Origin: a virus
Taxonomy: Duplodnaviria; Caudoviricetes
Strand: one strand, 5' to 3'
IMG/VR virus record: IMGVR_UViG_3300025671_000081
Span: 1 to 55,016 of that record
Length of the DNA stretch: 55,016 nt
The notes beneath the pieces are model-generated. The model ran no database searches. It saw nothing but the letters and a program-made list of their open reading frames with translations, and was not told the DNA's origin. A program made the position numbers and the translations under genes. Of the stretch, positions 1-55,016 are shown in pieces (within the stretch, counting starts at the first letter, position 1; each line of letters begins with the position of its first letter).

Positions 1-7
1 TAGCAGC

Positions 8-793
8 ATGAATCAGGTAGCAGAAATGCCGAACCGTCAGGCGGCGATTGAATCTCAGCAGGAATTGCAAAACCTGCTATTCAACCACCAGGCAATGGAG
101 CAGCTTTATACGCTTGCCCAAAACATGGCAGAGGCTCGCGTAACCGTGCCGAAGCATTTACAGGGCAGCGTTGGCGACTGCATGGCTATCTGCATGCAGG
201 CAGCGCAGTGGCGCATGAACCCGTTCGCAGTTGCTCAGAAAACGCACTTGGTGAATGGCACTCTCGGTTATGAAGCGCAGCTCGTAAATGCGGTTATTCA
301 AGCGTCTGGAGCGATTTCTGGGACTTTTACCTACGAGTATCACGGCGATGGAGAAGAGCTTCAGTGTCGTGTGGGTGCCACCTTGGCCGGTGAAAATAAA
401 GTCACTTGGAACGAGTGGTTGCCGATATGGCAGATCACTACCAAAAACTCCCCGCTCTGGAAAACGAACCCAAAGCAGCAGCTCGGTTATCTGCAAGTTA
501 AGAACTGGGCACGCGCTTTCGCGCCGGGCGCAATCCTTGGCGTCTATACGGAAGACGAGTTGAAGGACTACGCCGCAGGCGAAAAGCCAGTTAGTCAACC
601 CGCTCACGAGCGTCCAGCTATCGAGTACTGCCCTGACGACGTATTCACGGCCGATCTGAAAAAGTATCGCCGCCACATCGAGTCAGGCGCCAGAACCCAC
701 GACGAGTTTATCAACCACATGAATACCCGCTTTCAGCTCACTAAAGAGCAGGAAGATGAAATTCGTGCCATCAAATCAAACACCGAGGAATAA
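8..793 (+). CDS. recT: RecT-family ssDNA annealing protein
   Basis: VPKHLQG..DCMAICMQAAQWRMNPFAVAQKT..LGYEAQLVNAVI..PGAILGVYT..E motifs; next to exonuclease. Confidence 0.85.
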   Translation: MNQVAEMPNRQAAIESQQELQNLLFNHQAMEQLYTLAQNMAEARVTVPKHLQGSVGDCMAICMQAAQWRMNPFAVAQKTHLVNGTLGYEAQLVNAVIQASGAISGTFTYEYHGDGEELQCRVGATLAGENKVTWNEWLPIWQITTKNSPLWKTNPKQQLGYLQVKNWARAFAPGAILGVYTEDELKDYAAGEKPVSQPAHERPAIEYCPDDVFTADLKKYRRHIESGARTHDEFINHMNTRFQLTKEQEDEIRAIKSNTEE

Positions 794-796
794 ATC

Positions 797-2431
797 ATGG
801 GAATGCAAGTTATCAGAGATATGGTTCAGGGTTCCGGCGGGTGGAAATCACACCGTCGCACGAAGCGCAACGCATCAGACGCACCAAAAGTCACTGGCGA
901 TTCCTCCTATGGAAACCGTGAGAGTGTTATGGCGTTCCTTAAATTTGGCGTAGAGCCAGAATTCCCCGAGCAGGCCCAAAAACGCATGAATGACGGGCAT
1001 GCTTTCGAGGCTCTAGCCAGACCATTGGCTGAAAAAATCGCTGGCGTAACTCTCTCAAGCATTACTGCTGTTAACGGAGAATATGGCGCAAGCTACGACG
1101 GTATCGACTTTGATTACGAGACCGCATTCGAGCACAAAACATTGAATGCAAAACTGCGTAAAGCTATGACTGAAGATTGCACAGGCATTGAGCTGCCTAT
1201 GGAATATCAAGTCCAGATGGAGCACCAGTGCTTGGTATGCCCATCCATCAAGAAGGTGCTCTTCATGGCCTCGGTGTGGGATTTAGATACTGGTGAACTC
1301 ATAGAAGAGCGTCATTGCTGGTATACGCCAAGTCTTGAGCTTCGCTCTCATATTGTCTCTTGCTGGGATCAATTAGCAGAAGACATGAAGTCTTACACCT
1401 TGCCTGAGCCAAAACCCGAAGCAGTCGCCGAAGAAGTAACCGACCTACCTGCTATCAGCATGGTAGCCAAGGGCGAAGTTGCGATTGTCGATAACCTGGA
1501 AGTCTTCGAAAAAGGTCTGACTGTATTTCTGCAGAAGTCTCTAGTCAAAGATCCAAAAACTGATAACGACTTCGCGACCCTGAATCTGCAGATTAAGGTC
1601 CTTGAAAAGGCCGAAGCCGCACTCAAGACTGCCGGTGATTCTGTACTGGCTCAGGTCGAAGCTGTTGATGCTGCAATGAAGAAAAAAGACAGCCTGGCTG
1701 AACTGGTGCGACAAAACCGCCTGGCCTCTGAAAAGCTGCTGCAGGCGAAGAAAGATCAGATCAAGCGCGATATCGTTATTAACGCAGAAGAAAGTATCAA
1801 CGCACACATCCTAACTCTCGAAGATGAATTTTCGGAGCTTACCGGCTGCCCTCTTCGCATTTGGGTTGACCGGGACGTACCGGGTGCAATCAAAGGCAAG
1901 AGGACCCTTGCCACCCTGCAATCCTCTGCGAACGACGAAGTGGCTCGCGCAAAAATCGCAGCAAATCAGATGGCTGATCGCATTCGCGTGAACATCGAGT
2001 ACTTCGATTCCGTTATCAACGATATTCCGAAAACAATTTTCGGCGACCTGTCCTCTCTCCTGCCAAAGGGTGCTGCAGACTTTGCTGCTGCAGTAACGCT
2101 CCGTATTCACGAGTACGAGAAGCAGATTGAAGAGCAGGCAGAGCGCAAGCGCCAGCAAGACGAAGCGGAAGCCAAGCGCAAGGCAGAGGCTCAAGCCGCT
2201 GTTGATCAGGTGACGCAGGCTCACGAAGATGAGTATCACGAAACGCAGGCCAATCCGCTGGCAGATATTCCGGTGAAGTCTGGCACTCAAGTGAAAGCAG
2301 AAACGACCATTCAGACTCTCGCTGGCGACCTCTGCCGCTACTGCCGCGATAAGGGTCTCACTCCCGCAGACGCTCAAGAGCTGATGGCTCTCGTTGAGAA
2401 ATACACAAACCTGGACGCGAAAGCGGCATAA
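797..2431 (+). CDS. YqaJ-like viral recombination exonuclease with coiled-coil C-terminus
   Basis: QGS..W..R..ASDAP, GH.FE..AR, ASYDG, EHK, Y..QMEHQ motifs. Confidence 0.85.
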
Positions 2432-2441
2432 GGAAATATCG

Positions 2442-2636
2442 ATGCTTATTTTAACGCGCAATATCTCTCAGAAAATCAAAATCGGTGACGACGTAACCGT
2501 CACGGTGCTGGGTGTGAAGGGTAATCAGGTGCGCCTGGGTGTTAACGCTCCTAAGGAAGTTGCAGTACACCGTGAAGAGATTTTCGACCGCATCCAGCGC
2601 GAGAAGTCCGGCAAAGATGCCGAAGGAAATAATTAA
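2442..2636 (+). CDS. csrA: CsrA/RsmA translational regulator homolog
   Basis: [42 protein letters not shown]; ATG 2442 with AAGGA RBS. Confidence 0.95.
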
Positions 2637-2719
2637 GGCACCCGCCTCCGGCCCCCCGGCGCCGAGTCCTGCAGGAAGCAGGAAAGACCGGGAGAATTTA
2701 AAAGATAAGGACGACTGAC

Positions 2720-3229
2720 ATGAAATTAGCAAAACCAAACGAGCAAGACCTTAACGGCGCAATTGACATTGCTCGAATTATCGACGACCTGAGCAAAGGC
2801 TGGTTCCCGTCTGACGACGAAGGCGACCATGTTTTCGACATCATGGACAGCGCAGATTGCCGCAAGGCGTTGGATATTCTGATTGGCATTAGCGACGAAT
2901 GCAGCCTAATGCGCGCCGCCATGACCACGCTAGTTTTGTGCGATACGAACAATAAAGTCATCGACCCGAATATTGACCATGTCGATCAACATCCGGAAGT
3001 AAAAGAAGCGATGGCACTCAAAGAGCGTATCGACAGCTTCTTTACGCAGGAATTCACCGGCGGCATGAAGATCAAAAAAGGTGAAATAAAGGGCGATCAG
3101 GTTTATGAAATTGCTTCTGTCAATTTCGATGAGGCACTTGTAGCGTACAGCGTTGATTGGTCGGACGACCTCCAATGGGCTCGCTGGGAAAACGTTGAAC
3201 TTATCAAAGATCAGGCGGGTGCGGAATGA
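2720..3229 (+). CDS. hypothetical phage protein
   Basis: 169-aa ORF, AAGGA RBS, ATGA overlap with next gene. Confidence 0.75.
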   Translation: MKLAKPNEQDLNGAIDIARIIDDLSKGWFPSDDEGDHVFDIMDSADCRKALDILIGISDECSLMRAAMTTLVLCDTNNKVIDPNIDHVDQHPEVKEAMALKERIDSFFTQEFTGGMKIKKGEIKGDQVYEIASVNFDEALVAYSVDWSDDLQWARWENVELIKDQAGAE

Positions 3230-3510
3230 GCCAGAGTCCTCAGGAAATCATCGAAATGGCCGTTGCCAACGCCGGTAAAAAAGTGGTGAACCACATCGCG
3301 TGGATGCTGTTTATCGGATATTTGTCGATTGCTGCTATCGGCTGGTTCACCTCCGACAAGGATGACACAGACGGACATAAGCGCAGCAATATGGTTCTAC
3401 GTACCGACTACGGTACCGGCTGTCAGTATCTGGAATCGCACACAGGCGTATTAACACCGCGCATGAGCGCAGACGGAAAGCACACAGGGTGCAAGGCGGT
3501 GAGCAAATGA
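3226..3510 (+). CDS. hypothetical protein with one TM helix
   Basis: Hydrophobic segment then TDYGTGCQYL motif; 4-bp overlaps at both ends. Confidence 0.7.
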   Translation: MSQSPQEIIEMAVANAGKKVVNHIAWMLFIGYLSIAAIGWFTSDKDDTDGHKRSNMVLRTDYGTGCQYLESHTGVLTPRMSADGKHTGCKAVSK

Positions 3511-4193
3511 AAGTGAAACCGATGATTTTCAACCCTGACATGGCCTTGGCTTTACACGAAGACCGTAAGGGCCAGACGCGACGACCGGTTGATATACCTG
3601 ATGGCTGGGAATTAAAAAGCGCCGATCTATGCAAAATCACTGGCAAGCACCCCAAAAGTGGTAAGTGGGGTGTCTTGATTCGTCGCGAGACATTCGACGA
3701 AATCTACGAGCATGATCTTATTGCTGCCCCGGCTATGCCTGGAGACCTGATCTATGTGCGCGAAACCTTCCGGCTTTTTGATTCTTATGATGAGTGCGAC
3801 CACGCTGATTTCCCCTGCCCTTGTCCGGGGAATGGTGCGCCTATTTATTTTGCAAGCTGTCGTGATTCCGAGAGTAATTGGAAACCATCTATCCACATGC
3901 CGCGCTGGGCCAGCCGAACCACTCTGAAAGTGACCCGTGTCCGTGTTGAGCGCATTCAGGATATATCTGAAGACGATGCGATTGCCGAGGGATTCAAATA
4001 CACGGGGTGGAGACCGACTTACTCCGACCCAGATTCAGGTGGTGAATACAGCACAGCGAGCGACAAATTTGCAGATACGTGGATCTCAATCTACGGCGAC
4101 CATTGGGATAGCAACGGCTGGTGCTGGGTTATCGACTTTGAAGTTATCCACCAGAACGTAGACAGCTACCTTAAAAATCTGGAGGCAGCATGA
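3507..4193 (+). CDS. phage protein, ASCH/PUA-like family
   Basis: KPMIFN..M..A..RK.QTRR, PGD.IYVRET, WKPSIHMPRWASR..L.VT.VRVERIQDISE.DA.AEG. Confidence 0.8.
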   Translation: MKVKPMIFNPDMALALHEDRKGQTRRPVDIPDGWELKSADLCKITGKHPKSGKWGVLIRRETFDEIYEHDLIAAPAMPGDLIYVRETFRLFDSYDECDHADFPCPCPGNGAPIYFASCRDSESNWKPSIHMPRWASRTTLKVTRVRVERIQDISEDDAIAEGFKYTGWRPTYSDPDSGGEYSTASDKFADTWISIYGDHWDSNGWCWVIDFEVIHQNVDSYLKNLEAA

Positions 4194-4597
4194 GCCTTGA
4201 ACGATTAGCAATAGCCCAGGCATACCTAACGTCAGAGAAGAAGCGACTATTAAAGCTTCGAGAGGCAGAGCTAAGCAATTGCTACTTAATTGAATTCAGA
4301 GTTACCGGAAGATCAGATCACGCGGATTTTATAAATGACATTTCAGATCATGTCGGTGGAAGTCTCAGCCAGTTCTTTTGCTGCTCTGAGGTGGCGTATT
4401 TTTTATTCAAAGATGAAATGAATGACTTTGGCAGCGCAAACTACGAAGAACACATAGAAATGATTGGCTGTCCGCATTGCATACAAGCAAGAGAGATCAA
4501 GCACAAAACAAACGCCATATCTACAAAGCTGGGCCAGATAAGAGGCCAGATAACCATGGCCGGGAATAGACTAATCGGCGAGGTAATATCAGCATGA
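4190..4597 (+). CDS. hypothetical protein
   Basis: 135-aa coupled ORF with CPHC. Confidence 0.7.
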   Translation: MSLERLAIAQAYLTSEKKRLLKLREAELSNCYLIEFRVTGRSDHADFINDISDHVGGSLSQFFCCSEVAYFLFKDEMNDFGSANYEEHIEMIGCPHCIQAREIKHKTNAISTKLGQIRGQITMAGNRLIGEVISA

Positions 4598-4827
4598 CCT
4601 TTACTCCAAACTTCATAGGTGCAATGGGCTCCCTGCTGATACTTGGCATTGCCTTCTTTCTTGGCACCAATGGCCTGGCTTTCGCTGCACTGTCAATGCT
4701 GATTCTGGCTGTTGTTCTGGTTATCTGGCTCGTTATCAGTATCGGCATCTATTGCCTGGCACATAGACTGGCAACGCAGCTGGAAAGCGTTGCCCGTTTA
4801 GATCTGGGAGCGGACGATGAGAGCTGA
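4594..4827 (+). CDS. hypothetical membrane protein
   Basis: Two hydrophobic helices; overlaps neighbours. Confidence 0.65.
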   Translation: MTFTPNFIGAMGSLLILGIAFFLGTNGLAFAALSMLILAVVLVIWLVISIGIYCLAHRLATQLESVARLDLGADDES

Positions 4828-5917
4828 ATTTACTCCAGACAACCACTACGCTGGCCTGCTCGCTCAGGCTAAAGCGCTGTTTAGAATTACTCAGAGTCAG
4901 GAAGCGATCATTTCGACCCTGAGAAGCAAATTAACAGAGCTTGAATCACAGCTTGCCATGGTCGGCACGGCCGAGATTGAAGCGCAGCGCGCGGCCAATG
5001 AGCAACTGACCAATGAAGTGGAACGACTGACTGCGCATAACGCTAACCTACAGACCGCTGTAGATGCAGGGCTGCGTCAATCTTACATGCTGCGAGAATT
5101 CGCATCGAAAATCGGCATAAGTGACCGTGAAGACCCTCTTGAAACTCTGATAGGTGGCTGGACCCGGGCTGCAGAGGCCATGAGAAATTCACTCAATGAG
5201 CATAACCGAATGTGGAAAGAGGTTCTTCAGACCAGGCACGAGCACAGGCAGATGGCCGCACAAAATAAGCGTCTGATTAATTGCTTCACGACCTTAATGG
5301 GGCACAGTACGGGCGTTGCCGGGCTTCACTTAAATGGTGATGTGGCGCCATGGTCTGAGCTGACGGAAGGCGGAAGGTTTGAAGAGTGGCTTCTGCCCTT
5401 GTCAGAACCACGCGACCAGTCTATTGATGCGCTCGAAGCCCAGTGGCAAGCCGAAGCCATTCCCGGTTTTATCCGCGAAATGGGAGAGCGACTGCGCACC
5501 CAGGATAACCGTATTACTGCCGATCCTTTGTTCTGTGTGTTCCAAAAAAGAACCATTGTCGTGCCTGACGAATATGACCATGAATGTATTGAGTGGTTTT
5601 CAGGTGACGATCAGTGCACTGCTGAAGAAGAAGAAGCGGAGCGACTCGAAGAGTTACGAAGCGACATGGAAAGCGACTACTGGCATGAGGACACGATACC
5701 TCTCGATGGTAAAGAGTTTCGCCGTATCGCCGTTGCTGAGTATGACGAGTTCGTCACCGCATCATTTACCGAAGACGATGCTAACGACCATATCCGGATG
5801 AATGGCCACAACCTGAGAAAGCCATTCGTATTCGTTACCAGCCTGTACCGCACTCCGGAAATGATCGAGCTTCGCGAATGGCTGAAGGCTCAAGAAGCGG
5901 CTAAGGAACAACAATGA
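4817..5917 (+). CDS. Ead/Ea22-like modular early protein
   Basis: Coiled-coil N-terminus; C-terminal RTQDNRITADPLFCVFQKR...NGHNLRKPF..S.YR..EM..LR domain. Confidence 0.7.
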   Translation: MRAEFTPDNHYAGLLAQAKALFRITQSQEAIISTLRSKLTELESQLAMVGTAEIEAQRAANEQLTNEVERLTAHNANLQTAVDAGLRQSYMLREFASKIGISDREDPLETLIGGWTRAAEAMRNSLNEHNRMWKEVLQTRHEHRQMAAQNKRLINCFTTLMGHSTGVAGLHLNGDVAPWSELTEGGRFEEWLLPLSEPRDQSIDALEAQWQAEAIPGFIREMGERLRTQDNRITADPLFCVFQKRTIVVPDEYDHECIEWFSGDDQCTAEEEEAERLEELRSDMESDYWHEDTIPLDGKEFRRIAVAEYDEFVTASFTEDDANDHIRMNGHNLRKPFVFVTSLYRTPEMIELREWLKAQEAAKEQQ

Positions 5918-6090
5918 AGCAGCCAGAAACATTTATCGAAATGAAAGCTGAGTGCCCACACTGCGCGGCGCATATTGTGGTTTAAGCGGTAGATGAAACC
6001 GTAAACGGCCTTGAGGAAGTAGTTTGTGAAAACTGCAAAGAGCCGTTTTCTTACTGTTACCCTGGGAATATCTATGGGTTGGCGCAATAA
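5914..6090 (+). pseudogene. small zinc-ribbon gene with in-frame stop
   Basis: ATGA-coupled start; CPHC, TAA at 5983-5985, same frame continues through CENC to TAA 6088-6090 inside attC-1. Confidence 0.65.
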
Positions 6091-6141
6091 CCCAGATTTT
6101 AACGGGCGGCGAAGCCGTCCAATTTTAAATGTTTGTTATTT
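6085..6141 (-). repeat. attC-like site 1
   Basis: Minus strand TAACAAACATTTAAAA-TTGGACGGCTTCGCCGCCCG-TTAAAATCTGGGTTA. Confidence 0.88.
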
Positions 6142-6156
6142 TGATTAGGAGGCCAC

Positions 6157-6381
6157 ATGGCTCAATCACACGTGAAAGCAGGCGCGATTAAAGATTTTGT
6201 TAACTCAATGATCGCCGCGCTGGATGCTGGTTTTGTTGAGGGCAGCACACTAACACTGGCTCAGGTGCATGAAATCGCCCGGAACCACATCGAGGACACA
6301 CACGGCATAAAGACGAAGACCTTGCGTGAAGAATGGGGTGATGAGGTCGCGGAGCTGTGTGGCGCGCCTGAGTCAAAATAA
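6157..6381 (+). CDS. cassette A hypothetical protein
   Basis: AGGAGG RBS; stop codon in the R box of next site. Confidence 0.8.
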   Translation: MAQSHVKAGAIKDFVNSMIAALDAGFVEGSTLTLAQVHEIARNHIEDTHGIKTKTLREEWGDEVAELCGAPESK

Positions 6382-6432
6382 ATCAGAGCTTTGCAGCGAG
6401 CGAAGCGAGTCTGAAACAGTGAATTGTTATTT
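6376..6432 (-). repeat. attC-like site 2 (crossover triplet mutated)
   Basis: Minus strand TAACAATTCACTG..GACTCGCTTCGCTCGCTG..AGCTCTGATTTA; sister of site 9, which ends CTCTGGGTTA. Confidence 0.8.
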
Positions 6433-6446
6433 TTCTGGAGTTTGAG

Positions 6447-6653
6447 ATGGAAAGCATAATACAGATATTCAGGATGGATGATCTTAGCATTGAGACAAGA
6501 ATATCAATAATGAAAAAGCTCGGGACGGCAATCAATTATCAGTATGCTGCTAACTGTACAGAGGAACTGATAATCGAGCTTATTCTCGCACTGGCCCCTG
6601 AAAAAGAAGATGAGCTCCGTGCAGACGAGCATTACGGTCTTTACATGAAGTAA
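6447..6653 (+). CDS. cassette B hypothetical protein
   Basis: GGAG RBS; fills space between attC-2 and attC-3. Confidence 0.78.
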   Translation: MESIIQIFRMDDLSIETRISIMKKLGTAINYQYAANCTEELIIELILALAPEKEDELRADEHYGLYMK

Positions 6654-6705
6654 AAATAACCCGGCGCTTACGTGCCGAAGGTCAATTTAAAGCGCCTTGT
6701 TATTT
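6654..6705 (-). repeat. attC-like site 3
   Basis: Minus strand TAACAAGGCGCTTTAAATTGACCTTCGGCACGTAAGCGCCGGGTTA. Confidence 0.85.
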
Positions 6706-6898
6706 GGCGCGGGAGGATAAAGTAATTAAAACATACAAGATAAACCTGAAATTAGTCCGGAGTTTTTCTATCGGATTTAGTATTTTTTCGCCAACCCTTA
6801 ATAGGTTGTGCGTGGAGCTTCATTTCGGATGCTTTCACTTATGTTTTTGGAGCAAGGGAGACAAGCTTTTTGGCTTCAATAATTATTGGTGTGGCTAG
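6704..6898 (+). CDS. cassette C hypothetical protein (start codon probably lost)
   Basis: Open frame fills the cassette; GTA at 6722 sits where sister cassette D has ATG after the same GGAGGA. Confidence 0.55.
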   Translation: MAREDKVIKTYKINLKLVRSFSIGFSIFSPTLNRLCVELHFGCFHLCFWSKGDKLFGFNNYWCG

Positions 6899-6903
6899 AG
6901 ACC

Positions 6904-6957
6904 AAATAACCAAAAGCTAACGGGCGCGTAGCGTCCAATTTGAGCGCCTTGTTATTT
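6904..6957 (-). repeat. attC-like site 4
   Basis: Minus strand TAACAAGGCGCTCAAATTGGACGCTACGCGCCCGTTAGCTTTTGGTTA. Confidence 0.9.
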
Positions 6958-6973
6958 GGCGCGGGAGGAAAGA

Positions 6974-7165
6974 ATGAACCCATTTAAACGATTTTATTAC
7001 ATTGTTCGGATAGCTATCGCAATGACCAGACTAAAACGTTGGTCAGTGTCATGCAAAGACGAATTTAAGCGTGAACTATGCCGGACTTTATATCTTACGT
7101 CGTGTTTTACATACAACAGCGTTAAATACAGTTGGATGCCCAAGGCTACACCGGCGACAAAATAA
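6974..7165 (+). CDS. cassette D hypothetical protein
   Basis: GGAGGA RBS then ATG 6974; TAA stop in the R box. Confidence 0.75.
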   Translation: MNPFKRFYYIVRIAIAMTRLKRWSVSCKDEFKRELCRTLYLTSCFTYNSVKYSWMPKATPATK

Positions 7166-7214
7166 CGCCGGAATCAGGCGCGAGGCACGAGTCGCACTGA
7201 TCCGTGTGTTATTG
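7160..7214 (-). repeat. attC-like site 5 (anchor class)
   Basis: Minus strand TAACACACGGATCAGTGCGACTCGTGCCTCGCGCCTGATTCCGGCGTTA; body identical to site 10. Confidence 0.85.
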
Positions 7215-7271
7215 AATTAAACGAACTGCAGGAAGCAATAGCGCAGGCGCGTCAGGCGCTGGGAGATTGAT

Positions 7272-7478
7272 ATGGCAAAGAGTAAGCTAACGCCGCTGAA
7301 GAAGTTTGTAGAAGAGCGCTTCGGCGATACAGTACCTATGCGCACAGCGCAGCATTGGTGTCAGCACGGTCATGTTGCAGGCGCCCGTAAGATTAGGCGT
7401 CAGTGGTTTGTCGATCCTGATAAATTCGACAACACCACCGGCAACGAGCTGGCCGACAACATCCTGATGGCGTCCTAA
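7272..7478 (+). CDS. xis: excisionase (copy 1)
   Basis: 68-aa basic winged-helix-like protein (RT..HWC..G...GARKI.R.WFV) directly upstream of int. Confidence 0.85.
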   Translation: MAKSKLTPLKKFVEERFGDTVPMRTAQHWCQHGHVAGARKIRRQWFVDPDKFDNTTGNELADNILMAS

Positions 7479-7481
7479 TCC

Positions 7482-8609
7482 ATGGCACCGAGAGCACGCA
7501 AGCACAAGGGGTTGGAGCCGAATGTGTACCCGAACAAATCAGGCGGGCACACTTACTATCGCTACAAACACCCGCTCACCGGGGTGATGTACCCGCTTGG
7601 CAAGAACAAGGCGGAGGCCAATACGGCCGCCCGGATTCTGAACGCGAAGCTGCTGCAGGATGACGCCTGCATCATCGATAAAATCATGGGCACCGTCGGT
7701 ATCAGCATGGGCGCGCTTGTTGAGCGGTTCCGCGATGACCGATTGCCGGAAATGGGCCTGAAGGTCTCGACCCTAAAACTCATGGGATACCGCCTCAATC
7801 GTATTGTGTCTGACCTGGGCGACCGCGTTATCACGGAAATGACCACGAAAGACTGCGCGACCTGGCTGGATGATAACTTTGAATCAGATCCATACGTTAA
7901 ACACCGCGGTACTCTGATCGAGCTATTCCGGTATGCCGAGAACAAAGGGCTCCGTAACGGCAACGACAACCCAGCGGAAGGCACTTACCCTAACCGTAAG
8001 AAGAAGAAAAAAGCCCGCAAGCGCATGACGGTCGAGCAGTACCTTGCCATTCACGCCGCTGCGCCAGATTGGATGAAAATCGCAATGGAACTGGCCTTGA
8101 TTACACTACAGGGTCGTTCTGAGCTGATCAGAATGCGTTACGACGCTATCAAAGACGGCTACCTGTACGTTGTCCGTCAGAAAGTCGAGAGCCACGAACA
8201 CGCACGCCTCAGAATCAAAGTAACGCCAGAGATTGAGAGTATCGTTTCCCGATCCAGAGACGGTCTGGCCAGTCCCTACATCGTGCACCGTCGCCCGCAG
8301 CGGGTGAAAGAGAACAAAGACACCGATCACTGGACCCAGATTGCGCCTAATGAGTTCACCAAGCAGTTCCGGCTTATCCGCGACAGTCTGCCGGAGTTTA
8401 TCGGCATACCCAAAGAAGAACGCGGAGGTATTCACGAGGTCCGCGCATTAGGGTCGTGGCTGTATGAGCAAGCGGGATATGAGCGCGATTACGTTCAGCA
8501 TCTAATGGCTCACTCTGATGAGAAAATGACCGAATACTATCAGAGCGAGCATGAAGAAAAGTGGATCGACGTTAAAGCTGAACTCAGCCTGGCGTCAGTG
8601 TTTAAGTAA
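7482..8609 (+). CDS. int: lambda-type tyrosine integrase (copy 1)
   Basis: N-terminal arm-binding domain (YYRYKHPLTG..LG), catalytic GRSE, HEVR, AH, MTEYY. Confidence 0.95.
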   Translation: MAPRARKHKGLEPNVYPNKSGGHTYYRYKHPLTGVMYPLGKNKAEANTAARILNAKLLQDDACIIDKIMGTVGISMGALVERFRDDRLPEMGLKVSTLKLMGYRLNRIVSDLGDRVITEMTTKDCATWLDDNFESDPYVKHRGTLIELFRYAENKGLRNGNDNPAEGTYPNRKKKKKARKRMTVEQYLAIHAAAPDWMKIAMELALITLQGRSELIRMRYDAIKDGYLYVVRQKVESHEHARLRIKVTPEIESIVSRSRDGLASPYIVHRRPQRVKENKDTDHWTQIAPNEFTKQFRLIRDSLPEFIGIPKEERGGIHEVRALGSWLYEQAGYERDYVQHLMAHSDEKMTEYYQSEHEEKWIDVKAELSLASVFK

Positions 8610-8667
8610 CCCTAGTTTTAATGGGCGCGAGTAGTACGAGCGTCCACCATTTAAATGTTTGTTATTG
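8604..8667 (-). repeat. attC-like site 6
   Basis: Minus strand TAACAAACATTTAAATGGTGGACGCTCG..CGCGCCCATTAAAACTAGGGTTA; overlaps int stop codon. Confidence 0.85.
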
Positions 8668-8700
8668 CTCTATGAGCAGAAAATAACGGAGATACACGTC

Positions 8701-8853
8701 ATGAAGTGGCTAAGAGAACGAAAAAAAAGACAGCAAGAGCAGCTTGAATTGCTAAGAAGGATTGCTAAAAGTTTAAACGAAATAGAACAAAGTATTGATC
8801 GCAATAGCCGATATGGAAATGCCATTAAGGTAGTGCGGGCATCGAGATATTAG
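8701..8853 (+). CDS. cassette F small basic protein
   Basis: GGAG RBS, ATG 8701, 50 aa. Confidence 0.7.
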   Translation: MKWLRERKKRQQEQLELLRRIAKSLNEIEQSIDRNSRYGNAIKVVRASRY

Positions 8854-8858
8854 AGTAG

Positions 8859-8907
8859 CAATAACCACGCTATTCAGCGGTTTATCCGCTGCAATGCTTT
8901 GTTATGT
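8859..8907 (-). repeat. attC-like site 7 (very short)
   Basis: Minus strand TAACAAAGCATTGCAGCGGATAAACCGCTGAATAGCGTGGTTA; one extra base in left L arm. Confidence 0.82.
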
Positions 8908-8929
8908 GTGAATTACGGGAGATATTGTT

Positions 8930-9169
8930 ATGAGCCATCACGGGCATGGTTATAGAGTTTACCCTGATGATATGTCAGAACATACTCATGAAGAGTGGTC
9001 AAAAGCTGATAGCTGGATAAACGGTCTAGAGTTTAGAAAGGACTTTAATGAGGCTTTAGCTTTGGCAAAACTTGGAGCCGTTAATTGCCAATTTCCTTTC
9101 ATTGTAATGGAGATACCAATTGGCGGCAAAAGACAGAGATTTTGTGATTGCTGGGTGATAGAACCCTAA
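8930..9169 (+). CDS. cassette G hypothetical protein
   Basis: GGGAGA RBS; fills cassette. Confidence 0.78.
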   Translation: MSHHGHGYRVYPDDMSEHTHEEWSKADSWINGLEFRKDFNEALALAKLGAVNCQFPFIVMEIPIGGKRQRFCDCWVIEP

Positions 9170-9173
9170 TGAC

Positions 9174-9231
9174 ACATAACCCGGCGTTTAACTGTGAACG
9201 CCAGTGAATCATTTATAACGCTTTGTTATTC
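9174..9231 (-). repeat. attC-like site 8
   Basis: Near identical to sites 11 and 13 (+ strand TAACCCGGCGTTTAACTGTGAACGCCAGTGAATCATTTA.AACGC.TTGTTA). Confidence 0.9.
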
Positions 9232-9247
9232 GTTGGAGTTGAGTTAA

Positions 9248-9751
9248 ATGAGTGGATTGTTTGGAGAGCCAGTAGAGCGATCGCCGCACAAAAGCGTTGA
9301 GTGGTACACGCCGTCGTGGGTATTCGATGCTCTTGCAATCGACTTTGATCTGGATCCGTCTTCTCCACACGATATGGAAACGGCGGTACCAGCAAAGAAG
9401 AAGTTCACCATCTTTGATGATGGTCTTAAACAGGAGTGGTTCGGACGAGTGTGGCTGAATCCTCCTTATGGAAAAGATACACCGTTCTGGATCCGCAGAA
9501 TGATCGAACACGGTAATGGTATTGCACTGGTATTCAGCCGCACTGATGCGGCTTGGTGTCAGGAAGCAATGGCGGCATGTACTGCAATGCTTTTTGTTAG
9601 TGGACGGATCCAGTTCACACCAGGCAAAGAGAATCAGCACAAAAAGAGCCGTTGCGGTGCTGGTACCGTGCTCTTTGCTTTCGGAAAAGAGAGCGCCTGT
9701 GCGTTGAAGCGTATGAGCGATCGCGGAGTTTATTTAGAACGGAACGAATAA
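9248..9751 (+). CDS. cassette H phage DNA N6-adenine methyltransferase (Dam-type)
   Basis: EWYTP, FDLDP, DGLKQEW, VWLNPPY, FSRTD..W, GRIQF motifs. Confidence 0.9.
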   Translation: MSGLFGEPVERSPHKSVEWYTPSWVFDALAIDFDLDPSSPHDMETAVPAKKKFTIFDDGLKQEWFGRVWLNPPYGKDTPFWIRRMIEHGNGIALVFSRTDAAWCQEAMAACTAMLFVSGRIQFTPGKENQHKKSRCGAGTVLFAFGKESACALKRMSDRGVYLERNE

Positions 9752-9807
9752 CCCAGAGCTTTGCTGTGCGAGTGCAGCGAGCGTCTGTCAAAAGTGAATT
9801 GTTATTC
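9746..9807 (-). repeat. attC-like site 9
   Basis: Minus strand TAACAATTCACTTTTGACAGACGCTCGCTGCACTCGCACAGCAAAGCTCTGGGTTA. Confidence 0.85.
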
Positions 9808-9815
9808 TTACAGAG

Positions 9816-10016
9816 GTGATTATGAGCAGAGAGATGCTAACGAATCGTTTGGAAAAAATTGCCGGTAGTAACGTGATTATGTCAAACGACAAAGAGAAAG
9901 CGGCGCTGTGTAAGTGTGTCAACTATCTGGCCACGCAGCTACAGATTCTTGCGAATGACTTGGATGAAAGTCCTGCAAATGTTTTTAAGCTGGCGTCCGA
10001 GATACTGGAAGAATAA
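9816..10016 (+). CDS. cassette I hypothetical protein
   Basis: GAGGTG RBS (start may be ATG 9822); stop in R box. Confidence 0.75.
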   Translation: MIMSREMLTNRLEKIAGSNVIMSNDKEKAALCKCVNYLATQLQILANDLDESPANVFKLASEILEE

Positions 10017-10065
10017 CGCCGGAATCAGGCGCGAGGCACGAGTCGCACTGATCCGTGTGTTATTG
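10011..10065 (-). repeat. attC-like site 10 (anchor class)
   Basis: Body identical to site 5. Confidence 0.85.
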
Positions 10066-10122
10066 AATTAAACGAACTGCAGGAAGCAATACAGCAAGCG
10101 CGTCAGGCGCTGGGAGATTGAT

Positions 10123-10329
10123 ATGGCAAAGAAGAAGTTAACGCCGTTGAAGAAATTCGTAAAAGACAAGTTCGGCGACGACGTACCTATGCGAACCGCG
10201 CAACACTGGTGCCAGAATGGGCACTTGGCTGGAGCCCGAAAAGTAGGCCGGAAATGGTTTGTCGATGCAGAGCAGTTCGATAAAACTACCGGCAATGAAC
10301 TGGCCGACAGCATCCTGATGGCGTCTTAA
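10123..10329 (+). CDS. xis: excisionase (copy 2)
   Basis: 15 of 68 residues differ from copy 1 (hand count). Confidence 0.85.
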   Translation: MAKKKLTPLKKFVKDKFGDDVPMRTAQHWCQNGHLAGARKVGRKWFVDAEQFDKTTGNELADSILMAS

Positions 10330-10332
10330 TTC

Positions 10333-11460
10333 ATGGCACCAAGAGCGCGCAAGCATACAGGTCTGGAAGCGAATGTGTACCCGAACAAGTCCGGCGGGCA
10401 CACTTACTATCGCTACAAACACCCCCTTACCGGGGTGATGCACCCGCTTGGCAAGAACAAAGCCGAGGCCAACACGGCAGCCAGAATTCTGAACGCGAAG
10501 CTTTTGCAGGATGATGCGTGCGTTGTCGATAGAATCATGGGCACTGTTGGTATCAGCATGGCCGCTCTGGTTGAGCGGTTCCGCGACGACCGATTGCCGG
10601 AAATGAACCTCAAGCCGTCCACCCTCAAGCTAATGGGTTACCGACTGAATCGCATTGTGACCGACCTGGGCGACCGCGTTATCACGGAAATGACCACGAA
10701 AGACTGTGCGACCTGGCTGGATGATAACTTTGAATCAGATCCATACGTTAAGCACCGCGGCACTCTGATCGAGCTATTCCGGTATGCCGAGAACAAAGGG
10801 CTCCGTAACGGCAACGACAACCCAGCGGAAGGCACCTACCCTAACCGGAAGAAGAAGAAGAAAGCCCGTAAGCGCATGACGGTCGAGCAGTACCTTGCCA
10901 TTCACGCCGCTGCGCCAGATTGGATGAAAATCGCAATGGAACTGGCCTTGATTACACTACAGGGTCGTTCTGAGCTGATCAGAATGCGTTACGACGCTAT
11001 CAAAGACGGCTACCTGTACGTTGTCCGTCAGAAAGTCGAGAGCCACGAACACGCACGCCTCAGAATCAAAGTAACGCCAGAGATTGAGAGTATCGTTTCC
11101 CGATCCAGAGACGGTCTGGCCAGTCCCTACATCGTGCACCGTCGCCCGCAGCGGGTGAAAGAGAACAAAGACACCGATCACTGGACCCAGATTGCGCCTA
11201 ATGAGTTCACCAAGCAGTTTCGGCTTATCCGCGACAGACTGCCGGAGTTTATCGGCATACCCAAAGAGGAACGCGGCGGTATCCACGAAGTCCGTGCACT
11301 AGGGTCGTGGCTGTATGAGCAAGCGGGATATGAGCGTGATTACGTTCAGCACCTGATGGCTCACTCTGATGAGAAGATGACCGAATACTATCAGAGCGAG
11401 CATGAAGAAAAGTGGATCGACGTTAAAGCTGAACTCAGCCTGGCGTCGGTGTTTAAGTAA
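10333..11460 (+). CDS. int: lambda-type tyrosine integrase (copy 2)
   Basis: 11 of 375 residues differ from copy 1 (hand count); catalytic residues intact. Confidence 0.95.
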   Translation: MAPRARKHTGLEANVYPNKSGGHTYYRYKHPLTGVMHPLGKNKAEANTAARILNAKLLQDDACVVDRIMGTVGISMAALVERFRDDRLPEMNLKPSTLKLMGYRLNRIVTDLGDRVITEMTTKDCATWLDDNFESDPYVKHRGTLIELFRYAENKGLRNGNDNPAEGTYPNRKKKKKARKRMTVEQYLAIHAAAPDWMKIAMELALITLQGRSELIRMRYDAIKDGYLYVVRQKVESHEHARLRIKVTPEIESIVSRSRDGLASPYIVHRRPQRVKENKDTDHWTQIAPNEFTKQFRLIRDRLPEFIGIPKEERGGIHEVRALGSWLYEQAGYERDYVQHLMAHSDEKMTEYYQSEHEEKWIDVKAELSLASVFK

Positions 11461-11512
11461 CCCGGCGTTTAACTGTGAACGCCAGTGAATCATTTAGAAC
11501 GCATTGTTATGC
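11455..11512 (-). repeat. attC-like site 11
   Basis: Minus strand TAAC-AATGC-GTT(C)TAA...TTAAAC-GCCGG-GTTA, with the canonical extra C in L''. Confidence 0.9.
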
Positions 11513-11529
11513 GTTGGGAGGATACCGAA

Positions 11530-11853
11530 GTGACAGACCAAGAAAAAATAGTTTCAGCAATCAAGCATATACCTACGGATGAGATAGCTGCGCTGCCGTA
11601 CTTCAAGAACCGTGGGAAGAATTTCATAGCCCGTGGATTGGCGAATGATAAGACCGGGGAGCGTGAGCGCGCATTCAGTGACGTCATAAAGGAATTTCAC
11701 GAGGACGGCAACAGTCTCTGCCTTATTGTCGGTGAAGATGAAGCCGAATTGCGCGGGGCTTTTACCTTGTTTCAGTGGCTAACAACAAATGTCGGAAGCG
11801 TCGTTCTTGATAGGGCGTTACGGTCTACAGGAAAGAAGGTTGTTGACGCATAA
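11530..11853 (+). CDS. cassette J hypothetical protein
   Basis: GGGAGGA RBS then GTG 11530; stop in R box. Confidence 0.78.
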   Translation: MTDQEKIVSAIKHIPTDEIAALPYFKNRGKNFIARGLANDKTGERERAFSDVIKEFHEDGNSLCLIVGEDEAELRGAFTLFQWLTTNVGSVVLDRALRSTGKKVVDA

Positions 11854-11898
11854 CGCCGGAATCACGGGCCGCAGGTCCCGTGAAACCGTGTGTTATTG
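11848..11898 (-). repeat. attC-like site 12 (anchor class)
   Basis: Minus strand TAACACACGGTTTCACGGGACCTGCGGCCCGTGATTCCGGCGTTA. Confidence 0.85.
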
Positions 11899-11918
11899 AT
11901 GCTTTGGCGACTACTGTA

Positions 11919-12193
11919 TATTGCCAATGTATTGCCAATTATTTGCCAATGCAAACAGCAGGCACAAAAAAGACGCTTATAAGCGCCTGATTTGTAAGGG
12001 ATTTTTGGTAGGACTACCCAGATTCGAACTGGGGACCTCTACCATGTCAAGGTAGCCTTCCAAATCCGCTAAGCGTCTGTTTTATAAGGGATTTACCCCT
12101 TAAAACCGTGCGCAATGAGCGCAATAAACGCGAACCGCGCAACCTTTTAAAATCAATGACTTAGGTTTTGCGCAACCACTGGATATTGCCAAT
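11919..12193. other. attP region: arm-type repeats (TA)TTGCCAAT at 11919, 11930, 11942 and 12184; IHF-consensus site 12151-12163
   Basis: Repeats flank the tRNA-derived core; AATCAATGACTTA matches WATCAANNNNTTR. Confidence 0.8.
12006..12055 (-). other. attP core = 3' part of tRNA-Val(GAC), not a full tRNA
   Basis: Minus strand CTACC-TTGACAT-GGTAG anticodon arm, CCCAG-TTCGAAT-CTGGG T arm, ending CCTACCA; D arm and 5' acceptor strand absent. Confidence 0.9.
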
Positions 12194-12200
12194 AGGAATT

Positions 12201-12764
12201 ATGATGCCCAGACGAAAACAAAAACCAAAAACCCGCAAGAAGCCCATGCGCAGAACGGCACGTCAAGTGCAACGTCATGAAGCGTCGCGGCTCATAAAAG
12301 ACCTGGTCGCCGTGTACGTCTTCACCGGTAGCGGCTCAAAGCCTCGAGTATTCAACCGCACAACGTTCATAGAGGTTCCGGTTACCGATGAAATTGACTC
12401 CGCCCTAAAGAGTCACCCGTACCGATGGCGTATCAGCACTGCCCTTCTGCTTCGCGAAAAGAATGGCAAGCGGAAACTTATTAGTGAAGAGGTGTCTGCT
12501 CGCGATAAAAATGGAATCGCTCGAATCGAGTACGGAAACCTAGCGCCACAGGTTGTCGATAGTCACGTCGACCTCGTCTCAAGCTACTCCAACCAAGACT
12601 TAATAGTAACAGTGGGCTGGGTTGCTGATCCAAGCGGCAAAGAGCTCTCGCCAGAAGATGAAATGCGTCTCTATGAAGCAGCGAAGGCTTATGAAAACTT
12701 CATCGCTGCTTGGGAACTTCCTGCTGCTGAGGCTGCCGGCCAGTTAGTGGAAAAGGTAGCGTGA
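12201..12764 (+). CDS. hypothetical phage protein
   Basis: AGGA RBS before ATG 12201; long ORF. Confidence 0.7.
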   Translation: MMPRRKQKPKTRKKPMRRTARQVQRHEASRLIKDLVAVYVFTGSGSKPRVFNRTTFIEVPVTDEIDSALKSHPYRWRISTALLLREKNGKRKLISEEVSARDKNGIARIEYGNLAPQVVDSHVDLVSSYSNQDLIVTVGWVADPSGKELSPEDEMRLYEAAKAYENFIAAWELPAAEAAGQLVEKVA

Positions 12765-12796
12765 CGAATCCTGAAGAGGATGAAAAGCACAGGTAC

Positions 12797-12854
12797 ACAT
12801 AACCCGGCGTTTAACTGTGAACGCCAGTGAATCATTTATAACGCATTGTTATGC
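12797..12854 (-). repeat. attC-like site 13
   Basis: Near identical to sites 8 and 11. Confidence 0.9.
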
Positions 12855-12871
12855 GTTGGGAGGATATTTAA

Positions 12872-13075
12872 GTGACAGATGAAAATTCATTCGTGATTCG
12901 TCTTTTACACGAGAAAAACGAGTTGCATTGCAGAATGACACTACTAAATCGTTTCAATCATTCTGATAAATTTTTAGAGCTGAGCGAAGAAGAGCAAGTG
13001 CTACTACTGGAACAACACAGAGCAATGCAGAAATATTACGGGATACTCAACAAGCGCTGCGCCCTGTACGCATAA
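12872..13075 (+). CDS. cassette K small helical phage protein (crAss001_48-like)
   Basis: RL..EK.EL..R...L..F...DKF..L..EEQ.LL..Q..AM..Y..IL..R pattern. Confidence 0.75.
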   Translation: MTDENSFVIRLLHEKNELHCRMTLLNRFNHSDKFLELSEEEQVLLLEQHRAMQKYYGILNKRCALYA

Positions 13076-13127
13076 CGCCGGAGTCGCGCGTCGAGGTACG
13101 AGATCGCCGCGCACCCGTGTGTTATTT
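13070..13127 (-). repeat. attC-like site 14 (anchor class)
   Basis: Minus strand TAACACACGGGTGCGCGGCGATCTCGTACCTCGACGCGCGACTCCGGCGTTA. Confidence 0.82.
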
Positions 13128-13415
13128 CGGTATGACCATAACCTCTATATCCGGAGCTGCAACCCGGGCACGCTCAGGGAACCGACCTTCTTCAGGTTCG
13201 CATATCAGAACAATGGCCGGCATCCGCCCTGTCGATCGAGCGTAGTAAAGAGCCTGGCCTACAGCCTCCGCCCATTTATGGCACCAGTCGAACTCAACCG
13301 CGTGAGTAGGTGTGAGGCAGTCGACCCGGGTACGGTCTTCGAGCACGTATTCGGTTTTACCGCCCATATGTGGGCAATACGCGCCAACGTAGTCAGCTTC
13401 CATTGGTCTCGTCAT
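13122..13415 (-). CDS. small PD-(D/E)XK-like fold protein
   Basis: RVDCLT..HAVEFD..KWAEAVGQALYY motif; stop codon inside R'' of site 14. Confidence 0.65.
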   Translation of the reverse strand: MTRPMEADYVGAYCPHMGGKTEYVLEDRTRVDCLTPTHAVEFDWCHKWAEAVGQALYYARSTGRMPAIVLICEPEEGRFPERARVAAPDIEVMVIPK

Positions 13416-13578
13416 TTGCTGCAGATTGATTCATTGCAGCAATGTAGCCTAAACGGAATGACATCGCATCTTTAATGACAGGGTGATCGGGTTCGAGTTC
13501 GGCGATAGAAAACAGGGCCTTCTTACCGCAAGGCTTCTGAGTAATGATGAGACTTTCGGTGATTGCTATTACTTCCAT
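13393..13578 (-). CDS. hypothetical protein
   Basis: GGAAGAG upstream of ATG 13578; overlaps next gene. Confidence 0.5.
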   Translation of the reverse strand: MEVIAITESLIITQKPCGKKALFSIAELEPDHPVIKDAMSFRLGYIAAMNQSAANDETNGS

Positions 13579-13712
13579 GAGGTGCTCTTCCTTATTGATA
13601 AACAAAATATTAATGCATCCAATTGCAAGCGTCATCGGTAACAGAAGGTCAATTTATCCAATGCAGACAAAATGGCATACTTTGTCTAAATGGGAAAATT
13701 GAGGTTAAAGGT

Positions 13713-14159
13713 ATGCATGGTGTGGCCGGTCTGGGCAGTCGACTTCGAGAAGCGCGCAGGGAGGCGGGGCTATCAGCTGATTGGATGGTGCGCTTTCTTA
13801 ATGGGTACTTAGTATCAGCAGGTATGAAGCCCGTAGGCATACAGACCTATTACAGCTGGGAGCGAATAGGCACTCCCAGAGAAAGACCGGGGAAGTCCTA
13901 CCCTCACCCGCTGATTTATAAGCTGGTGCTGATCCCGCTGGGTGTGACTGGATACTGGCTGTTCAATGGGGATATGGGCGGCAAGATAGTAAAGTACAGA
14001 AAGGATCTTCCTCAGCTTGAGAAGATCAATTACGGCATCGAACAGAAATCAGGAGTAACGCTGCCTGATCGCTTGAGGATGGAATTTAATAGGGTTGAGC
14101 CGCTAATGAACAACGGCCAGCGTAGAGGGTTATTGGAAATGCTAAGGGCAACCAGATGA
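13713..14159 (+). CDS. XRE-like HTH DNA-binding protein
   Basis: LGSRLREARREAGLS..., YSWE.IG, LGVT.YWLFNG; GAGG RBS. Confidence 0.7.
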   Translation: MHGVAGLGSRLREARREAGLSADWMVRFLNGYLVSAGMKPVGIQTYYSWERIGTPRERPGKSYPHPLIYKLVLIPLGVTGYWLFNGDMGGKIVKYRKDLPQLEKINYGIEQKSGVTLPDRLRMEFNRVEPLMNNGQRRGLLEMLRATR

Positions 14160-14398
14160 TAGGCAGCTGGACATACGAAGAGGCGGCAACGCTGATACTG
14201 ACATGCTATGCACTCAGCTTCGTCATCGTAATTATGTCTGACAGTGTACCAACCAAGTGGCGAACGTGGACCACGGTGCACTGTGTTGCGCTGGCGGTAC
14301 CCATCGCAACACTGGCCACCTCAATTCTGGTGGCGATACCCGGCCTTATGATTCTTGGCCTGGTAATCGCAGCCACGTCCCGGGTTAAGCGTCGATAG
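14156..14398 (+). CDS. small membrane protein
   Basis: 2-3 hydrophobic helices; coupled to HTH gene. Confidence 0.6.
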   Translation: MIGSWTYEEAATLILTCYALSFVIVIMSDSVPTKWRTWTTVHCVALAVPIATLATSILVAIPGLMILGLVIAATSRVKRR

Positions 14399-17300
14399 CT
14401 TTCAGCTTCGGCGATACACGCTCAATCAAGTGATTCCTGCGCAGCTTCAGCAAGTCGATCTGACGTCGCTTTTCTTCTGCGCTGAGACTTCCGTTTTTCT
14501 CAATGGCCTTAATCCGGTTGCGGATCTCCTGTAGCCGTCGGTTCACCTGATTCATTAACTTGCGCATACCAAGCAGGTCGCGGTTTTCCCTCAAGGTGTC
14601 GGCGTACTCTTCCATGTCGCCCTCTTCTCTGTACTTCCTCATATCCGCATAGAGGCGGTCAGCCTTACGCAGTGAGTCATAGAAAAGCTCTGCGTCTTTT
14701 GTGTAAGACGGCCGAGAAGCATCACGATAGAAGCGTTTGATCGGCTGATACTCTGTCAGGAAAACAGACGGTTTTTCTGTATCGCTGAACTGACGAACAG
14801 CTACATCAGGAATGGCCGACGCCCATGCGCCAACCTGTCCGAGGTAGCCACCGATTAAGAAGTCCATCTGAACCGGTGACAGCGCGTAGTTTGAATCTTC
14901 GCCGAACACGCCCGTGGTCACCTTGCTCAGCATCTTGGCGACGCCGGTTGTGCCCTCATTGACCCGATTACTTTTGCTCAGTCGGGACTGCCCCATGGTT
15001 TCAATCTGACGCCCGGTGAACGAGTCCTTGTTCGCGTAGACATCCAGCGAAGGCTGAAACATCTGAGGCACAGCACTGAATGCAAACGTACCTGTCAGCA
15101 TGTGCCACATACGCTCACGGAACAGTTTGCCGGTAGCCTCGTCGTTCATGCCTTGCTCAAGTAATCGCTCAGTTACCGTTGCGATGGCGCCAACCTCAAA
15201 CGGTTTAGGGATGGTAATGACGTGATCCGTTTCCGGAATACGGAACCACCAGTAGGAATCCTTCAGCCAGTCTGGGGCTTTACGGTATTCCTCATCGTCC
15301 TGGTTATGTGCGAACAGAGTCATAGTGGCAACCGAAAGCGCGCCAACCACAGCAGAGAATCTGGCTGCCGCCTTTTTCTCTTCAATGCTGGTTTCGACAT
15401 TACCAACCCCAAGCATCTGCGCCACTACCTTCGTCGATGGCTTCACGCCAGAGCGATACAGCTTATCCAGGCCCTGCAAGCGAGCATTCAGGAATGGTAC
15501 AACGTCGATCAGAAAGCGAACCGCAGGCCACGCGCCATGCGCAGAGAAGTCCATCAGGTCGCGAGCCTGAAACGCTGCGTACATGGTCCCCTTTCCCGCA
15601 TCCTCAGCCTGCTTGAATGCAGCCGCACGATTCACGTTCTCAAGGCTGTTATTCACATCCATCCATCTATCCCAGCCAGCCTGTAAAGGCTTCAGCCCCA
15701 GAGACAGAAGCTGTTTAGGGTCCTTGATAACCTTTGCCCGGCGCATCTGGCCATCGATCTGATACCGGATAGAGTCAGCATCCTCGCCATAAACGTGACC
15801 GAAGCTGAACGCACCGCCAGACGCCATCAGCCGCGCTCGTTCATATCCGTGACGATCAAGCAGACCGAACGATTTGAGACCCTGCGCAATGTTGCTGGCC
15901 GCGTTCTTGCTCATGTCGGTAACCGCCACTGCACTCATAGAGTCCCGCAGAAGGTTGGCGACAACGAACTGAGGCGTACTGGTGGTCAGGTTGGTGAAAG
16001 TTCTTTTAAACCAGCGCATAGCCGACATGGCATAGCCGTTCATGCCGGTGTGGTTCAGACTGGTCAGCGACGAATAGACCATAGGGTCAGAAATGTCGTA
16101 CCACTCTTTCACGCCATTACGCAGTATGAAGGTGCTTTGCTTTTTGTCCCGAGCTGCCTCGACAGTTTTCTCTGCCGCGCCTAACTCCACCGCGTTATCA
16201 ATGCCCTGCTTCGCTGCCATGTTCTTCATGCTGGCATCAACCAGGTGGTGTAAGTTCATCAATGTGTTTTGCAGGAGGTCATTCAGGTTCTGAGTGCCAC
16301 CCTTCAGCTTCTTATAAGCCTGCTGGCGAGAAAGCCCGCCCATAACCCTTGGGCCTGTAGTGTCGTCGTTGTCTTCGTCCAGTCGGTAAAAGGGAACGTA
16401 AAACTCGTTCGCCCACATTTCCCGGTTTTCGCTGGTGATAATTCCTGACTCTTCAGCAATCGCCAGAACGTCGTCCCGGTACTGCTGGAACTCTTTGAAC
16501 ACCTTTTCATACAGAACGTTACGGTTACCGCCGTTTTTCAATTCGCCGCGGTTAAGCCCTTTCAGCGCCTGAATGTCTTCCGGAGTGAACAGATTTTCAC
16601 GACCTTCGGCCATCAGCTTTTCGCCGCGGTTACCGGCGATCCACCCCATGAAGCGCTCAATCTCAGCGGACGAGCCCAGTTTATTCAGGGTATAAATCAG
16701 GCCGTTAGTGTCTTTCTTCACATCGACGATACCGTCTTTGTTCATAAAGATACGGCCTGCGTTCATCATCGCAGACACAGCACCAGAGGCGGCATTGCTC
16801 ATTTTGGCGCGAGCCCAGGCAGAACGAGTGATGTTTTCTTCACTGGTGATATTGCCGTCAAGCAACTTCTTATCCAGCTCCATCAATCCAGCATAGCGAT
16901 CAACCAGACCCTGACGGACCTTTAAGCGCCAGCCGTCCATAACGCCGCGCACTTTTTCGGCGGCAGTTTCTACCGGGCCTTTCGGCCCGATTTTAGAGAG
17001 GGCTGATTTCTCGGCATCGTTAAGGCTGGAGTCTTCCGCAAGGTCGTCGGATAAGCGGGCGAGAGTTCCACCATCCTGACCAGACGAACCATTCTCACGA
17101 AGGTGACGACGCCCTTTTTCAATCAGCGCCAGAGTGTCTGTATCCGTCCAGTCGATATCAGGATTGAATTTGCGGATCAGGTCGCGCAGGGCAGCAATAG
17201 CACGCTGTACCAGCCCCATCTTTTTACCTTTCTCGGCAAGGTGGGCAATGTACTCCAGAACAGCAATACGACGCTCATCTGGGTTGTCATAGTCAAATGC

Positions 17301-20300
17301 GTAGCGATCAATGTCTTTATTGATAACGCTATGGCCAGCCCGATAATAAATATCGTCCAGCATTTCCAGATAGGCTTTACCACCCAGCTTTTCGTTCTGC
17401 TTCAGGTAGTTGATAACGCCTCCATGGCCGACTACCTCATGCAGGAATACACGCTTGGCGTGATATTGGTCCCGGATGTTTCCAGCGACGATGTAGGTTT
17501 TTCCGGTCTTGATATCGTAGGCACCGTCGGCGCTGTCGAAGTATGCACCAAGGTCAATCTTGACGCGCCCGGGCAGATCCAGACTTGTCTCCACCACTTC
17601 AACGGAATCCATGCCTTCAGCCATATTCTCAAGCCATCCACGCACCTGCTTGGCGGTGCTTCGGGTTTGTACTCGGGATTTTCCGCTGAACTGGCTGGCG
17701 AGTGAGCGGATCTCTGCGCTCACGTCGTCGGAGAGGGATGCAAGGATGGTCTTGTCACCATCCTTTCTCGCCTCAATCGTCTCAAATATTTCATCAAAGG
17801 CTTTCTCTACAGGAAGAAGTTCTGACTCTCTGAGATACGGATACCTCTCTGCGTCTCTCGCAAACTCAGACTCTGGTGTCACATTCGCCAGAAAATCGTT
17901 CCTGTTTCCCTTTTTAGCAAGAGAGGCAATTACGTAGTTCTCAAAGGAGCGAGCGGCCAGCTCAATAATCTGTGACCAATACGCATTAGGCTTGCTATCA
18001 ATCTTCAAAGACCGCTGTCTTACGGGTGAAGAATTTAGAACGCTTGCCAGATCAGCAAACTTCTTCTCCACTTCCGGCCTCACCCCCTCGGGATGGCTCT
18101 TATCTCTTTCCCATTCTGAATCAGCAAAATCCCCATTATTCCCATAATTTTTCTGGTATCGCTCTAATTCAAACTTAGTTAGCCTTGCGCCTCTGATTTT
18201 CTTATTGACCATCATCGGCTCAGGTCTGAAAGTAATATAATTACCCTGTCCTTTGGCGGGCTCCTGCCCCCTTTTTCTCCAAAAGTAGTTATCGAGAGCA
18301 TGGAACCACTCATGGGCCAGCGAACCTGAACCCTGAGTTTTTGTCAGGTTGATCACCATCGACCAGGGCTCGTAATGAGCAGCGGCACGCCCGCCCCTAC
18401 CTCTTGAGCCAAACCCGATACCAAGCTGTCCACCCAGCCCTATAGCCTCTGGCGGGATATTCAGAGTGTCCGCAAGATCCATAAACGCATCATACGCGGC
18501 GTTGATAAGCCCTTGTCGCTCCCTTCCTCCCTTTCCTTGCTTGACCCAATTACCAAACTCAGCCCCTCGGATTGAGAACCTTTCGATAAACTCTTGAGGT
18601 GATACGTCCTTTCCTGATCTCCAATCTTCACCGACACGGGCCTTATTTTTTGAGCCTCGTGTATCTGCCTTTGATACGTTGTCCCGCGCCTTTACTGATT
18701 CCCATGCATTTACCAAATCATCATATCCGTCAATGATGTATGACCTAGCCTCGCCCAGGGTGTCGAACGTCTTGAGTGCGCGGCGTTCGCGATCACCTTT
18801 CTTGTTGATATAGAACTTCTTCCCGCCACCGGATGATCGTACTTCAAACTTCATCGACCGTTCTTTAGTCGCGGGCTCCCCAAGATACTCAGATACAGGG
18901 GCAGTAAGGTCAGAAACTGACTCCATGCCGTAGAAAGCCTTTCGTTTACCATCGATTTCTACGTCATACCAGCTTCCAGGAATCATCTCACCGCTTTCGT
19001 CACGATACTTCCCGCTCGCTCTTGATACCCTTTTTATTCTGTCCCACTGCTTCCTATCGACGGCAGACAAAAGCTCCACCTTGTCCGCAAGATTTCTCAG
19101 GGCACCTCCCTTTTCGCGCATCACCGAAATAAGTGATTCAGCCCCTTCGCCGGAAGCAAGCTCTAACAACTCACGAACAGACTTGACTGAATCGACCCAG
19201 CGCTTGAGGCGACCCCTTACCCGTGGCTTGTTCGGTATCTCATCTCGAACCACCTTGTACAGTGCTGCCTGCTTAACGTCTTCAATTTTGTTAATTTCCC
19301 CTTTCGGGAACAACTGAGAGAGCGTTGAATCCGCTATACCCTGATCATCCAAATCGGAAAGTCTTTCGGTCGCAGTGCGAAGCTCATCTTTTCTTGCGCC
19401 ACCCAACTTCTCACCAACATCATCGATGTCAGAATCAGGGGTGGAAAGGGCAGAATCAACCTCCACATCAGGCCCAAAGTCATCATTCACCTCAGTAGCG
19501 CTTGCCCGTGGCGCATCAGCAATGTCAGAGTTCCCAGCCTCCGCTGCGCCCTCTGGTACCGGATGAAGCTCGAAACCACCTTCTACTTCTACCAGCTCGT
19601 AACCTGGGTGCTTCTTCAGGGCTTTACGGGCTGCGCCTTTGTTCTTGTAAGGGTTCCCAGCGCTGTTGCGGATGATGGGCTTATCGTCTTTCTCTGGAGC
19701 TGCCTGTTCAGCCTGATCTGGCTCGCCATACTCTTCACGCAAAGAAGCCCATGCCTGACGGTTCACGCCTTCTGGCGAATCGCTGTTCAGCTCATTGAAC
19801 TGCTCAAATGACAGTGCCGACTGCGCTCGATCTACGTCAGTCTCATATTGATCTTCAATGCGCTGCATTGCGGATTCGTAGCCAGGCGAAGAAGGCTTCA
19901 GCCCTTCAGCTCTGGCCATCTTTTTCAGATAAGCCTTGCGAGTGGCTGTAAGAATTTCAGGAAGGTCAGGGGCTGGTTTTTGTGCGGGCTTTGATTTTTG
20001 TTTGCTTTCCTTTTTCGGACCCTCAGAACGAGAAACCCCGGCAGGTGCCGGGGTTTTTTCTGGTTCATTACCTTGGGAGCTTTCTGGATTATCTGGGGAG
20101 TTATTTCGCGCCTCTTGAAGCAAATCACTCTGTCCAGCCGCTGCAGCCTGATCTGCCTCAGTATCTGACCCCGCCAAGGCAAACGAATCCACCTCTGCGT
20201 CTGCCTTTGCTTTCTGCTGAGATTTCCGTTCAGTTTCTGAATTTACCTTCTCGGCCTGCTGGCGCTCTTCTTCCTTCTGGCGAAGGTCTTCTTCCGTGTA

Positions 20301-23102
20301 GGACGTTAAGAGTTCTTCTTCGGCTTCCGGTTCGCTTTCGCTTTTGACCCACTCTGGCTCTTCACCTCGGTCGGCGGATTCTTTTTCCAGTGCTCGTTGA
20401 TTTGCAGCGCGTACAATACTTGCGGGTGTAATTTCTTGTCCATTCTTATGCGCCTCGGTCGCAACAAATAATCTCAGGCTGAACTCTACAGGATCGTCAC
20501 CGAATTGCTTGGCAACTTCAGTAACAACATTCTCAGGCAGCCCGGAATCCAGAGCTTCGCGAATGTCATCAGCAAGTGCATGCCCTACACCGTTACCGCC
20601 CGGCACGGCCTCATAGTCAGTATCAGTAAAACGCTGATCGCCAGAGGATGCAATACGCTTTATCGCATCAGAGTATCGCTGAGGCACGGGATCAGAGTCA
20701 GCAAATCCCGCCTCTTGCGGCGTCATTTCACCGCGCATTACCTTGCGGAATTTGACCAGGTCTTCACGTTCTGGTCTGGCTTGAGTTCGAGCGTATTCAT
20801 TACGATTTTCGGTAATATGATCCAGAGCGTAACGAACGGCACGGGCCTGACCTCTGCCAAGCGGTCGCCCCTTCAGAGCCTGATCAATCGTCTTCTTCAG
20901 TCCCTTCACACCCAGACGCTTTACATTATCCGGAGCGTCCTGAAACCATTTTGGGTTTTGTGACGGCGTGCGCTTAACAATCTTGTCGTTACTGTCTCGG
21001 ACGTATGTTACCCCGCCACCAGGAACGAGATCACCGGCCATATTCTCAAGGCCAGAGCGGAAGTAAGAGCGCAGGAGACGGCCATCATCAAGCCCTTTCG
21101 GCAACTTGTGCTTGCGGATCTGATCTTTCACTCGGTCAGACAATTCGTCAGCCCGATCACCGCCAGCAAAATCAATGCCGCGCTCCGGCTCATAATCCTG
21201 AATGGCCAGCCCTGACTGATCACGCTCCTGGCGCTCAAAATCTATAGGCGCATTAGGCCCCGGCAGCTCTTCAACGTCAACAACTGGCGGCACCGGCTCC
21301 TGATCTATAGTGATCTCATCGACAGGAATTTCTTCAATGTCTTCAGGGCGCATTCTGGCTGGCGCATTGCCAGGGTCTTGCCCTTGCTGCTCAGTCATTG
21401 CCCGTTCGATTTGCTGGCGAGCCGCTTTGGCTTCTTCTGTGGTGCCCATGTAGTACGGTGCATCCACAGAGTCAGGAATCAGCGTTGACGGATCGGGCTC
21501 ATAGTCAGAAACTTCAGGCTGAAGGTTATTAACCCGAACTCTATCCATTTCATCGTAGCTTTCCTGAGTCCGCTCCAGATACTCACCGATAGCAACATAC
21601 TCTGCCGGAAGCTGAGATTTCGGCTCAGAGGCTTCTGCGTCACGCTGCCCCATCTGGGTAACTTCGCGATAAATCTTCAGTGCGCGCTCATTGAAGCGCT
21701 TAGCTGATTCGGTATCACCTTCGTTAGCGAACTCTTCCGCCATCTGGAAATTACGCTTAGCTGCACGCAATCGGACAGCCTCATCCTCAAAGCCCTGCTG
21801 TTCGGCGATTCTGATATCGTCATCAATGCCACGATATTGACCACGCTCCGCCTTGACCTGCTCTACTGCCTGTTCCAACGGCGGCATAGGCTGCACCTGA
21901 GCGTATGACTCCTGTGCATTCTCTTCTTGAGCTGGTTCGCCCTCAGTCAACTCGCTGGTCTGCTCCTGAATGGACGGCTTCTCTCTTGGAGTGCCTTTCG
22001 TGAGCGCCCCCATAACGCCACCCATGCCGGCGCCAAGAACACCCTCATTCAGTGCATTGGTTGCAACGCCTTCCATCAAGTCGCGATCAGTGTCCACGCC
22101 CTCATTCACCATGGCGCGGTTAATGTTGAATTGCTCCATACCGCCCTGAGCCGCTTCGGGGATACCTTGACCAATCGCCTGCATTCCGGCATTCGTCAGT
22201 CGCTTACCAGTGCCAACGCCTCGAATGAGATTGTCGATGTAACGACCGCCGATGGCATCCAGCGTCAGGTTTGCGGTGATAGTAAGAGGGTCAGCCTGAA
22301 CCGACGTAGCAACACGCTCTGCCAGCGCCTTGGTCGCGGTTTTCCGCAATTCACTGACCGTTGCATTAGGGTTCTGCTGATGCAGCTGGTAGTACAGCTT
22401 TCGGAATTCATTCGATTCATCAAGATCAGAATCCTCAAGATTCATAATCTCATCACGAACCTGAATACCCATCTGACCGCCGGTAATGCCAGCACCTGCG
22501 AGCGCCTGACCAGTAACACCAGCGCCAGAGCGAATCATGCTTTTGGCATATTCCTGAGCCGCTTCTTTGGTCATGCCTTTGGCCATGCCGCGCTCGATCA
22601 GGTTTTTCGTAACAACCTTCGCGCCAACTTTGGCTACCGCACCGGTAAAACCAAAACCAGTTACAACCTGACCGGCCAACTGACCAGCCATATTGGAAAA
22701 CTGCAGACCTATCGATTCAGGGTCTGACCAGGCTTCGCCAAATTGTACGTCGCCGTTTTCGTCCTCTGAGAAAAACTGCTTACCCATCGCCTCGCGGCCA
22801 GAGTCAGACATCTGGTCAATCTGACCTTCTGCCCAGTTCTGAGTCGCGTCACGCAATTTCCCAGCGGTTTCTGAGCCGGTGATCTGGTAAACAGTTTCCG
22901 CCATGCCAGCGGCAGACTGGCCTGCCCCCATCTGGAAGACATCGACGGCGTCACCACCGAAACCCTGCTCGCCATCTTCAGCAATGCGCTGAGCTTCAAC
23001 GTCTGCCGCGGTTTTTCTGTTGGAGAATCCGCCTGACATGGGCGGTGGATTTTGATAGGCGATGTCGTATAGGGAAGGAGACTTACTTTTGGTATCCGTC
23101 AT
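14385..23102 (-). CDS. giant internal virion/DNA-ejection polyvalent protein (LPD1-like, metallopeptidase-like and LPD38-like domains)
   Basis: 2905 aa at end of virion operon; RGAEFGNWV..AAAHYEP..INLTK..SLAHEWFHALD; HEVVGHGG; C-terminal IPKPFEVG. Confidence 0.8.
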   Translation of the reverse strand: MTDTKSKSPSLYDIAYQNPPPMSGGFSNRKTAADVEAQRIAEDGEQGFGGDAVDVFQMGAGQSAAGMAETVYQITGSETAGKLRDATQNWAEGQIDQMSDSGREAMGKQFFSEDENGDVQFGEAWSDPESIGLQFSNMAGQLAGQVVTGFGFTGAVAKVGAKVVTKNLIERGMAKGMTKEAAQEYAKSMIRSGAGVTGQALAGAGITGGQMGIQVRDEIMNLEDSDLDESNEFRKLYYQLHQQNPNATVSELRKTATKALAERVATSVQADPLTITANLTLDAIGGRYIDNLIRGVGTGKRLTNAGMQAIGQGIPEAAQGGMEQFNINRAMVNEGVDTDRDLMEGVATNALNEGVLGAGMGGVMGALTKGTPREKPSIQEQTSELTEGEPAQEENAQESYAQVQPMPPLEQAVEQVKAERGQYRGIDDDIRIAEQQGFEDEAVRLRAAKRNFQMAEEFANEGDTESAKRFNERALKIYREVTQMGQRDAEASEPKSQLPAEYVAIGEYLERTQESYDEMDRVRVNNLQPEVSDYEPDPSTLIPDSVDAPYYMGTTEEAKAARQQIERAMTEQQGQDPGNAPARMRPEDIEEIPVDEITIDQEPVPPVVDVEELPGPNAPIDFERQERDQSGLAIQDYEPERGIDFAGGDRADELSDRVKDQIRKHKLPKGLDDGRLLRSYFRSGLENMAGDLVPGGGVTYVRDSNDKIVKRTPSQNPKWFQDAPDNVKRLGVKGLKKTIDQALKGRPLGRGQARAVRYALDHITENRNEYARTQARPEREDLVKFRKVMRGEMTPQEAGFADSDPVPQRYSDAIKRIASSGDQRFTDTDYEAVPGGNGVGHALADDIREALDSGLPENVVTEVAKQFGDDPVEFSLRLFVATEAHKNGQEITPASIVRAANQRALEKESADRGEEPEWVKSESEPEAEEELLTSYTEEDLRQKEEERQQAEKVNSETERKSQQKAKADAEVDSFALAGSDTEADQAAAAGQSDLLQEARNNSPDNPESSQGNEPEKTPAPAGVSRSEGPKKESKQKSKPAQKPAPDLPEILTATRKAYLKKMARAEGLKPSSPGYESAMQRIEDQYETDVDRAQSALSFEQFNELNSDSPEGVNRQAWASLREEYGEPDQAEQAAPEKDDKPIIRNSAGNPYKNKGAARKALKKHPGYELVEVEGGFELHPVPEGAAEAGNSDIADAPRASATEVNDDFGPDVEVDSALSTPDSDIDDVGEKLGGARKDELRTATERLSDLDDQGIADSTLSQLFPKGEINKIEDVKQAALYKVVRDEIPNKPRVRGRLKRWVDSVKSVRELLELASGEGAESLISVMREKGGALRNLADKVELLSAVDRKQWDRIKRVSRASGKYRDESGEMIPGSWYDVEIDGKRKAFYGMESVSDLTAPVSEYLGEPATKERSMKFEVRSSGGGKKFYINKKGDRERRALKTFDTLGEARSYIIDGYDDLVNAWESVKARDNVSKADTRGSKNKARVGEDWRSGKDVSPQEFIERFSIRGAEFGNWVKQGKGGRERQGLINAAYDAFMDLADTLNIPPEAIGLGGQLGIGFGSRGRGGRAAAHYEPWSMVINLTKTQGSGSLAHEWFHALDNYFWRKRGQEPAKGQGNYITFRPEPMMVNKKIRGARLTKFELERYQKNYGNNGDFADSEWERDKSHPEGVRPEVEKKFADLASVLNSSPVRQRSLKIDSKPNAYWSQIIELAARSFENYVIASLAKKGNRNDFLANVTPESEFARDAERYPYLRESELLPVEKAFDEIFETIEARKDGDKTILASLSDDVSAEIRSLASQFSGKSRVQTRSTAKQVRGWLENMAEGMDSVEVVETSLDLPGRVKIDLGAYFDSADGAYDIKTGKTYIVAGNIRDQYHAKRVFLHEVVGHGGVINYLKQNEKLGGKAYLEMLDDIYYRAGHSVINKDIDRYAFDYDNPDERRIAVLEYIAHLAEKGKKMGLVQRAIAALRDLIRKFNPDIDWTDTDTLALIEKGRRHLRENGSSGQDGGTLARLSDDLAEDSSLNDAEKSALSKIGPKGPVETAAEKVRGVMDGWRLKVRQGLVDRYAGLMELDKKLLDGNITSEENITRSAWARAKMSNAASGAVSAMMNAGRIFMNKDGIVDVKKDTNGLIYTLNKLGSSAEIERFMGWIAGNRGEKLMAEGRENLFTPEDIQALKGLNRGELKNGGNRNVLYEKVFKEFQQYRDDVLAIAEESGIITSENREMWANEFYVPFYRLDEDNDDTTGPRVMGGLSRQQAYKKLKGGTQNLNDLLQNTLMNLHHLVDASMKNMAAKQGIDNAVELGAAEKTVEAARDKKQSTFILRNGVKEWYDISDPMVYSSLTSLNHTGMNGYAMSAMRWFKRTFTNLTTSTPQFVVANLLRDSMSAVAVTDMSKNAASNIAQGLKSFGLLDRHGYERARLMASGGAFSFGHVYGEDADSIRYQIDGQMRRAKVIKDPKQLLSLGLKPLQAGWDRWMDVNNSLENVNRAAAFKQAEDAGKGTMYAAFQARDLMDFSAHGAWPAVRFLIDVVPFLNARLQGLDKLYRSGVKPSTKVVAQMLGVGNVETSIEEKKAAARFSAVVGALSVATMTLFAHNQDDEEYRKAPDWLKDSYWWFRIPETDHVITIPKPFEVGAIATVTERLLEQGMNDEATGKLFRERMWHMLTGTFAFSAVPQMFQPSLDVYANKDSFTGRQIETMGQSRLSKSNRVNEGTTGVAKMLSKVTTGVFGEDSNYALSPVQMDFLIGGYLGQVGAWASAIPDVAVRQFSDTEKPSVFLTEYQPIKRFYRDASRPSYTKDAELFYDSLRKADRLYADMRKYREEGDMEEYADTLRENRDLLGMRKLMNQVNRRLQEIRNRIKAIEKNGSLSAEEKRRQIDLLKLRRNHLIERVSPKLKAIDA

Positions 23103-23111
23103 GGGGCACTC

Positions 23112-24680
23112 TTAAAAAGAATCTAAGGAGGCGGATGCGTCAGACAGAGATACGATCTGCTGAGCGATGGCGTTTACTTCTTGGGCGCTGCTGGCTTTTT
23201 GTGCAGCTTCACGAAGTGATGCAATTTTTTCGTAAGATCTGTTCTGTTCAGCCTCAGCTTTTCTTCTCTTCCTTATCTGTGAGCGTCTTTGCCCGGCCAG
23301 CAAGTCTTCTCTGTCTTCAGAGGCTGCTTGTTCTTCGATGGCCTCAGTAGTTTCTTGCGGAGCATCTTCGTTGCGCCTCATGCGCCTCGTTGAGCCTGGC
23401 GGCGCAGTATCTGATACTTTCAACTCAGGCATTGGCGGTGCCTTGGCACCCAGCGGCGAACCTTCTAGTGCAGAATTTGCCAAAGACACAGCATTCTGTT
23501 GCGCCTGCGATAGCTGCTCCTGCTGCGCCAATGCTTCTTCCTCTTTGCGCTTTTCTTCGTCCTCAAGATACTTATTCCATGCAGATTTCATTTCCATCAA
23601 CTGAGGGCGGGTCAGCGGGCTGTAATCTCCTTTCTGTGCCTTGAGGTTTTGAGCGTAAATGATCTCATCCAGCGTCGCACCATAAAGAGCAACGGTATTC
23701 TGGTTAAGGCTATCCCTCGCCCTTTGTCGCTCTTCCTCTGTCATAAAGTCAGGGGAAGTATCGATTTCGTTCAGGGCTTCAAACAGTGGCTTGGTATCAA
23801 TCTGGTTTTTCTTTTGATCTTTAGGGTCGACTGCTTTAGCCCCGCCGACAATAGTGCTCTTCCCTGTCTTATTGTCGAACTGGTAAAGCACCTCTTGCCC
23901 GTTTTTGTCGTACCCTTTCTTATACTCGAAACCATCCTGCCCGGCTTGCGGAGAAAGTCGCGAACCAAAATACGCATAGTAAAGGCTATCAGCTATCGCT
24001 TTAGGGTCGCCGCCGGCTTTATCGAGCATATTTGAAACGCCACCCTGATACATAGCGGCATTGGCCATCTCTCCGAACTTTGCATCGTCAATAAGAATTA
24101 TTTCATCATCCTTGTTTGAAGACCCATTTTTTGTCATTGGGGCTCTGTAGGGTTGCCCATCCTTGCCGATCAGCTCCAACTCCAGGGCGACGCGTCCATC
24201 CTTGGTTCTCCGAGCCGCCGCAACGCGACGCTTCAGCCCGTCTTTTGCTTCACGAGCGGCCAGTTGATCAGCCAGCAAAACATCACCAGCACCAAGCAAT
24301 GCAGGGTTTTCAAGATTTCCCGTATCTAGCGCCTCTTTAAAAACGCCTCCCGCCTGCTTCATTTCCTGCCGTCTTTTTGGGTCAAAGTATTTCTTGGGCA
24401 ATAGGGACTGATATTTCTCAGAAAACTCAGGGCCCAGAGGCGTTCCTGTAACATAAGTCGCCCGAAGGTCTGTCTGCATTTCCTTCTCAAGCTGAGCACG
24501 TTCAGTTTTCTGCTTTTGGGTAGCGTACTGCTCCTCTTTCATTGCGAAAAGTTTATTTTCGCGTTCCGCAGCCTGTGCCCGCAGTTCGCGATTCTGCTTT
24601 GCATCTATCGCAGCATTGCCAAGAGAGAAGCCTTTTGCGAAGCCTGTTACGGCACTCTCTGTACTCAATCCATCTGCCAT
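23112..24680 (-). CDS. putative internal virion/ejection protein
   Basis: Helical charged 522 aa; position before giant protein. Confidence 0.65.
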   Translation of the reverse strand: MADGLSTESAVTGFAKGFSLGNAAIDAKQNRELRAQAAERENKLFAMKEEQYATQKQKTERAQLEKEMQTDLRATYVTGTPLGPEFSEKYQSLLPKKYFDPKRRQEMKQAGGVFKEALDTGNLENPALLGAGDVLLADQLAAREAKDGLKRRVAAARRTKDGRVALELELIGKDGQPYRAPMTKNGSSNKDDEIILIDDAKFGEMANAAMYQGGVSNMLDKAGGDPKAIADSLYYAYFGSRLSPQAGQDGFEYKKGYDKNGQEVLYQFDNKTGKSTIVGGAKAVDPKDQKKNQIDTKPLFEALNEIDTSPDFMTEEERQRARDSLNQNTVALYGATLDEIIYAQNLKAQKGDYSPLTRPQLMEMKSAWNKYLEDEEKRKEEEALAQQEQLSQAQQNAVSLANSALEGSPLGAKAPPMPELKVSDTAPPGSTRRMRRNEDAPQETTEAIEEQAASEDREDLLAGQRRSQIRKRRKAEAEQNRSYEKIASLREAAQKASSAQEVNAIAQQIVSLSDASASLDSF

Positions 24681-24689
24681 AACAACCTC

Positions 24690-24950
24690 TTAAAGTAATT
24701 CGTAAGCCAGGTAGCCTGCAGCGGCCCCTACAGCCATGCCAGCCGGCCCACCGATTGCGCCTGCTTGCATGCCAGCTATCATGCCCAGTCCTGCGCCAGT
24801 ACCCACAGCGCTTGCTCGGGCAGCCTTATCCGCAGCCTCAATTTGATCACCTGCAATCTCTCTCGCTTGCTCACGCTTTGCGGCATCAGCAAGGCCGGTC
24901 ATGGCGTTGTTGTTGAATTTATCCGCAACACTGATCAATCCGTAACTCAT
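24690..24950 (-). CDS. small Gly/Ala-rich virion (ejection) protein
   Basis: Glycine-zipper GTGAGLG..GGPAGMAVGAAAG. Confidence 0.7.
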   Translation of the reverse strand: MSYGLISVADKFNNNAMTGLADAAKREQAREIAGDQIEAADKAARASAVGTGAGLGMIAGMQAGAIGGPAGMAVGAAAGYLAYELL

Positions 24951-25429
24951 CAGCTACCACCTCCGCTCAGGCTGGATATGTTAGAACCGGCGATTAATTT
25001 ATTCCGACGATCAATGGCAGAGTCACGAGCGTCGCTCGCAGCCCCCGCCAGAGATACAGCTTTGGCTCGTTTAAAATCTTTGTACCTGTCGTTCTTCTGG
25101 GCACTGGATAAGCTCACTCCCATTCCGTTGGCTCTCGCTTTTTGGCCTGCATAGACAGAGTTAGACCCCAGGTTTACATTACGCTTTGCCTGACCCACCG
25201 CCCGATCAACGTAGGTGTCGTCTGTAATGTCTTTCGCGTAATCCATAATGTATTCAAGATCGTCTTCCTTGAAGGTATCCCAATCGGCGCGTATCAGTTG
25301 AGCCAGTGCGTCTTCCGCACTATTCGTTGAGATTTTTCCGTCCTCTGACTCATACCGTTTTGGACCAATATCCTCTACTGTATTTCCGAACACGGTTCGG
25401 TTTGACGAGACAAATACTGGTACTCCCAT
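24950..25429 (-). CDS. putative internal virion protein
   Basis: Synteny; Ala/Ser-rich helical. Confidence 0.65.
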   Translation of the reverse strand: MGVPVFVSSNRTVFGNTVEDIGPKRYESEDGKISTNSAEDALAQLIRADWDTFKEDDLEYIMDYAKDITDDTYVDRAVGQAKRNVNLGSNSVYAGQKARANGMGVSLSSAQKNDRYKDFKRAKAVSLAGAASDARDSAIDRRNKLIAGSNISSLSGGGS

Positions 25430-25431
25430 AA

Positions 25432-26007
25432 TTAACCCTCCGCCTCTGGCTTGTTGAGATAGTATGAAGCGCCAAGGCCAGCCGCTGTGCCAAGGCCGCT
25501 TACTGTCGCCTTGCTGGAGTTAAAGTCTGCGAACGCTTTCTGGTTAGCTTCTTCAGTTGCTCGATCGGCAATGTCACCGAGACCTATCTGAGCCTTTGTC
25601 GCCTCTCCCGTTGCCATAGCAACACGGTTGGCACGACCACCAAGGTAAGCAGAGTCGATAGAGAACTCTGCCTCTCCCATGCCTCTACCGACGACTTCAG
25701 CACCGGTTCCAGTCAGCTCGTTAAACTCAGAGGTAGATGCACCAGAGCTAGGATCAATACCCTTTTGTTGCTGCCTCACCTTTGTTGTTTTTGCCGCATC
25801 TTCCAGCGACGACATACCGGCAATATTTGCCTTGCCTCGGGCGTAATTCCGATAGCCAGAGCTACCCAGGGCATCTACCTGACTCTCATAGGCTTCTTTA
25901 ACAAAGTCCAGATCGCGAGCAATGTCGTATTGCTCGACCGCAACAGCTGCAGACTCTTTCTCTGCCTCTGTCATTTCTGGCTTGCTGCCACCGCGATTAC
26001 CACACAT
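25432..26007 (-). CDS. putative internal virion protein
   Basis: MCG.GG start, GIDPSSG, C-terminal GTAAGLG. Confidence 0.7.
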   Translation of the reverse strand: MCGNRGGSKPEMTEAEKESAAVAVEQYDIARDLDFVKEAYESQVDALGSSGYRNYARGKANIAGMSSLEDAAKTTKVRQQQKGIDPSSGASTSEFNELTGTGAEVVGRGMGEAEFSIDSAYLGGRANRVAMATGEATKAQIGLGDIADRATEEANQKAFADFNSSKATVSGLGTAAGLGASYYLNKPEAEG

Positions 26008-26011
26008 ATCG

Positions 26012-26470
26012 TTAAACCTTTATGTACATTCGACCAGACTCTGAATAGCCCAACCCATTTAGAAGCTGATAGCCAGCCTCGTTATTAAGCCCCAGTCCAA
26101 CACCCAACATTATTCTTGAAACCCCGCGCACCAGGCATTCATCCTCGTATTCTCGAATCAGGGATTTGGCGACCCCCTGTCTTTGCACCAAGGATACGAA
26201 TGCAATATCGCAGGAGAATAGAGCGTTGCTGTGATGGGGTTTAAAAATCTCCGCCAAGATAGCGCCAGATATCGCGCCTTTATCATCGACGGCAACTTTT
26301 AATATCAGGCCACCGTCACCCGAGACGGCCCGACGCATAGATAAAAGTATCGCCTCTGCGTCGTATTCATAAGTCGAAAATGAAGATGCCTTGTGGAGTG
26401 CTGAACCCAGACAGTGAAGATTTGGAATGTCCACCTCATTGGCGTCACGAACATGAAAGCCATAAGACAT
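26012..26470 (-). CDS. GNAT-like acetyltransferase-fold protein
   Basis: FV...RQGVAKSLI..Y...C..RG, L..LGY motif; start set after terminator. Confidence 0.7.
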   Translation of the reverse strand: MSYGFHVRDANEVDIPNLHCLGSALHKASSFSTYEYDAEAILLSMRRAVSGDGGLILKVAVDDKGAISGAILAEIFKPHHSNALFSCDIAFVSLVQRQGVAKSLIREYEDECLVRGVSRIMLGVGLGLNNEAGYQLLNGLGYSESGRMYIKV

Positions 26471-26483
26471 AACAATCACCCAC

Positions 26484-26517
26484 AAAAAAGCCCGGCACAG
26501 TCTCCTGGCCGGGCTTT
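26484..26517 (-). terminator. rho-independent terminator
   Basis: GCCCGGC stem plus T6 on minus strand. Confidence 0.75.
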
Positions 26518-26572
26518 GGATATAATTTAAGCAGTTTGGATAAATGTACCCCGTGCTGCGCACGCTGTAAAG

Positions 26573-27460
26573 CTAACCGCCTGAAACCTTGTATTGAACG
26601 GAATAGCTGTCTGAATTTGCCGGGTAAATCCTAACGGTTCGCAACGTATAGATATTGCTGCCCTCTGGCGGCGTGTCCGTAAGTAACGCATTCAACTGAT
26701 GAATGTATCGTTTCTCTCCATTCGGCCCGGTGTTGCTTGTTTGATGCTGCGTAGGAGTCGCAGAAGCAACGACAGAGCCACCACGGATCAGCTGAACATA
26801 AACCGCATCACCTGTTTCCGCCTTCAAAACAGAGTTCGTTGCATCCCATTCGGTATACGACTGGAATACTCCTGAAAACTCCACCTCAACACGCCCGGCA
26901 TTTTGCCAGCCAGTCGTATCAATGGTTATTTCCACATCAGCCCCGACAAGCACCCCAGATTGATAAAATGGATCTGCGGCACTCTTTATGGCTGTCGAGC
27001 TGGAAAATGGACCACTACTGTCGCCGACGTGACGAAGAAAATAGTAATAGTCAGTCGCCGGGTCTACAGCCATATCAATAAACTGGCTTCCTCCAGAAAT
27101 CCCAATACGGGTCGCTTCTGTCAGACTGTCAGTTGTCGCTCGCCAGACTTCCGTATGCCTATGACTTTCATTTAAGGGAAATGACCAGGATATCAGGATA
27201 CCACCACGAACAAGAGAGACGGACACACCAGAGGGCGCAGGTGACGAATCCGCACCGGTACTCGAATCCCCTCCTGATGATCGCCCACCATATTTGCCGA
27301 ACCCGATAATCATATTCTCAACTTCGCGACGGGATGGCCTTTCCCGCTCGTCTCTGCCTTTGCCTCTCAGTGAGTAGCCAGAAAACTCATTGATAGCGGC
27401 AACGCACTTTTCAAGCGCTCGCGGATCACGCGGGTCAATCGCCTTGTCACGCCTGCTCAT
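26573..27460 (-). CDS. tail protein with FN3-like domain
   Basis: APSGV..ILISW..HTEVWRA..FID..YYYFLRHV...GPFS. Confidence 0.65.
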   Translation of the reverse strand: MSRRDKAIDPRDPRALEKCVAAINEFSGYSLRGKGRDERERPSRREVENMIIGFGKYGGRSSGGDSSTGADSSPAPSGVSVSLVRGGILISWSFPLNESHRHTEVWRATTDSLTEATRIGISGGSQFIDMAVDPATDYYYFLRHVGDSSGPFSSSTAIKSAADPFYQSGVLVGADVEITIDTTGWQNAGRVEVEFSGVFQSYTEWDATNSVLKAETGDAVYVQLIRGGSVVASATPTQHQTSNTGPNGEKRYIHQLNALLTDTPPEGSNIYTLRTVRIYPANSDSYSVQYKVSGG

Positions 27461-29052
27461 ACAAGCTCCACCTTACTGCTGGCAATGGCTGCAGAGTTGA
27501 TTCTATCTTCGCTCTCAAGGCGCACTTTAAAGCGACTATAAAAACCTGGTGAGAATCTAAACCCTTCATCCGTGCTCGTTGTATGACTTGAAGAATACAC
27601 CTCGCTGCCACGATGAGAGCCTACCAGTGTCAGTGCAGCTTCCGCTTCTGAGTCCAGCCGCCCGGAAGAAATAACAGCGCGGCCAGGACGCACATGCTCC
27701 CGCGATTCCCATAACATTTGCATATTGCTGCCGGAATCAAATTCAAACACGGTCAAACTATCGTCACCACTTTTTACCAGCAGGTATAACGTGTCGGTCT
27801 CATCATCATAATGACCATCAAGAACCTGATCGCCATCAACGCCGGTAATATCAAGCGGCCAATACCCTTTTGCAGGGTCAAATGCAAAAGCACCGGTAGA
27901 GGCAAAGCACAGATAAAAGCTGCGATAACGGAACGCGACAAAACTTGCAGGATCGAGCGCGAGCCACTGTTCCTTACTGAATATCTCACGGGTAATAACA
28001 TTCGCACCGCCCGCACCGATAGCAACCAATCCTTCCGTACTCGGATAAAACGCAGTCTCGCCCATGTCTACGATGCCTCGACGACTGAGGTTAGGTGCGC
28101 GCAGATCAAGTTTCAAAATCGAAATACCACCCGGGTGCGTTCCTTGAAACACATACGGCTGGCTATCCGTCGTGACAATGAGTGCGCCCTGAGTAGCGGC
28201 CATGCCTTTAACAGTAGCGGGGATTGCATACTGATAGTCTATTGGCCAGGCATGCGGGTAGTATGGCTCACAAAAACAAACCGTATTCTCAAACCAGCTT
28301 GCCATATAACCGTTACCAGCATTAACAAGCCCTTCAAGATTATCAGGCGGTGCATTGAAGTTCTCAGATTCGCAGGCGTATCCAAGCTGTGCGGTATCCT
28401 TCTGGTCGTTGTAGCCATCGATAGTGTCAACAATCTCAGCGACCAACTGAAAGTCTCCGCCGCTATCGCTTCGATACAGGCGCCTCTTAGCGACTCGACT
28501 ATCGTTATTTGCCCCGAGCGATACATAAACACTGGCCGAATCCCAGCGCTGAATGACCTGAGTCACATCGGAAGGTTCCGATTCCTCACCCAGTACCGTC
28601 ACTCCGGTCACATAGTAAACTGAGTTATATACAGGTATTGACGGGTCACCCGGGTCAGCATTATTCCACGAAGATGAAACTGATGGGGTGTTTGGAACCT
28701 TGACAGCAAGGTCGCCACTCGAAGGACCGCCGCCGCCGAGCTGGTAGTAAACCTGTGGCTTTTCCGAATCGCCCGCTGCGTACATTCGATTATAAGCATC
28801 ATTCGCTATGGGGCCTCGCAAGAAGTCCGCATTATCGGTACGACTCAGAGTTTCTGTTTTATCGTAGTGGTAGAGAGACCACGACTTAACTCCAGCGGCG
28901 ATACTAAAACCCGCCTCTACGGGAAGCTTAAACGGTACGACACCATCACCTTCAGGTCGGCAGTTCAATGTCCTTGATGCAAACCCTTCCGGCAATAGAT
29001 TGTCGTCCAGAACCGGGATCATCCCCTTCATCTGACTGAATTGGATTTTCAT
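27457..29052 (-). CDS. podovirus tail tubular/nozzle-like protein
   Basis: KG.IP..D.LLP..A start, GEESEPS, FCEPY.PHAWP..Y motifs. Confidence 0.65.
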   Translation of the reverse strand: MKIQFSQMKGMIPVLDDNLLPEGFASRTLNCRPEGDGVVPFKLPVEAGFSIAAGVKSWSLYHYDKTETLSRTDNADFLRGPIANDAYNRMYAAGDSEKPQVYYQLGGGGPSSGDLAVKVPNTPSVSSSWNNADPGDPSIPVYNSVYYVTGVTVLGEESEPSDVTQVIQRWDSASVYVSLGANNDSRVAKRRLYRSDSGGDFQLVAEIVDTIDGYNDQKDTAQLGYACESENFNAPPDNLEGLVNAGNGYMASWFENTVCFCEPYYPHAWPIDYQYAIPATVKGMAATQGALIVTTDSQPYVFQGTHPGGISILKLDLRAPNLSRRGIVDMGETAFYPSTEGLVAIGAGGANVITREIFSKEQWLALDPASFVAFRYRSFYLCFASTGAFAFDPAKGYWPLDITGVDGDQVLDGHYDDETDTLYLLVKSGDDSLTVFEFDSGSNMQMLWESREHVRPGRAVISSGRLDSEAEAALTLVGSHRGSEVYSSSHTTSTDEGFRFSPGFYSRFKVRLESEDRINSAAIASSKVELV

Positions 29053-29684
29053 TCTTCCACCTGATCTCGATAGTCGACTTGATAGCCGTATCTGTGATTG
29101 ATACCGGCCTGAATGATCACAGGGTCTGATAGGCCAGAGACATAAGGACCATTCTCTGTAGCAAAATCTTCGGAATGCAAACGAAGGTACAAACTCCCGG
29201 ACTTGAAGTACCATAAAAAAATATCGGTATTCTCCGGGTCGTCCTTGTTCTCAACGGTCAGATAGATATCCTGAATATCAGAATCCAACTCCAGCAGTGC
29301 AGGAAGCCCAGATTGCGGGTCTCTCCACCATACGCCCATGGTGGCATCCTGACGTAAATAACAGAGTATGACGGTGCCGTCTTGCGAGAAGTCCAAGCTG
29401 ATCTTCTGCAGTGGATCTATCAGTGTCAGTAGCGGCCTTGGCTGGCCATCCCATAAGCCGTTGTAGATTTTTTTCTGCAGAAAAGCAGCGCCAGATGATT
29501 CAACATACGCAACCCATTCATGCTGATAGTTCCCTTTTGATAAATCAGGATTTCCGGTTGACGAAGAAATATCAAAAGGGCCGTATGAAAAAGACTTGAA
29601 CAGGTGGGCATCGTCAAACACAGGCAGGAATCGCAAAGGACGAATCAGCTCTCCACGCATCGAGCCATTAAGCACCGGAATCAT
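29049..29684 (-). CDS. putative tail protein
   Basis: Synteny; beta-rich. Confidence 0.55.
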   Translation of the reverse strand: MIPVLNGSMRGELIRPLRFLPVFDDAHLFKSFSYGPFDISSSTGNPDLSKGNYQHEWVAYVESSGAAFLQKKIYNGLWDGQPRPLLTLIDPLQKISLDFSQDGTVILCYLRQDATMGVWWRDPQSGLPALLELDSDIQDIYLTVENKDDPENTDIFLWYFKSGSLYLRLHSEDFATENGPYVSGLSDPVIIQAGINHRYGYQVDYRDQVEE

Positions 29685-30612
29685 AACGGCCCCAAGTGAA
29701 GGTCAAATCAATTTCTAGGTTGTAGTTGGCAGGCAAGGTAAAGCCTGGATCAATCTCCATTCGCGGAACCTTCCTTGAGCTGGAATTATTAGAAGCCGAA
29801 TAAGAGACCTGTAATTTCTCCGGAGTCTGATCGTTCTCGATATAGTCGAATGAAGCTCTCACCGTTACCTGTCTAGAAGCTCCGTCAAATGAGTACGGAG
29901 TGCCAACAGAGCTACTACCGGAGCGAGAATAGCCCCCGCCAATCAGGTAATAGCTACTACCGTCGTATGATGAACTGCCAAACATAGGCTGAGCGAACCC
30001 AAACGCATGTATACCCTCTGCAGTGGTGTTATTGGAATCTGCAGCATAAACCGTGTAGCTCAGGTCGCCGTGTGGGGTGGATACCGTGCCAGAACCCAAA
30101 ATCTCATCAGGAATTATCGAATAGAGCGTGTAGGTAACCCGAACTGTTTGATTATCTGTGACAGTTATTGTGATCGGATTTCCACTACCATCCTTTATCA
30201 GGGATCGACTCATCAGCGTCCCGGTAGATCCGCCTTTCCTTATGCCAAGCTCTGACAGATCGCCAGATATATTCGTAAACTCAACTTCTCTGGCACACTT
30301 ATAGATGGCTGGGTAAGCCCCCTCTGCACTGTCTCTGGTGAAATTAGTGAAGTCACCACTGGCCTTGCTTGCTATCTGATTACCGAGATCGGTGTCGCTG
30401 TAAGCCGGAGTGGTAACTACTCCGGCACCCAAGCACAAGTGCAAATAAAAAACGCCGGAGAATCCATTAACCTGCTGCCGAAATGGGCCCGGATCTTCAA
30501 GGGCTGCATCGGTAATCAGGTTATCGAACTCGCCCGAGTCAAATACAATGCCCTCATCTTCAAGGACTTGTACTCTATAACTGCCTCTCATCAGCGTTGG
30601 CTTTAGCTTCAT
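29668..30612 (-). CDS. putative tail fibre/appendage protein
   Basis: FDNLITD, ELGI..LMSRSLIKDGSGNPITITV..VTY; paralog of 31177-32010. Confidence 0.6.
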   Translation of the reverse strand: MKLKPTLMRGSYRVQVLEDEGIVFDSGEFDNLITDAALEDPGPFRQQVNGFSGVFYLHLCLGAGVVTTPAYSDTDLGNQIASKASGDFTNFTRDSAEGAYPAIYKCAREVEFTNISGDLSELGIRKGGSTGTLMSRSLIKDGSGNPITITVTDNQTVRVTYTLYSIIPDEILGSGTVSTPHGDLSYTVYAADSNNTTAEGIHAFGFAQPMFGSSSYDGSSYYLIGGGYSRSGSSSVGTPYSFDGASRQVTVRASFDYIENDQTPEKLQVSYSASNNSSSRKVPRMEIDPGFTLPANYNLEIDLTFTWGRYDSGA

Positions 30613-30613
30613 T

Positions 30614-31192
30614 CTACACCTGCAAGGTACTTGTTACGTTTGTAATTACTACGCTCTGAACGATTGGAGCCCCTTCGGCATCCGGCTCTGCATTGCTATC
30701 GAAGTAGTTAGGGAAATATTGCTGTTCACTGCTGACCGCAGCAATGACAGCCTGAGCTACGTACACTTCCGCATCATCCACTTGCTCAGCATTGGAGTTG
30801 AACACGAGTTCGGTAAACACAAGCTCACTACGAACCGCCATAACTTCTGCCGAGATGGAAAACAACCAGCTATCGGGTAATGTTTCTGGCGTGCTACCTG
30901 CGTCTGATCCAACATTACCCCACTGATCAATCCTAAGAAGCGTCGCAAATAGTGTCACCGACATGTCATTAAGCGAGAGGCCCGATATTGAATCATCCCT
31001 CCATGAATCGCCCGCGATATCACTCCATCGCGTCTTATAACTGGATATTTCAGATGAAAGGTCAAGCCCGAGCCGATTATCGCGACCTGACAGCCATGAA
31101 TAGGAATACCAATCTGTTGATTCTGTATCAAAGTCCTCGTGATTATATAAATCACCAAGTATCGAAAAGTGCGATATCACGATATGGACCAA
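30614..31192 (-). CDS. hypothetical virion protein
   Basis: Acidic ORF within tail operon. Confidence 0.55.
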   Translation of the reverse strand: MVHIVISHFSILGDLYNHEDFDTESTDWYSYSWLSGRDNRLGLDLSSEISSYKTRWSDIAGDSWRDDSISGLSLNDMSVTLFATLLRIDQWGNVGSDAGSTPETLPDSWLFSISAEVMAVRSELVFTELVFNSNAEQVDDAEVYVAQAVIAAVSSEQQYFPNYFDSNAEPDAEGAPIVQSVVITNVTSTLQV

Positions 31193-32010
31193 GCAAAATT
31201 GAATGTCAGGGTAAGATCGTGATCAGCCGGCAGCGTGAAAGACTCACTCAGCTCAACAACAAAATGAGAGTTCGAATATTCGAAAACCCTAAAGCCAGTT
31301 ACCGTTCTATTTTCTGCCTGAGCAGACCAATTAACGATCAGTTCGCATTCCTGGCTCTCTGAGTTGTAGTTGATTGTCACCGTGGTACTTCGGTCTTCGC
31401 CCGAACTTTTCAGCATCTCAAAAGAATTGCCGGCACTCGTACCAACCGGATTGTCATAGCGCCCGGCAAGAATGCCTTTCGGTGAAGAAAGATCATCCGA
31501 CGGCCTTGCTGTGTAATTTACCGACTGTCCGAACTGCGTTGTTATTTCGCCAGTATCCAGCACATCAGGCACAAGGAAGTACACGAAGAATGTTACCTCT
31601 AGTGTCTGGTGTGCCTGTATTGGCACCCATGTCTGATAGCCGTTCCCGTCTCGAATAAGCGTCCTTGATAACAAGTCGCCCTCGGCCAGTCTTCTAAAAC
31701 CAACCTCGCGAATATCACCAACAAGTCCGGTAAAGCTCACCGTTACAGAACGCCTGGCATATCGATCCTGGCCATCCATAAAAATCGTGGCGTCACTTGA
31801 GAATGTACCGGATACCTGACCAAGCTGATTATCGAGCGCAACCTGAGTACTGTATGGCTCGCTATCGCCATCACCTACGCAGATAAAACCAGACGAAAAC
31901 GGGTCACCGTGATTCAGCGCCTCATTCAGAATAAGATTGCGCACCTCGCCGGTATCAGAAATACACTTCCCTGAATCAATCACGCGAAGCTGGTAGGCAC
32001 CTTTAATCAT
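31177..32010 (-). CDS. putative tail fibre/appendage protein
   Basis: RNLILN, EVGF..LLSRTLIRDGNG..LEVTF; paralog of 29668-30612. Confidence 0.6.
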   Translation of the reverse strand: MIKGAYQLRVIDSGKCISDTGEVRNLILNEALNHGDPFSSGFICVGDGDSEPYSTQVALDNQLGQVSGTFSSDATIFMDGQDRYARRSVTVSFTGLVGDIREVGFRRLAEGDLLSRTLIRDGNGYQTWVPIQAHQTLEVTFFVYFLVPDVLDTGEITTQFGQSVNYTARPSDDLSSPKGILAGRYDNPVGTSAGNSFEMLKSSGEDRSTTVTINYNSESQECELIVNWSAQAENRTVTGFRVFEYSNSHFVVELSESFTLPADHDLTLTFNFAWSIS

Positions 32011-32447
32011 AGCGGCACTGTATCCCCTGTTAGCGTCCAAAGCGCCTCAGCGGCCTCGGACTTTGCCCGTATCGCGGTCAGCGACACCACTGACCCATTG
32101 CCTCTTAACTGGGTCGTTCCCGGCGTCTGAATAATGCCATCGTCCAGTGCCTGAACCTGAACTACACCAAAGCCGAAGTTCTGAATCTGAAAGGTCGTGC
32201 CCGGTACTGGGTCGGATACCAGAAAGAATGTCACCGTGTTCAGATCATCATTCACCATGAAGTAAGTGAATGCGTCGTCGTCGGTACCGACAGTCACTTC
32301 AGTGGTGCCCGCTTCGATTTGTCGCAAACCTACGCCGGTCAGAGCTACGCGCGCCCAATGACGAGCCCGCTCAGCCCAGTGCGCAGCCTGATCCACCAAG
32401 TCTTTGCACTGCTGAATATACGTGCTCAGATCAAAAGGAAATTTCAT
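32007..32447 (-). CDS. tail fibre-associated protein
   Basis: PGTTFQIQ..G.G.V....W.LTGD motif. Confidence 0.55.
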   Translation of the reverse strand: MKFPFDLSTYIQQCKDLVDQAAHWAERARHWARVALTGVGLRQIEAGTTEVTVGTDDDAFTYFMVNDDLNTVTFFLVSDPVPGTTFQIQNFGFGVVQVQALDDGIIQTPGTTQLRGNGSVVSLTAIRAKSEAAEALWTLTGDTVPL

Positions 32448-33016
32448 GCGCCCATTACCTCAGTATGTTTCTGAGTAACGTCGGCCTGTAGCGCTTCCAG
32501 ATACTCAAGCGTTGCCGGGTCGAGCTGGTTAAACTTCACCATAACGCCAAGGTCAAAGGTCGGGTCCATATCGTTACTGACGTTGATCGTAATGTTGTCA
32601 GGCTCTTGAGACCCGCCTTGCACATACACAGGTGTTTCGCCAACAACAGGCCCGCTGCCCTGCCGGTAATAATTCTGACGGTGTAGTTCCGCATCCAGTA
32701 CAGGAGCAACCGCCAACATGAGTGGGATAAACTCACCTGATCCGGTATCAACAAGGATATCCAACGCCACAGAACTGACCGTAAGCGCCGACGTGACTGT
32801 ATCCGCAATCGTGCAGGAGATTTGCCCGAGCGCGGCCTGTGCTGCATCTGGCGCCCCTGTTACCTCATAAAGATCACCCAGCACATGAGGCGAGCGACCA
32901 AGCCGAACCTTTAACGTCCAGCCAGTCGTATCAATTACCTGCTCCGTATCCGCGTTCGTAAACGTCACGCGCATAGAGCGGCCTTCGCCTTTCAGAATCG
33001 GTCTGAGTCGAATCAT
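32444..33016 (-). CDS. virion adaptor protein (BppU N-terminal-like)
   Basis: G.G..MRVTF.N....IDTTGWT..G.I...I....T..L pattern. Confidence 0.5.
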   Translation of the reverse strand: MIRLRPILKGEGRSMRVTFTNADTEQVIDTTGWTLKVRLGRSPHVLGDLYEVTGAPDAAQAALGQISCTIADTVTSALTVSSVALDILVDTGSGEFIPLMLAVAPVLDAELHRQNYYRQGSGPVVGETPVYVQGGSQEPDNITINVSNDMDPTFDLGVMVKFNQLDPATLEYLEALQADVTQKHTEVMGA

Positions 33017-33678
33017 TGTTTATTCACCGGGTTTTTAGGAGAAACGCGAACGTCGTTCTGCATCTTTACGCCAATGGCGTTGTACGCTCGCTGGAGATTG
33101 GCCTGAGCCAACTGAGCGTTAAAGCTGTCCTCTGAATCCTTATCAAAGGCCAGAAAAATAATGTAATGGCGCAACGCTTCGTTGTACTGCTCCCGCACGA
33201 ATACTTTTTCAGTATTCTCGTCATAACTTCTCAGCGTATGCCGTGTGCGCGGAGTAAGCACAACCAGCAATTCCAGCAATGACCCTTCTTTCGCCGGCGG
33301 ATACACATAGAAGCGCAGAGGATCACGTTCGTCGTAAATAAAATACTGCTGCTGGTTACTTGCCGGGCGCGAATGCCAGTCAGGTATCACCCTGTCCATT
33401 TGCTCTTGTGACTTAAAGTTCACCGGCCTCATGGCGCCCTCAAGGTTGCGCTTTATATCGACCAGGCGAACCGCACCGACGGGCAACTCTTGCCGCGTTC
33501 CTGCAGCACAGGAAAACTCAGAGTTATCCGCAAACGCTTCAGGCATCAAACCCAGCAACCAGTCGTAGGACTGATTGAGATAGTCCACCAATTCAGTATT
33601 GGTCCAGCGTATGCCGGTACCGGTTTCCTGCAGCGTATTCTTCACCGCATTGATTAACGCACTTACGAGAATAGCCAC
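33013..33678 (-). CDS. head-tail adaptor protein
   Basis: LQET..IRWT..EL.DYLN, AGTRQ.LP, FYVYPP, AFDKDSE. Confidence 0.7.
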   Translation of the reverse strand: MAILVSALINAVKNTLQETGTGIRWTNTELVDYLNQSYDWLLGLMPEAFADNSEFSCAAGTRQELPVGAVRLVDIKRNLEGAMRPVNFKSQEQMDRVIPDWHSRPASNQQQYFIYDERDPLRFYVYPPAKEGSLLELLVVLTPRTRHTLRSYDENTEKVFVREQYNEALRHYIIFLAFDKDSEDSFNAQLAQANLQRAYNAIGVKMQNDVRVSPKNPVNKQ

Positions 33679-33680
33679 GA

Positions 33681-34277
33681 TCAGACCTCCCAGACGCTGC
33701 GAGCGAATCCGGCGCGACCCTTACGGCTCACATCAAACTCATTACGAACGTCCGCCGCTGCAGCCATCCACATGGTTTTGTATTCGCTGGCGTAGTAGCC
33801 ACTCAACTGAGGATTCGACCAGTCATTGCCGGGCATTGCCATCAAGCGCGCTTTTACTCCGGCCGCAATACAGTCCGGCCAGCGATCCAGAATGGAATCA
33901 GGAACACTTGTGGCGCCGGGCCGCGGCTTCAGAATAATAAGCGCCTTCGCCTTTGACTCCGCCGTCACCGATTCAGCCAGCTCAATAACGGAAGGTGCAT
34001 GCTGAACATAATCACCAGGCTTCAGCGTACTGCCATCCACGGTCAGATTTTTAATCCCAACAACGATGTGCCCCTCATACGGGGAAACAAAGTCGTAGCG
34101 ATCGAGACCGGGCGAGACAGAAAATTCCACCTCTTCAATAAACGCCTGTGTCTTTTCGCAAAAGTCCGCGAAAACAGTACAGGCATGAGAAGAGATAATG
34201 TCGTCAATACAGCCGGGCAGCTCAGGGAGCACCGATACTATGATTGACGAGAAATCGCTGAAGCTATGGTGGATCAT
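33681..34277 (-). CDS. head-tail adaptor-like protein
   Basis: LPGC, FCEKT, IAAG.KARL.AMP..WSNPQL..Y. Confidence 0.65.
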   Translation of the reverse strand: MIHHSFSDFSSIIVSVLPELPGCIDDIISSHACTVFADFCEKTQAFIEEVEFSVSPGLDRYDFVSPYEGHIVVGIKNLTVDGSTLKPGDYVQHAPSVIELAESVTAESKAKALIILKPRPGATSVPDSILDRWPDCIAAGVKARLMAMPGNDWSNPQLSGYYASEYKTMWMAAAADVRNEFDVSRKGRAGFARSVWEV

Positions 34278-34285
34278 GGAAGCCC

Positions 34286-34804
34286 TCAGCCGTTCAGGCT
34301 ATCAAATACAGCGTTCAGTTCTTTGGCACCGAACTCCGGGCAGTTTTCACCGATTGCAGCTCGAACAGCGGCAATTTTAGGCTTGCCGTTTTCGGTAAAG
34401 TGCTCTTCGTTATCGGAATTCAGCGACAAGATTGCGTTCGTGATAACGTCTTTCAGATCATCAGTCGCATCGTCGCCGCCGTCTTCATCCAGAAGCTTCT
34501 GAGCATCTGCCTTTGCAGCCGCCGCACGCTCCGCCGCCTCCAAGGCTTCACGTTCTGCCTTTTCAGCTTCTTCAAACGCAGACTTCTTCAGCTTCTTCTT
34601 GACTTCATCAAGCTGTTCGCCTTTAACAAATACATCCTTGAATCGCAGCAGCTGGCCAGCCGCTCGACCATCGACATACTGGATGTCGCCAAAACCCGAC
34701 CACACCACACCAGTTCTGGCGATAGTGTCCTTCTTGAATTCTTTATTGCCGATATAAGCAATCGCAACCGGCTTTGCGAATTCATCAAAAGTACGTTCAG
34801 CCAT
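34286..34804 (-). CDS. hypothetical head-associated protein
   Basis: YIG.K..K.D...TG.VW N-terminus; FT..GKPK C-terminal domain. Confidence 0.65.
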   Translation of the reverse strand: MAERTFDEFAKPVAIAYIGNKEFKKDTIARTGVVWSGFGDIQYVDGRAAGQLLRFKDVFVKGEQLDEVKKKLKKSAFEEAEKAEREALEAAERAAAAKADAQKLLDEDGGDDATDDLKDVITNAILSLNSDNEEHFTENGKPKIAAVRAAIGENCPEFGAKELNAVFDSLNG

Positions 34805-34816
34805 AATGGCCTCCAT

Positions 34817-34841
34817 AAAAAAGCCCGGCACAGAGCCGGGC
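34817..34841 (-). terminator. rho-independent terminator
   Basis: GCCCGGC stem plus T6. Confidence 0.75.
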
Positions 34842-34870
34842 GAAGTTAAGGTTTAAGGTTCGCGACGGTC

Positions 34871-35281
34871 TTAAAGCAGACCGGTATAGCGATACTCCGG
34901 GACAACAGTCACATCACCGGTGCCAGTGGCACCCGTAACGGTAACCGTCAGGTAAGCGCGAGCAGGAAGCTCATAAGGAGCTTCGTCATACGCCAGCTTG
35001 CCAGCGGCAGCCGAGTCCGCAACAGACCCGAAGAAGTCCTGGTCATCCGTGCCTTCGCCGCCCGGAAATTCGATACCGAACTCAAGGCCAGTTCCAGCAC
35101 CCATTGCGCCGTGATATGCCTTCAGGCCATCAATGGTTACGCCTTCAGGAAGTTCCAGAACTCGAATCACTGTGTCAGCAGCATCCGCGTTAAAGTTTGC
35201 AACGCCAGCTTCACGGGAGACGTTGCCCTGTGCCGCGTTATAAACGCGGTTTTTCAAAGTGGCAGAATTTTTAGTTGCCAT
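34871..35281 (-). CDS. capsid cement/decoration protein
   Basis: 136-aa beta-rich protein directly after major capsid gene. Confidence 0.6.
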   Translation of the reverse strand: MATKNSATLKNRVYNAAQGNVSREAGVANFNADAADTVIRVLELPEGVTIDGLKAYHGAMGAGTGLEFGIEFPGGEGTDDQDFFGSVADSAAAGKLAYDEAPYELPARAYLTVTVTGATGTGDVTVVPEYRYTGLL

Positions 35282-35339
35282 ATAAACACCTCAAGGGCGA
35301 CCAGTGCCGCCCAGTATGAGATTAAAGGAACGCTACCGA

Positions 35340-36581
35340 TTACTGACTTACAGCCGTATCGACAACCATTACACCGTGGTCATTTTTACGACCGTTCTTG
35401 TCAGCGAAGCGGATCTTCTTCTTACCATCCATCCAGCGGCAAGAGATTTCATAGGCGTTGCCATGATCCTTTTCTTCTTCCGTAAGGCCGACATAACCCA
35501 TGTCGTCGCCACCCTGGGAGCCGACGTTACCGAATGCCCAGCCAAGTGCCTGCGCACCCAGAAGAACACCACGGTGAACGTTGACGCCCGGAGCAACCTG
35601 GGTTTCAGTCGCTTCATTGACGTTCTGACACACGTTCACAGGAGTGCCTGCCGCAAACTCCACCCAGTTGCTGTTCATCTTCTTGATGAGAATGCCTTCC
35701 CAGAAGTAGCAGTCACCAGCAAAAATCGGGTTCTTGCTGATTGACGCAGTACGGTTTTTCGCAGCCGCGTACATTTCCTGCCACTGCTTCGCACTGGTGG
35801 TCGCCTTGAAGTCCTTGAACTGACGCGGAGTCAGGTACAGAACGTACATTGGGTCTTCATCGGCGAGCATGTCACCCTTAAAGCGAATCGGCTGCATCAC
35901 CATGCTGTCCTGCTCATCGATCAGGAGTCGCATGTTTTCCACCGTATCCAGAGTGAACACGTCGGACGAGTCGATATCGTTCAGAGAGGTAGCATCACCA
36001 CCGTAGAAGTGACGATCATAGGTAGGTGCCTGCAGGCCGTTTACCATAATCTCATCAAACTCAGGATGCGCCTGACCCGGCACGATCAAGTGCGTCGCTT
36101 CACGAGTACCGCGAGCACCAGCCAGGTGGTACAGAGTGGTCTCATCACAAAGACGGCTGTAGTAACCGCCCTTACCGGCCAGCTCATTTCGCGCAATAGC
36201 CTTTAAGTCGTGCTTGGTGCGCTGCTTGGCCATCTTGCCACCAGGATTAACCATGTGACGACCTTGCAGGATTTTCAGATCCATACTGGAAGAGGTTAGC
36301 GTTTCACCGCGTCCGTCCAGAGGCTTATCACCCATGGTCGGGGTCTTATTGAGGATGTGAAAAACATCCATTTCAACTTCTTCGCCGGCTTCTTTTGAAA
36401 GGTTATTTACACGCACAATGGGCGCACCTTTACCGGTTTGACCGCGAGTGGACCCACCCTTCTTCTTGATAGACATATCCGCCGAGTCCACCAGCAAATT
36501 GGTGAAGTTCGGCTGACGAGTCATGTCGGTGAACAAAGCACCGTTTTCAACCTTGTTACTTTTTACAACTGGCATAATCAA
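35340..36581 (-). CDS. major capsid protein (N4-gp56/DUF4043-like)
   Basis: PIVRV..L.K.AG..V, PTMGD..L.G.GE.L, GGKM..QRT.HDL, LLGAQAL, DHGVMVVDT. Confidence 0.85.
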   Translation of the reverse strand: MIMPVVKSNKVENGALFTDMTRQPNFTNLLVDSADMSIKKKGGSTRGQTGKGAPIVRVNNLSKEAGEEVEMDVFHILNKTPTMGDKPLDGRGETLTSSSMDLKILQGRHMVNPGGKMAKQRTKHDLKAIARNELAGKGGYYSRLCDETTLYHLAGARGTREATHLIVPGQAHPEFDEIMVNGLQAPTYDRHFYGGDATSLNDIDSSDVFTLDTVENMRLLIDEQDSMVMQPIRFKGDMLADEDPMYVLYLTPRQFKDFKATTSAKQWQEMYAAAKNRTASISKNPIFAGDCYFWEGILIKKMNSNWVEFAAGTPVNVCQNVNEATETQVAPGVNVHRGVLLGAQALGWAFGNVGSQGGDDMGYVGLTEEEKDHGNAYEISCRWMDGKKKIRFADKNGRKNDHGVMVVDTAVSQ

Positions 36582-36605
36582 TCACCTGAATTATGTGACC
36601 GAAAC

Positions 36606-37589
36606 TCAATACCAACTCATCACTTCCTGAATCTGAGCATCAGACATCTTGGCCATTTCGGCTTCGCGCTCAGCATCAGACATCGACTCCAGACGCTCTC
36701 TAAGAGACTTTTCTGTGCCGGGAGCCTGACCAATATCAGTAAGTGAGTTAGGGGTAGGAGCTTCGGCGCTATCTACGATTTCCTTGGCGCGCTGCTTCAC
36801 GGATTTCTGCTCCGCTACAGCGTCGCCAAAGGCTGCTTTGGTTCGCCTTGCAACTTCGGCAAAGCGGTCTGCGGGCGCGGCGTTTTGCCACTTGGGATCT
36901 GCCTGCAGTTTTTGGTCGATGGTTAAAGCCATGTCCCAGCGGTCTGGGTCTTTGGCTTGCCAATTGGTGAGGTCTGAGTTGTTTTGAAATGCTGAGCGAG
37001 CGGCTGCAGCTTCTGCGTCATCCACTTCAGCTTGAGCCTGATTTACAGTCTCGGCCTGTTGCGCTTGTGCTTGCTGCGATTTAAAAAGGATTCGAGCAAG
37101 CTTCGCCTCCATAGAGCCGTAACCGTAATCTTCTTCAACATCAGCCAATTCATTTTCGGTAATGGCATCTGGGTCAGCAAAGGCTGAGTCCATATCCACG
37201 CCCTGACGATCAAGGTTCGCTTTGGCGTTACTGATCTGTTTGTCGCTTTCAGAAAGACGAGCATTCGCCTCATCCAGTTGACGCTTCAGATCGGCTTCAC
37301 GCTGTCGCGCTGCCTCAAGCACTTCATACGGAATTGTGTGCTTGCCATCTTTCGTTGCGATTGGCGCGCGCTCTTCTTCATCCTGGCCGGACGGTTCGCC
37401 ATCGCTTTCACTGTCATCACCTGAGTCCGCTTCTGCTTCCGCAGCTTCGGTTTCTTCAGGGGTTTCAGCTTCCGCTTCGTCCTGTTCGTTTGAATTGTCT
37501 TCGCCAGCGTGTGCAGCCAGAGCCTTTTCAATTTGGTCCGGATCACCGCTTGCCAATGCGTCATCAACGCTCATTACTTCGTCACTCAT
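36606..37589 (-). CDS. scaffolding protein
   Basis: Acidic helical; KDGKHTIPYEVL; between portal and capsid. Confidence 0.75.
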   Translation of the reverse strand: MSDEVMSVDDALASGDPDQIEKALAAHAGEDNSNEQDEAEAETPEETEAAEAEADSGDDSESDGEPSGQDEEERAPIATKDGKHTIPYEVLEAARQREADLKRQLDEANARLSESDKQISNAKANLDRQGVDMDSAFADPDAITENELADVEEDYGYGSMEAKLARILFKSQQAQAQQAETVNQAQAEVDDAEAAAARSAFQNNSDLTNWQAKDPDRWDMALTIDQKLQADPKWQNAAPADRFAEVARRTKAAFGDAVAEQKSVKQRAKEIVDSAEAPTPNSLTDIGQAPGTEKSLRERLESMSDAEREAEMAKMSDAQIQEVMSWY

Positions 37590-37674
37590 TTCTCACCTGT
37601 TTGCTGTATCGCTAAGCTGCGTAATTGATATTGCGTTTTGCCGTCACGACCTCGGCTTCGTGAATTCGGGGCAT

Positions 37675-37699
37675 AAAAAAACCCGCTCAATGGCGGGTC
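37675..37699 (-). terminator. rho-independent terminator
   Basis: ACCCGC stem plus T-run. Confidence 0.7.
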
Positions 37700-37719
37700 T
37701 CTTTATTGAATTCTGTTTT

Positions 37720-39735
37720 TTAAATGGCTTGCTGCCACTCGTCAGGCAAAGGCGGAGGAACTGCCGCCGCCTGCTCTATTTCCATCTTCGTTTTTTGCTG
37801 ATCAACGTCTTCTGATTCTGCGCGCTCTCGTGTGTACTGAGCGTCTGCCTTGGCCTTGTCGACTTTCGCGGCCAGCTCTTCCAGTTTCAGCATGACTTCA
37901 CGCATCTGAAGCTCATCCATTTCCTTCTGCTTCTGCTGCTGCTCCTGCATCTGCGCTTGCTGCTCTGGCGTCATATCTTCAGGATCAATTTCACCTGTAA
38001 ATTTCTGCACCAGCTTCATGAGTTCAATGCGTTTTTCTTCCGGCACGTCCAGCTGATCAACAAAGATACCCAGGCCAGCCATCTGAGCGTCGCCCGGCAG
38101 CTTGGAAATAAAGTCCATGAGCATTTGCGAGACTTGAGCGCGGTAACCCGGCGACTGTTGAATCTCACCCAGCACCACTTGTGTTTTCGCCTGAGCGATA
38201 GCGTTGGTCATTTCGCCGTCCTGGTCATTGTTCAGTACGACCTGCTTCGGCTTCTCGCCCAACTTGCCCGGCACCATGATTTGAATGTTTCGGCTCTCTG
38301 TCATTTCCTCGACTTCGTGAGCCATGACCAGTTCACCAACCATCTGGCGAGCGTTGTTGTAGTTGTCGTTAATGTCAGCCAGTGTCGTTGCGCCCTGCTC
38401 AACCAGAGAGTTAATTGCCACGCCAGACTGAGCGCCGCCCTCTTTACCCAAGAACGCGTTGTAAATACCCGCGACATCCTGAATCAGCATCTTGGCGTCT
38501 TGCATGATCTGGAATTGCTGAGCACCGATACCCTGATCTGATTCGACTTTGAATAGCGCTCCGCCCTCACGCTTACCGGCACCGTTCAACTTAACAATAC
38601 CGTCAGCCTGGTGAACCTGCTGGCGCAGATCGTTATCACTCATCGCCGTTGCGTCATCATCCATGGTGATCCGCTTGTAATTCAAGTCACCAGTCAGGCG
38701 AATGCGACGGAAGTTAATTTCGTCTTGCGGGCTGAGCATTGAGCGACCCAGTCCATACGGAATACCAGTCTCATCTTCACGCGCACCGAAGAACGGTACA
38801 TACGGATACATATTGTGAGGATGCGGACTGGCCATATCCTTGACGAAGTGCGGACCGATATACCAACTCAATCGAAGTGACGGCACCGAGCACTTTATGA
38901 TTTTCACCCGACCCGAAACCACCATCGCGTTGTGAATCGGGTTGTCCTCCTGATACACCACTGCGCGGCCATCTTCCGAGCGCAATACGATGCCGGGCAT
39001 CCATACGCGGTAATACAGCTCGTACACCTTCACCATGTCACGGTGCGGTAAAATCCATTCCTTCTCGTCACGAGTGCTGTACTGATATTCGCGGTACGCC
39101 TGAGACAACGTGTCGCCTTTGTCGTAAAAATCATCCATATCGAATGACGACCACTGGCCAATACTGTGCTTGATGATTTCTTGTTGGCTTGGGAAGAAAG
39201 CCTCAGCCTCGTCCTTATCAACCCAGCGTTCACGCAGGAGCCAGCTACAGTTATTCAGATCCGCAGCGGTGCGCCAGTCGAATGAAATTTCATTTCTGTG
39301 CACCGTGCTGATTTTGTATTTTGATCCCAGCGAGTTACTGTTCTTTTTAACTTCCACCCAGCCGATACCAGAAATCACCTGAGCCTTGTACGCTTCCGCA
39401 CATGCCTGATTTGCCTTGCCGGTTCGCAGGCCCTCATTCAGACGGACATTCAGACCTTCAGCCACTTCCCTGAATTCATCGTCGTCAGCACGAACGAACC
39501 AGTCAGTACGGCTACGCGCCTCCATACCCAACACACCATTGATCGCAGGCTGCATCAGATTGGTGATCAGAATCGGAAGTTTCTTAGCCTTCAGCGAGTT
39601 AATCACTTCCTGATCGAGCTGGTTGCCGTCGTAATACTGGTGGCACCGTGAAGCGAGACCGCGCCACTCTGGCTGATAGTCGCGTTCCTGCAGAATCTTA
39701 TGCAGTCGCATACTGTGCTTCAGATCGTCAGCCAT
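37720..39735 (-). CDS. portal protein (P22-like)
   Basis: YYDGNQL, NL..P.I..VLG.E, YPYVPFFG, PYGL.R, SGVAI; Gln-rich tail. Confidence 0.88.
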   Translation of the reverse strand: MADDLKHSMRLHKILQERDYQPEWRGLASRCHQYYDGNQLDQEVINSLKAKKLPILITNLMQPAINGVLGMEARSRTDWFVRADDDEFREVAEGLNVRLNEGLRTGKANQACAEAYKAQVISGIGWVEVKKNSNSLGSKYKISTVHRNEISFDWRTAADLNNCSWLLRERWVDKDEAEAFFPSQQEIIKHSIGQWSSFDMDDFYDKGDTLSQAYREYQYSTRDEKEWILPHRDMVKVYELYYRVWMPGIVLRSEDGRAVVYQEDNPIHNAMVVSGRVKIIKCSVPSLRLSWYIGPHFVKDMASPHPHNMYPYVPFFGAREDETGIPYGLGRSMLSPQDEINFRRIRLTGDLNYKRITMDDDATAMSDNDLRQQVHQADGIVKLNGAGKREGGALFKVESDQGIGAQQFQIMQDAKMLIQDVAGIYNAFLGKEGGAQSGVAINSLVEQGATTLADINDNYNNARQMVGELVMAHEVEEMTESRNIQIMVPGKLGEKPKQVVLNNDQDGEMTNAIAQAKTQVVLGEIQQSPGYRAQVSQMLMDFISKLPGDAQMAGLGIFVDQLDVPEEKRIELMKLVQKFTGEIDPEDMTPEQQAQMQEQQQKQKEMDELQMREVMLKLEELAAKVDKAKADAQYTRERAESEDVDQQKTKMEIEQAAAVPPPLPDEWQQAI

Positions 39736-39738
39736 TTA

Positions 39739-41217
39739 TTACGCCATCCAGTGATCAGAGTTTGTTGATTGAACCGTTCGCCCGTCGATAGGCTTTGTGC
39801 TCATCACGCGAACCAGCATGATGATTAAGTAACGCATTGCGTCCATCAGGTGATCGTTCTCCTTAACGACCTTGCCGCTGTCGTCCCGGCGATACAGACC
39901 TATTTCGTGCCATACGCCGGTCAGGTTGCTGAATATCTTTAATCGACCAGTGGCTAGGCGTTCATTCACCGCCAACAGTCCAGCTTCAACCGCGTTGTCG
40001 GCCTTGATCAATTTCAGCCCTTGCGCAACGTAGATATCGAAAAGATTCTCGCCGTCTTTTTGTCCGCGACCTTTCGATGCCGGATCAATAGTGCCCACCA
40101 CCCAATCGCCACGCGCTTTAACCGCGGCAGAATGTTCAGCAGGAGTGACCTGCCCCATGTAGTGCTCGGTGTACAGATAAACGATGTCGTTGTCTCTGTC
40201 CCACGCGCCCCAGACCACTGCTGTTTTATTCCAACCCACGTCCATGCCGTAGGCTTTCGGCCAGTGCTTCGGGATCATAAATGGCTTGCACTTAATGTCG
40301 TCCGGGTCATACGGATAAATCGCACCGGAACCTAATGACGGCTCACCATTCATACGCGCTTTAAGCTGATAGGGTTTCAGCTTCAGCGACTTAATCAGCT
40401 TGTCTTTCTGATCCTCTGACAGGTGCGGAGCGTGAGCCCAGCCAGCCTTAACCAGATACCGAGGGTTTTCGGTATCGGTAAGCACCTGATCCTTACAGGA
40501 ATCCAGAAACGCCAGCACCAGCTCTGTTAATCCAGATAGAGGCGTAAACGTCAGGATGAAAATACCGTTCGTGGTCATCGTCCGTATCAACGCCTCTTCG
40601 TAAACGTCATACGGACATTCTTCATCCATCCAGATGATGTCCTCTTCCGTGCCCTGGAAGATTTTTCGCCCCTGATCGTAGGAGCGCAGCTTTAATACCG
40701 ACCACTCACCATCAACGTGCTTAACCGGCACCGTGTCGTAAGCGTCAGACACGCCCGGCTTAATAGTCGGCTTGCCCAGCAAGTGCTTAGGAATAATCCC
40801 AGTTCCCCATGCCGGCGTGTCGTACTTACCACCGAACAGCTTCTTCTGAATGATGTCTCGAGTGGTCTGGTTCGTGTCACCTGCAGCCAGGGCATTGATC
40901 TGACGATTAAACCGCTTGCCATCCCACCATTCCGGGTAAAGTCCGGTTAAATGGCAGTATAGCTCATACCCACCGGCTTCCGTCTTACCAACGCGGTTAC
41001 CGGCCATAAACAGGCGCTCAGAGTGATAAGCACCAGCCGTAAAAAATTCAGTATGCTTCGGATAGAGTGCGCGCCTTAGCGGCCCCTCATCCTGAAATAA
41101 TTCGCCAACGCGGTTGTACCTGCGTCGACGTTCTTTCTCTTCCAGTAGCGCGAGCAATTCACGCTTACGATCAAGACTCAGATGCTTCAGATGCGAGGCG
41201 TCGAATTCGCTCATCAA
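39739..41217 (-). CDS. terL: terminase large subunit
   Basis: Walker A AGNRVGKT, Walker B IWMDEE, TFTPL.G, nuclease GMDVG and DHLMDAMRY. Confidence 0.93.
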   Translation of the reverse strand: MMSEFDASHLKHLSLDRKRELLALLEEKERRRRYNRVGELFQDEGPLRRALYPKHTEFFTAGAYHSERLFMAGNRVGKTEAGGYELYCHLTGLYPEWWDGKRFNRQINALAAGDTNQTTRDIIQKKLFGGKYDTPAWGTGIIPKHLLGKPTIKPGVSDAYDTVPVKHVDGEWSVLKLRSYDQGRKIFQGTEEDIIWMDEECPYDVYEEALIRTMTTNGIFILTFTPLSGLTELVLAFLDSCKDQVLTDTENPRYLVKAGWAHAPHLSEDQKDKLIKSLKLKPYQLKARMNGEPSLGSGAIYPYDPDDIKCKPFMIPKHWPKAYGMDVGWNKTAVVWGAWDRDNDIVYLYTEHYMGQVTPAEHSAAVKARGDWVVGTIDPASKGRGQKDGENLFDIYVAQGLKLIKADNAVEAGLLAVNERLATGRLKIFSNLTGVWHEIGLYRRDDSGKVVKENDHLMDAMRYLIIMLVRVMSTKPIDGRTVQSTNSDHWMA

Positions 41218-41761
41218 TCTGGGCTTCCGTTAGCTTCGCCTCTGGCTTCTCATCATCTTGCGGCGCGTCCAGGTTGTATGCCTGACGTTCGATCTTTACC
41301 AGCTTTTCCATGGCGGTGACCATGTTGCTTGCAGCTTTACCCATGTAATCCAGAGGCAGATCAATACCAACAATTTCACCGTCACGGTCTTGAACCTCGA
41401 TGCGACCAGCGTCAACCTGATCACCCAGTTTTTCCAGCATGGCGCTTACAACGTCACGGCCTTTCTTCGCCCAAGCCCGATGCTGAAACACAACGCTTGC
41501 GGCAGTGGTGGCGGCGGCTTCAATAATTGCTTCATCTGACGGTCGCGGCATTGACGAATCTTCGCTACCTGTCGTCAGAATATCCCGCGTTCTGTCTTGG
41601 ACGTTTTTACTCAGGTCTTTCGTCCAGCCCTTGCTTTTTGCTTTTTGCGAAATGGTCATGGAGCGCGGGCCGTGCATGGTTTCCAGCTGGCGAAACGAAT
41701 ACAGGCCGGTGCGATAATCTTTTTCAATCGCCTCCCAGTCGTACGTTGGTCTCTTAGCCAT
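41171..41761 (-). CDS. terS: terminase small subunit
   Basis: DWEAIEKDYR.G..S.R..GW; ERQAYNL; upstream of terL. Confidence 0.8.
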   Translation of the reverse strand: MAKRPTYDWEAIEKDYRTGLYSFRQLETMHGPRSMTISQKAKSKGWTKDLSKNVQDRTRDILTTGSEDSSMPRPSDEAIIEAAATTAASVVFQHRAWAKKGRDVVSAMLEKLGDQVDAGRIEVQDRDGEIVGIDLPLDYMGKAASNMVTAMEKLVKIERQAYNLDAPQDDEKPEAKLTEAQIDERIRRLASEASES

Positions 41762-41851
41762 AAATCACCACCATCACAAACAGCACATAAAACAAAGCCC
41801 CGACAAACGGGGCTTCAATCTCTTTAAATAAACAACGTCGCTCGCCAGCTG

Positions 41852-42133
41852 TCAGGGCCCGACACCCTGGACTACTTCACGACAATGCTCTACGCTCCTG
41901 AAGTAGATCAGGAGGTCACGCATATCTCTTTCTACGAGCAACACCTGAGCATTGCCCTTTTGATCCTCAGTCGCGGCCGGAAGTGCTGGAATCGGCGGAA
42001 TGCACGCCGCCAGTTCCGTTGTCCGCTCGTCCTGACAGATCAGATCCGTCGCCCCCTTCATCGTCGCGCACCCGGCCACGAAGAAAGCGCATATTCCAGC
42101 TACCAACAGGGTCGCCGTGAATTTCTTTAACAT
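41852..42133 (-). CDS. outer-membrane lipoprotein spanin (Rz1-like)
   Basis: Signal peptide with lipobox VAG-C; overlaps upstream gene in another frame. Confidence 0.65.
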   Translation of the reverse strand: MLKKFTATLLVAGICAFFVAGCATMKGATDLICQDERTTELAACIPPIPALPAATEDQKGNAQVLLVERDMRDLLIYFRSVEHCREVVQGVGP

Positions 42134-42230
42134 CGTCCCGATACTCCTGCTCTCGTTTCTGCGCCTCAGACGCCCGGAAAAACCCGAGCGCTGCGCTGAT
42201 CAACTTTAGTAACGTGGAGAAGCCGCGCAC
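41967..42230 (-). CDS. putative inner-membrane spanin (Rz-like)
   Basis: N-terminal hydrophobic helix; overlapped by lipoprotein gene. Confidence 0.5.
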   Translation of the reverse strand: MRGFSTLLKLISAALGFFRASEAQKREQEYRDDVKEIHGDPVGSWNMRFLRGRVRDDEGGDGSDLSGRADNGTGGVHSADSSTSGRD

Positions 42231-42571
42231 TATTTCAGCGCCTTGTTAATGCCGCGACTGTCAATTTTGAACGGGTCGTTCGGCTTCTGCTTCGCAAACA
42301 GGAAGTTAAGCGCCAGGTAATCGATCACCTTATACAGCTTACCGATAATGCGGTTATCACTCGGAGTAGGCGTTAGCGACACGATCAACGACGCAACAGG
42401 ACTCAACAGGAACAATACCGCCAGCGCCTTTTCTACCGGATTAAGAACAGACCAGAGGCCGACCACCATGGCCGCCGCGTCCGTATCAATAACAGCAGCC
42501 TCAGCCGCAAATACCAGAGCCGGAGCAAAGAGCAGCCCAAGCGTTAAAAACACTGTAGTAATAAATTTCAT
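42230..42571 (-). CDS. holin-like membrane protein
   Basis: TM helices; AS.I..LTPTPSDN...KLYK.ID.LALN motif. Confidence 0.6.
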   Translation of the reverse strand: MKFITTVFLTLGLLFAPALVFAAEAAVIDTDAAAMVVGLWSVLNPVEKALAVLFLLSPVASLIVSLTPTPSDNRIIGKLYKVIDYLALNFLFAKQKPNDPFKIDSRGINKALK

Positions 42572-42663
42572 CGCTAATACCTTTCGGTCAATTAGAAAAA
42601 AACCCGCACGATTTGAGCTTCACAGTCGGGAACCCCCGACCCTCGATAGGCTTGGCGGGTGTA

Positions 42664-43227
42664 TTAGTTGTCGTGACTTTCATTGTGGCGCTGCTCAACA
42701 ACGCGGAAGCCAACATACGGCCACAGCTCAAAGACTGCGTTCTGAATCGCAACCTTAACACCCACTTCGTCGTTATCATTTTCTGGCGATACTGACACGC
42801 TTGGCCGACCAGTCACGGTAAATCCGTTATCCATGGTCAGGATGGCAAAGCGCAGAACGCTACCAGATTCGATCTGGTGGCGAATAATCTCCACCTTCTT
42901 GATACTGCCATGCAGCTCATCCAGCGAGACGCGACGCGCATTCAGTCCGCGAGCTTCGATCATGCCTTCGGTTACCACATCGTCTACAGACTTTTCGGCA
43001 ATGAGTGGCTGAGCCTGATACTCTTTGTCAAAAACAGGCGTAGGCGACCAGCTGATATAGCCTTCATGGCCAGGGTGATTCGATTCGCCACCATAGACGT
43101 ATTCCACCAGAAAACCAGCGTCAGCAGGATTCTCGTCAGCAGGACACTCCCAGCCGCGATACTCATTGTATTCGCCACGAGTCATTGGCTTGGCCAGCAC
43201 GCGCTTGGTACCGATAAATTCTTGCAT
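42664..43227 (-). CDS. phage Gp49/66-like fusion protein
   Basis: FIGTK..A.PMTR.EYN.YRGW N-domain plus L...NGFTVTG..SVSPEN...G...A..NA C-domain. Confidence 0.7.
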   Translation of the reverse strand: MQEFIGTKRVLAKPMTRGEYNEYRGWECPADENPADAGFLVEYVYGGESNHPGHEGYISWSPTPVFDKEYQAQPLIAEKSVDDVVTEGMIEARGLNARRVSLDELHGSIKKVEIIRHQIESGSVLRFAILTMDNGFTVTGRPSVSVSPENDNDEVGVKVAIQNAVFELWPYVGFRVVEQRHNESHDN

Positions 43228-43700
43228 TACATCGCCCCTTTCAGGAAATTGACCACATCCATATTCGGACGCGGTGAGATGGTTGTGTATTCGCCTTTCT
43301 TGTCGCGCACCCAGATAACAGGGTTTCCGTTTGACGTTGGCCGCTTATCCAGATGCAGCATCCAGTGAGGTTTGCCGTCGTACTGCGTATCGAAATACAG
43401 ACCGATACCAGTAAAGCCGCAACGGATTGCAACGATCAGCGCGTGGAATGGATCGCAGTCGCAGAACACGTCACCAGCGTCTGACTTGCGACCGCTGCCG
43501 ACGTAATGACGGCTCGTCTCGCTGCCATCCTCACGAATCCAGCCACCTTTAACTGGCGACGGATTAACAATGCAGCCCAACTGAACACGGAAGAACTCAA
43601 GCGCATAGATAAAGCCAGGCTCTATCTTTTCCAAAACACCCGCGGGAAACTCGCCCGGGCTAAAGTGTTCAATGTCAGACCAGTCAATAATTTGCTTCAT
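43227..43700 (-). CDS. endolysin, peptidase M15-like
   Basis: HFSP.EF, SRH..G..A.D, GF.GIG.Y, LHLD.R zinc-ligand pattern. Confidence 0.75.
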   Translation of the reverse strand: MKQIIDWSDIEHFSPGEFPAGVLEKIEPGFIYALEFFRVQLGCIVNPSPVKGGWIREDGSETSRHYVGSGRKSDAGDVFCDCDPFHALIVAIRCGFTGIGLYFDTQYDGKPHWMLHLDKRPTSNGNPVIWVRDKKGEYTTISPRPNMDVVNFLKGAM

Positions 43701-44035
43701 GCGAACGCCTTGTAAATTCTTAGAGCTGTGCCGATTGTCACGCACATTACACAGACTGTTAATCCCATTGCGATTTTAGCGACGGGGCCAGCCTCGTACA
43801 TGGTTTCGTTTTTGTCTGCCTGCCAAGCCTTACGGCAGTGGTTGGAACCATCGACCGGCTTGAACGCATAGTTTATTACGCGCTCCTGAATAACCCAGAA
43901 ACGCTCAGATCCGCGCGCAGCGAAATATCCAGTGCGAGCCGAAATAGTTGAATCTGGATTGCCACCGAATACCGAATTACCAAACTGATCGAGGGACAAC
44001 AGTATGTTGTAAACATACGAATTACGCTCAGTCAT
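43697..44035 (-). CDS. hypothetical phage membrane-associated protein
   Basis: N.L.SLDQ.GN...GG.PD.TISAR, NHC motif; GGAGG RBS. Confidence 0.7.
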   Translation of the reverse strand: MTERNSYVYNILLSLDQFGNSVFGGNPDSTISARTGYFAARGSERFWVIQERVINYAFKPVDGSNHCRKAWQADKNETMYEAGPVAKIAMGLTVCVMCVTIGTALRIYKAFA

Positions 44036-44529
44036 ACCCCCTCCTGATCGTTTCCCGGTTGTTCCGCTGAATACTCGCTCAAATTGTCGAGCGACCACTC
44101 TGAGCCAAGCACCAGCTCAATCGCTAGGTTCGCGGCGTCTGTCATTTCCTCAGGCACAGATGCAGCAAGGGTCGCGTTATCGAACTCGCTGCTCTGGAGC
44201 TTGCGCATAAACGTGATAGTAAAATCGATCTTTTCCCACTCAGTGAATAATCGGCGCGAGATCTCGTTACCGGATTCATCAACTCCGCCGAGCAGCGGCT
44301 TAAATAACTGATACTCACGAAGAGTTAAATACCCCAGCGGGGTAAACGACTCGCCATCGTCATCGCTGAACTTTTTGCCGCGATAGATGTGAATCTCAAA
44401 TGTCTGGCCACCCTGAGTGACATCCAGCACAGATAGCGGCGAGTGGTTTGCGTAATCAGAATGGATACCGGGAATAACAACAGAGACCATTTGATGATCG
44501 GGAAGATCTGCTGCATTAATCAGGCTCAT
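44032..44529 (-). CDS. hypothetical protein
   Basis: 165-aa coupled ORF. Confidence 0.7.
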   Translation of the reverse strand: MSLINAADLPDHQMVSVVIPGIHSDYANHSPLSVLDVTQGGQTFEIHIYRGKKFSDDDGESFTPLGYLTLREYQLFKPLLGGVDESGNEISRRLFTEWEKIDFTITFMRKLQSSEFDNATLAASVPEEMTDAANLAIELVLGSEWSLDNLSEYSAEQPGNDQEGV

Positions 44530-45242
44530 AGCGCGCCCTCTGCGTATTCGATGACTCTATCTCCGTCACCCACCCAGAAATCATCGCTAGGTTTTTTAGT
44601 GACTGTCTCCCAGTCTCCGGGCACATAGTTAATAATCGTGCCATTGTTGCCGCCTACGGTATCACGCAGCACACCACCGTTGTCATCGAATGGCCAGTAG
44701 TTTGTTGTAACGCCCGACTGCTTTATCTCGATGCTGAAAACATTTCCGCTATAGTTAGGAATTCCGGTATTGCTGCTCCACTTCGTGAAAAATGAATCTA
44801 GCACAATCGGGCCAGAATACGATGCCGTCGCCAGCAGAGTGCCGTTTGCGTAAAAACTGACCGTGCTACCTGATTTAATATACTCAAATTTGTGAATTAC
44901 TCCCGTCGCTGGAACCTCCGATAGAACTGTATTGGACGGAAATCCATAACCAGAAATCCCAGTCCCATTCGTTAAAAACCGAGATTCGTTTTCGTTATCA
45001 TTCGTCGTATCAGCGAAAAACCAGCCACCACTCGCACCAGGCCATTTAGCATAAAACTCAATCTCGCAATCGCCAGCGACTGTTATCGTGCTGTCTAACG
45101 ATACATGTTGAGTGGCGTTGAGGTTCATAATTGCGCGGGTAATAGCACTCACTCGTCGATAGAACCGATCTCCCGGATCTAACGGATTGCGCCAGGGCGA
45201 TAGGATGCCGCTCTTACGAATGCCGCTTTGCGCTTTAATCAC
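44526..45242 (-). CDS. LamG/concanavalin-like domain protein
   Basis: Beta-rich; FY.NG, YSGNVFSIEI, YWPFDD..G..RD..GGNNGT. Confidence 0.6.
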   Translation of the reverse strand: MIKAQSGIRKSGILSPWRNPLDPGDRFYRRVSAITRAIMNLNATQHVSLDSTITVAGDCEIEFYAKWPGASGGWFFADTTNDNENESRFLTNGTGISGYGFPSNTVLSEVPATGVIHKFEYIKSGSTVSFYANGTLLATASYSGPIVLDSFFTKWSSNTGIPNYSGNVFSIEIKQSGVTTNYWPFDDNGGVLRDTVGGNNGTIINYVPGDWETVTKKPSDDFWVGDGDRVIEYAEGAL

Positions 45243-45535
45243 TGACTGCTCACGCTCACTGAGTATTCTGCGCCGGTATTCGTTGGCGTCAGAACAATAA
45301 ATGCGAGAGAGCCAGCTTCGACTTGGATCATGCCGTTTTCGGGGATGACGTTTTCGCCGTCGGCGCCAGGATTGCGAGCGTCCGCAACGTCAAAGCCTTT
45401 CGGCACTACAGTAAGCGTAACGTCGCCGGTCGAGCCTTTGATGTGAACGGTGTGCAGCGACACGGAATCAATGACAGGAATGTTTTGCACTCCAGTGAAC
45501 GGCCCGAAGACCGCGCTCTTAGTAATATCAGCCAT
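45239..45535 (-). CDS. hypothetical beta-rich protein
   Basis: 98-aa coupled ORF. Confidence 0.65.
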   Translation of the reverse strand: MADITKSAVFGPFTGVQNIPVIDSVSLHTVHIKGSTGDVTLTVVPKGFDVADARNPGADGENVIPENGMIQVEAGSLAFIVLTPTNTGAEYSVSVSSQ

Positions 45536-45773
45536 TCGTCCCGTCTCCCCGAATCTGTCGATCAGTCAGCACCGCAATATCTTTATCATGCTGGCTGATT
45601 ATCGTCGCGTGCTCATCAAGCCGCGTCTGATGTCGAATGTGCTGCTCATCGTGCACTGACAACTTAAACGAGATCATGCCGTAGATTTTACCAAGCCCGA
45701 TCAGCTGCACAGCAAAAGTTGCGAACAGTCCGACCACCGCGATCAGTATGTTCATGTCGACGTTTTCAAGCAT
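45528..45773 (-). CDS. single-TM coiled-coil protein (holin/antiholin-like), first late gene
   Basis: N-terminal TM helix; start placed after tR'-like terminator. Confidence 0.55.
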   Translation of the reverse strand: MLENVDMNILIAVVGLFATFAVQLIGLGKIYGMISFKLSVHDEQHIRHQTRLDEHATIISQHDKDIAVLTDRQIRGDGTNG

Positions 45774-45792
45774 GATTAAAAATCCCAGACGC

Positions 45793-45825
45793 AAAAAAGC
45801 CCGGATCAGATTTAACTGCCGGGCT
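45793..45825 (-). terminator. tR'-like terminator
   Basis: GCCCGG stem plus T6 just downstream of the promoter. Confidence 0.7.
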
Positions 45826-45857
45826 GCTTTAAGGTCACTGACGACCAATTTACTGAT

Positions 45858-45886
45858 TTTATACCCTAGCTGCGCAGGAGTGTCAA
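45858..45886 (-). promoter_or_regulatory. sigma70 late promoter (pR'-like)
   Basis: TTGACA-17 bp-TATAAA on minus strand. Confidence 0.8.
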
Positions 45887-45926
45887 CAATTATCAACGCT
45901 GGATGTTAATTCAGGGGCAGTTGGTG

Positions 45927-46466
45927 TTAGAACGGAATGCCGTCATCAAAGTCATCGAAGCTGTTACTCGGCGCTGGCATCTGCTGCGCTGGAGCTTGCT
46001 GAGGCGCCGAACCTTGCTGTGGTTGCTGATACTGAGGGTTTGACTGTCCAGCCTGCTGTTGAGGTGCTGACGCTTGCTGAGGCTGCGCCATCTGTGCGCC
46101 TGGTTGCTGATAGCCACCCTGATCATTCTGTTGGCGGCTATCCAACATCATCATTTCATTGCAGATGATCTCAGTGGTGTAGCGCTTAATGCCGTCCTTC
46201 TCCCACTCTCGAGTACGCAGCTTGCCTTCGAAGTAGGCGCGCGAACCTTTCTTCAGGTACTGCTGGCAAATTTCAGCCAGACGACCGTATACAGTTAGTC
46301 GGTGCCACTCAGTCTGTTCTACCTTCTGGCCGGTTGCCTTGTCGTTGTAACTTTCATCTGTTGCCAGTGACAGGTTGGCCACTGCATTGCCATTGGGCAT
46401 ATAACGAACTTCCGGGTCACGCCCAAGAGTACCGATCAGAGTTACTTTGTTAATTGCTCTTGCCAT
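45927..46466 (-). CDS. ssb: single-stranded DNA-binding protein
   Basis: [22 protein letters not shown]; C-terminal DFDDGIPF. Confidence 0.96.
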
Positions 46467-46582
46467 TTCTACTCACCTTTCGTATTTGTCCCGGCTCTGC
46501 CAGGACGGTTATTGTCATGTCTCCGCTGCTATATCGTCAGCCGGTGACAGTACGCCGCCCGGCTGCTTTAGCATGTTCAGCT

Positions 46583-47140
46583 TCACGGCTCAAAACTCAG
46601 AACTTCTGAAACAAGAATTGACTGTTCAACTGCTCTGTCGTCAGCTAGGAAGCTGTACTCATAACAGTGTACTGCCAGAGTCTCTTTCCACAACCTCTTA
46701 GACGCCTCCAGCGACTGGGTCGGGGTTTCAGATAAAACTCTATCGACGTACATTGCATGCTTGTCTGCAAAGTTTCCATGCCCATCCTGATTCCCTATTG
46801 CTCGAAACTGGTTCGCGCATTCTATGAGCATGTCTTTTGCGCCAGACGCAGCACCCCGCAACCGCTCCACCTGCGCGGCTAGTTCGTTAGCCTTCTGGTT
46901 AAACAGCCATTCGGCACGATCCCAGGCGGCGTTTACTATCTTCTGCTTGTCCGCCGGTAGTCCATCCAAACCCCAGCTAGCGTTAAAATCTTCCCGCGTC
47001 TGTGTGTACGGTACTTTTTCTAGTCGTTCGACTTTTGCGGCTAGTTCGCTGCTTTCGCGGGTTAACTCTTCTATTGTCGCTTCATGCTTAACACAAAGCT
47101 CTGACAGTGTTTTTTGGCTTACTAATGTGTATTTATTCAT
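46583..47140 (-). CDS. hypothetical protein
   Basis: 185-aa ORF, internal ELAAxVERL repeat. Confidence 0.7.
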   Translation of the reverse strand: MNKYTLVSQKTLSELCVKHEATIEELTRESSELAAKVERLEKVPYTQTREDFNASWGLDGLPADKQKIVNAAWDRAEWLFNQKANELAAQVERLRGAASGAKDMLIECANQFRAIGNQDGHGNFADKHAMYVDRVLSETPTQSLEASKRLWKETLAVHCYEYSFLADDRAVEQSILVSEVLSFEP

Positions 47141-47154
47141 ACCCTACCCTCTGT

Positions 47155-47203
47155 TAATAACACACGCCAGCACGAGACAAAGCTCGTGTGTGCGGCGTTA
47201 TTG
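47155..47203 (+). repeat. solitary attC-like site 15 (anchor class)
   Basis: AATAACACACGCCAGCACGAGACAAAGCTCGTGTGTGCGGCGTTATT; GTTA overlaps stop of minus-strand ORF. Confidence 0.72.
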
Positions 47204-47458
47204 CTCTCCGCTCAAATCTTCCGCGTAAACCTGGATCATTCCTTTCATCTGAATCTCTTCCTTGAGCCAGTGGTAATGCTTCAGGTGCCACCAGTCGCCT
47301 GTTGTGATGAACTTCCGTCCACGCTCTACCCCTCTCAGCTTTAGCGGGGTATTGAGAAACGTCCATTCACTGCGTCTGAGATCCAGCTCCTTGGCCAGCT
47401 CTTGTGCCTGTTTCAGCTCGCCAGCGAGAATAAATAGCTTATCGTTAGTCACTTGCAC
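47198..47458 (-). CDS. hypothetical protein
   Basis: 86-aa ORF in nin-like operon. Confidence 0.65.
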   Translation of the reverse strand: MQVTNDKLFILAGELKQAQELAKELDLRRSEWTFLNTPLKLRGVERGRKFITTGDWWHLKHYHWLKEEIQMKGMIQVYAEDLSGEQ

Positions 47459-47694
47459 GCCCTTTTTTCGGAATCGATCAACCAGTTGTTCTTAATACCC
47501 AGCAACCAACTGTACGTATAAAACCCACTTAGCAGGAGTATTCCCCACTGCTCCGCCGTGTACGCTGAGTAAAACCAGAATGGCTGGCCGCACAACCCAA
47601 ACAGGCAGGCGTACTTCTTCCATTCTTCTCGACTTTGCTGAGTGAGCCATATCGCTATGACTCCAGTTACTGCAATTGCTATCTGATCAAGCAT
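47449..47694 (-). CDS. small membrane protein
   Basis: Three TM helices; GL.GQPFW..QWG motif. Confidence 0.7.
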   Translation of the reverse strand: MLDQIAIAVTGVIAIWLTQQSREEWKKYACLFGLCGQPFWFYSAYTAEQWGILLLSGFYTYSWLLGIKNNWLIDSEKRACK

Positions 47695-47954
47695 TACTGA
47701 TTGCTCCGCCCGTCAATTGCTCGCATTACCTCGGCCTTCATTGCCGGGTGCATCACAATCCTTCTGGTTTCGTTACACACATAAAACTCGCGGCTAGGAA
47801 CCTGGTCGATAACGACTTTTGTGGCCCGGAGTGGACGCCAAGGGCGCGACAGAAGCCGCTCACGCCACGTTCTGGTCACTGTCTTCTCTTCTGGCTGAGT
47901 GAGCGCCGGGTTTTCTATCACTGTGTAGCCGCATAAAGGGTCATTCAGGATCAT
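47694..47954 (-). CDS. hypothetical protein
   Basis: RTWRERL.SRPWRP, IVMHP motifs. Confidence 0.65.
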   Translation of the reverse strand: MILNDPLCGYTVIENPALTQPEEKTVTRTWRERLLSRPWRPLRATKVVIDQVPSREFYVCNETRRIVMHPAMKAEVMRAIDGRSNQ

Positions 47955-48321
47955 AGCTTGAGTCTCTCAGCACGTTCGTTTCGACAAAACACGGAATGCA
48001 ATATGTTTTGCCATCTGCGCATTCAGCTCTCTCGGCCCGCACTTCTTCTCGACACTGCTCGCATACGGTAGGGTTGCAGGCAATCTGGTTAGGTATAAAC
48101 CGCAACACTGGCCCAGAAGAGGAATGAATCTTCGCCTTCAGGCTCTCGATCTCTTTCGGGGAAAGCTTGTCTGGATTCGCCACTATCGGCTTTTTGTCAA
48201 AAAGCAGCCGAGCCGTCCGATAATTGATTTCGGCCATAAGATCGCGATTTGGCTGAGCTATAAACTGTTCAACCGACTCCCTCAAAATATCGATATGCTC
48301 CTGACGTAATTCGCTAGTCAT
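47941..48321 (-). CDS. hypothetical protein with C-terminal zinc finger
   Basis: CEQC...CIPC. Confidence 0.6.
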   Translation of the reverse strand: MTSELRQEHIDILRESVEQFIAQPNRDLMAEINYRTARLLFDKKPIVANPDKLSPKEIESLKAKIHSSSGPVLRFIPNQIACNPTVCEQCREEVRAERAECADGKTYCIPCFVETNVLRDSSYDPE

Positions 48322-49049
48322 ACCGCCTCCCGGTTACGTTCGTTTCTGACGTTTTCCCAGTACCGCTCCAGCCACGCCTCAATCGGAGCCAGGCACAGGT
48401 TATCCACAGTCTTTATCTCATCCATAATGAGATTCCAGAGCGGAGCCCACTGGCGTGACCAGTTGCGCGTCTCGATTCGATTGCAACGACCGGTTGCCAT
48501 TAACCGTCCCAACTCCTGAACCTGACTGGTATTCAATGAGAGGCTTCTGACGGTTCCTCCCTCGATCGCGGGACTAATGGCTTCCCGGTAATGGCAGAGC
48601 GCGCAGTAGATCAGATCCAGAAGTGCGGCTTGGCGCTCTATCGGCATATTCGGGAACTGGGCTTTCATTTTTTTCTGACACACACGATACAGGTGGTTCT
48701 GAGCCTGCTTGAACTCCAGCTCAGTCGCTTGGAAGTCGGGCATATACATGATGTTGCCGAAGGCCCGCTCGTGGTGTTTCAGTTTTCGGTTTAGGTCAGA
48801 ACGTATCTGCATCTTCTGCTGATCACACCATATCTGGTTCAGATTGCTACTGAATCCACCGAAGTCGGGATTCGTGACCTTGGTTTTGCTCCAGTCACCA
48901 GACACTGCAGAAGATTGATTCTGCTTAATGCCCAGCTTGGCAGTCTCAACAGCTCCAGCCAGCGATGAATCAGAGCCGTAGAAATAAATCCAGTGCCACA
49001 GATTGCGAGTGGTCAGAGGCTTTGGCAAATTGCGCGTCAGATTAGTCAA
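48318..49049 (-). CDS. putative Q-like late antiterminator
   Basis: Follows NinG; pR'/tR' structure downstream; call mainly positional. Confidence 0.45.
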   Translation of the reverse strand: MTNLTRNLPKPLTTRNLWHWIYFYGSDSSLAGAVETAKLGIKQNQSSAVSGDWSKTKVTNPDFGGFSSNLNQIWCDQQKMQIRSDLNRKLKHHERAFGNIMYMPDFQATELEFKQAQNHLYRVCQKKMKAQFPNMPIERQAALLDLIYCALCHYREAISPAIEGGTVRSLSLNTSQVQELGRLMATGRCNRIETRNWSRQWAPLWNLIMDEIKTVDNLCLAPIEAWLERYWENVRNERNREAV

Positions 49050-49734
49050 TGGATGGCTCCTTTAAGTCGCTCAGCATTTTTTTAAATTTGCCTTCCGTTG
49101 CCTTAAAGTCTTCGATCGTAAACTTCGCTGGTTCGTGAGGGCCTTCAAGCCACTCCACATTCTCTATTCCAATCCTCCGCACAAGTTCCACTCGGTATGC
49201 AGCTGTAACCTGATGATTCTTGCGGGCATAATTTCCTGCACCGCCATTACACGACTTGCACTGACGGTGCGCGTTCATCGGCTCGAATCGCAACTCTGGG
49301 TGGCTGCCTACGCTCAGGTAGTGACCGCAGTCCCATGCTCCGCCGGGCTTCCACCCCTCGCTCTGCTCAACCTCGCTCTCAGTGCGACCGCAACTCACGC
49401 AAGGCATGCCCGCGTCTCGCGCCCGTATGTAAGCGTTAAAATGCTTTTGAGCGACCTTTTGACGATAATTGCGATCATTATCACGCAGTTTGTCTTTCGC
49501 CTTTTTGGTCTTGGCTCGATATTCACGCTCTTTTTTCTTGGCCTCCTTCGCCATCACCCGCTTAACGTAACAATCCAACCCCTGACGAAGGCGGTCGCGC
49601 TCAGCCTGCATGTGCTCTTCTGCATAGCTGTTCATGCACTCGAACGAATGGAATTTCTTCTTGTGCGGAATGCTCTCTGACTTACTTGCTGGCGGCAGAG
49701 CTTCGCCGCATCCGCATTTACAGCGACGAGTCAT
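49042..49734 (-). CDS. ninG: NinG/Rap recombination endonuclease
   Basis: AQ..FNAYIR.RD...PC.SCG, WDCGHY.SVGS.PELRF...N.H.QC..CN. Confidence 0.9.
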   Translation of the reverse strand: MTRRCKCGCGEALPPASKSESIPHKKKFHSFECMNSYAEEHMQAERDRLRQGLDCYVKRVMAKEAKKKEREYRAKTKKAKDKLRDNDRNYRQKVAQKHFNAYIRARDAGMPCVSCGRTESEVEQSEGWKPGGAWDCGHYLSVGSHPELRFEPMNAHRQCKSCNGGAGNYARKNHQVTAAYRVELVRRIGIENVEWLEGPHEPAKFTIEDFKATEGKFKKMLSDLKEPSID

Positions 49735-49894
49735 TGTTGAGCTCCTCTTGTCTGCGAATCGCCTTTTGTTGATTCACAGCATGACGACTTGGCATCCGTA
49801 GCGGGGCTGGCTTGAGACGAAGGATCAATACCAAGACGGAAGCAAGAATCAAAACAACAATGCCGCATGCTATATTGAAGCTTAACTCGCTCAC
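49718..49894 (-). CDS. small membrane protein
   Basis: GGAGG RBS, GTG start, one TM helix. Confidence 0.5.
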   Translation of the reverse strand: MSELSFNIACGIVVLILASVLVLILRLKPAPLRMPSRHAVNQQKAIRRQEELNNDSSL

Positions 49895-50442
49895 GCCGCC
49901 TCCCCGCGATTGCTCGCTATCCACTCGCGCTCAGCCGCTGCTATTTCCTCAGCGGTTGCTGGCCACTGAACGCCAAGCTCAACACCATAAGCATAAATAA
50001 ACTCGATGAAGTCAGAGCCTTCTGCCACCGAAAAACCTGTCGTGCTCGGACGAACAGTAACCATGCGTCCAGAACCGTCCATAGCCGGAACAATCTGACC
50101 AGGCTTACGCAGCGGCTCACCAGCTAAGGCGCGCTCCTGCTCAAACTGATCAACAAGCAATGCTTTCCAGATTTCCGGCTTGTACTTCCGGCGACGATTT
50201 CGACCGAAGAAATAAACGATGCGGCCTGGGTCTGAATCCGGGTGCTTAGTCTCAAAGGTAACCTGATCCGAAATAACCGCGATCAACTTGTGATACAGCT
50301 TTTCTTGCTCACGGCTGCGCGAAGGCCGGCGCACCAGAACGGAAATAGGACCGCCAGCCAAGGTATCAAGCATGAATTGCTTCAGCGCAGTGAACTTCTG
50401 CCGCGCCGTATTATCAGGATGAATCGTGATCTCTTTTGCCAT
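49891..50442 (-). CDS. ninB: NinB/Orf-like recombination protein
   Basis: RS.EQ..YH..I..IS.QV, WK.LL, STT.FS..E.SDFIE.I.A.G. Confidence 0.75.
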   Translation of the reverse strand: MAKEITIHPDNTARQKFTALKQFMLDTLAGGPISVLVRRPSRSREQEKLYHKLIAVISDQVTFETKHPDSDPGRIVYFFGRNRRRKYKPEIWKALLVDQFEQERALAGEPLRKPGQIVPAMDGSGRMVTVRPSTTGFSVAEGSDFIEFIYAYGVELGVQWPATAEEIAAAEREWIASNRGEAA

Positions 50443-50681
50443 TACGCTATTCTCCCCTGTGCTCTCAGTTGCTCTCTGTATTCGCGGGCAACGCCATTCA
50501 GATATTCATTTGCCTGACGACGGCCTGAGTAGTTCTTGGCCATGTACAGCCGGTCGTATTCGTCAGCCACTTCCTGTTGCTTGTGCGCAGGAATGACCGC
50601 CATACGCACCATGATCCAGCTCTTCTCAGAGCCCCAGCGCGAATAGCTGTAAAACTTCGGCATGATCGGCGTCTGATTCAT
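50442..50681 (-). CDS. hypothetical protein
   Basis: Coupled ORF. Confidence 0.65.
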   Translation of the reverse strand: MNQTPIMPKFYSYSRWGSEKSWIMVRMAVIPAHKQQEVADEYDRLYMAKNYSGRRQANEYLNGVAREYREQLRAQGRIA

Positions 50682-50914
50682 ACCAGCTCGACCACCTTGG
50701 CTTTCTGATTGCGGTCAGCGGACATGATGGCGTCCATTTCCACGGCGGCATCCATCGCTATCCAGGCGAACTCAGTTAAGCGCCCGCCGGGCAACATCCA
50801 TCCGCGCTCTACAGCGTGAGGAACAACCGTCGCCGAACCATGAACAATCGCCTTTAGGCCATGACGACTCGGATAAATTGACGTATCAGTTTTGCGTTCG
50901 TAGTTTCTACTCAT
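50678..50914 (-). CDS. hypothetical protein
   Basis: Coupled ORF; GW.LPGG motif. Confidence 0.65.
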   Translation of the reverse strand: MSRNYERKTDTSIYPSRHGLKAIVHGSATVVPHAVERGWMLPGGRLTEFAWIAMDAAVEMDAIMSADRNQKAKVVELV

Positions 50915-51963
50915 AATCCCATAGCTCCCATACTCGCCTTGATATACTCGATCGCTACTTCTGCATTAATTGCATTGCCGTAGCCCTTTAGGCGCCCTTT
51001 TCTTGCTTCAGACGTCGGAAAGCAGATATCGCCGCTATGTCCCACGCCTCCGGAAGTCCCATCAACCAGCGCGAATGTGCCGGATTCAACTGGCCGGAAC
51101 TTTCCATCCCGGCACAGGAGCCAGTCAGAATCTGACCAGAAGCCGTTAACCGGACCGGCTGGTTTAATTCCGTCAGCTGCACCATTTCCGGCAGAGCCAC
51201 ACACCCCGGACGCGGAGTTACCTTTCCACCCTTCACCGCATCCGTTGCCGTTGCCGTTGCCGTTGCCGTCGGCCACGACGCCAGCGCCGCCTGTCGCGGC
51301 AACTGATCCAGCCTGCTCCGCCCATCCGGGCGTACCGTCTTCATGCCCGGCGAGTCCTTCCAATCCCGAGCTGAGGCTGTCACCCAGCCCTGCATAAAAT
51401 CCTGTAAAGAACAGGCGTTGGCGGATGTTCGGAGAACCGACGCCCGCAGCCGGAATATCAAACGCCGCGCTGGCGTAACCTGCGTCTTCCAGGTCAGCTT
51501 GTACAAGGTCGAACCACGTTGTTCTGCTGTCGCTTTTAATCTGCTCAGTATTCCAGCCTGTAGCGTCTCGCTCTTTGCTCGAAGCTCCGACAATGAGATT
51601 GCTGGAGACCTGCTCTCCGTAGATGACTGGTGGTCGATTTTCTTTAATGAGTTCGTACCAGGTTGGCCAGAGGTGTCGCTCGTCTTCAAAGCCTTTTTGT
51701 CTACCGGCTGCACTGAATCCCTGACAGGGACAACTGCCTGTCCAGACTGGTCGGTCGTCAGGCCACCCGGCTTGTCGCAATGCGTAACTCCAGACGCCGA
51801 TGCCGGCAAAGAAGTGGCATTGCGTGAAAGGTCTAAGGTCATCTGCTCTAACATCAACAATGCTCCGTTCATCAACTTCGCCCGGGGCGATTACATTCAT
51901 CCGGATCAGCTCGCGCAGCCAGGCAGCGGCAAAAGGATCAATTTCGTTGTAGTAAGCCGTCAT
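50911..51963 (-). CDS. DNA cytosine-C5 methyltransferase (alpha polypeptide)
   Basis: FFAGIG, GSCPCQ.FS, GEQV, R.R, GYGNAI motifs. Confidence 0.88.
   Translation of the reverse strand: MTAYYNEIDPFAAAWLRELIRMNVIAPGEVDERSIVDVRADDLRPFTQCHFFAGIGVWSYALRQAGWPDDRPVWTGSCPCQGFSAAGRQKGFEDERHLWPTWYELIKENRPPVIYGEQVSSNLIVGASSKERDATGWNTEQIKSDSRTTWFDLVQADLEDAGYASAAFDIPAAGVGSPNIRQRLFFTGFYAGLGDSLSSGLEGLAGHEDGTPGWAEQAGSVAATGGAGVVADGNGNGNGNGCGEGWKGNSASGVCGSAGNGAADGIKPAGPVNGFWSDSDWLLCRDGKFRPVESGTFALVDGTSGGVGHSGDICFPTSEARKGRLKGYGNAINAEVAIEYIKASMGAMGL
50988..51875 (-). CDS. overlapping alternative-frame C5-MTase beta-like polypeptide (true start uncertain)
   Basis: 295 open codons nested in MTase; W.T..ARDWK and motif IX-like LNPAHSRWLMGLP. 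Confidence 0.6.
   Translation of the reverse strand: MMNGALLMLEQMTLDLSRNATSLPASASGVTHCDKPGGLTTDQSGQAVVPVRDSVQPVDKKALKTSDTSGQPGTNSLKKIDHQSSTESRSPAISLSELRAKSETLQAGILSRLKATAEQRGSTLYKLTWKTQVTPARRLIFRLRASVLRTSANACSLQDFMQGWVTASARDWKDSPGMKTVRPDGRSRLDQLPRQAALASWPTATATATATDAVKGGKVTPRPGCVALPEMVQLTELNQPVRLTASGQILTGSCAGMESSGQLNPAHSRWLMGLPEAWDIAAISAFRRLKQEKGA
51242..51269. repeat. 6-bp tandem repeat (CCGTTG)x4.7
   Basis: Encodes GNGNGNG in one frame and TATATATAT in the other. Confidence 0.9.
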
Positions 51964-52520
51964 GCCGCTTTCTTCCGGTGACGTGTGTTAAAAAACTCTT
52001 CAAGCTCAGGGAAAATCCGCATAGCCAGGCGAGCCAGATCAGGCGTGTAGTTGTTGTTGATTTTGAAGAGCTGGCCAGCATCGTGAATCCGGTGCTCGTC
52101 CCAGCGAAGGTGTTCAAAAATTGCTTTGCTTGCGTATCGCTTGTGGGTCTTTCTGCGCTCGATCGCTTCGGCGATGAACGCACTAAATAGGGCCTGATTT
52201 TCTGTCTGGTAAATGTACTCACGCATACCGTCGCAGAAGTCACCGAAGTCAATCAGCACCTCAATGATTACCGCCTCACGCTCCGCTTTGTTCAGTGCCT
52301 TCCAGCTTGTCAGCGGCATTGGATACGCAAGGTCTTCATGGTCGCGGAGTTTCTTAACGCGATCAGCGTACTCAGTTTCAATACCCTTCTGACCCTGAAA
52401 CTTCACCGCCAGTAGTGCGGGTTTTTTATCCTGCTCAGGCGCCAGCACGGTAACCACATGACCCAGTTCGCCGGTACACTTGAGGCGGACGATATCGCCT
52501 GATTGAAAATCTTTTCTCAC
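51960..52520 (-). CDS. hypothetical phage protein
   Basis: I.EHLRW, FKINNNY...LAR motif. Confidence 0.7.
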   Translation of the reverse strand: MRKDFQSGDIVRLKCTGELGHVVTVLAPEQDKKPALLAVKFQGQKGIETEYADRVKKLRDHEDLAYPMPLTSWKALNKAEREAVIIEVLIDFGDFCDGMREYIYQTENQALFSAFIAEAIERRKTHKRYASKAIFEHLRWDEHRIHDAGQLFKINNNYTPDLARLAMRIFPELEEFFNTRHRKKAA

Positions 52521-52522
52521 GG

Positions 52523-53200
52523 TTACGCCTCCAGCTGAGCAAGGATCGATTGCATATTCCGACTTGCCCTGGTCGGCTCGGTCGGCAAATGCGGCAATGT
52601 CTGTTCGGGCTCAACGTTCACAGGCTCGTTCCAAGGCGCGCCAGATAGCCAGTGTCGAATCACTTCAGCGTGTGCAGTCTCAACCGCATCACGAACCGCC
52701 TTGTAGTTCGCGGACCGCAGAGCATGGCCGTCGAGAATTGACCACAAGTGATACGTGGCACCGTCCAGCTTCAGCGACGGCGAAGCGAGCTTGCGGTTAA
52801 CAATTCGGGCAGCATCCTCAAGCGGAGGAATGCGCGCATCACGCATTGCCCACTCCCACGCCCACACGCAGAACTGACCAGGCGACACAGGGCGAACGTA
52901 ACCAGAAGCACGGCAGGCCATAAGTCCGAATTTAATCAGCACGTCGCTCGTTACTCCTTGCTGAACCAGCGTCTCCAGCCACATACACTTTCCAGCTTCA
53001 ATGTCGTCCGGGGCCGGGTACAATTCCCGCCACTTCGGGAATATCGCTATGACCTGACCCCAGAGCCAATTGATCATCTGAATGTCCGTCTGTGTCGGCT
53101 CCGGGGAATCCAGTGCGGAACTTTTGCGCCCAGTCGGTTGATTCGTTCGCTTTTCTGAGCTCAGCTTCGCGACTTGATAATTGAGATCCTGCATGGCCAT
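52523..53200 (-). CDS. replication protein P-like (helicase loader)
   Basis: IFP.W, K..W...L...GV, G...CR, SPGQF..W; follows initiator. Confidence 0.7.
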   Translation of the reverse strand: MAMQDLNYQVAKLSSEKRTNQPTGRKSSALDSPEPTQTDIQMINWLWGQVIAIFPKWRELYPAPDDIEAGKCMWLETLVQQGVTSDVLIKFGLMACRASGYVRPVSPGQFCVWAWEWAMRDARIPPLEDAARIVNRKLASPSLKLDGATYHLWSILDGHALRSANYKAVRDAVETAHAEVIRHWLSGAPWNEPVNVEPEQTLPHLPTEPTRASRNMQSILAQLEA

Positions 53201-53999
53201 TGCCTCGCTGGTTGGTATCGTTCAGGTGTTTTGCCCAGGCTTTCTGGACGGATTTCAGGAATGCGGTTTGAAAGTTTCCACCGTGGGGAAGGCGCCCGGC
53301 AGTGAGCCAGTACGCTCGGAATTCAGGAATGCAGTTGCGAATAAAATCTTCAGGAACGCTCGTCATCGCAATTCTGCGAACAGTGGTTTCGTCAGGGTTC
53401 CAGTCTTCCGACATTTCGGGCTGCTGCTGGTAGGGCTGGACGTTTTCAGAAAATCGATTCGCGTGTTGTTGTAGTTGTTGTGTATTCCCTTCCCTTTCCC
53501 CTTCCAGTTCCCTTTCCCCATGTGCGTGCATGTGCGTGCATGTGCGTGCATGTGTCTGAGTTTCTGAATCAGTACTTGTGGAAACTTCCTGCGACTCTGA
53601 AACGCTGACTTCTTCAGGGTTTTGCCCTGCATCATTAATGCATGTGCTTGCATGTGCATTACTTTCTTTGGGGGGAAGTTTCGATTTTGCTTCACGAGCA
53701 TTGGGACATTGGTGTTTTAAGAATGTCGGTATGCATCCAATCTCGCGACCATCCGCAAGGTATTTTTCGACAAGGCCGATACGCTCAAGCGCGTCAAGCA
53801 CGTGTGAAAAGTCGGTGGTGTCGTAAGGCATTACATCCAATTTCAACTGACGTGGACGCCACTCGAATCGCCCCTCTCGGTCGCAGCATGTAAATAAGCC
53901 TATGAACGCCAGGCGGAGCGGCAGCCCAGATTCAATCTCAGCTTCGAATAAATCTTCATGCCGAAATAACTCCGGCTTTACTGTTCTAATGCGAGCCAC
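52998..53999 (-). CDS. replication initiator (O-like) with DnaT-like C-terminal domain
   Basis: MARIRTVKPE, RL.FIGL...D.EGRF, F.KHQ; M..DW.P..EF.AYW. Confidence 0.8.
   Translation of the reverse strand: MARIRTVKPELFRHEDLFEAEIESGLPLRLAFIGLFTCCDREGRFEWRPRQLKLDVMPYDTTDFSHVLDALERIGLVEKYLADGREIGCIPTFLKHQCPNAREAKSKLPPKESNAHASTCINDAGQNPEEVSVSESQEVSTSTDSETQTHARTCTHMHAHGERELEGEREGNTQQLQQHANRFSENVQPYQQQPEMSEDWNPDETTVRRIAMTSVPEDFIRNCIPEFRAYWLTAGRLPHGGNFQTAFLKSVQKAWAKHLNDTNQRGNGHAGSQLSSREAELRKANESTDWAQKFRTGFPGADTDGHSDDQLALGSGHSDIPEVAGIVPGPGRH
53519..53659. repeat. iteron-like repeats, probable origin
   Basis: (CATGTGCGTG)x3.5 at 53519-53554 and variant CATGTGCTTGCATGTGCAT at 53641-53659 inside the initiator gene. 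Confidence 0.65.
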
Positions 54000-54464
54000 A
54001 AACGATACCTTTTAAGGGCCTTAAAAAATCTGTAGATAAAAATAACCAGAGATCCAGCATCTGGCTGTTACGTTTTTTACCGGGTCGCCTTCCCGTAAAA
54101 TACCGGCCACTGGAGCCAGCTATCAGAGCCTGATTTTGTCTACCGGTTTGCTTCCGGTACGTAGTCACGACTACACCGTTCCGCGCTCGAATAAGTCAGA
54201 GTTGCCAGGCCCCATGCCTGATTCCGTCTTACCGTGCGCTTCCAGGCGGAGGAAGCGCAAAGACCATAAGCGCCGTCGCCTACGCTGCTGCTACGCTCTT
54301 TAACTTCAAGAGCCGGTTATTAGCCCCACCGACAGCTGGGGTCGTCTCACCAACAGGTATTAGTCAGATGTGTATTGATATGCTGACTGTCTCCAAGCTA
54401 CTTATGGAGTCCCGGCAAAGTCTGGCGTTGCCGCGCCAGTCAGTCAGCATACGAATGCACACCT

Positions 54465-54489
54465 AAAAAAGTCCGGGCCGAAGCCCGGC
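54465..54489 (-). terminator. rho-independent terminator
   Basis: CCGGGC-TTCG-GCCCGG plus T6. Confidence 0.8.
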
Positions 54490-54503
54490 AATGGAGTCCA
54501 CCC

Positions 54504-54725
54504 TTACGTGGAATGCACAAGGCTCAAGTGGCTCGACTTTTTCGTCGCCTCTTGATCCTTCAATTTCTTAACTTCAGCTTGCAATGCCGCGAGCAAGTCA
54601 GCGCCCTGCTTGCCTTGCTGAACTTTTCTGCGAACAATGCTCAGTATTTCTGACTCAGACATCCCGAGTGCCGCAGTCAGCACTTCCATGTCAGTCGAAT
54701 ATTCCGTTTTCACTTCCCCGGCCAT
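54504..54725 (-). CDS. hypothetical (possible CII-region regulator)
   Basis: GGGAGG RBS; position upstream of replication genes. Confidence 0.6.
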   Translation of the reverse strand: MAGEVKTEYSTDMEVLTAALGMSESEILSIVRRKVQQGKQGADLLAALQAEVKKLKDQEATKKSSHLSLVHST

Positions 54726-54785
54726 GACAACCTCCCGTTTCCGGCCCTGGTTCAGACCTTCTATTATTTTTAAATCAGGACAGAA

Positions 54786-55004
54786 TCAGTGATTAACTGC
54801 ATTATCCGGACGGTCATCATTCATATGACGAGATTCAATTTCACGACGCATTGCGCGAATCGCATCCGAGACTTCCATTTGAGCCAGTCGCTCCTGCATC
54901 GCTGCGTTTTGCGCAGTGTCGGTATAAGGAACACTTCGGCGATCCAGCCCTTCAATGACGAGATCACGAATCGTGACGGAAGGCTGACCACCCGTCGCCT
55001 CCAC
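54786..55004 (-). CDS. hypothetical protein, probably 5'-truncated by window edge
   Basis: Open frame near window end. Confidence 0.5.
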   Translation of the reverse strand: MEATGGQPSVTIRDLVIEGLDRRSVPYTDTAQNAAMQERLAQMEVSDAIRAMRREIESRHMNDDRPDNAVNH

Positions 55005-55016
55005 ATATTCGCGAAG

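Follow-up and report, generated by a model that had tools for sequence, protein, structure and literature searches.

The window analyzed here is the whole of an IMG/VR virus record of 55016 bp, with a completeness of 100% according to CheckV, and its gene content is that of a temperate lambdoid podovirus. Genes lie on the plus strand at 1–14 kb and on the minus strand at 44–54 kb, and the main features are collected in Table 1. The portal protein is 39–42% identical to the portals of Vibrio phage douglas 12A4 and of Stx2-converting phages, and a megablast search with positions 46000–48500 against GenBank phages gave no nucleotide match. As the early-right operon contains a P-like loader, NinB, NinG and a single-stranded DNA-binding protein (SSB), the original prediction described the neighborhood of the 47-kb element fairly when it spoke of a nin-like operon. 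The structural block ends in a single ORF of 2905 aa (14385–23102). The two xis-int modules are arranged in tandem, with an identical copy of the element ahead of each, and are separated by small ORFs and a DNA methyltransferase gene (9248–9751); the two integrases are 97% identical (364/375 residues), and the doubling may be real or may have arisen when two variants were collapsed into one assembly. An attP site adjoins the integrase genes at about 11900–12200, with ATTGCCAA arm-type repeats at 11920–11950 and 12185–12192. Inside it lies the 3' part of a tRNA gene on the minus strand (about 12008–12068; Rfam tRNA match of 22.8 bits, below threshold), and a full tRNA was not found by ARAGORN.

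Read on the plus strand, the element at 47 kb begins with AATAAC (47156–47161), continues with the arms CACGAG (47171–47176) and CTCGTG (47183–47188) around ACAAAG, and ends with GGCGTTATT at 47194–47202. Its sense strand is the minus strand, on which AATAAC is followed by an apical hairpin and then by GTGTTATT. The lower stem contains a bulged U and a G.U pair that never varies; CACGAG and CTCGTG pair to form the apical stem. The sense RNA folds with −23.7 kcal/mol (z = −1.4) and 20 out of 200 shuffled sequences are equally stable, so that fold stability alone is unexceptional and the evidence for the element consists of repetition and covariation. Upstream lies an ORF of 86 aa for which no PHROG, Pfam or NCBIfam match was obtained and whose homologue in the related contig L018 is 93% identical. 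The downstream ORF of 185 aa belongs to a mosaic coiled-coil family that is present in four of the five complete phages compared (window; G001, 14138–14524; G003, 8606–9112; G009, 20761–21159). Only the motifs NELAAQVERLRG and ETPAQSLEAVK are common to its members, and residues 85–185 of the window protein are 100% identical to the L018 protein, the N-terminal parts of the two being different. This family was considered as a partner protein of the element and discarded, as one of the five complete phages lacks it and as in G001 and G003 it does not lie next to the element.

Table 1. Positions of the element copies and of neighboring genes in the window.
Feature	Position	Strand	Remarks
Element under review	47156..47202	− (sense)	47 bp
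Element copy 1	7161..7213	+	closes 69-aa ORF; 57 nt upstream of xis
Element copy 2	10012..10064	+	identical to copy 1; closes unrelated 66-aa ORF; 57 nt upstream of second xis
Element copy 3	11850..11897	+	closes 122-aa ORF; abuts attP arm repeats
Element copy 4	13072..13126	+	between convergent genes; TAA for 67-aa ORF (+)
86-aa ORF, upstream of element	47198–47458	−	TAA stop 47200–47198 within first bases of element
185-aa ORF, downstream of element	46583–47140	−	starts 14 nt past element, behind GAGGG ribosome-binding site
RecT and RecE	8–2431	+	
Two xis-int modules	7272–8609, 10123–11460	+	
Structural genes (terminase, portal, major head protein, internal virion protein, 2905-aa ORF)	14.4–41 kb	−	
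Early-right operon, P-like loader	52.5 kb	−	
NinB	49891–50442	−	early-right operon
NinG	49042–49734	−	early-right operon
SSB	45927–46466	−	early-right operon

The joint end pattern AATAACACACG-N15-45-GGCGTTAT, which reads on the minus strand for the four copies at 7–13 kb and on the plus strand at 47 kb, has five matches in the 55016 bp of the window and none in the reversed control. These matches span 7162–7213, 10013–10064, 11850–11897, 13072–13126 and 47156–47201. A looser pattern in the sense direction, ATAAM-N28-55-GTGTTAT, recovers the same five sites where 0.13 are expected, and five matches were not reached in any of 100 shuffled sequences. Taken singly, either end motif is weak evidence: TAACACACG with at most one mismatch occurs 9 times (7.9 expected) and GGCGTTA 17 times (5.3 expected). 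In all five window copies the TAA within ATAAC is the stop codon of the upstream ORF (ends at 7165, 10016, 11853, 13075 and 47198), and copy 4 additionally supplies a TAA on the minus strand to a convergent ORF of 97 aa (13122–13415). Given the strands of the genes at 44–54 kb and at 1–14 kb, every one of the five copies is in sense to its genes, which makes their orientation relative to transcription uniform. Thus, the proposals that the 47-kb palindrome is a fifth member of a set with shared ends, that its orientation is fixed relative to transcription and that it overlaps the stop codon of the 86-aa ORF were all confirmed, the first of them also by a covariance model score of 63.3 bits. A general preference for TAAC at stop codons was rejected as an explanation: 15 of 82 ORF calls end in TAAC, five of these being the elements and at least one belonging to another repeat family. 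The latter starts with TAACCCGGCG(T/C)TTA and occurs in the window at 6650–6670, 9177–9256, 11458–11537 and 12800–12879 and in L018 at about 8730–8758; it begins at or beside a stop codon and continues with one or two hairpins and a GGGAGGA ribosome-binding site, and its ATAAC start and a GGCGTT/AACGCC motif recur in the element studied here. Small ORFs are also preceded by a third kind of short repeat, at 6116–6152, 6681–6717 and 6933–6969, in which a GCGCC...GGCGC hairpin immediately adjoins the GGGAGGA ribosome-binding site on its upstream side.

Alignment of ten distinct copies defines a family of stem-loops whose ends are constant and whose middle varies with covariation. The consensus hairpin has 19 pairs, 96.3% of the cells being paired, and 7 of the 19 pairs are changed on both sides. 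A covariation score of 0.311 was obtained, compared to 0.128 in shuffled alignments; none of 500 shuffles reached it and all slid registers gave 0.069 or less. The lower stem is invariant, with 8 pairs that include the G.U pair (columns 8:52 of the alignment, unchanged in 10 of 10 copies), followed by the bulged U and by 3–4 further pairs. The upper stem varies with compensation, as is seen when CACGAG/CTCGTG in the window is compared with CACGGG/CCCGTG in L013. With a covariance model built from these ten copies, the 47-kb copy has an E value of about 1e-17. Exact-ended matches were found in 13 other IMG/VR contigs, 11 of which are evident family members, the matches in the remaining two (L014 and L015) having only 21–22 bits by the covariance model and being taken as chance. 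The model finds 1–4 copies in each of ten related virus records, and prophages also carry the family; more divergent members keep ATAA(C/A)...GTGTTAT and often an apical CGAGGNACGAG motif. In the NinG relatives L021–L035 no strong copy was detected by the model. A scan of genome contigs for the end pattern gave 92 stretches, and among the 80 listed ones, which were scored with the model, two loci exceed 60 bits, both in one metagenome-assembled genome (MAG); the remaining scored stretches have 31 bits or less and were treated as chance. In this MAG of about 4 Mb the two copies are 3 kb apart, around a prophage xis-int, and a match was obtained in only 3 of the 86 genomes of the MAG's family (65 candidates scored per genome); the element is therefore not a host-wide repeat. 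Rfam release 15 yielded no match at the element, neither at the gathering threshold nor at E ≤ 10. Word searches of the open-access literature returned no description of this element, which, coming from word searches only, is weak evidence of novelty.

The family is asymmetric with respect to strand and translation. In 18 of 19 distinct copies the sense RNA is more stable than the antisense RNA, and the sense folds contain 32 G.U pairs, compared to 16 in the antisense folds. Among 21 copies examined, the TAA of the element closes an ORF of 48–141 aa in 17 cases (16 of them distinct, since L013 and L050 have the same ORF), in three cases the ORF stops a few bases before the element, and for one weak copy no score was possible. 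All 14 copies in the five complete genomes are on the strand of the ORF that ends there. The upstream ORFs are unrelated to each other, apart from one shared N-terminus and the L013/L050 duplicate. Many copies are located within operons, with the next start codon 2–65 nt further on, and L011 has one within its head-gene operon. Others lie where convergent genes meet (copy 4, L012) or at operon ends beside attP (copy 3, L067 and L149).

A comparison of this spot in related phages, which the original prediction had proposed in the search for inserts, did reveal one. L018 and the metagenome contig L163 possess the 86-aa gene, an extra ORF of 90 aa, an identical element and a homologous downstream gene, and the 47-kb spot is therefore variable. 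In L018 the homologue of the 86-aa gene and the 90-aa ORF both end in ATAAC, which means that the window differs by a clean indel of ~297 bp between ATAAC pentamers, the left one of which in L018 forms part of the TAACCCGGCG... repeat outside the element family. A second indel, of 273 bp, distinguishes L011 from L007 and ends exactly at the ATAAC boundary. At their far ends both indels are devoid of a family copy and show microhomology of 1–5 nt only. G009 and L013 have an unrelated ORF of 71 aa, then a variant element and then a related downstream gene. In L166, a 90-aa ORF homologue of 71% identity is followed by a divergent family-like hairpin (13.2 bits, E = 0.17). G001 has a homologous ribosome-binding site and start without an element, and L162, the one further relative found with a profile of the 185-aa family, lacks the element as well, which shows that the element is dispensable at the downstream gene. 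Locus searches with single flanking proteins detected one relative contig only, and L018 was the sole match when the end of the 86-aa ORF was probed with 20 nt.

Wherever relatives were compared, the ATAAC end is the precise point at which homology is lost. Eleven pairs of elements are 100% identical; in each of them the upstream 80-mers are unrelated (50–60% identity, which equals background), and the downstream 80-mers are either 89–96% identical or unrelated (≤62%). Copy 4 and the copies in L006, L007 and L011 are identical over 55 nt, with both flanks unrelated. These results clearly show that the end of the element is a real breakpoint of mosaicism and a junction of gene swapping. Judging from the flanks compared, the element moves with its downstream flank or alone, and never with the upstream ORF.

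The original prediction had interpreted the palindrome as an attC-type docking site of the anchor kind. According to an excerpt of PMC3053210, attC sites are bounded by an RYYYAAC inverse core and a GTTRRRY core and have a size of 57–141 bp. The plus-strand ends of the 47-kb element, TAATAAC and GTTATTG, fit these cores at AAC, at GTT and at one further position only, and members of the family, which extend over 46–55 bp from ATAAC to GTTATT, are below this size range. In the antisense fold an A.C mismatch lies two positions from a single bulged A, and there is no T-N6-G extrahelical pair; in the sense fold of the 47-kb element there is one bulged U. Both Int proteins of the window have PF09003, the lambda arm-binding domain, together with PF00589, neither has an NCBIfam match at E ≤ 0.01, and with the tRNA-derived attP beside them these domains mark them as lambda-type, tRNA-targeting integrases. 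No PF00589 recombinase was detected in four of the five complete element-bearing phages (G001, G003, G008 and G009), no Y1/RAYT-type transposase (PF01797) in any of the five, and no protein family is common to all five at a blastp threshold of E < 1e-4, and for this reason the reader of the element would be a host factor, or there would be nothing specific that reads it. Instead of an array of promoterless ORFs with one attC apiece, 2–6 ORFs lie between the window copies and include xis, int and attP. An element tied to its downstream flank, or moving alone, is the opposite of what is expected from the attC of a cassette. Two further resemblances were considered and dropped: the antisense loop resembles the boxB of P22 and is on the wrong strand for it, and some flanks resemble the XerC arm of dif, a feature that is not common to all copies.

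Contigs assembled from four metatranscriptome runs were placed on positions 44000–50000. Over 45.9–50 kb the cover is fragmentary, with a depth of 0–5; none of the contigs shown bridges 47165–47231, and the contig ends near the element (47140 and 47165) do not coincide. A well-covered contig (depth 10–16) runs leftwards into the late genes and ends at 45838 in three of the four runs and at 45770 in the fourth, near a canonical terminator on the minus strand (45805–45784). The layout at 45784–45838, as seen from the contigs only, hints at an arrangement like lambda pR'/tR', in which a late promoter is combined with an early terminator. The motif AAAAAAGCCCGG occurs at 26480–26500, 34813–34833 and 45789–45809, inside and after the structural operon, and corresponds on the minus strand to canonical terminators with a GC-stem and T6.

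Several explanations can be considered for a hairpin that is at the same time a mosaic junction. That it would be an attC-like folded single-strand site at which a tyrosine recombinase docks cassettes, the 47-kb copy being empty, is very improbable. Such a site would share with the element an imperfect palindrome with conserved inverted AAC...GTT ends and a variable middle, an unpaired base and a mismatch in the antisense fold, a position at ORF 3' ends, often over the stop codon, and the coincidence with gene-content junctions; the break of homology at the GTTAT end is located where an attC crossover would lie, there are relatives with an extra ORF at the 47-kb spot, and attC sites have been reported in phages (PMC9892861, in excerpt). 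However, core sites, size, extrahelical bases, type of integrase, array structure and linkage all fail, only one of the five complete carriers has a PF00589 recombinase, an IntI is missing, and the strand that folds better is the sense strand and not the one chosen in the original prediction. Of the unoccupied docking locus postulated there, the variability of the spot was borne out by L018 and L163, whereas the attC docking was not, the extra ORF in L018 not being bracketed by two family members. A related idea, that the hairpin is a recombination site cut at ATAAC/GTTAT by a host enzyme or an unrecognized enzyme, giving integron-like cassettes without an integron integrase, is considered improbable; if it were true, small ORFs would be inserted, deleted and exchanged at stop codons across unrelated phages of one host group, and the 47-kb copy would be one docking point. 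Similarly doubtful is a small non-autonomous mobile palindrome of the MITE or REP kind, mobilized in trans by a host enzyme with a preference for stop codons. The sharply defined inverted ends ATAAC...GTTAT, the identical 55-nt copies between unrelated flanks (copy 4 versus L006, L007 and L011) and the polymorphic presence at the same gene start (G001 versus the window and G009) argue for it; opposed to this, no target-site duplication is visible in the flanks, a Y1/RAYT-type transposase was found in none of the five complete phages, the host-like MAG has just two copies, both in a prophage, and the divergence is old and accompanied by compensatory changes instead of consisting of near-identical recent copies. 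Somewhat less unlikely is a DNA-level recombination linker similar to the PeSL cassettes of T4-type phages, at whose copies upstream genes are exchanged or deleted, any RNA effect being secondary; copies shared by co-infecting phages would then serve as short portable homologies or as replication-stalling hairpins. Consistent with it are the unrelated upstream 80-mers in 11/11 pairs of identical elements, the ~297-bp (L018 versus window) and 273-bp (L011 versus L007) indels that abut the ATAAC end exactly, the presence of RecT, RecE, NinB and NinG in the window and the documented shuffling by PeSLs (PMC2839356 and PMC4122927, in excerpt). Both indels nevertheless lack a family copy at the far end, which is unlike a PeSL-PeSL exchange, the shared arm is only about 10–12 nt long, and strand bias, invariant G.U pair and strict sense orientation would not be needed in a patch of duplex homology.

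Among explanations at the RNA level, a simple intrinsic terminator of the nin type, acting in both directions and overcome by phage antitermination, seems a poor candidate. Terminators are present in the nin region of lambda, the genes around copy 4 and around the L012 copy converge, copy 3, L067 and L149 are at operon ends beside attP, the AAUAA upstream is reminiscent of the A-tract of a bidirectional terminator and the UUAUU downstream of its U-tract, and a consensus scan touches parts of copies 1, 2 and 4. Against this, the same scan does not call the 47-kb copy a terminator, and with a terminator scoring formula the copies score −4.7 to −17.3, compared to +1.3 to +47.6 for four canonical GC-stem and T6 terminators, the genome's own GCCCGG...CCGGGC-T6 terminators being positive. 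The tail is UUAUU only and is itself paired within the stem, the conserved CGCCGG/CCGUGUG lower stem would be unneeded for termination, and the stop codon lies in the 5' arm, so that a coupled ribosome would block formation of the hairpin. The best explanation, to which we give about an even chance, is a hairpin in the sense mRNA that is read by the host and serves as punctuation between cistrons, by protecting the 3' end, by being processed or by terminating transcription in a leaky manner. Strand bias, covariation, the fixed tie to translation, host dependence, suitable positions and the restriction of the element to few sites in the MAG, where it is no host-wide repeat, argue for such punctuation. 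On the other side, the same hairpin is possible in single-stranded DNA, where G.T pairs are tolerated; an RNA function alone does not explain the exact breaks at the ATAAC end or the identical copies between unrelated flanks, and the element can be dispensed with at the downstream gene, as in G001 and L162.

If cistrons are punctuated in this manner, the conserved stem-loop would act in the polycistronic mRNA of the sense strand and would be read by host machinery. As the element begins at the UAA of the upstream cistron, the terminating ribosome would melt the base of the stem, and the stem would re-form behind the ribosome. The predicted stem of about 19–21 bp consists of a conserved lower part, with the G.U pair and the bulged U, and a variable upper part, and its 19–21 pairs, interrupted by a bulge and an internal loop, would agree with an RNase III site. 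It might obstruct 3' exonucleases or be processed by a double-strand RNase of the RNase III type, any termination being leaky at most, and punctuation of this kind would determine the dosage of the genes before and after it relative to each other. As a side effect, the DNA of the element would be a preferred breakpoint for replacement or deletion of the upstream gene. The breakpoints themselves are observed, and we infer that they are caused by recombination between copies or by stalling of replication at the base of the hairpin.

In temperate phages, turnover of small accessory genes is rapid, and there is continuing debate about the mechanism that exchanges them with such clean junctions. 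The element, a compact hairpin with covariation, contains the stop codon of whichever gene precedes it, occurs in unrelated phage types and coincides with very sharp breaks of homology, which makes it a tractable case for asking whether signals that punctuate transcripts double as joints of phage mosaicism. The covariance model can be used to annotate the element in freshwater phage metagenomes, and the case also cautions that a palindromic architecture alone is insufficient for calling an attC site.

Among described systems, the PeSLs, which are conserved intergenic stem-loop cassettes of T4-type phages that contain an early promoter (PMC2839356 and PMC4122927, in excerpt), are the closest analogue for the breakpoint role. 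Like them, the element is a short conserved intergenic stem-loop among small accessory genes and lies at indels and replacements between related phages; unlike them, it lacks a promoter, embeds a stop codon and shows one-ended indels, and its carriers are temperate lambdoid and other phages that are not T4-like. Consensus scans detected no promoter-like site at any copy of the element. REP and BIME sequences are palindromes of about 35–55 nt that are found where cistrons end and follow the direction of transcription; for them, protection of mRNA 3' ends, attenuation and, when near a stop codon, effects on the translation of the upstream gene have been proposed. The element is likewise palindromic, placed at cistron 3' ends and orientated with transcription, whereas it is borne by phages with 1–5 copies per genome, is not dispersed in hosts and is unaccompanied by a RAYT/Y1 transposase. 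The nin terminators and the sib/tI hairpin of lambda and the intercistronic RNase III sites of T7 are intercistronic hairpins in early operons or beside int and attP that control read-through or mRNA decay through host factors. The element has the same intercistronic placement, in early operons and beside int/attP, and differs in having no proper U-tract and in a lower-stem sequence that is conserved across unrelated phages. Taken together, the element is akin to the known intergenic stem-loop repeats of phages.
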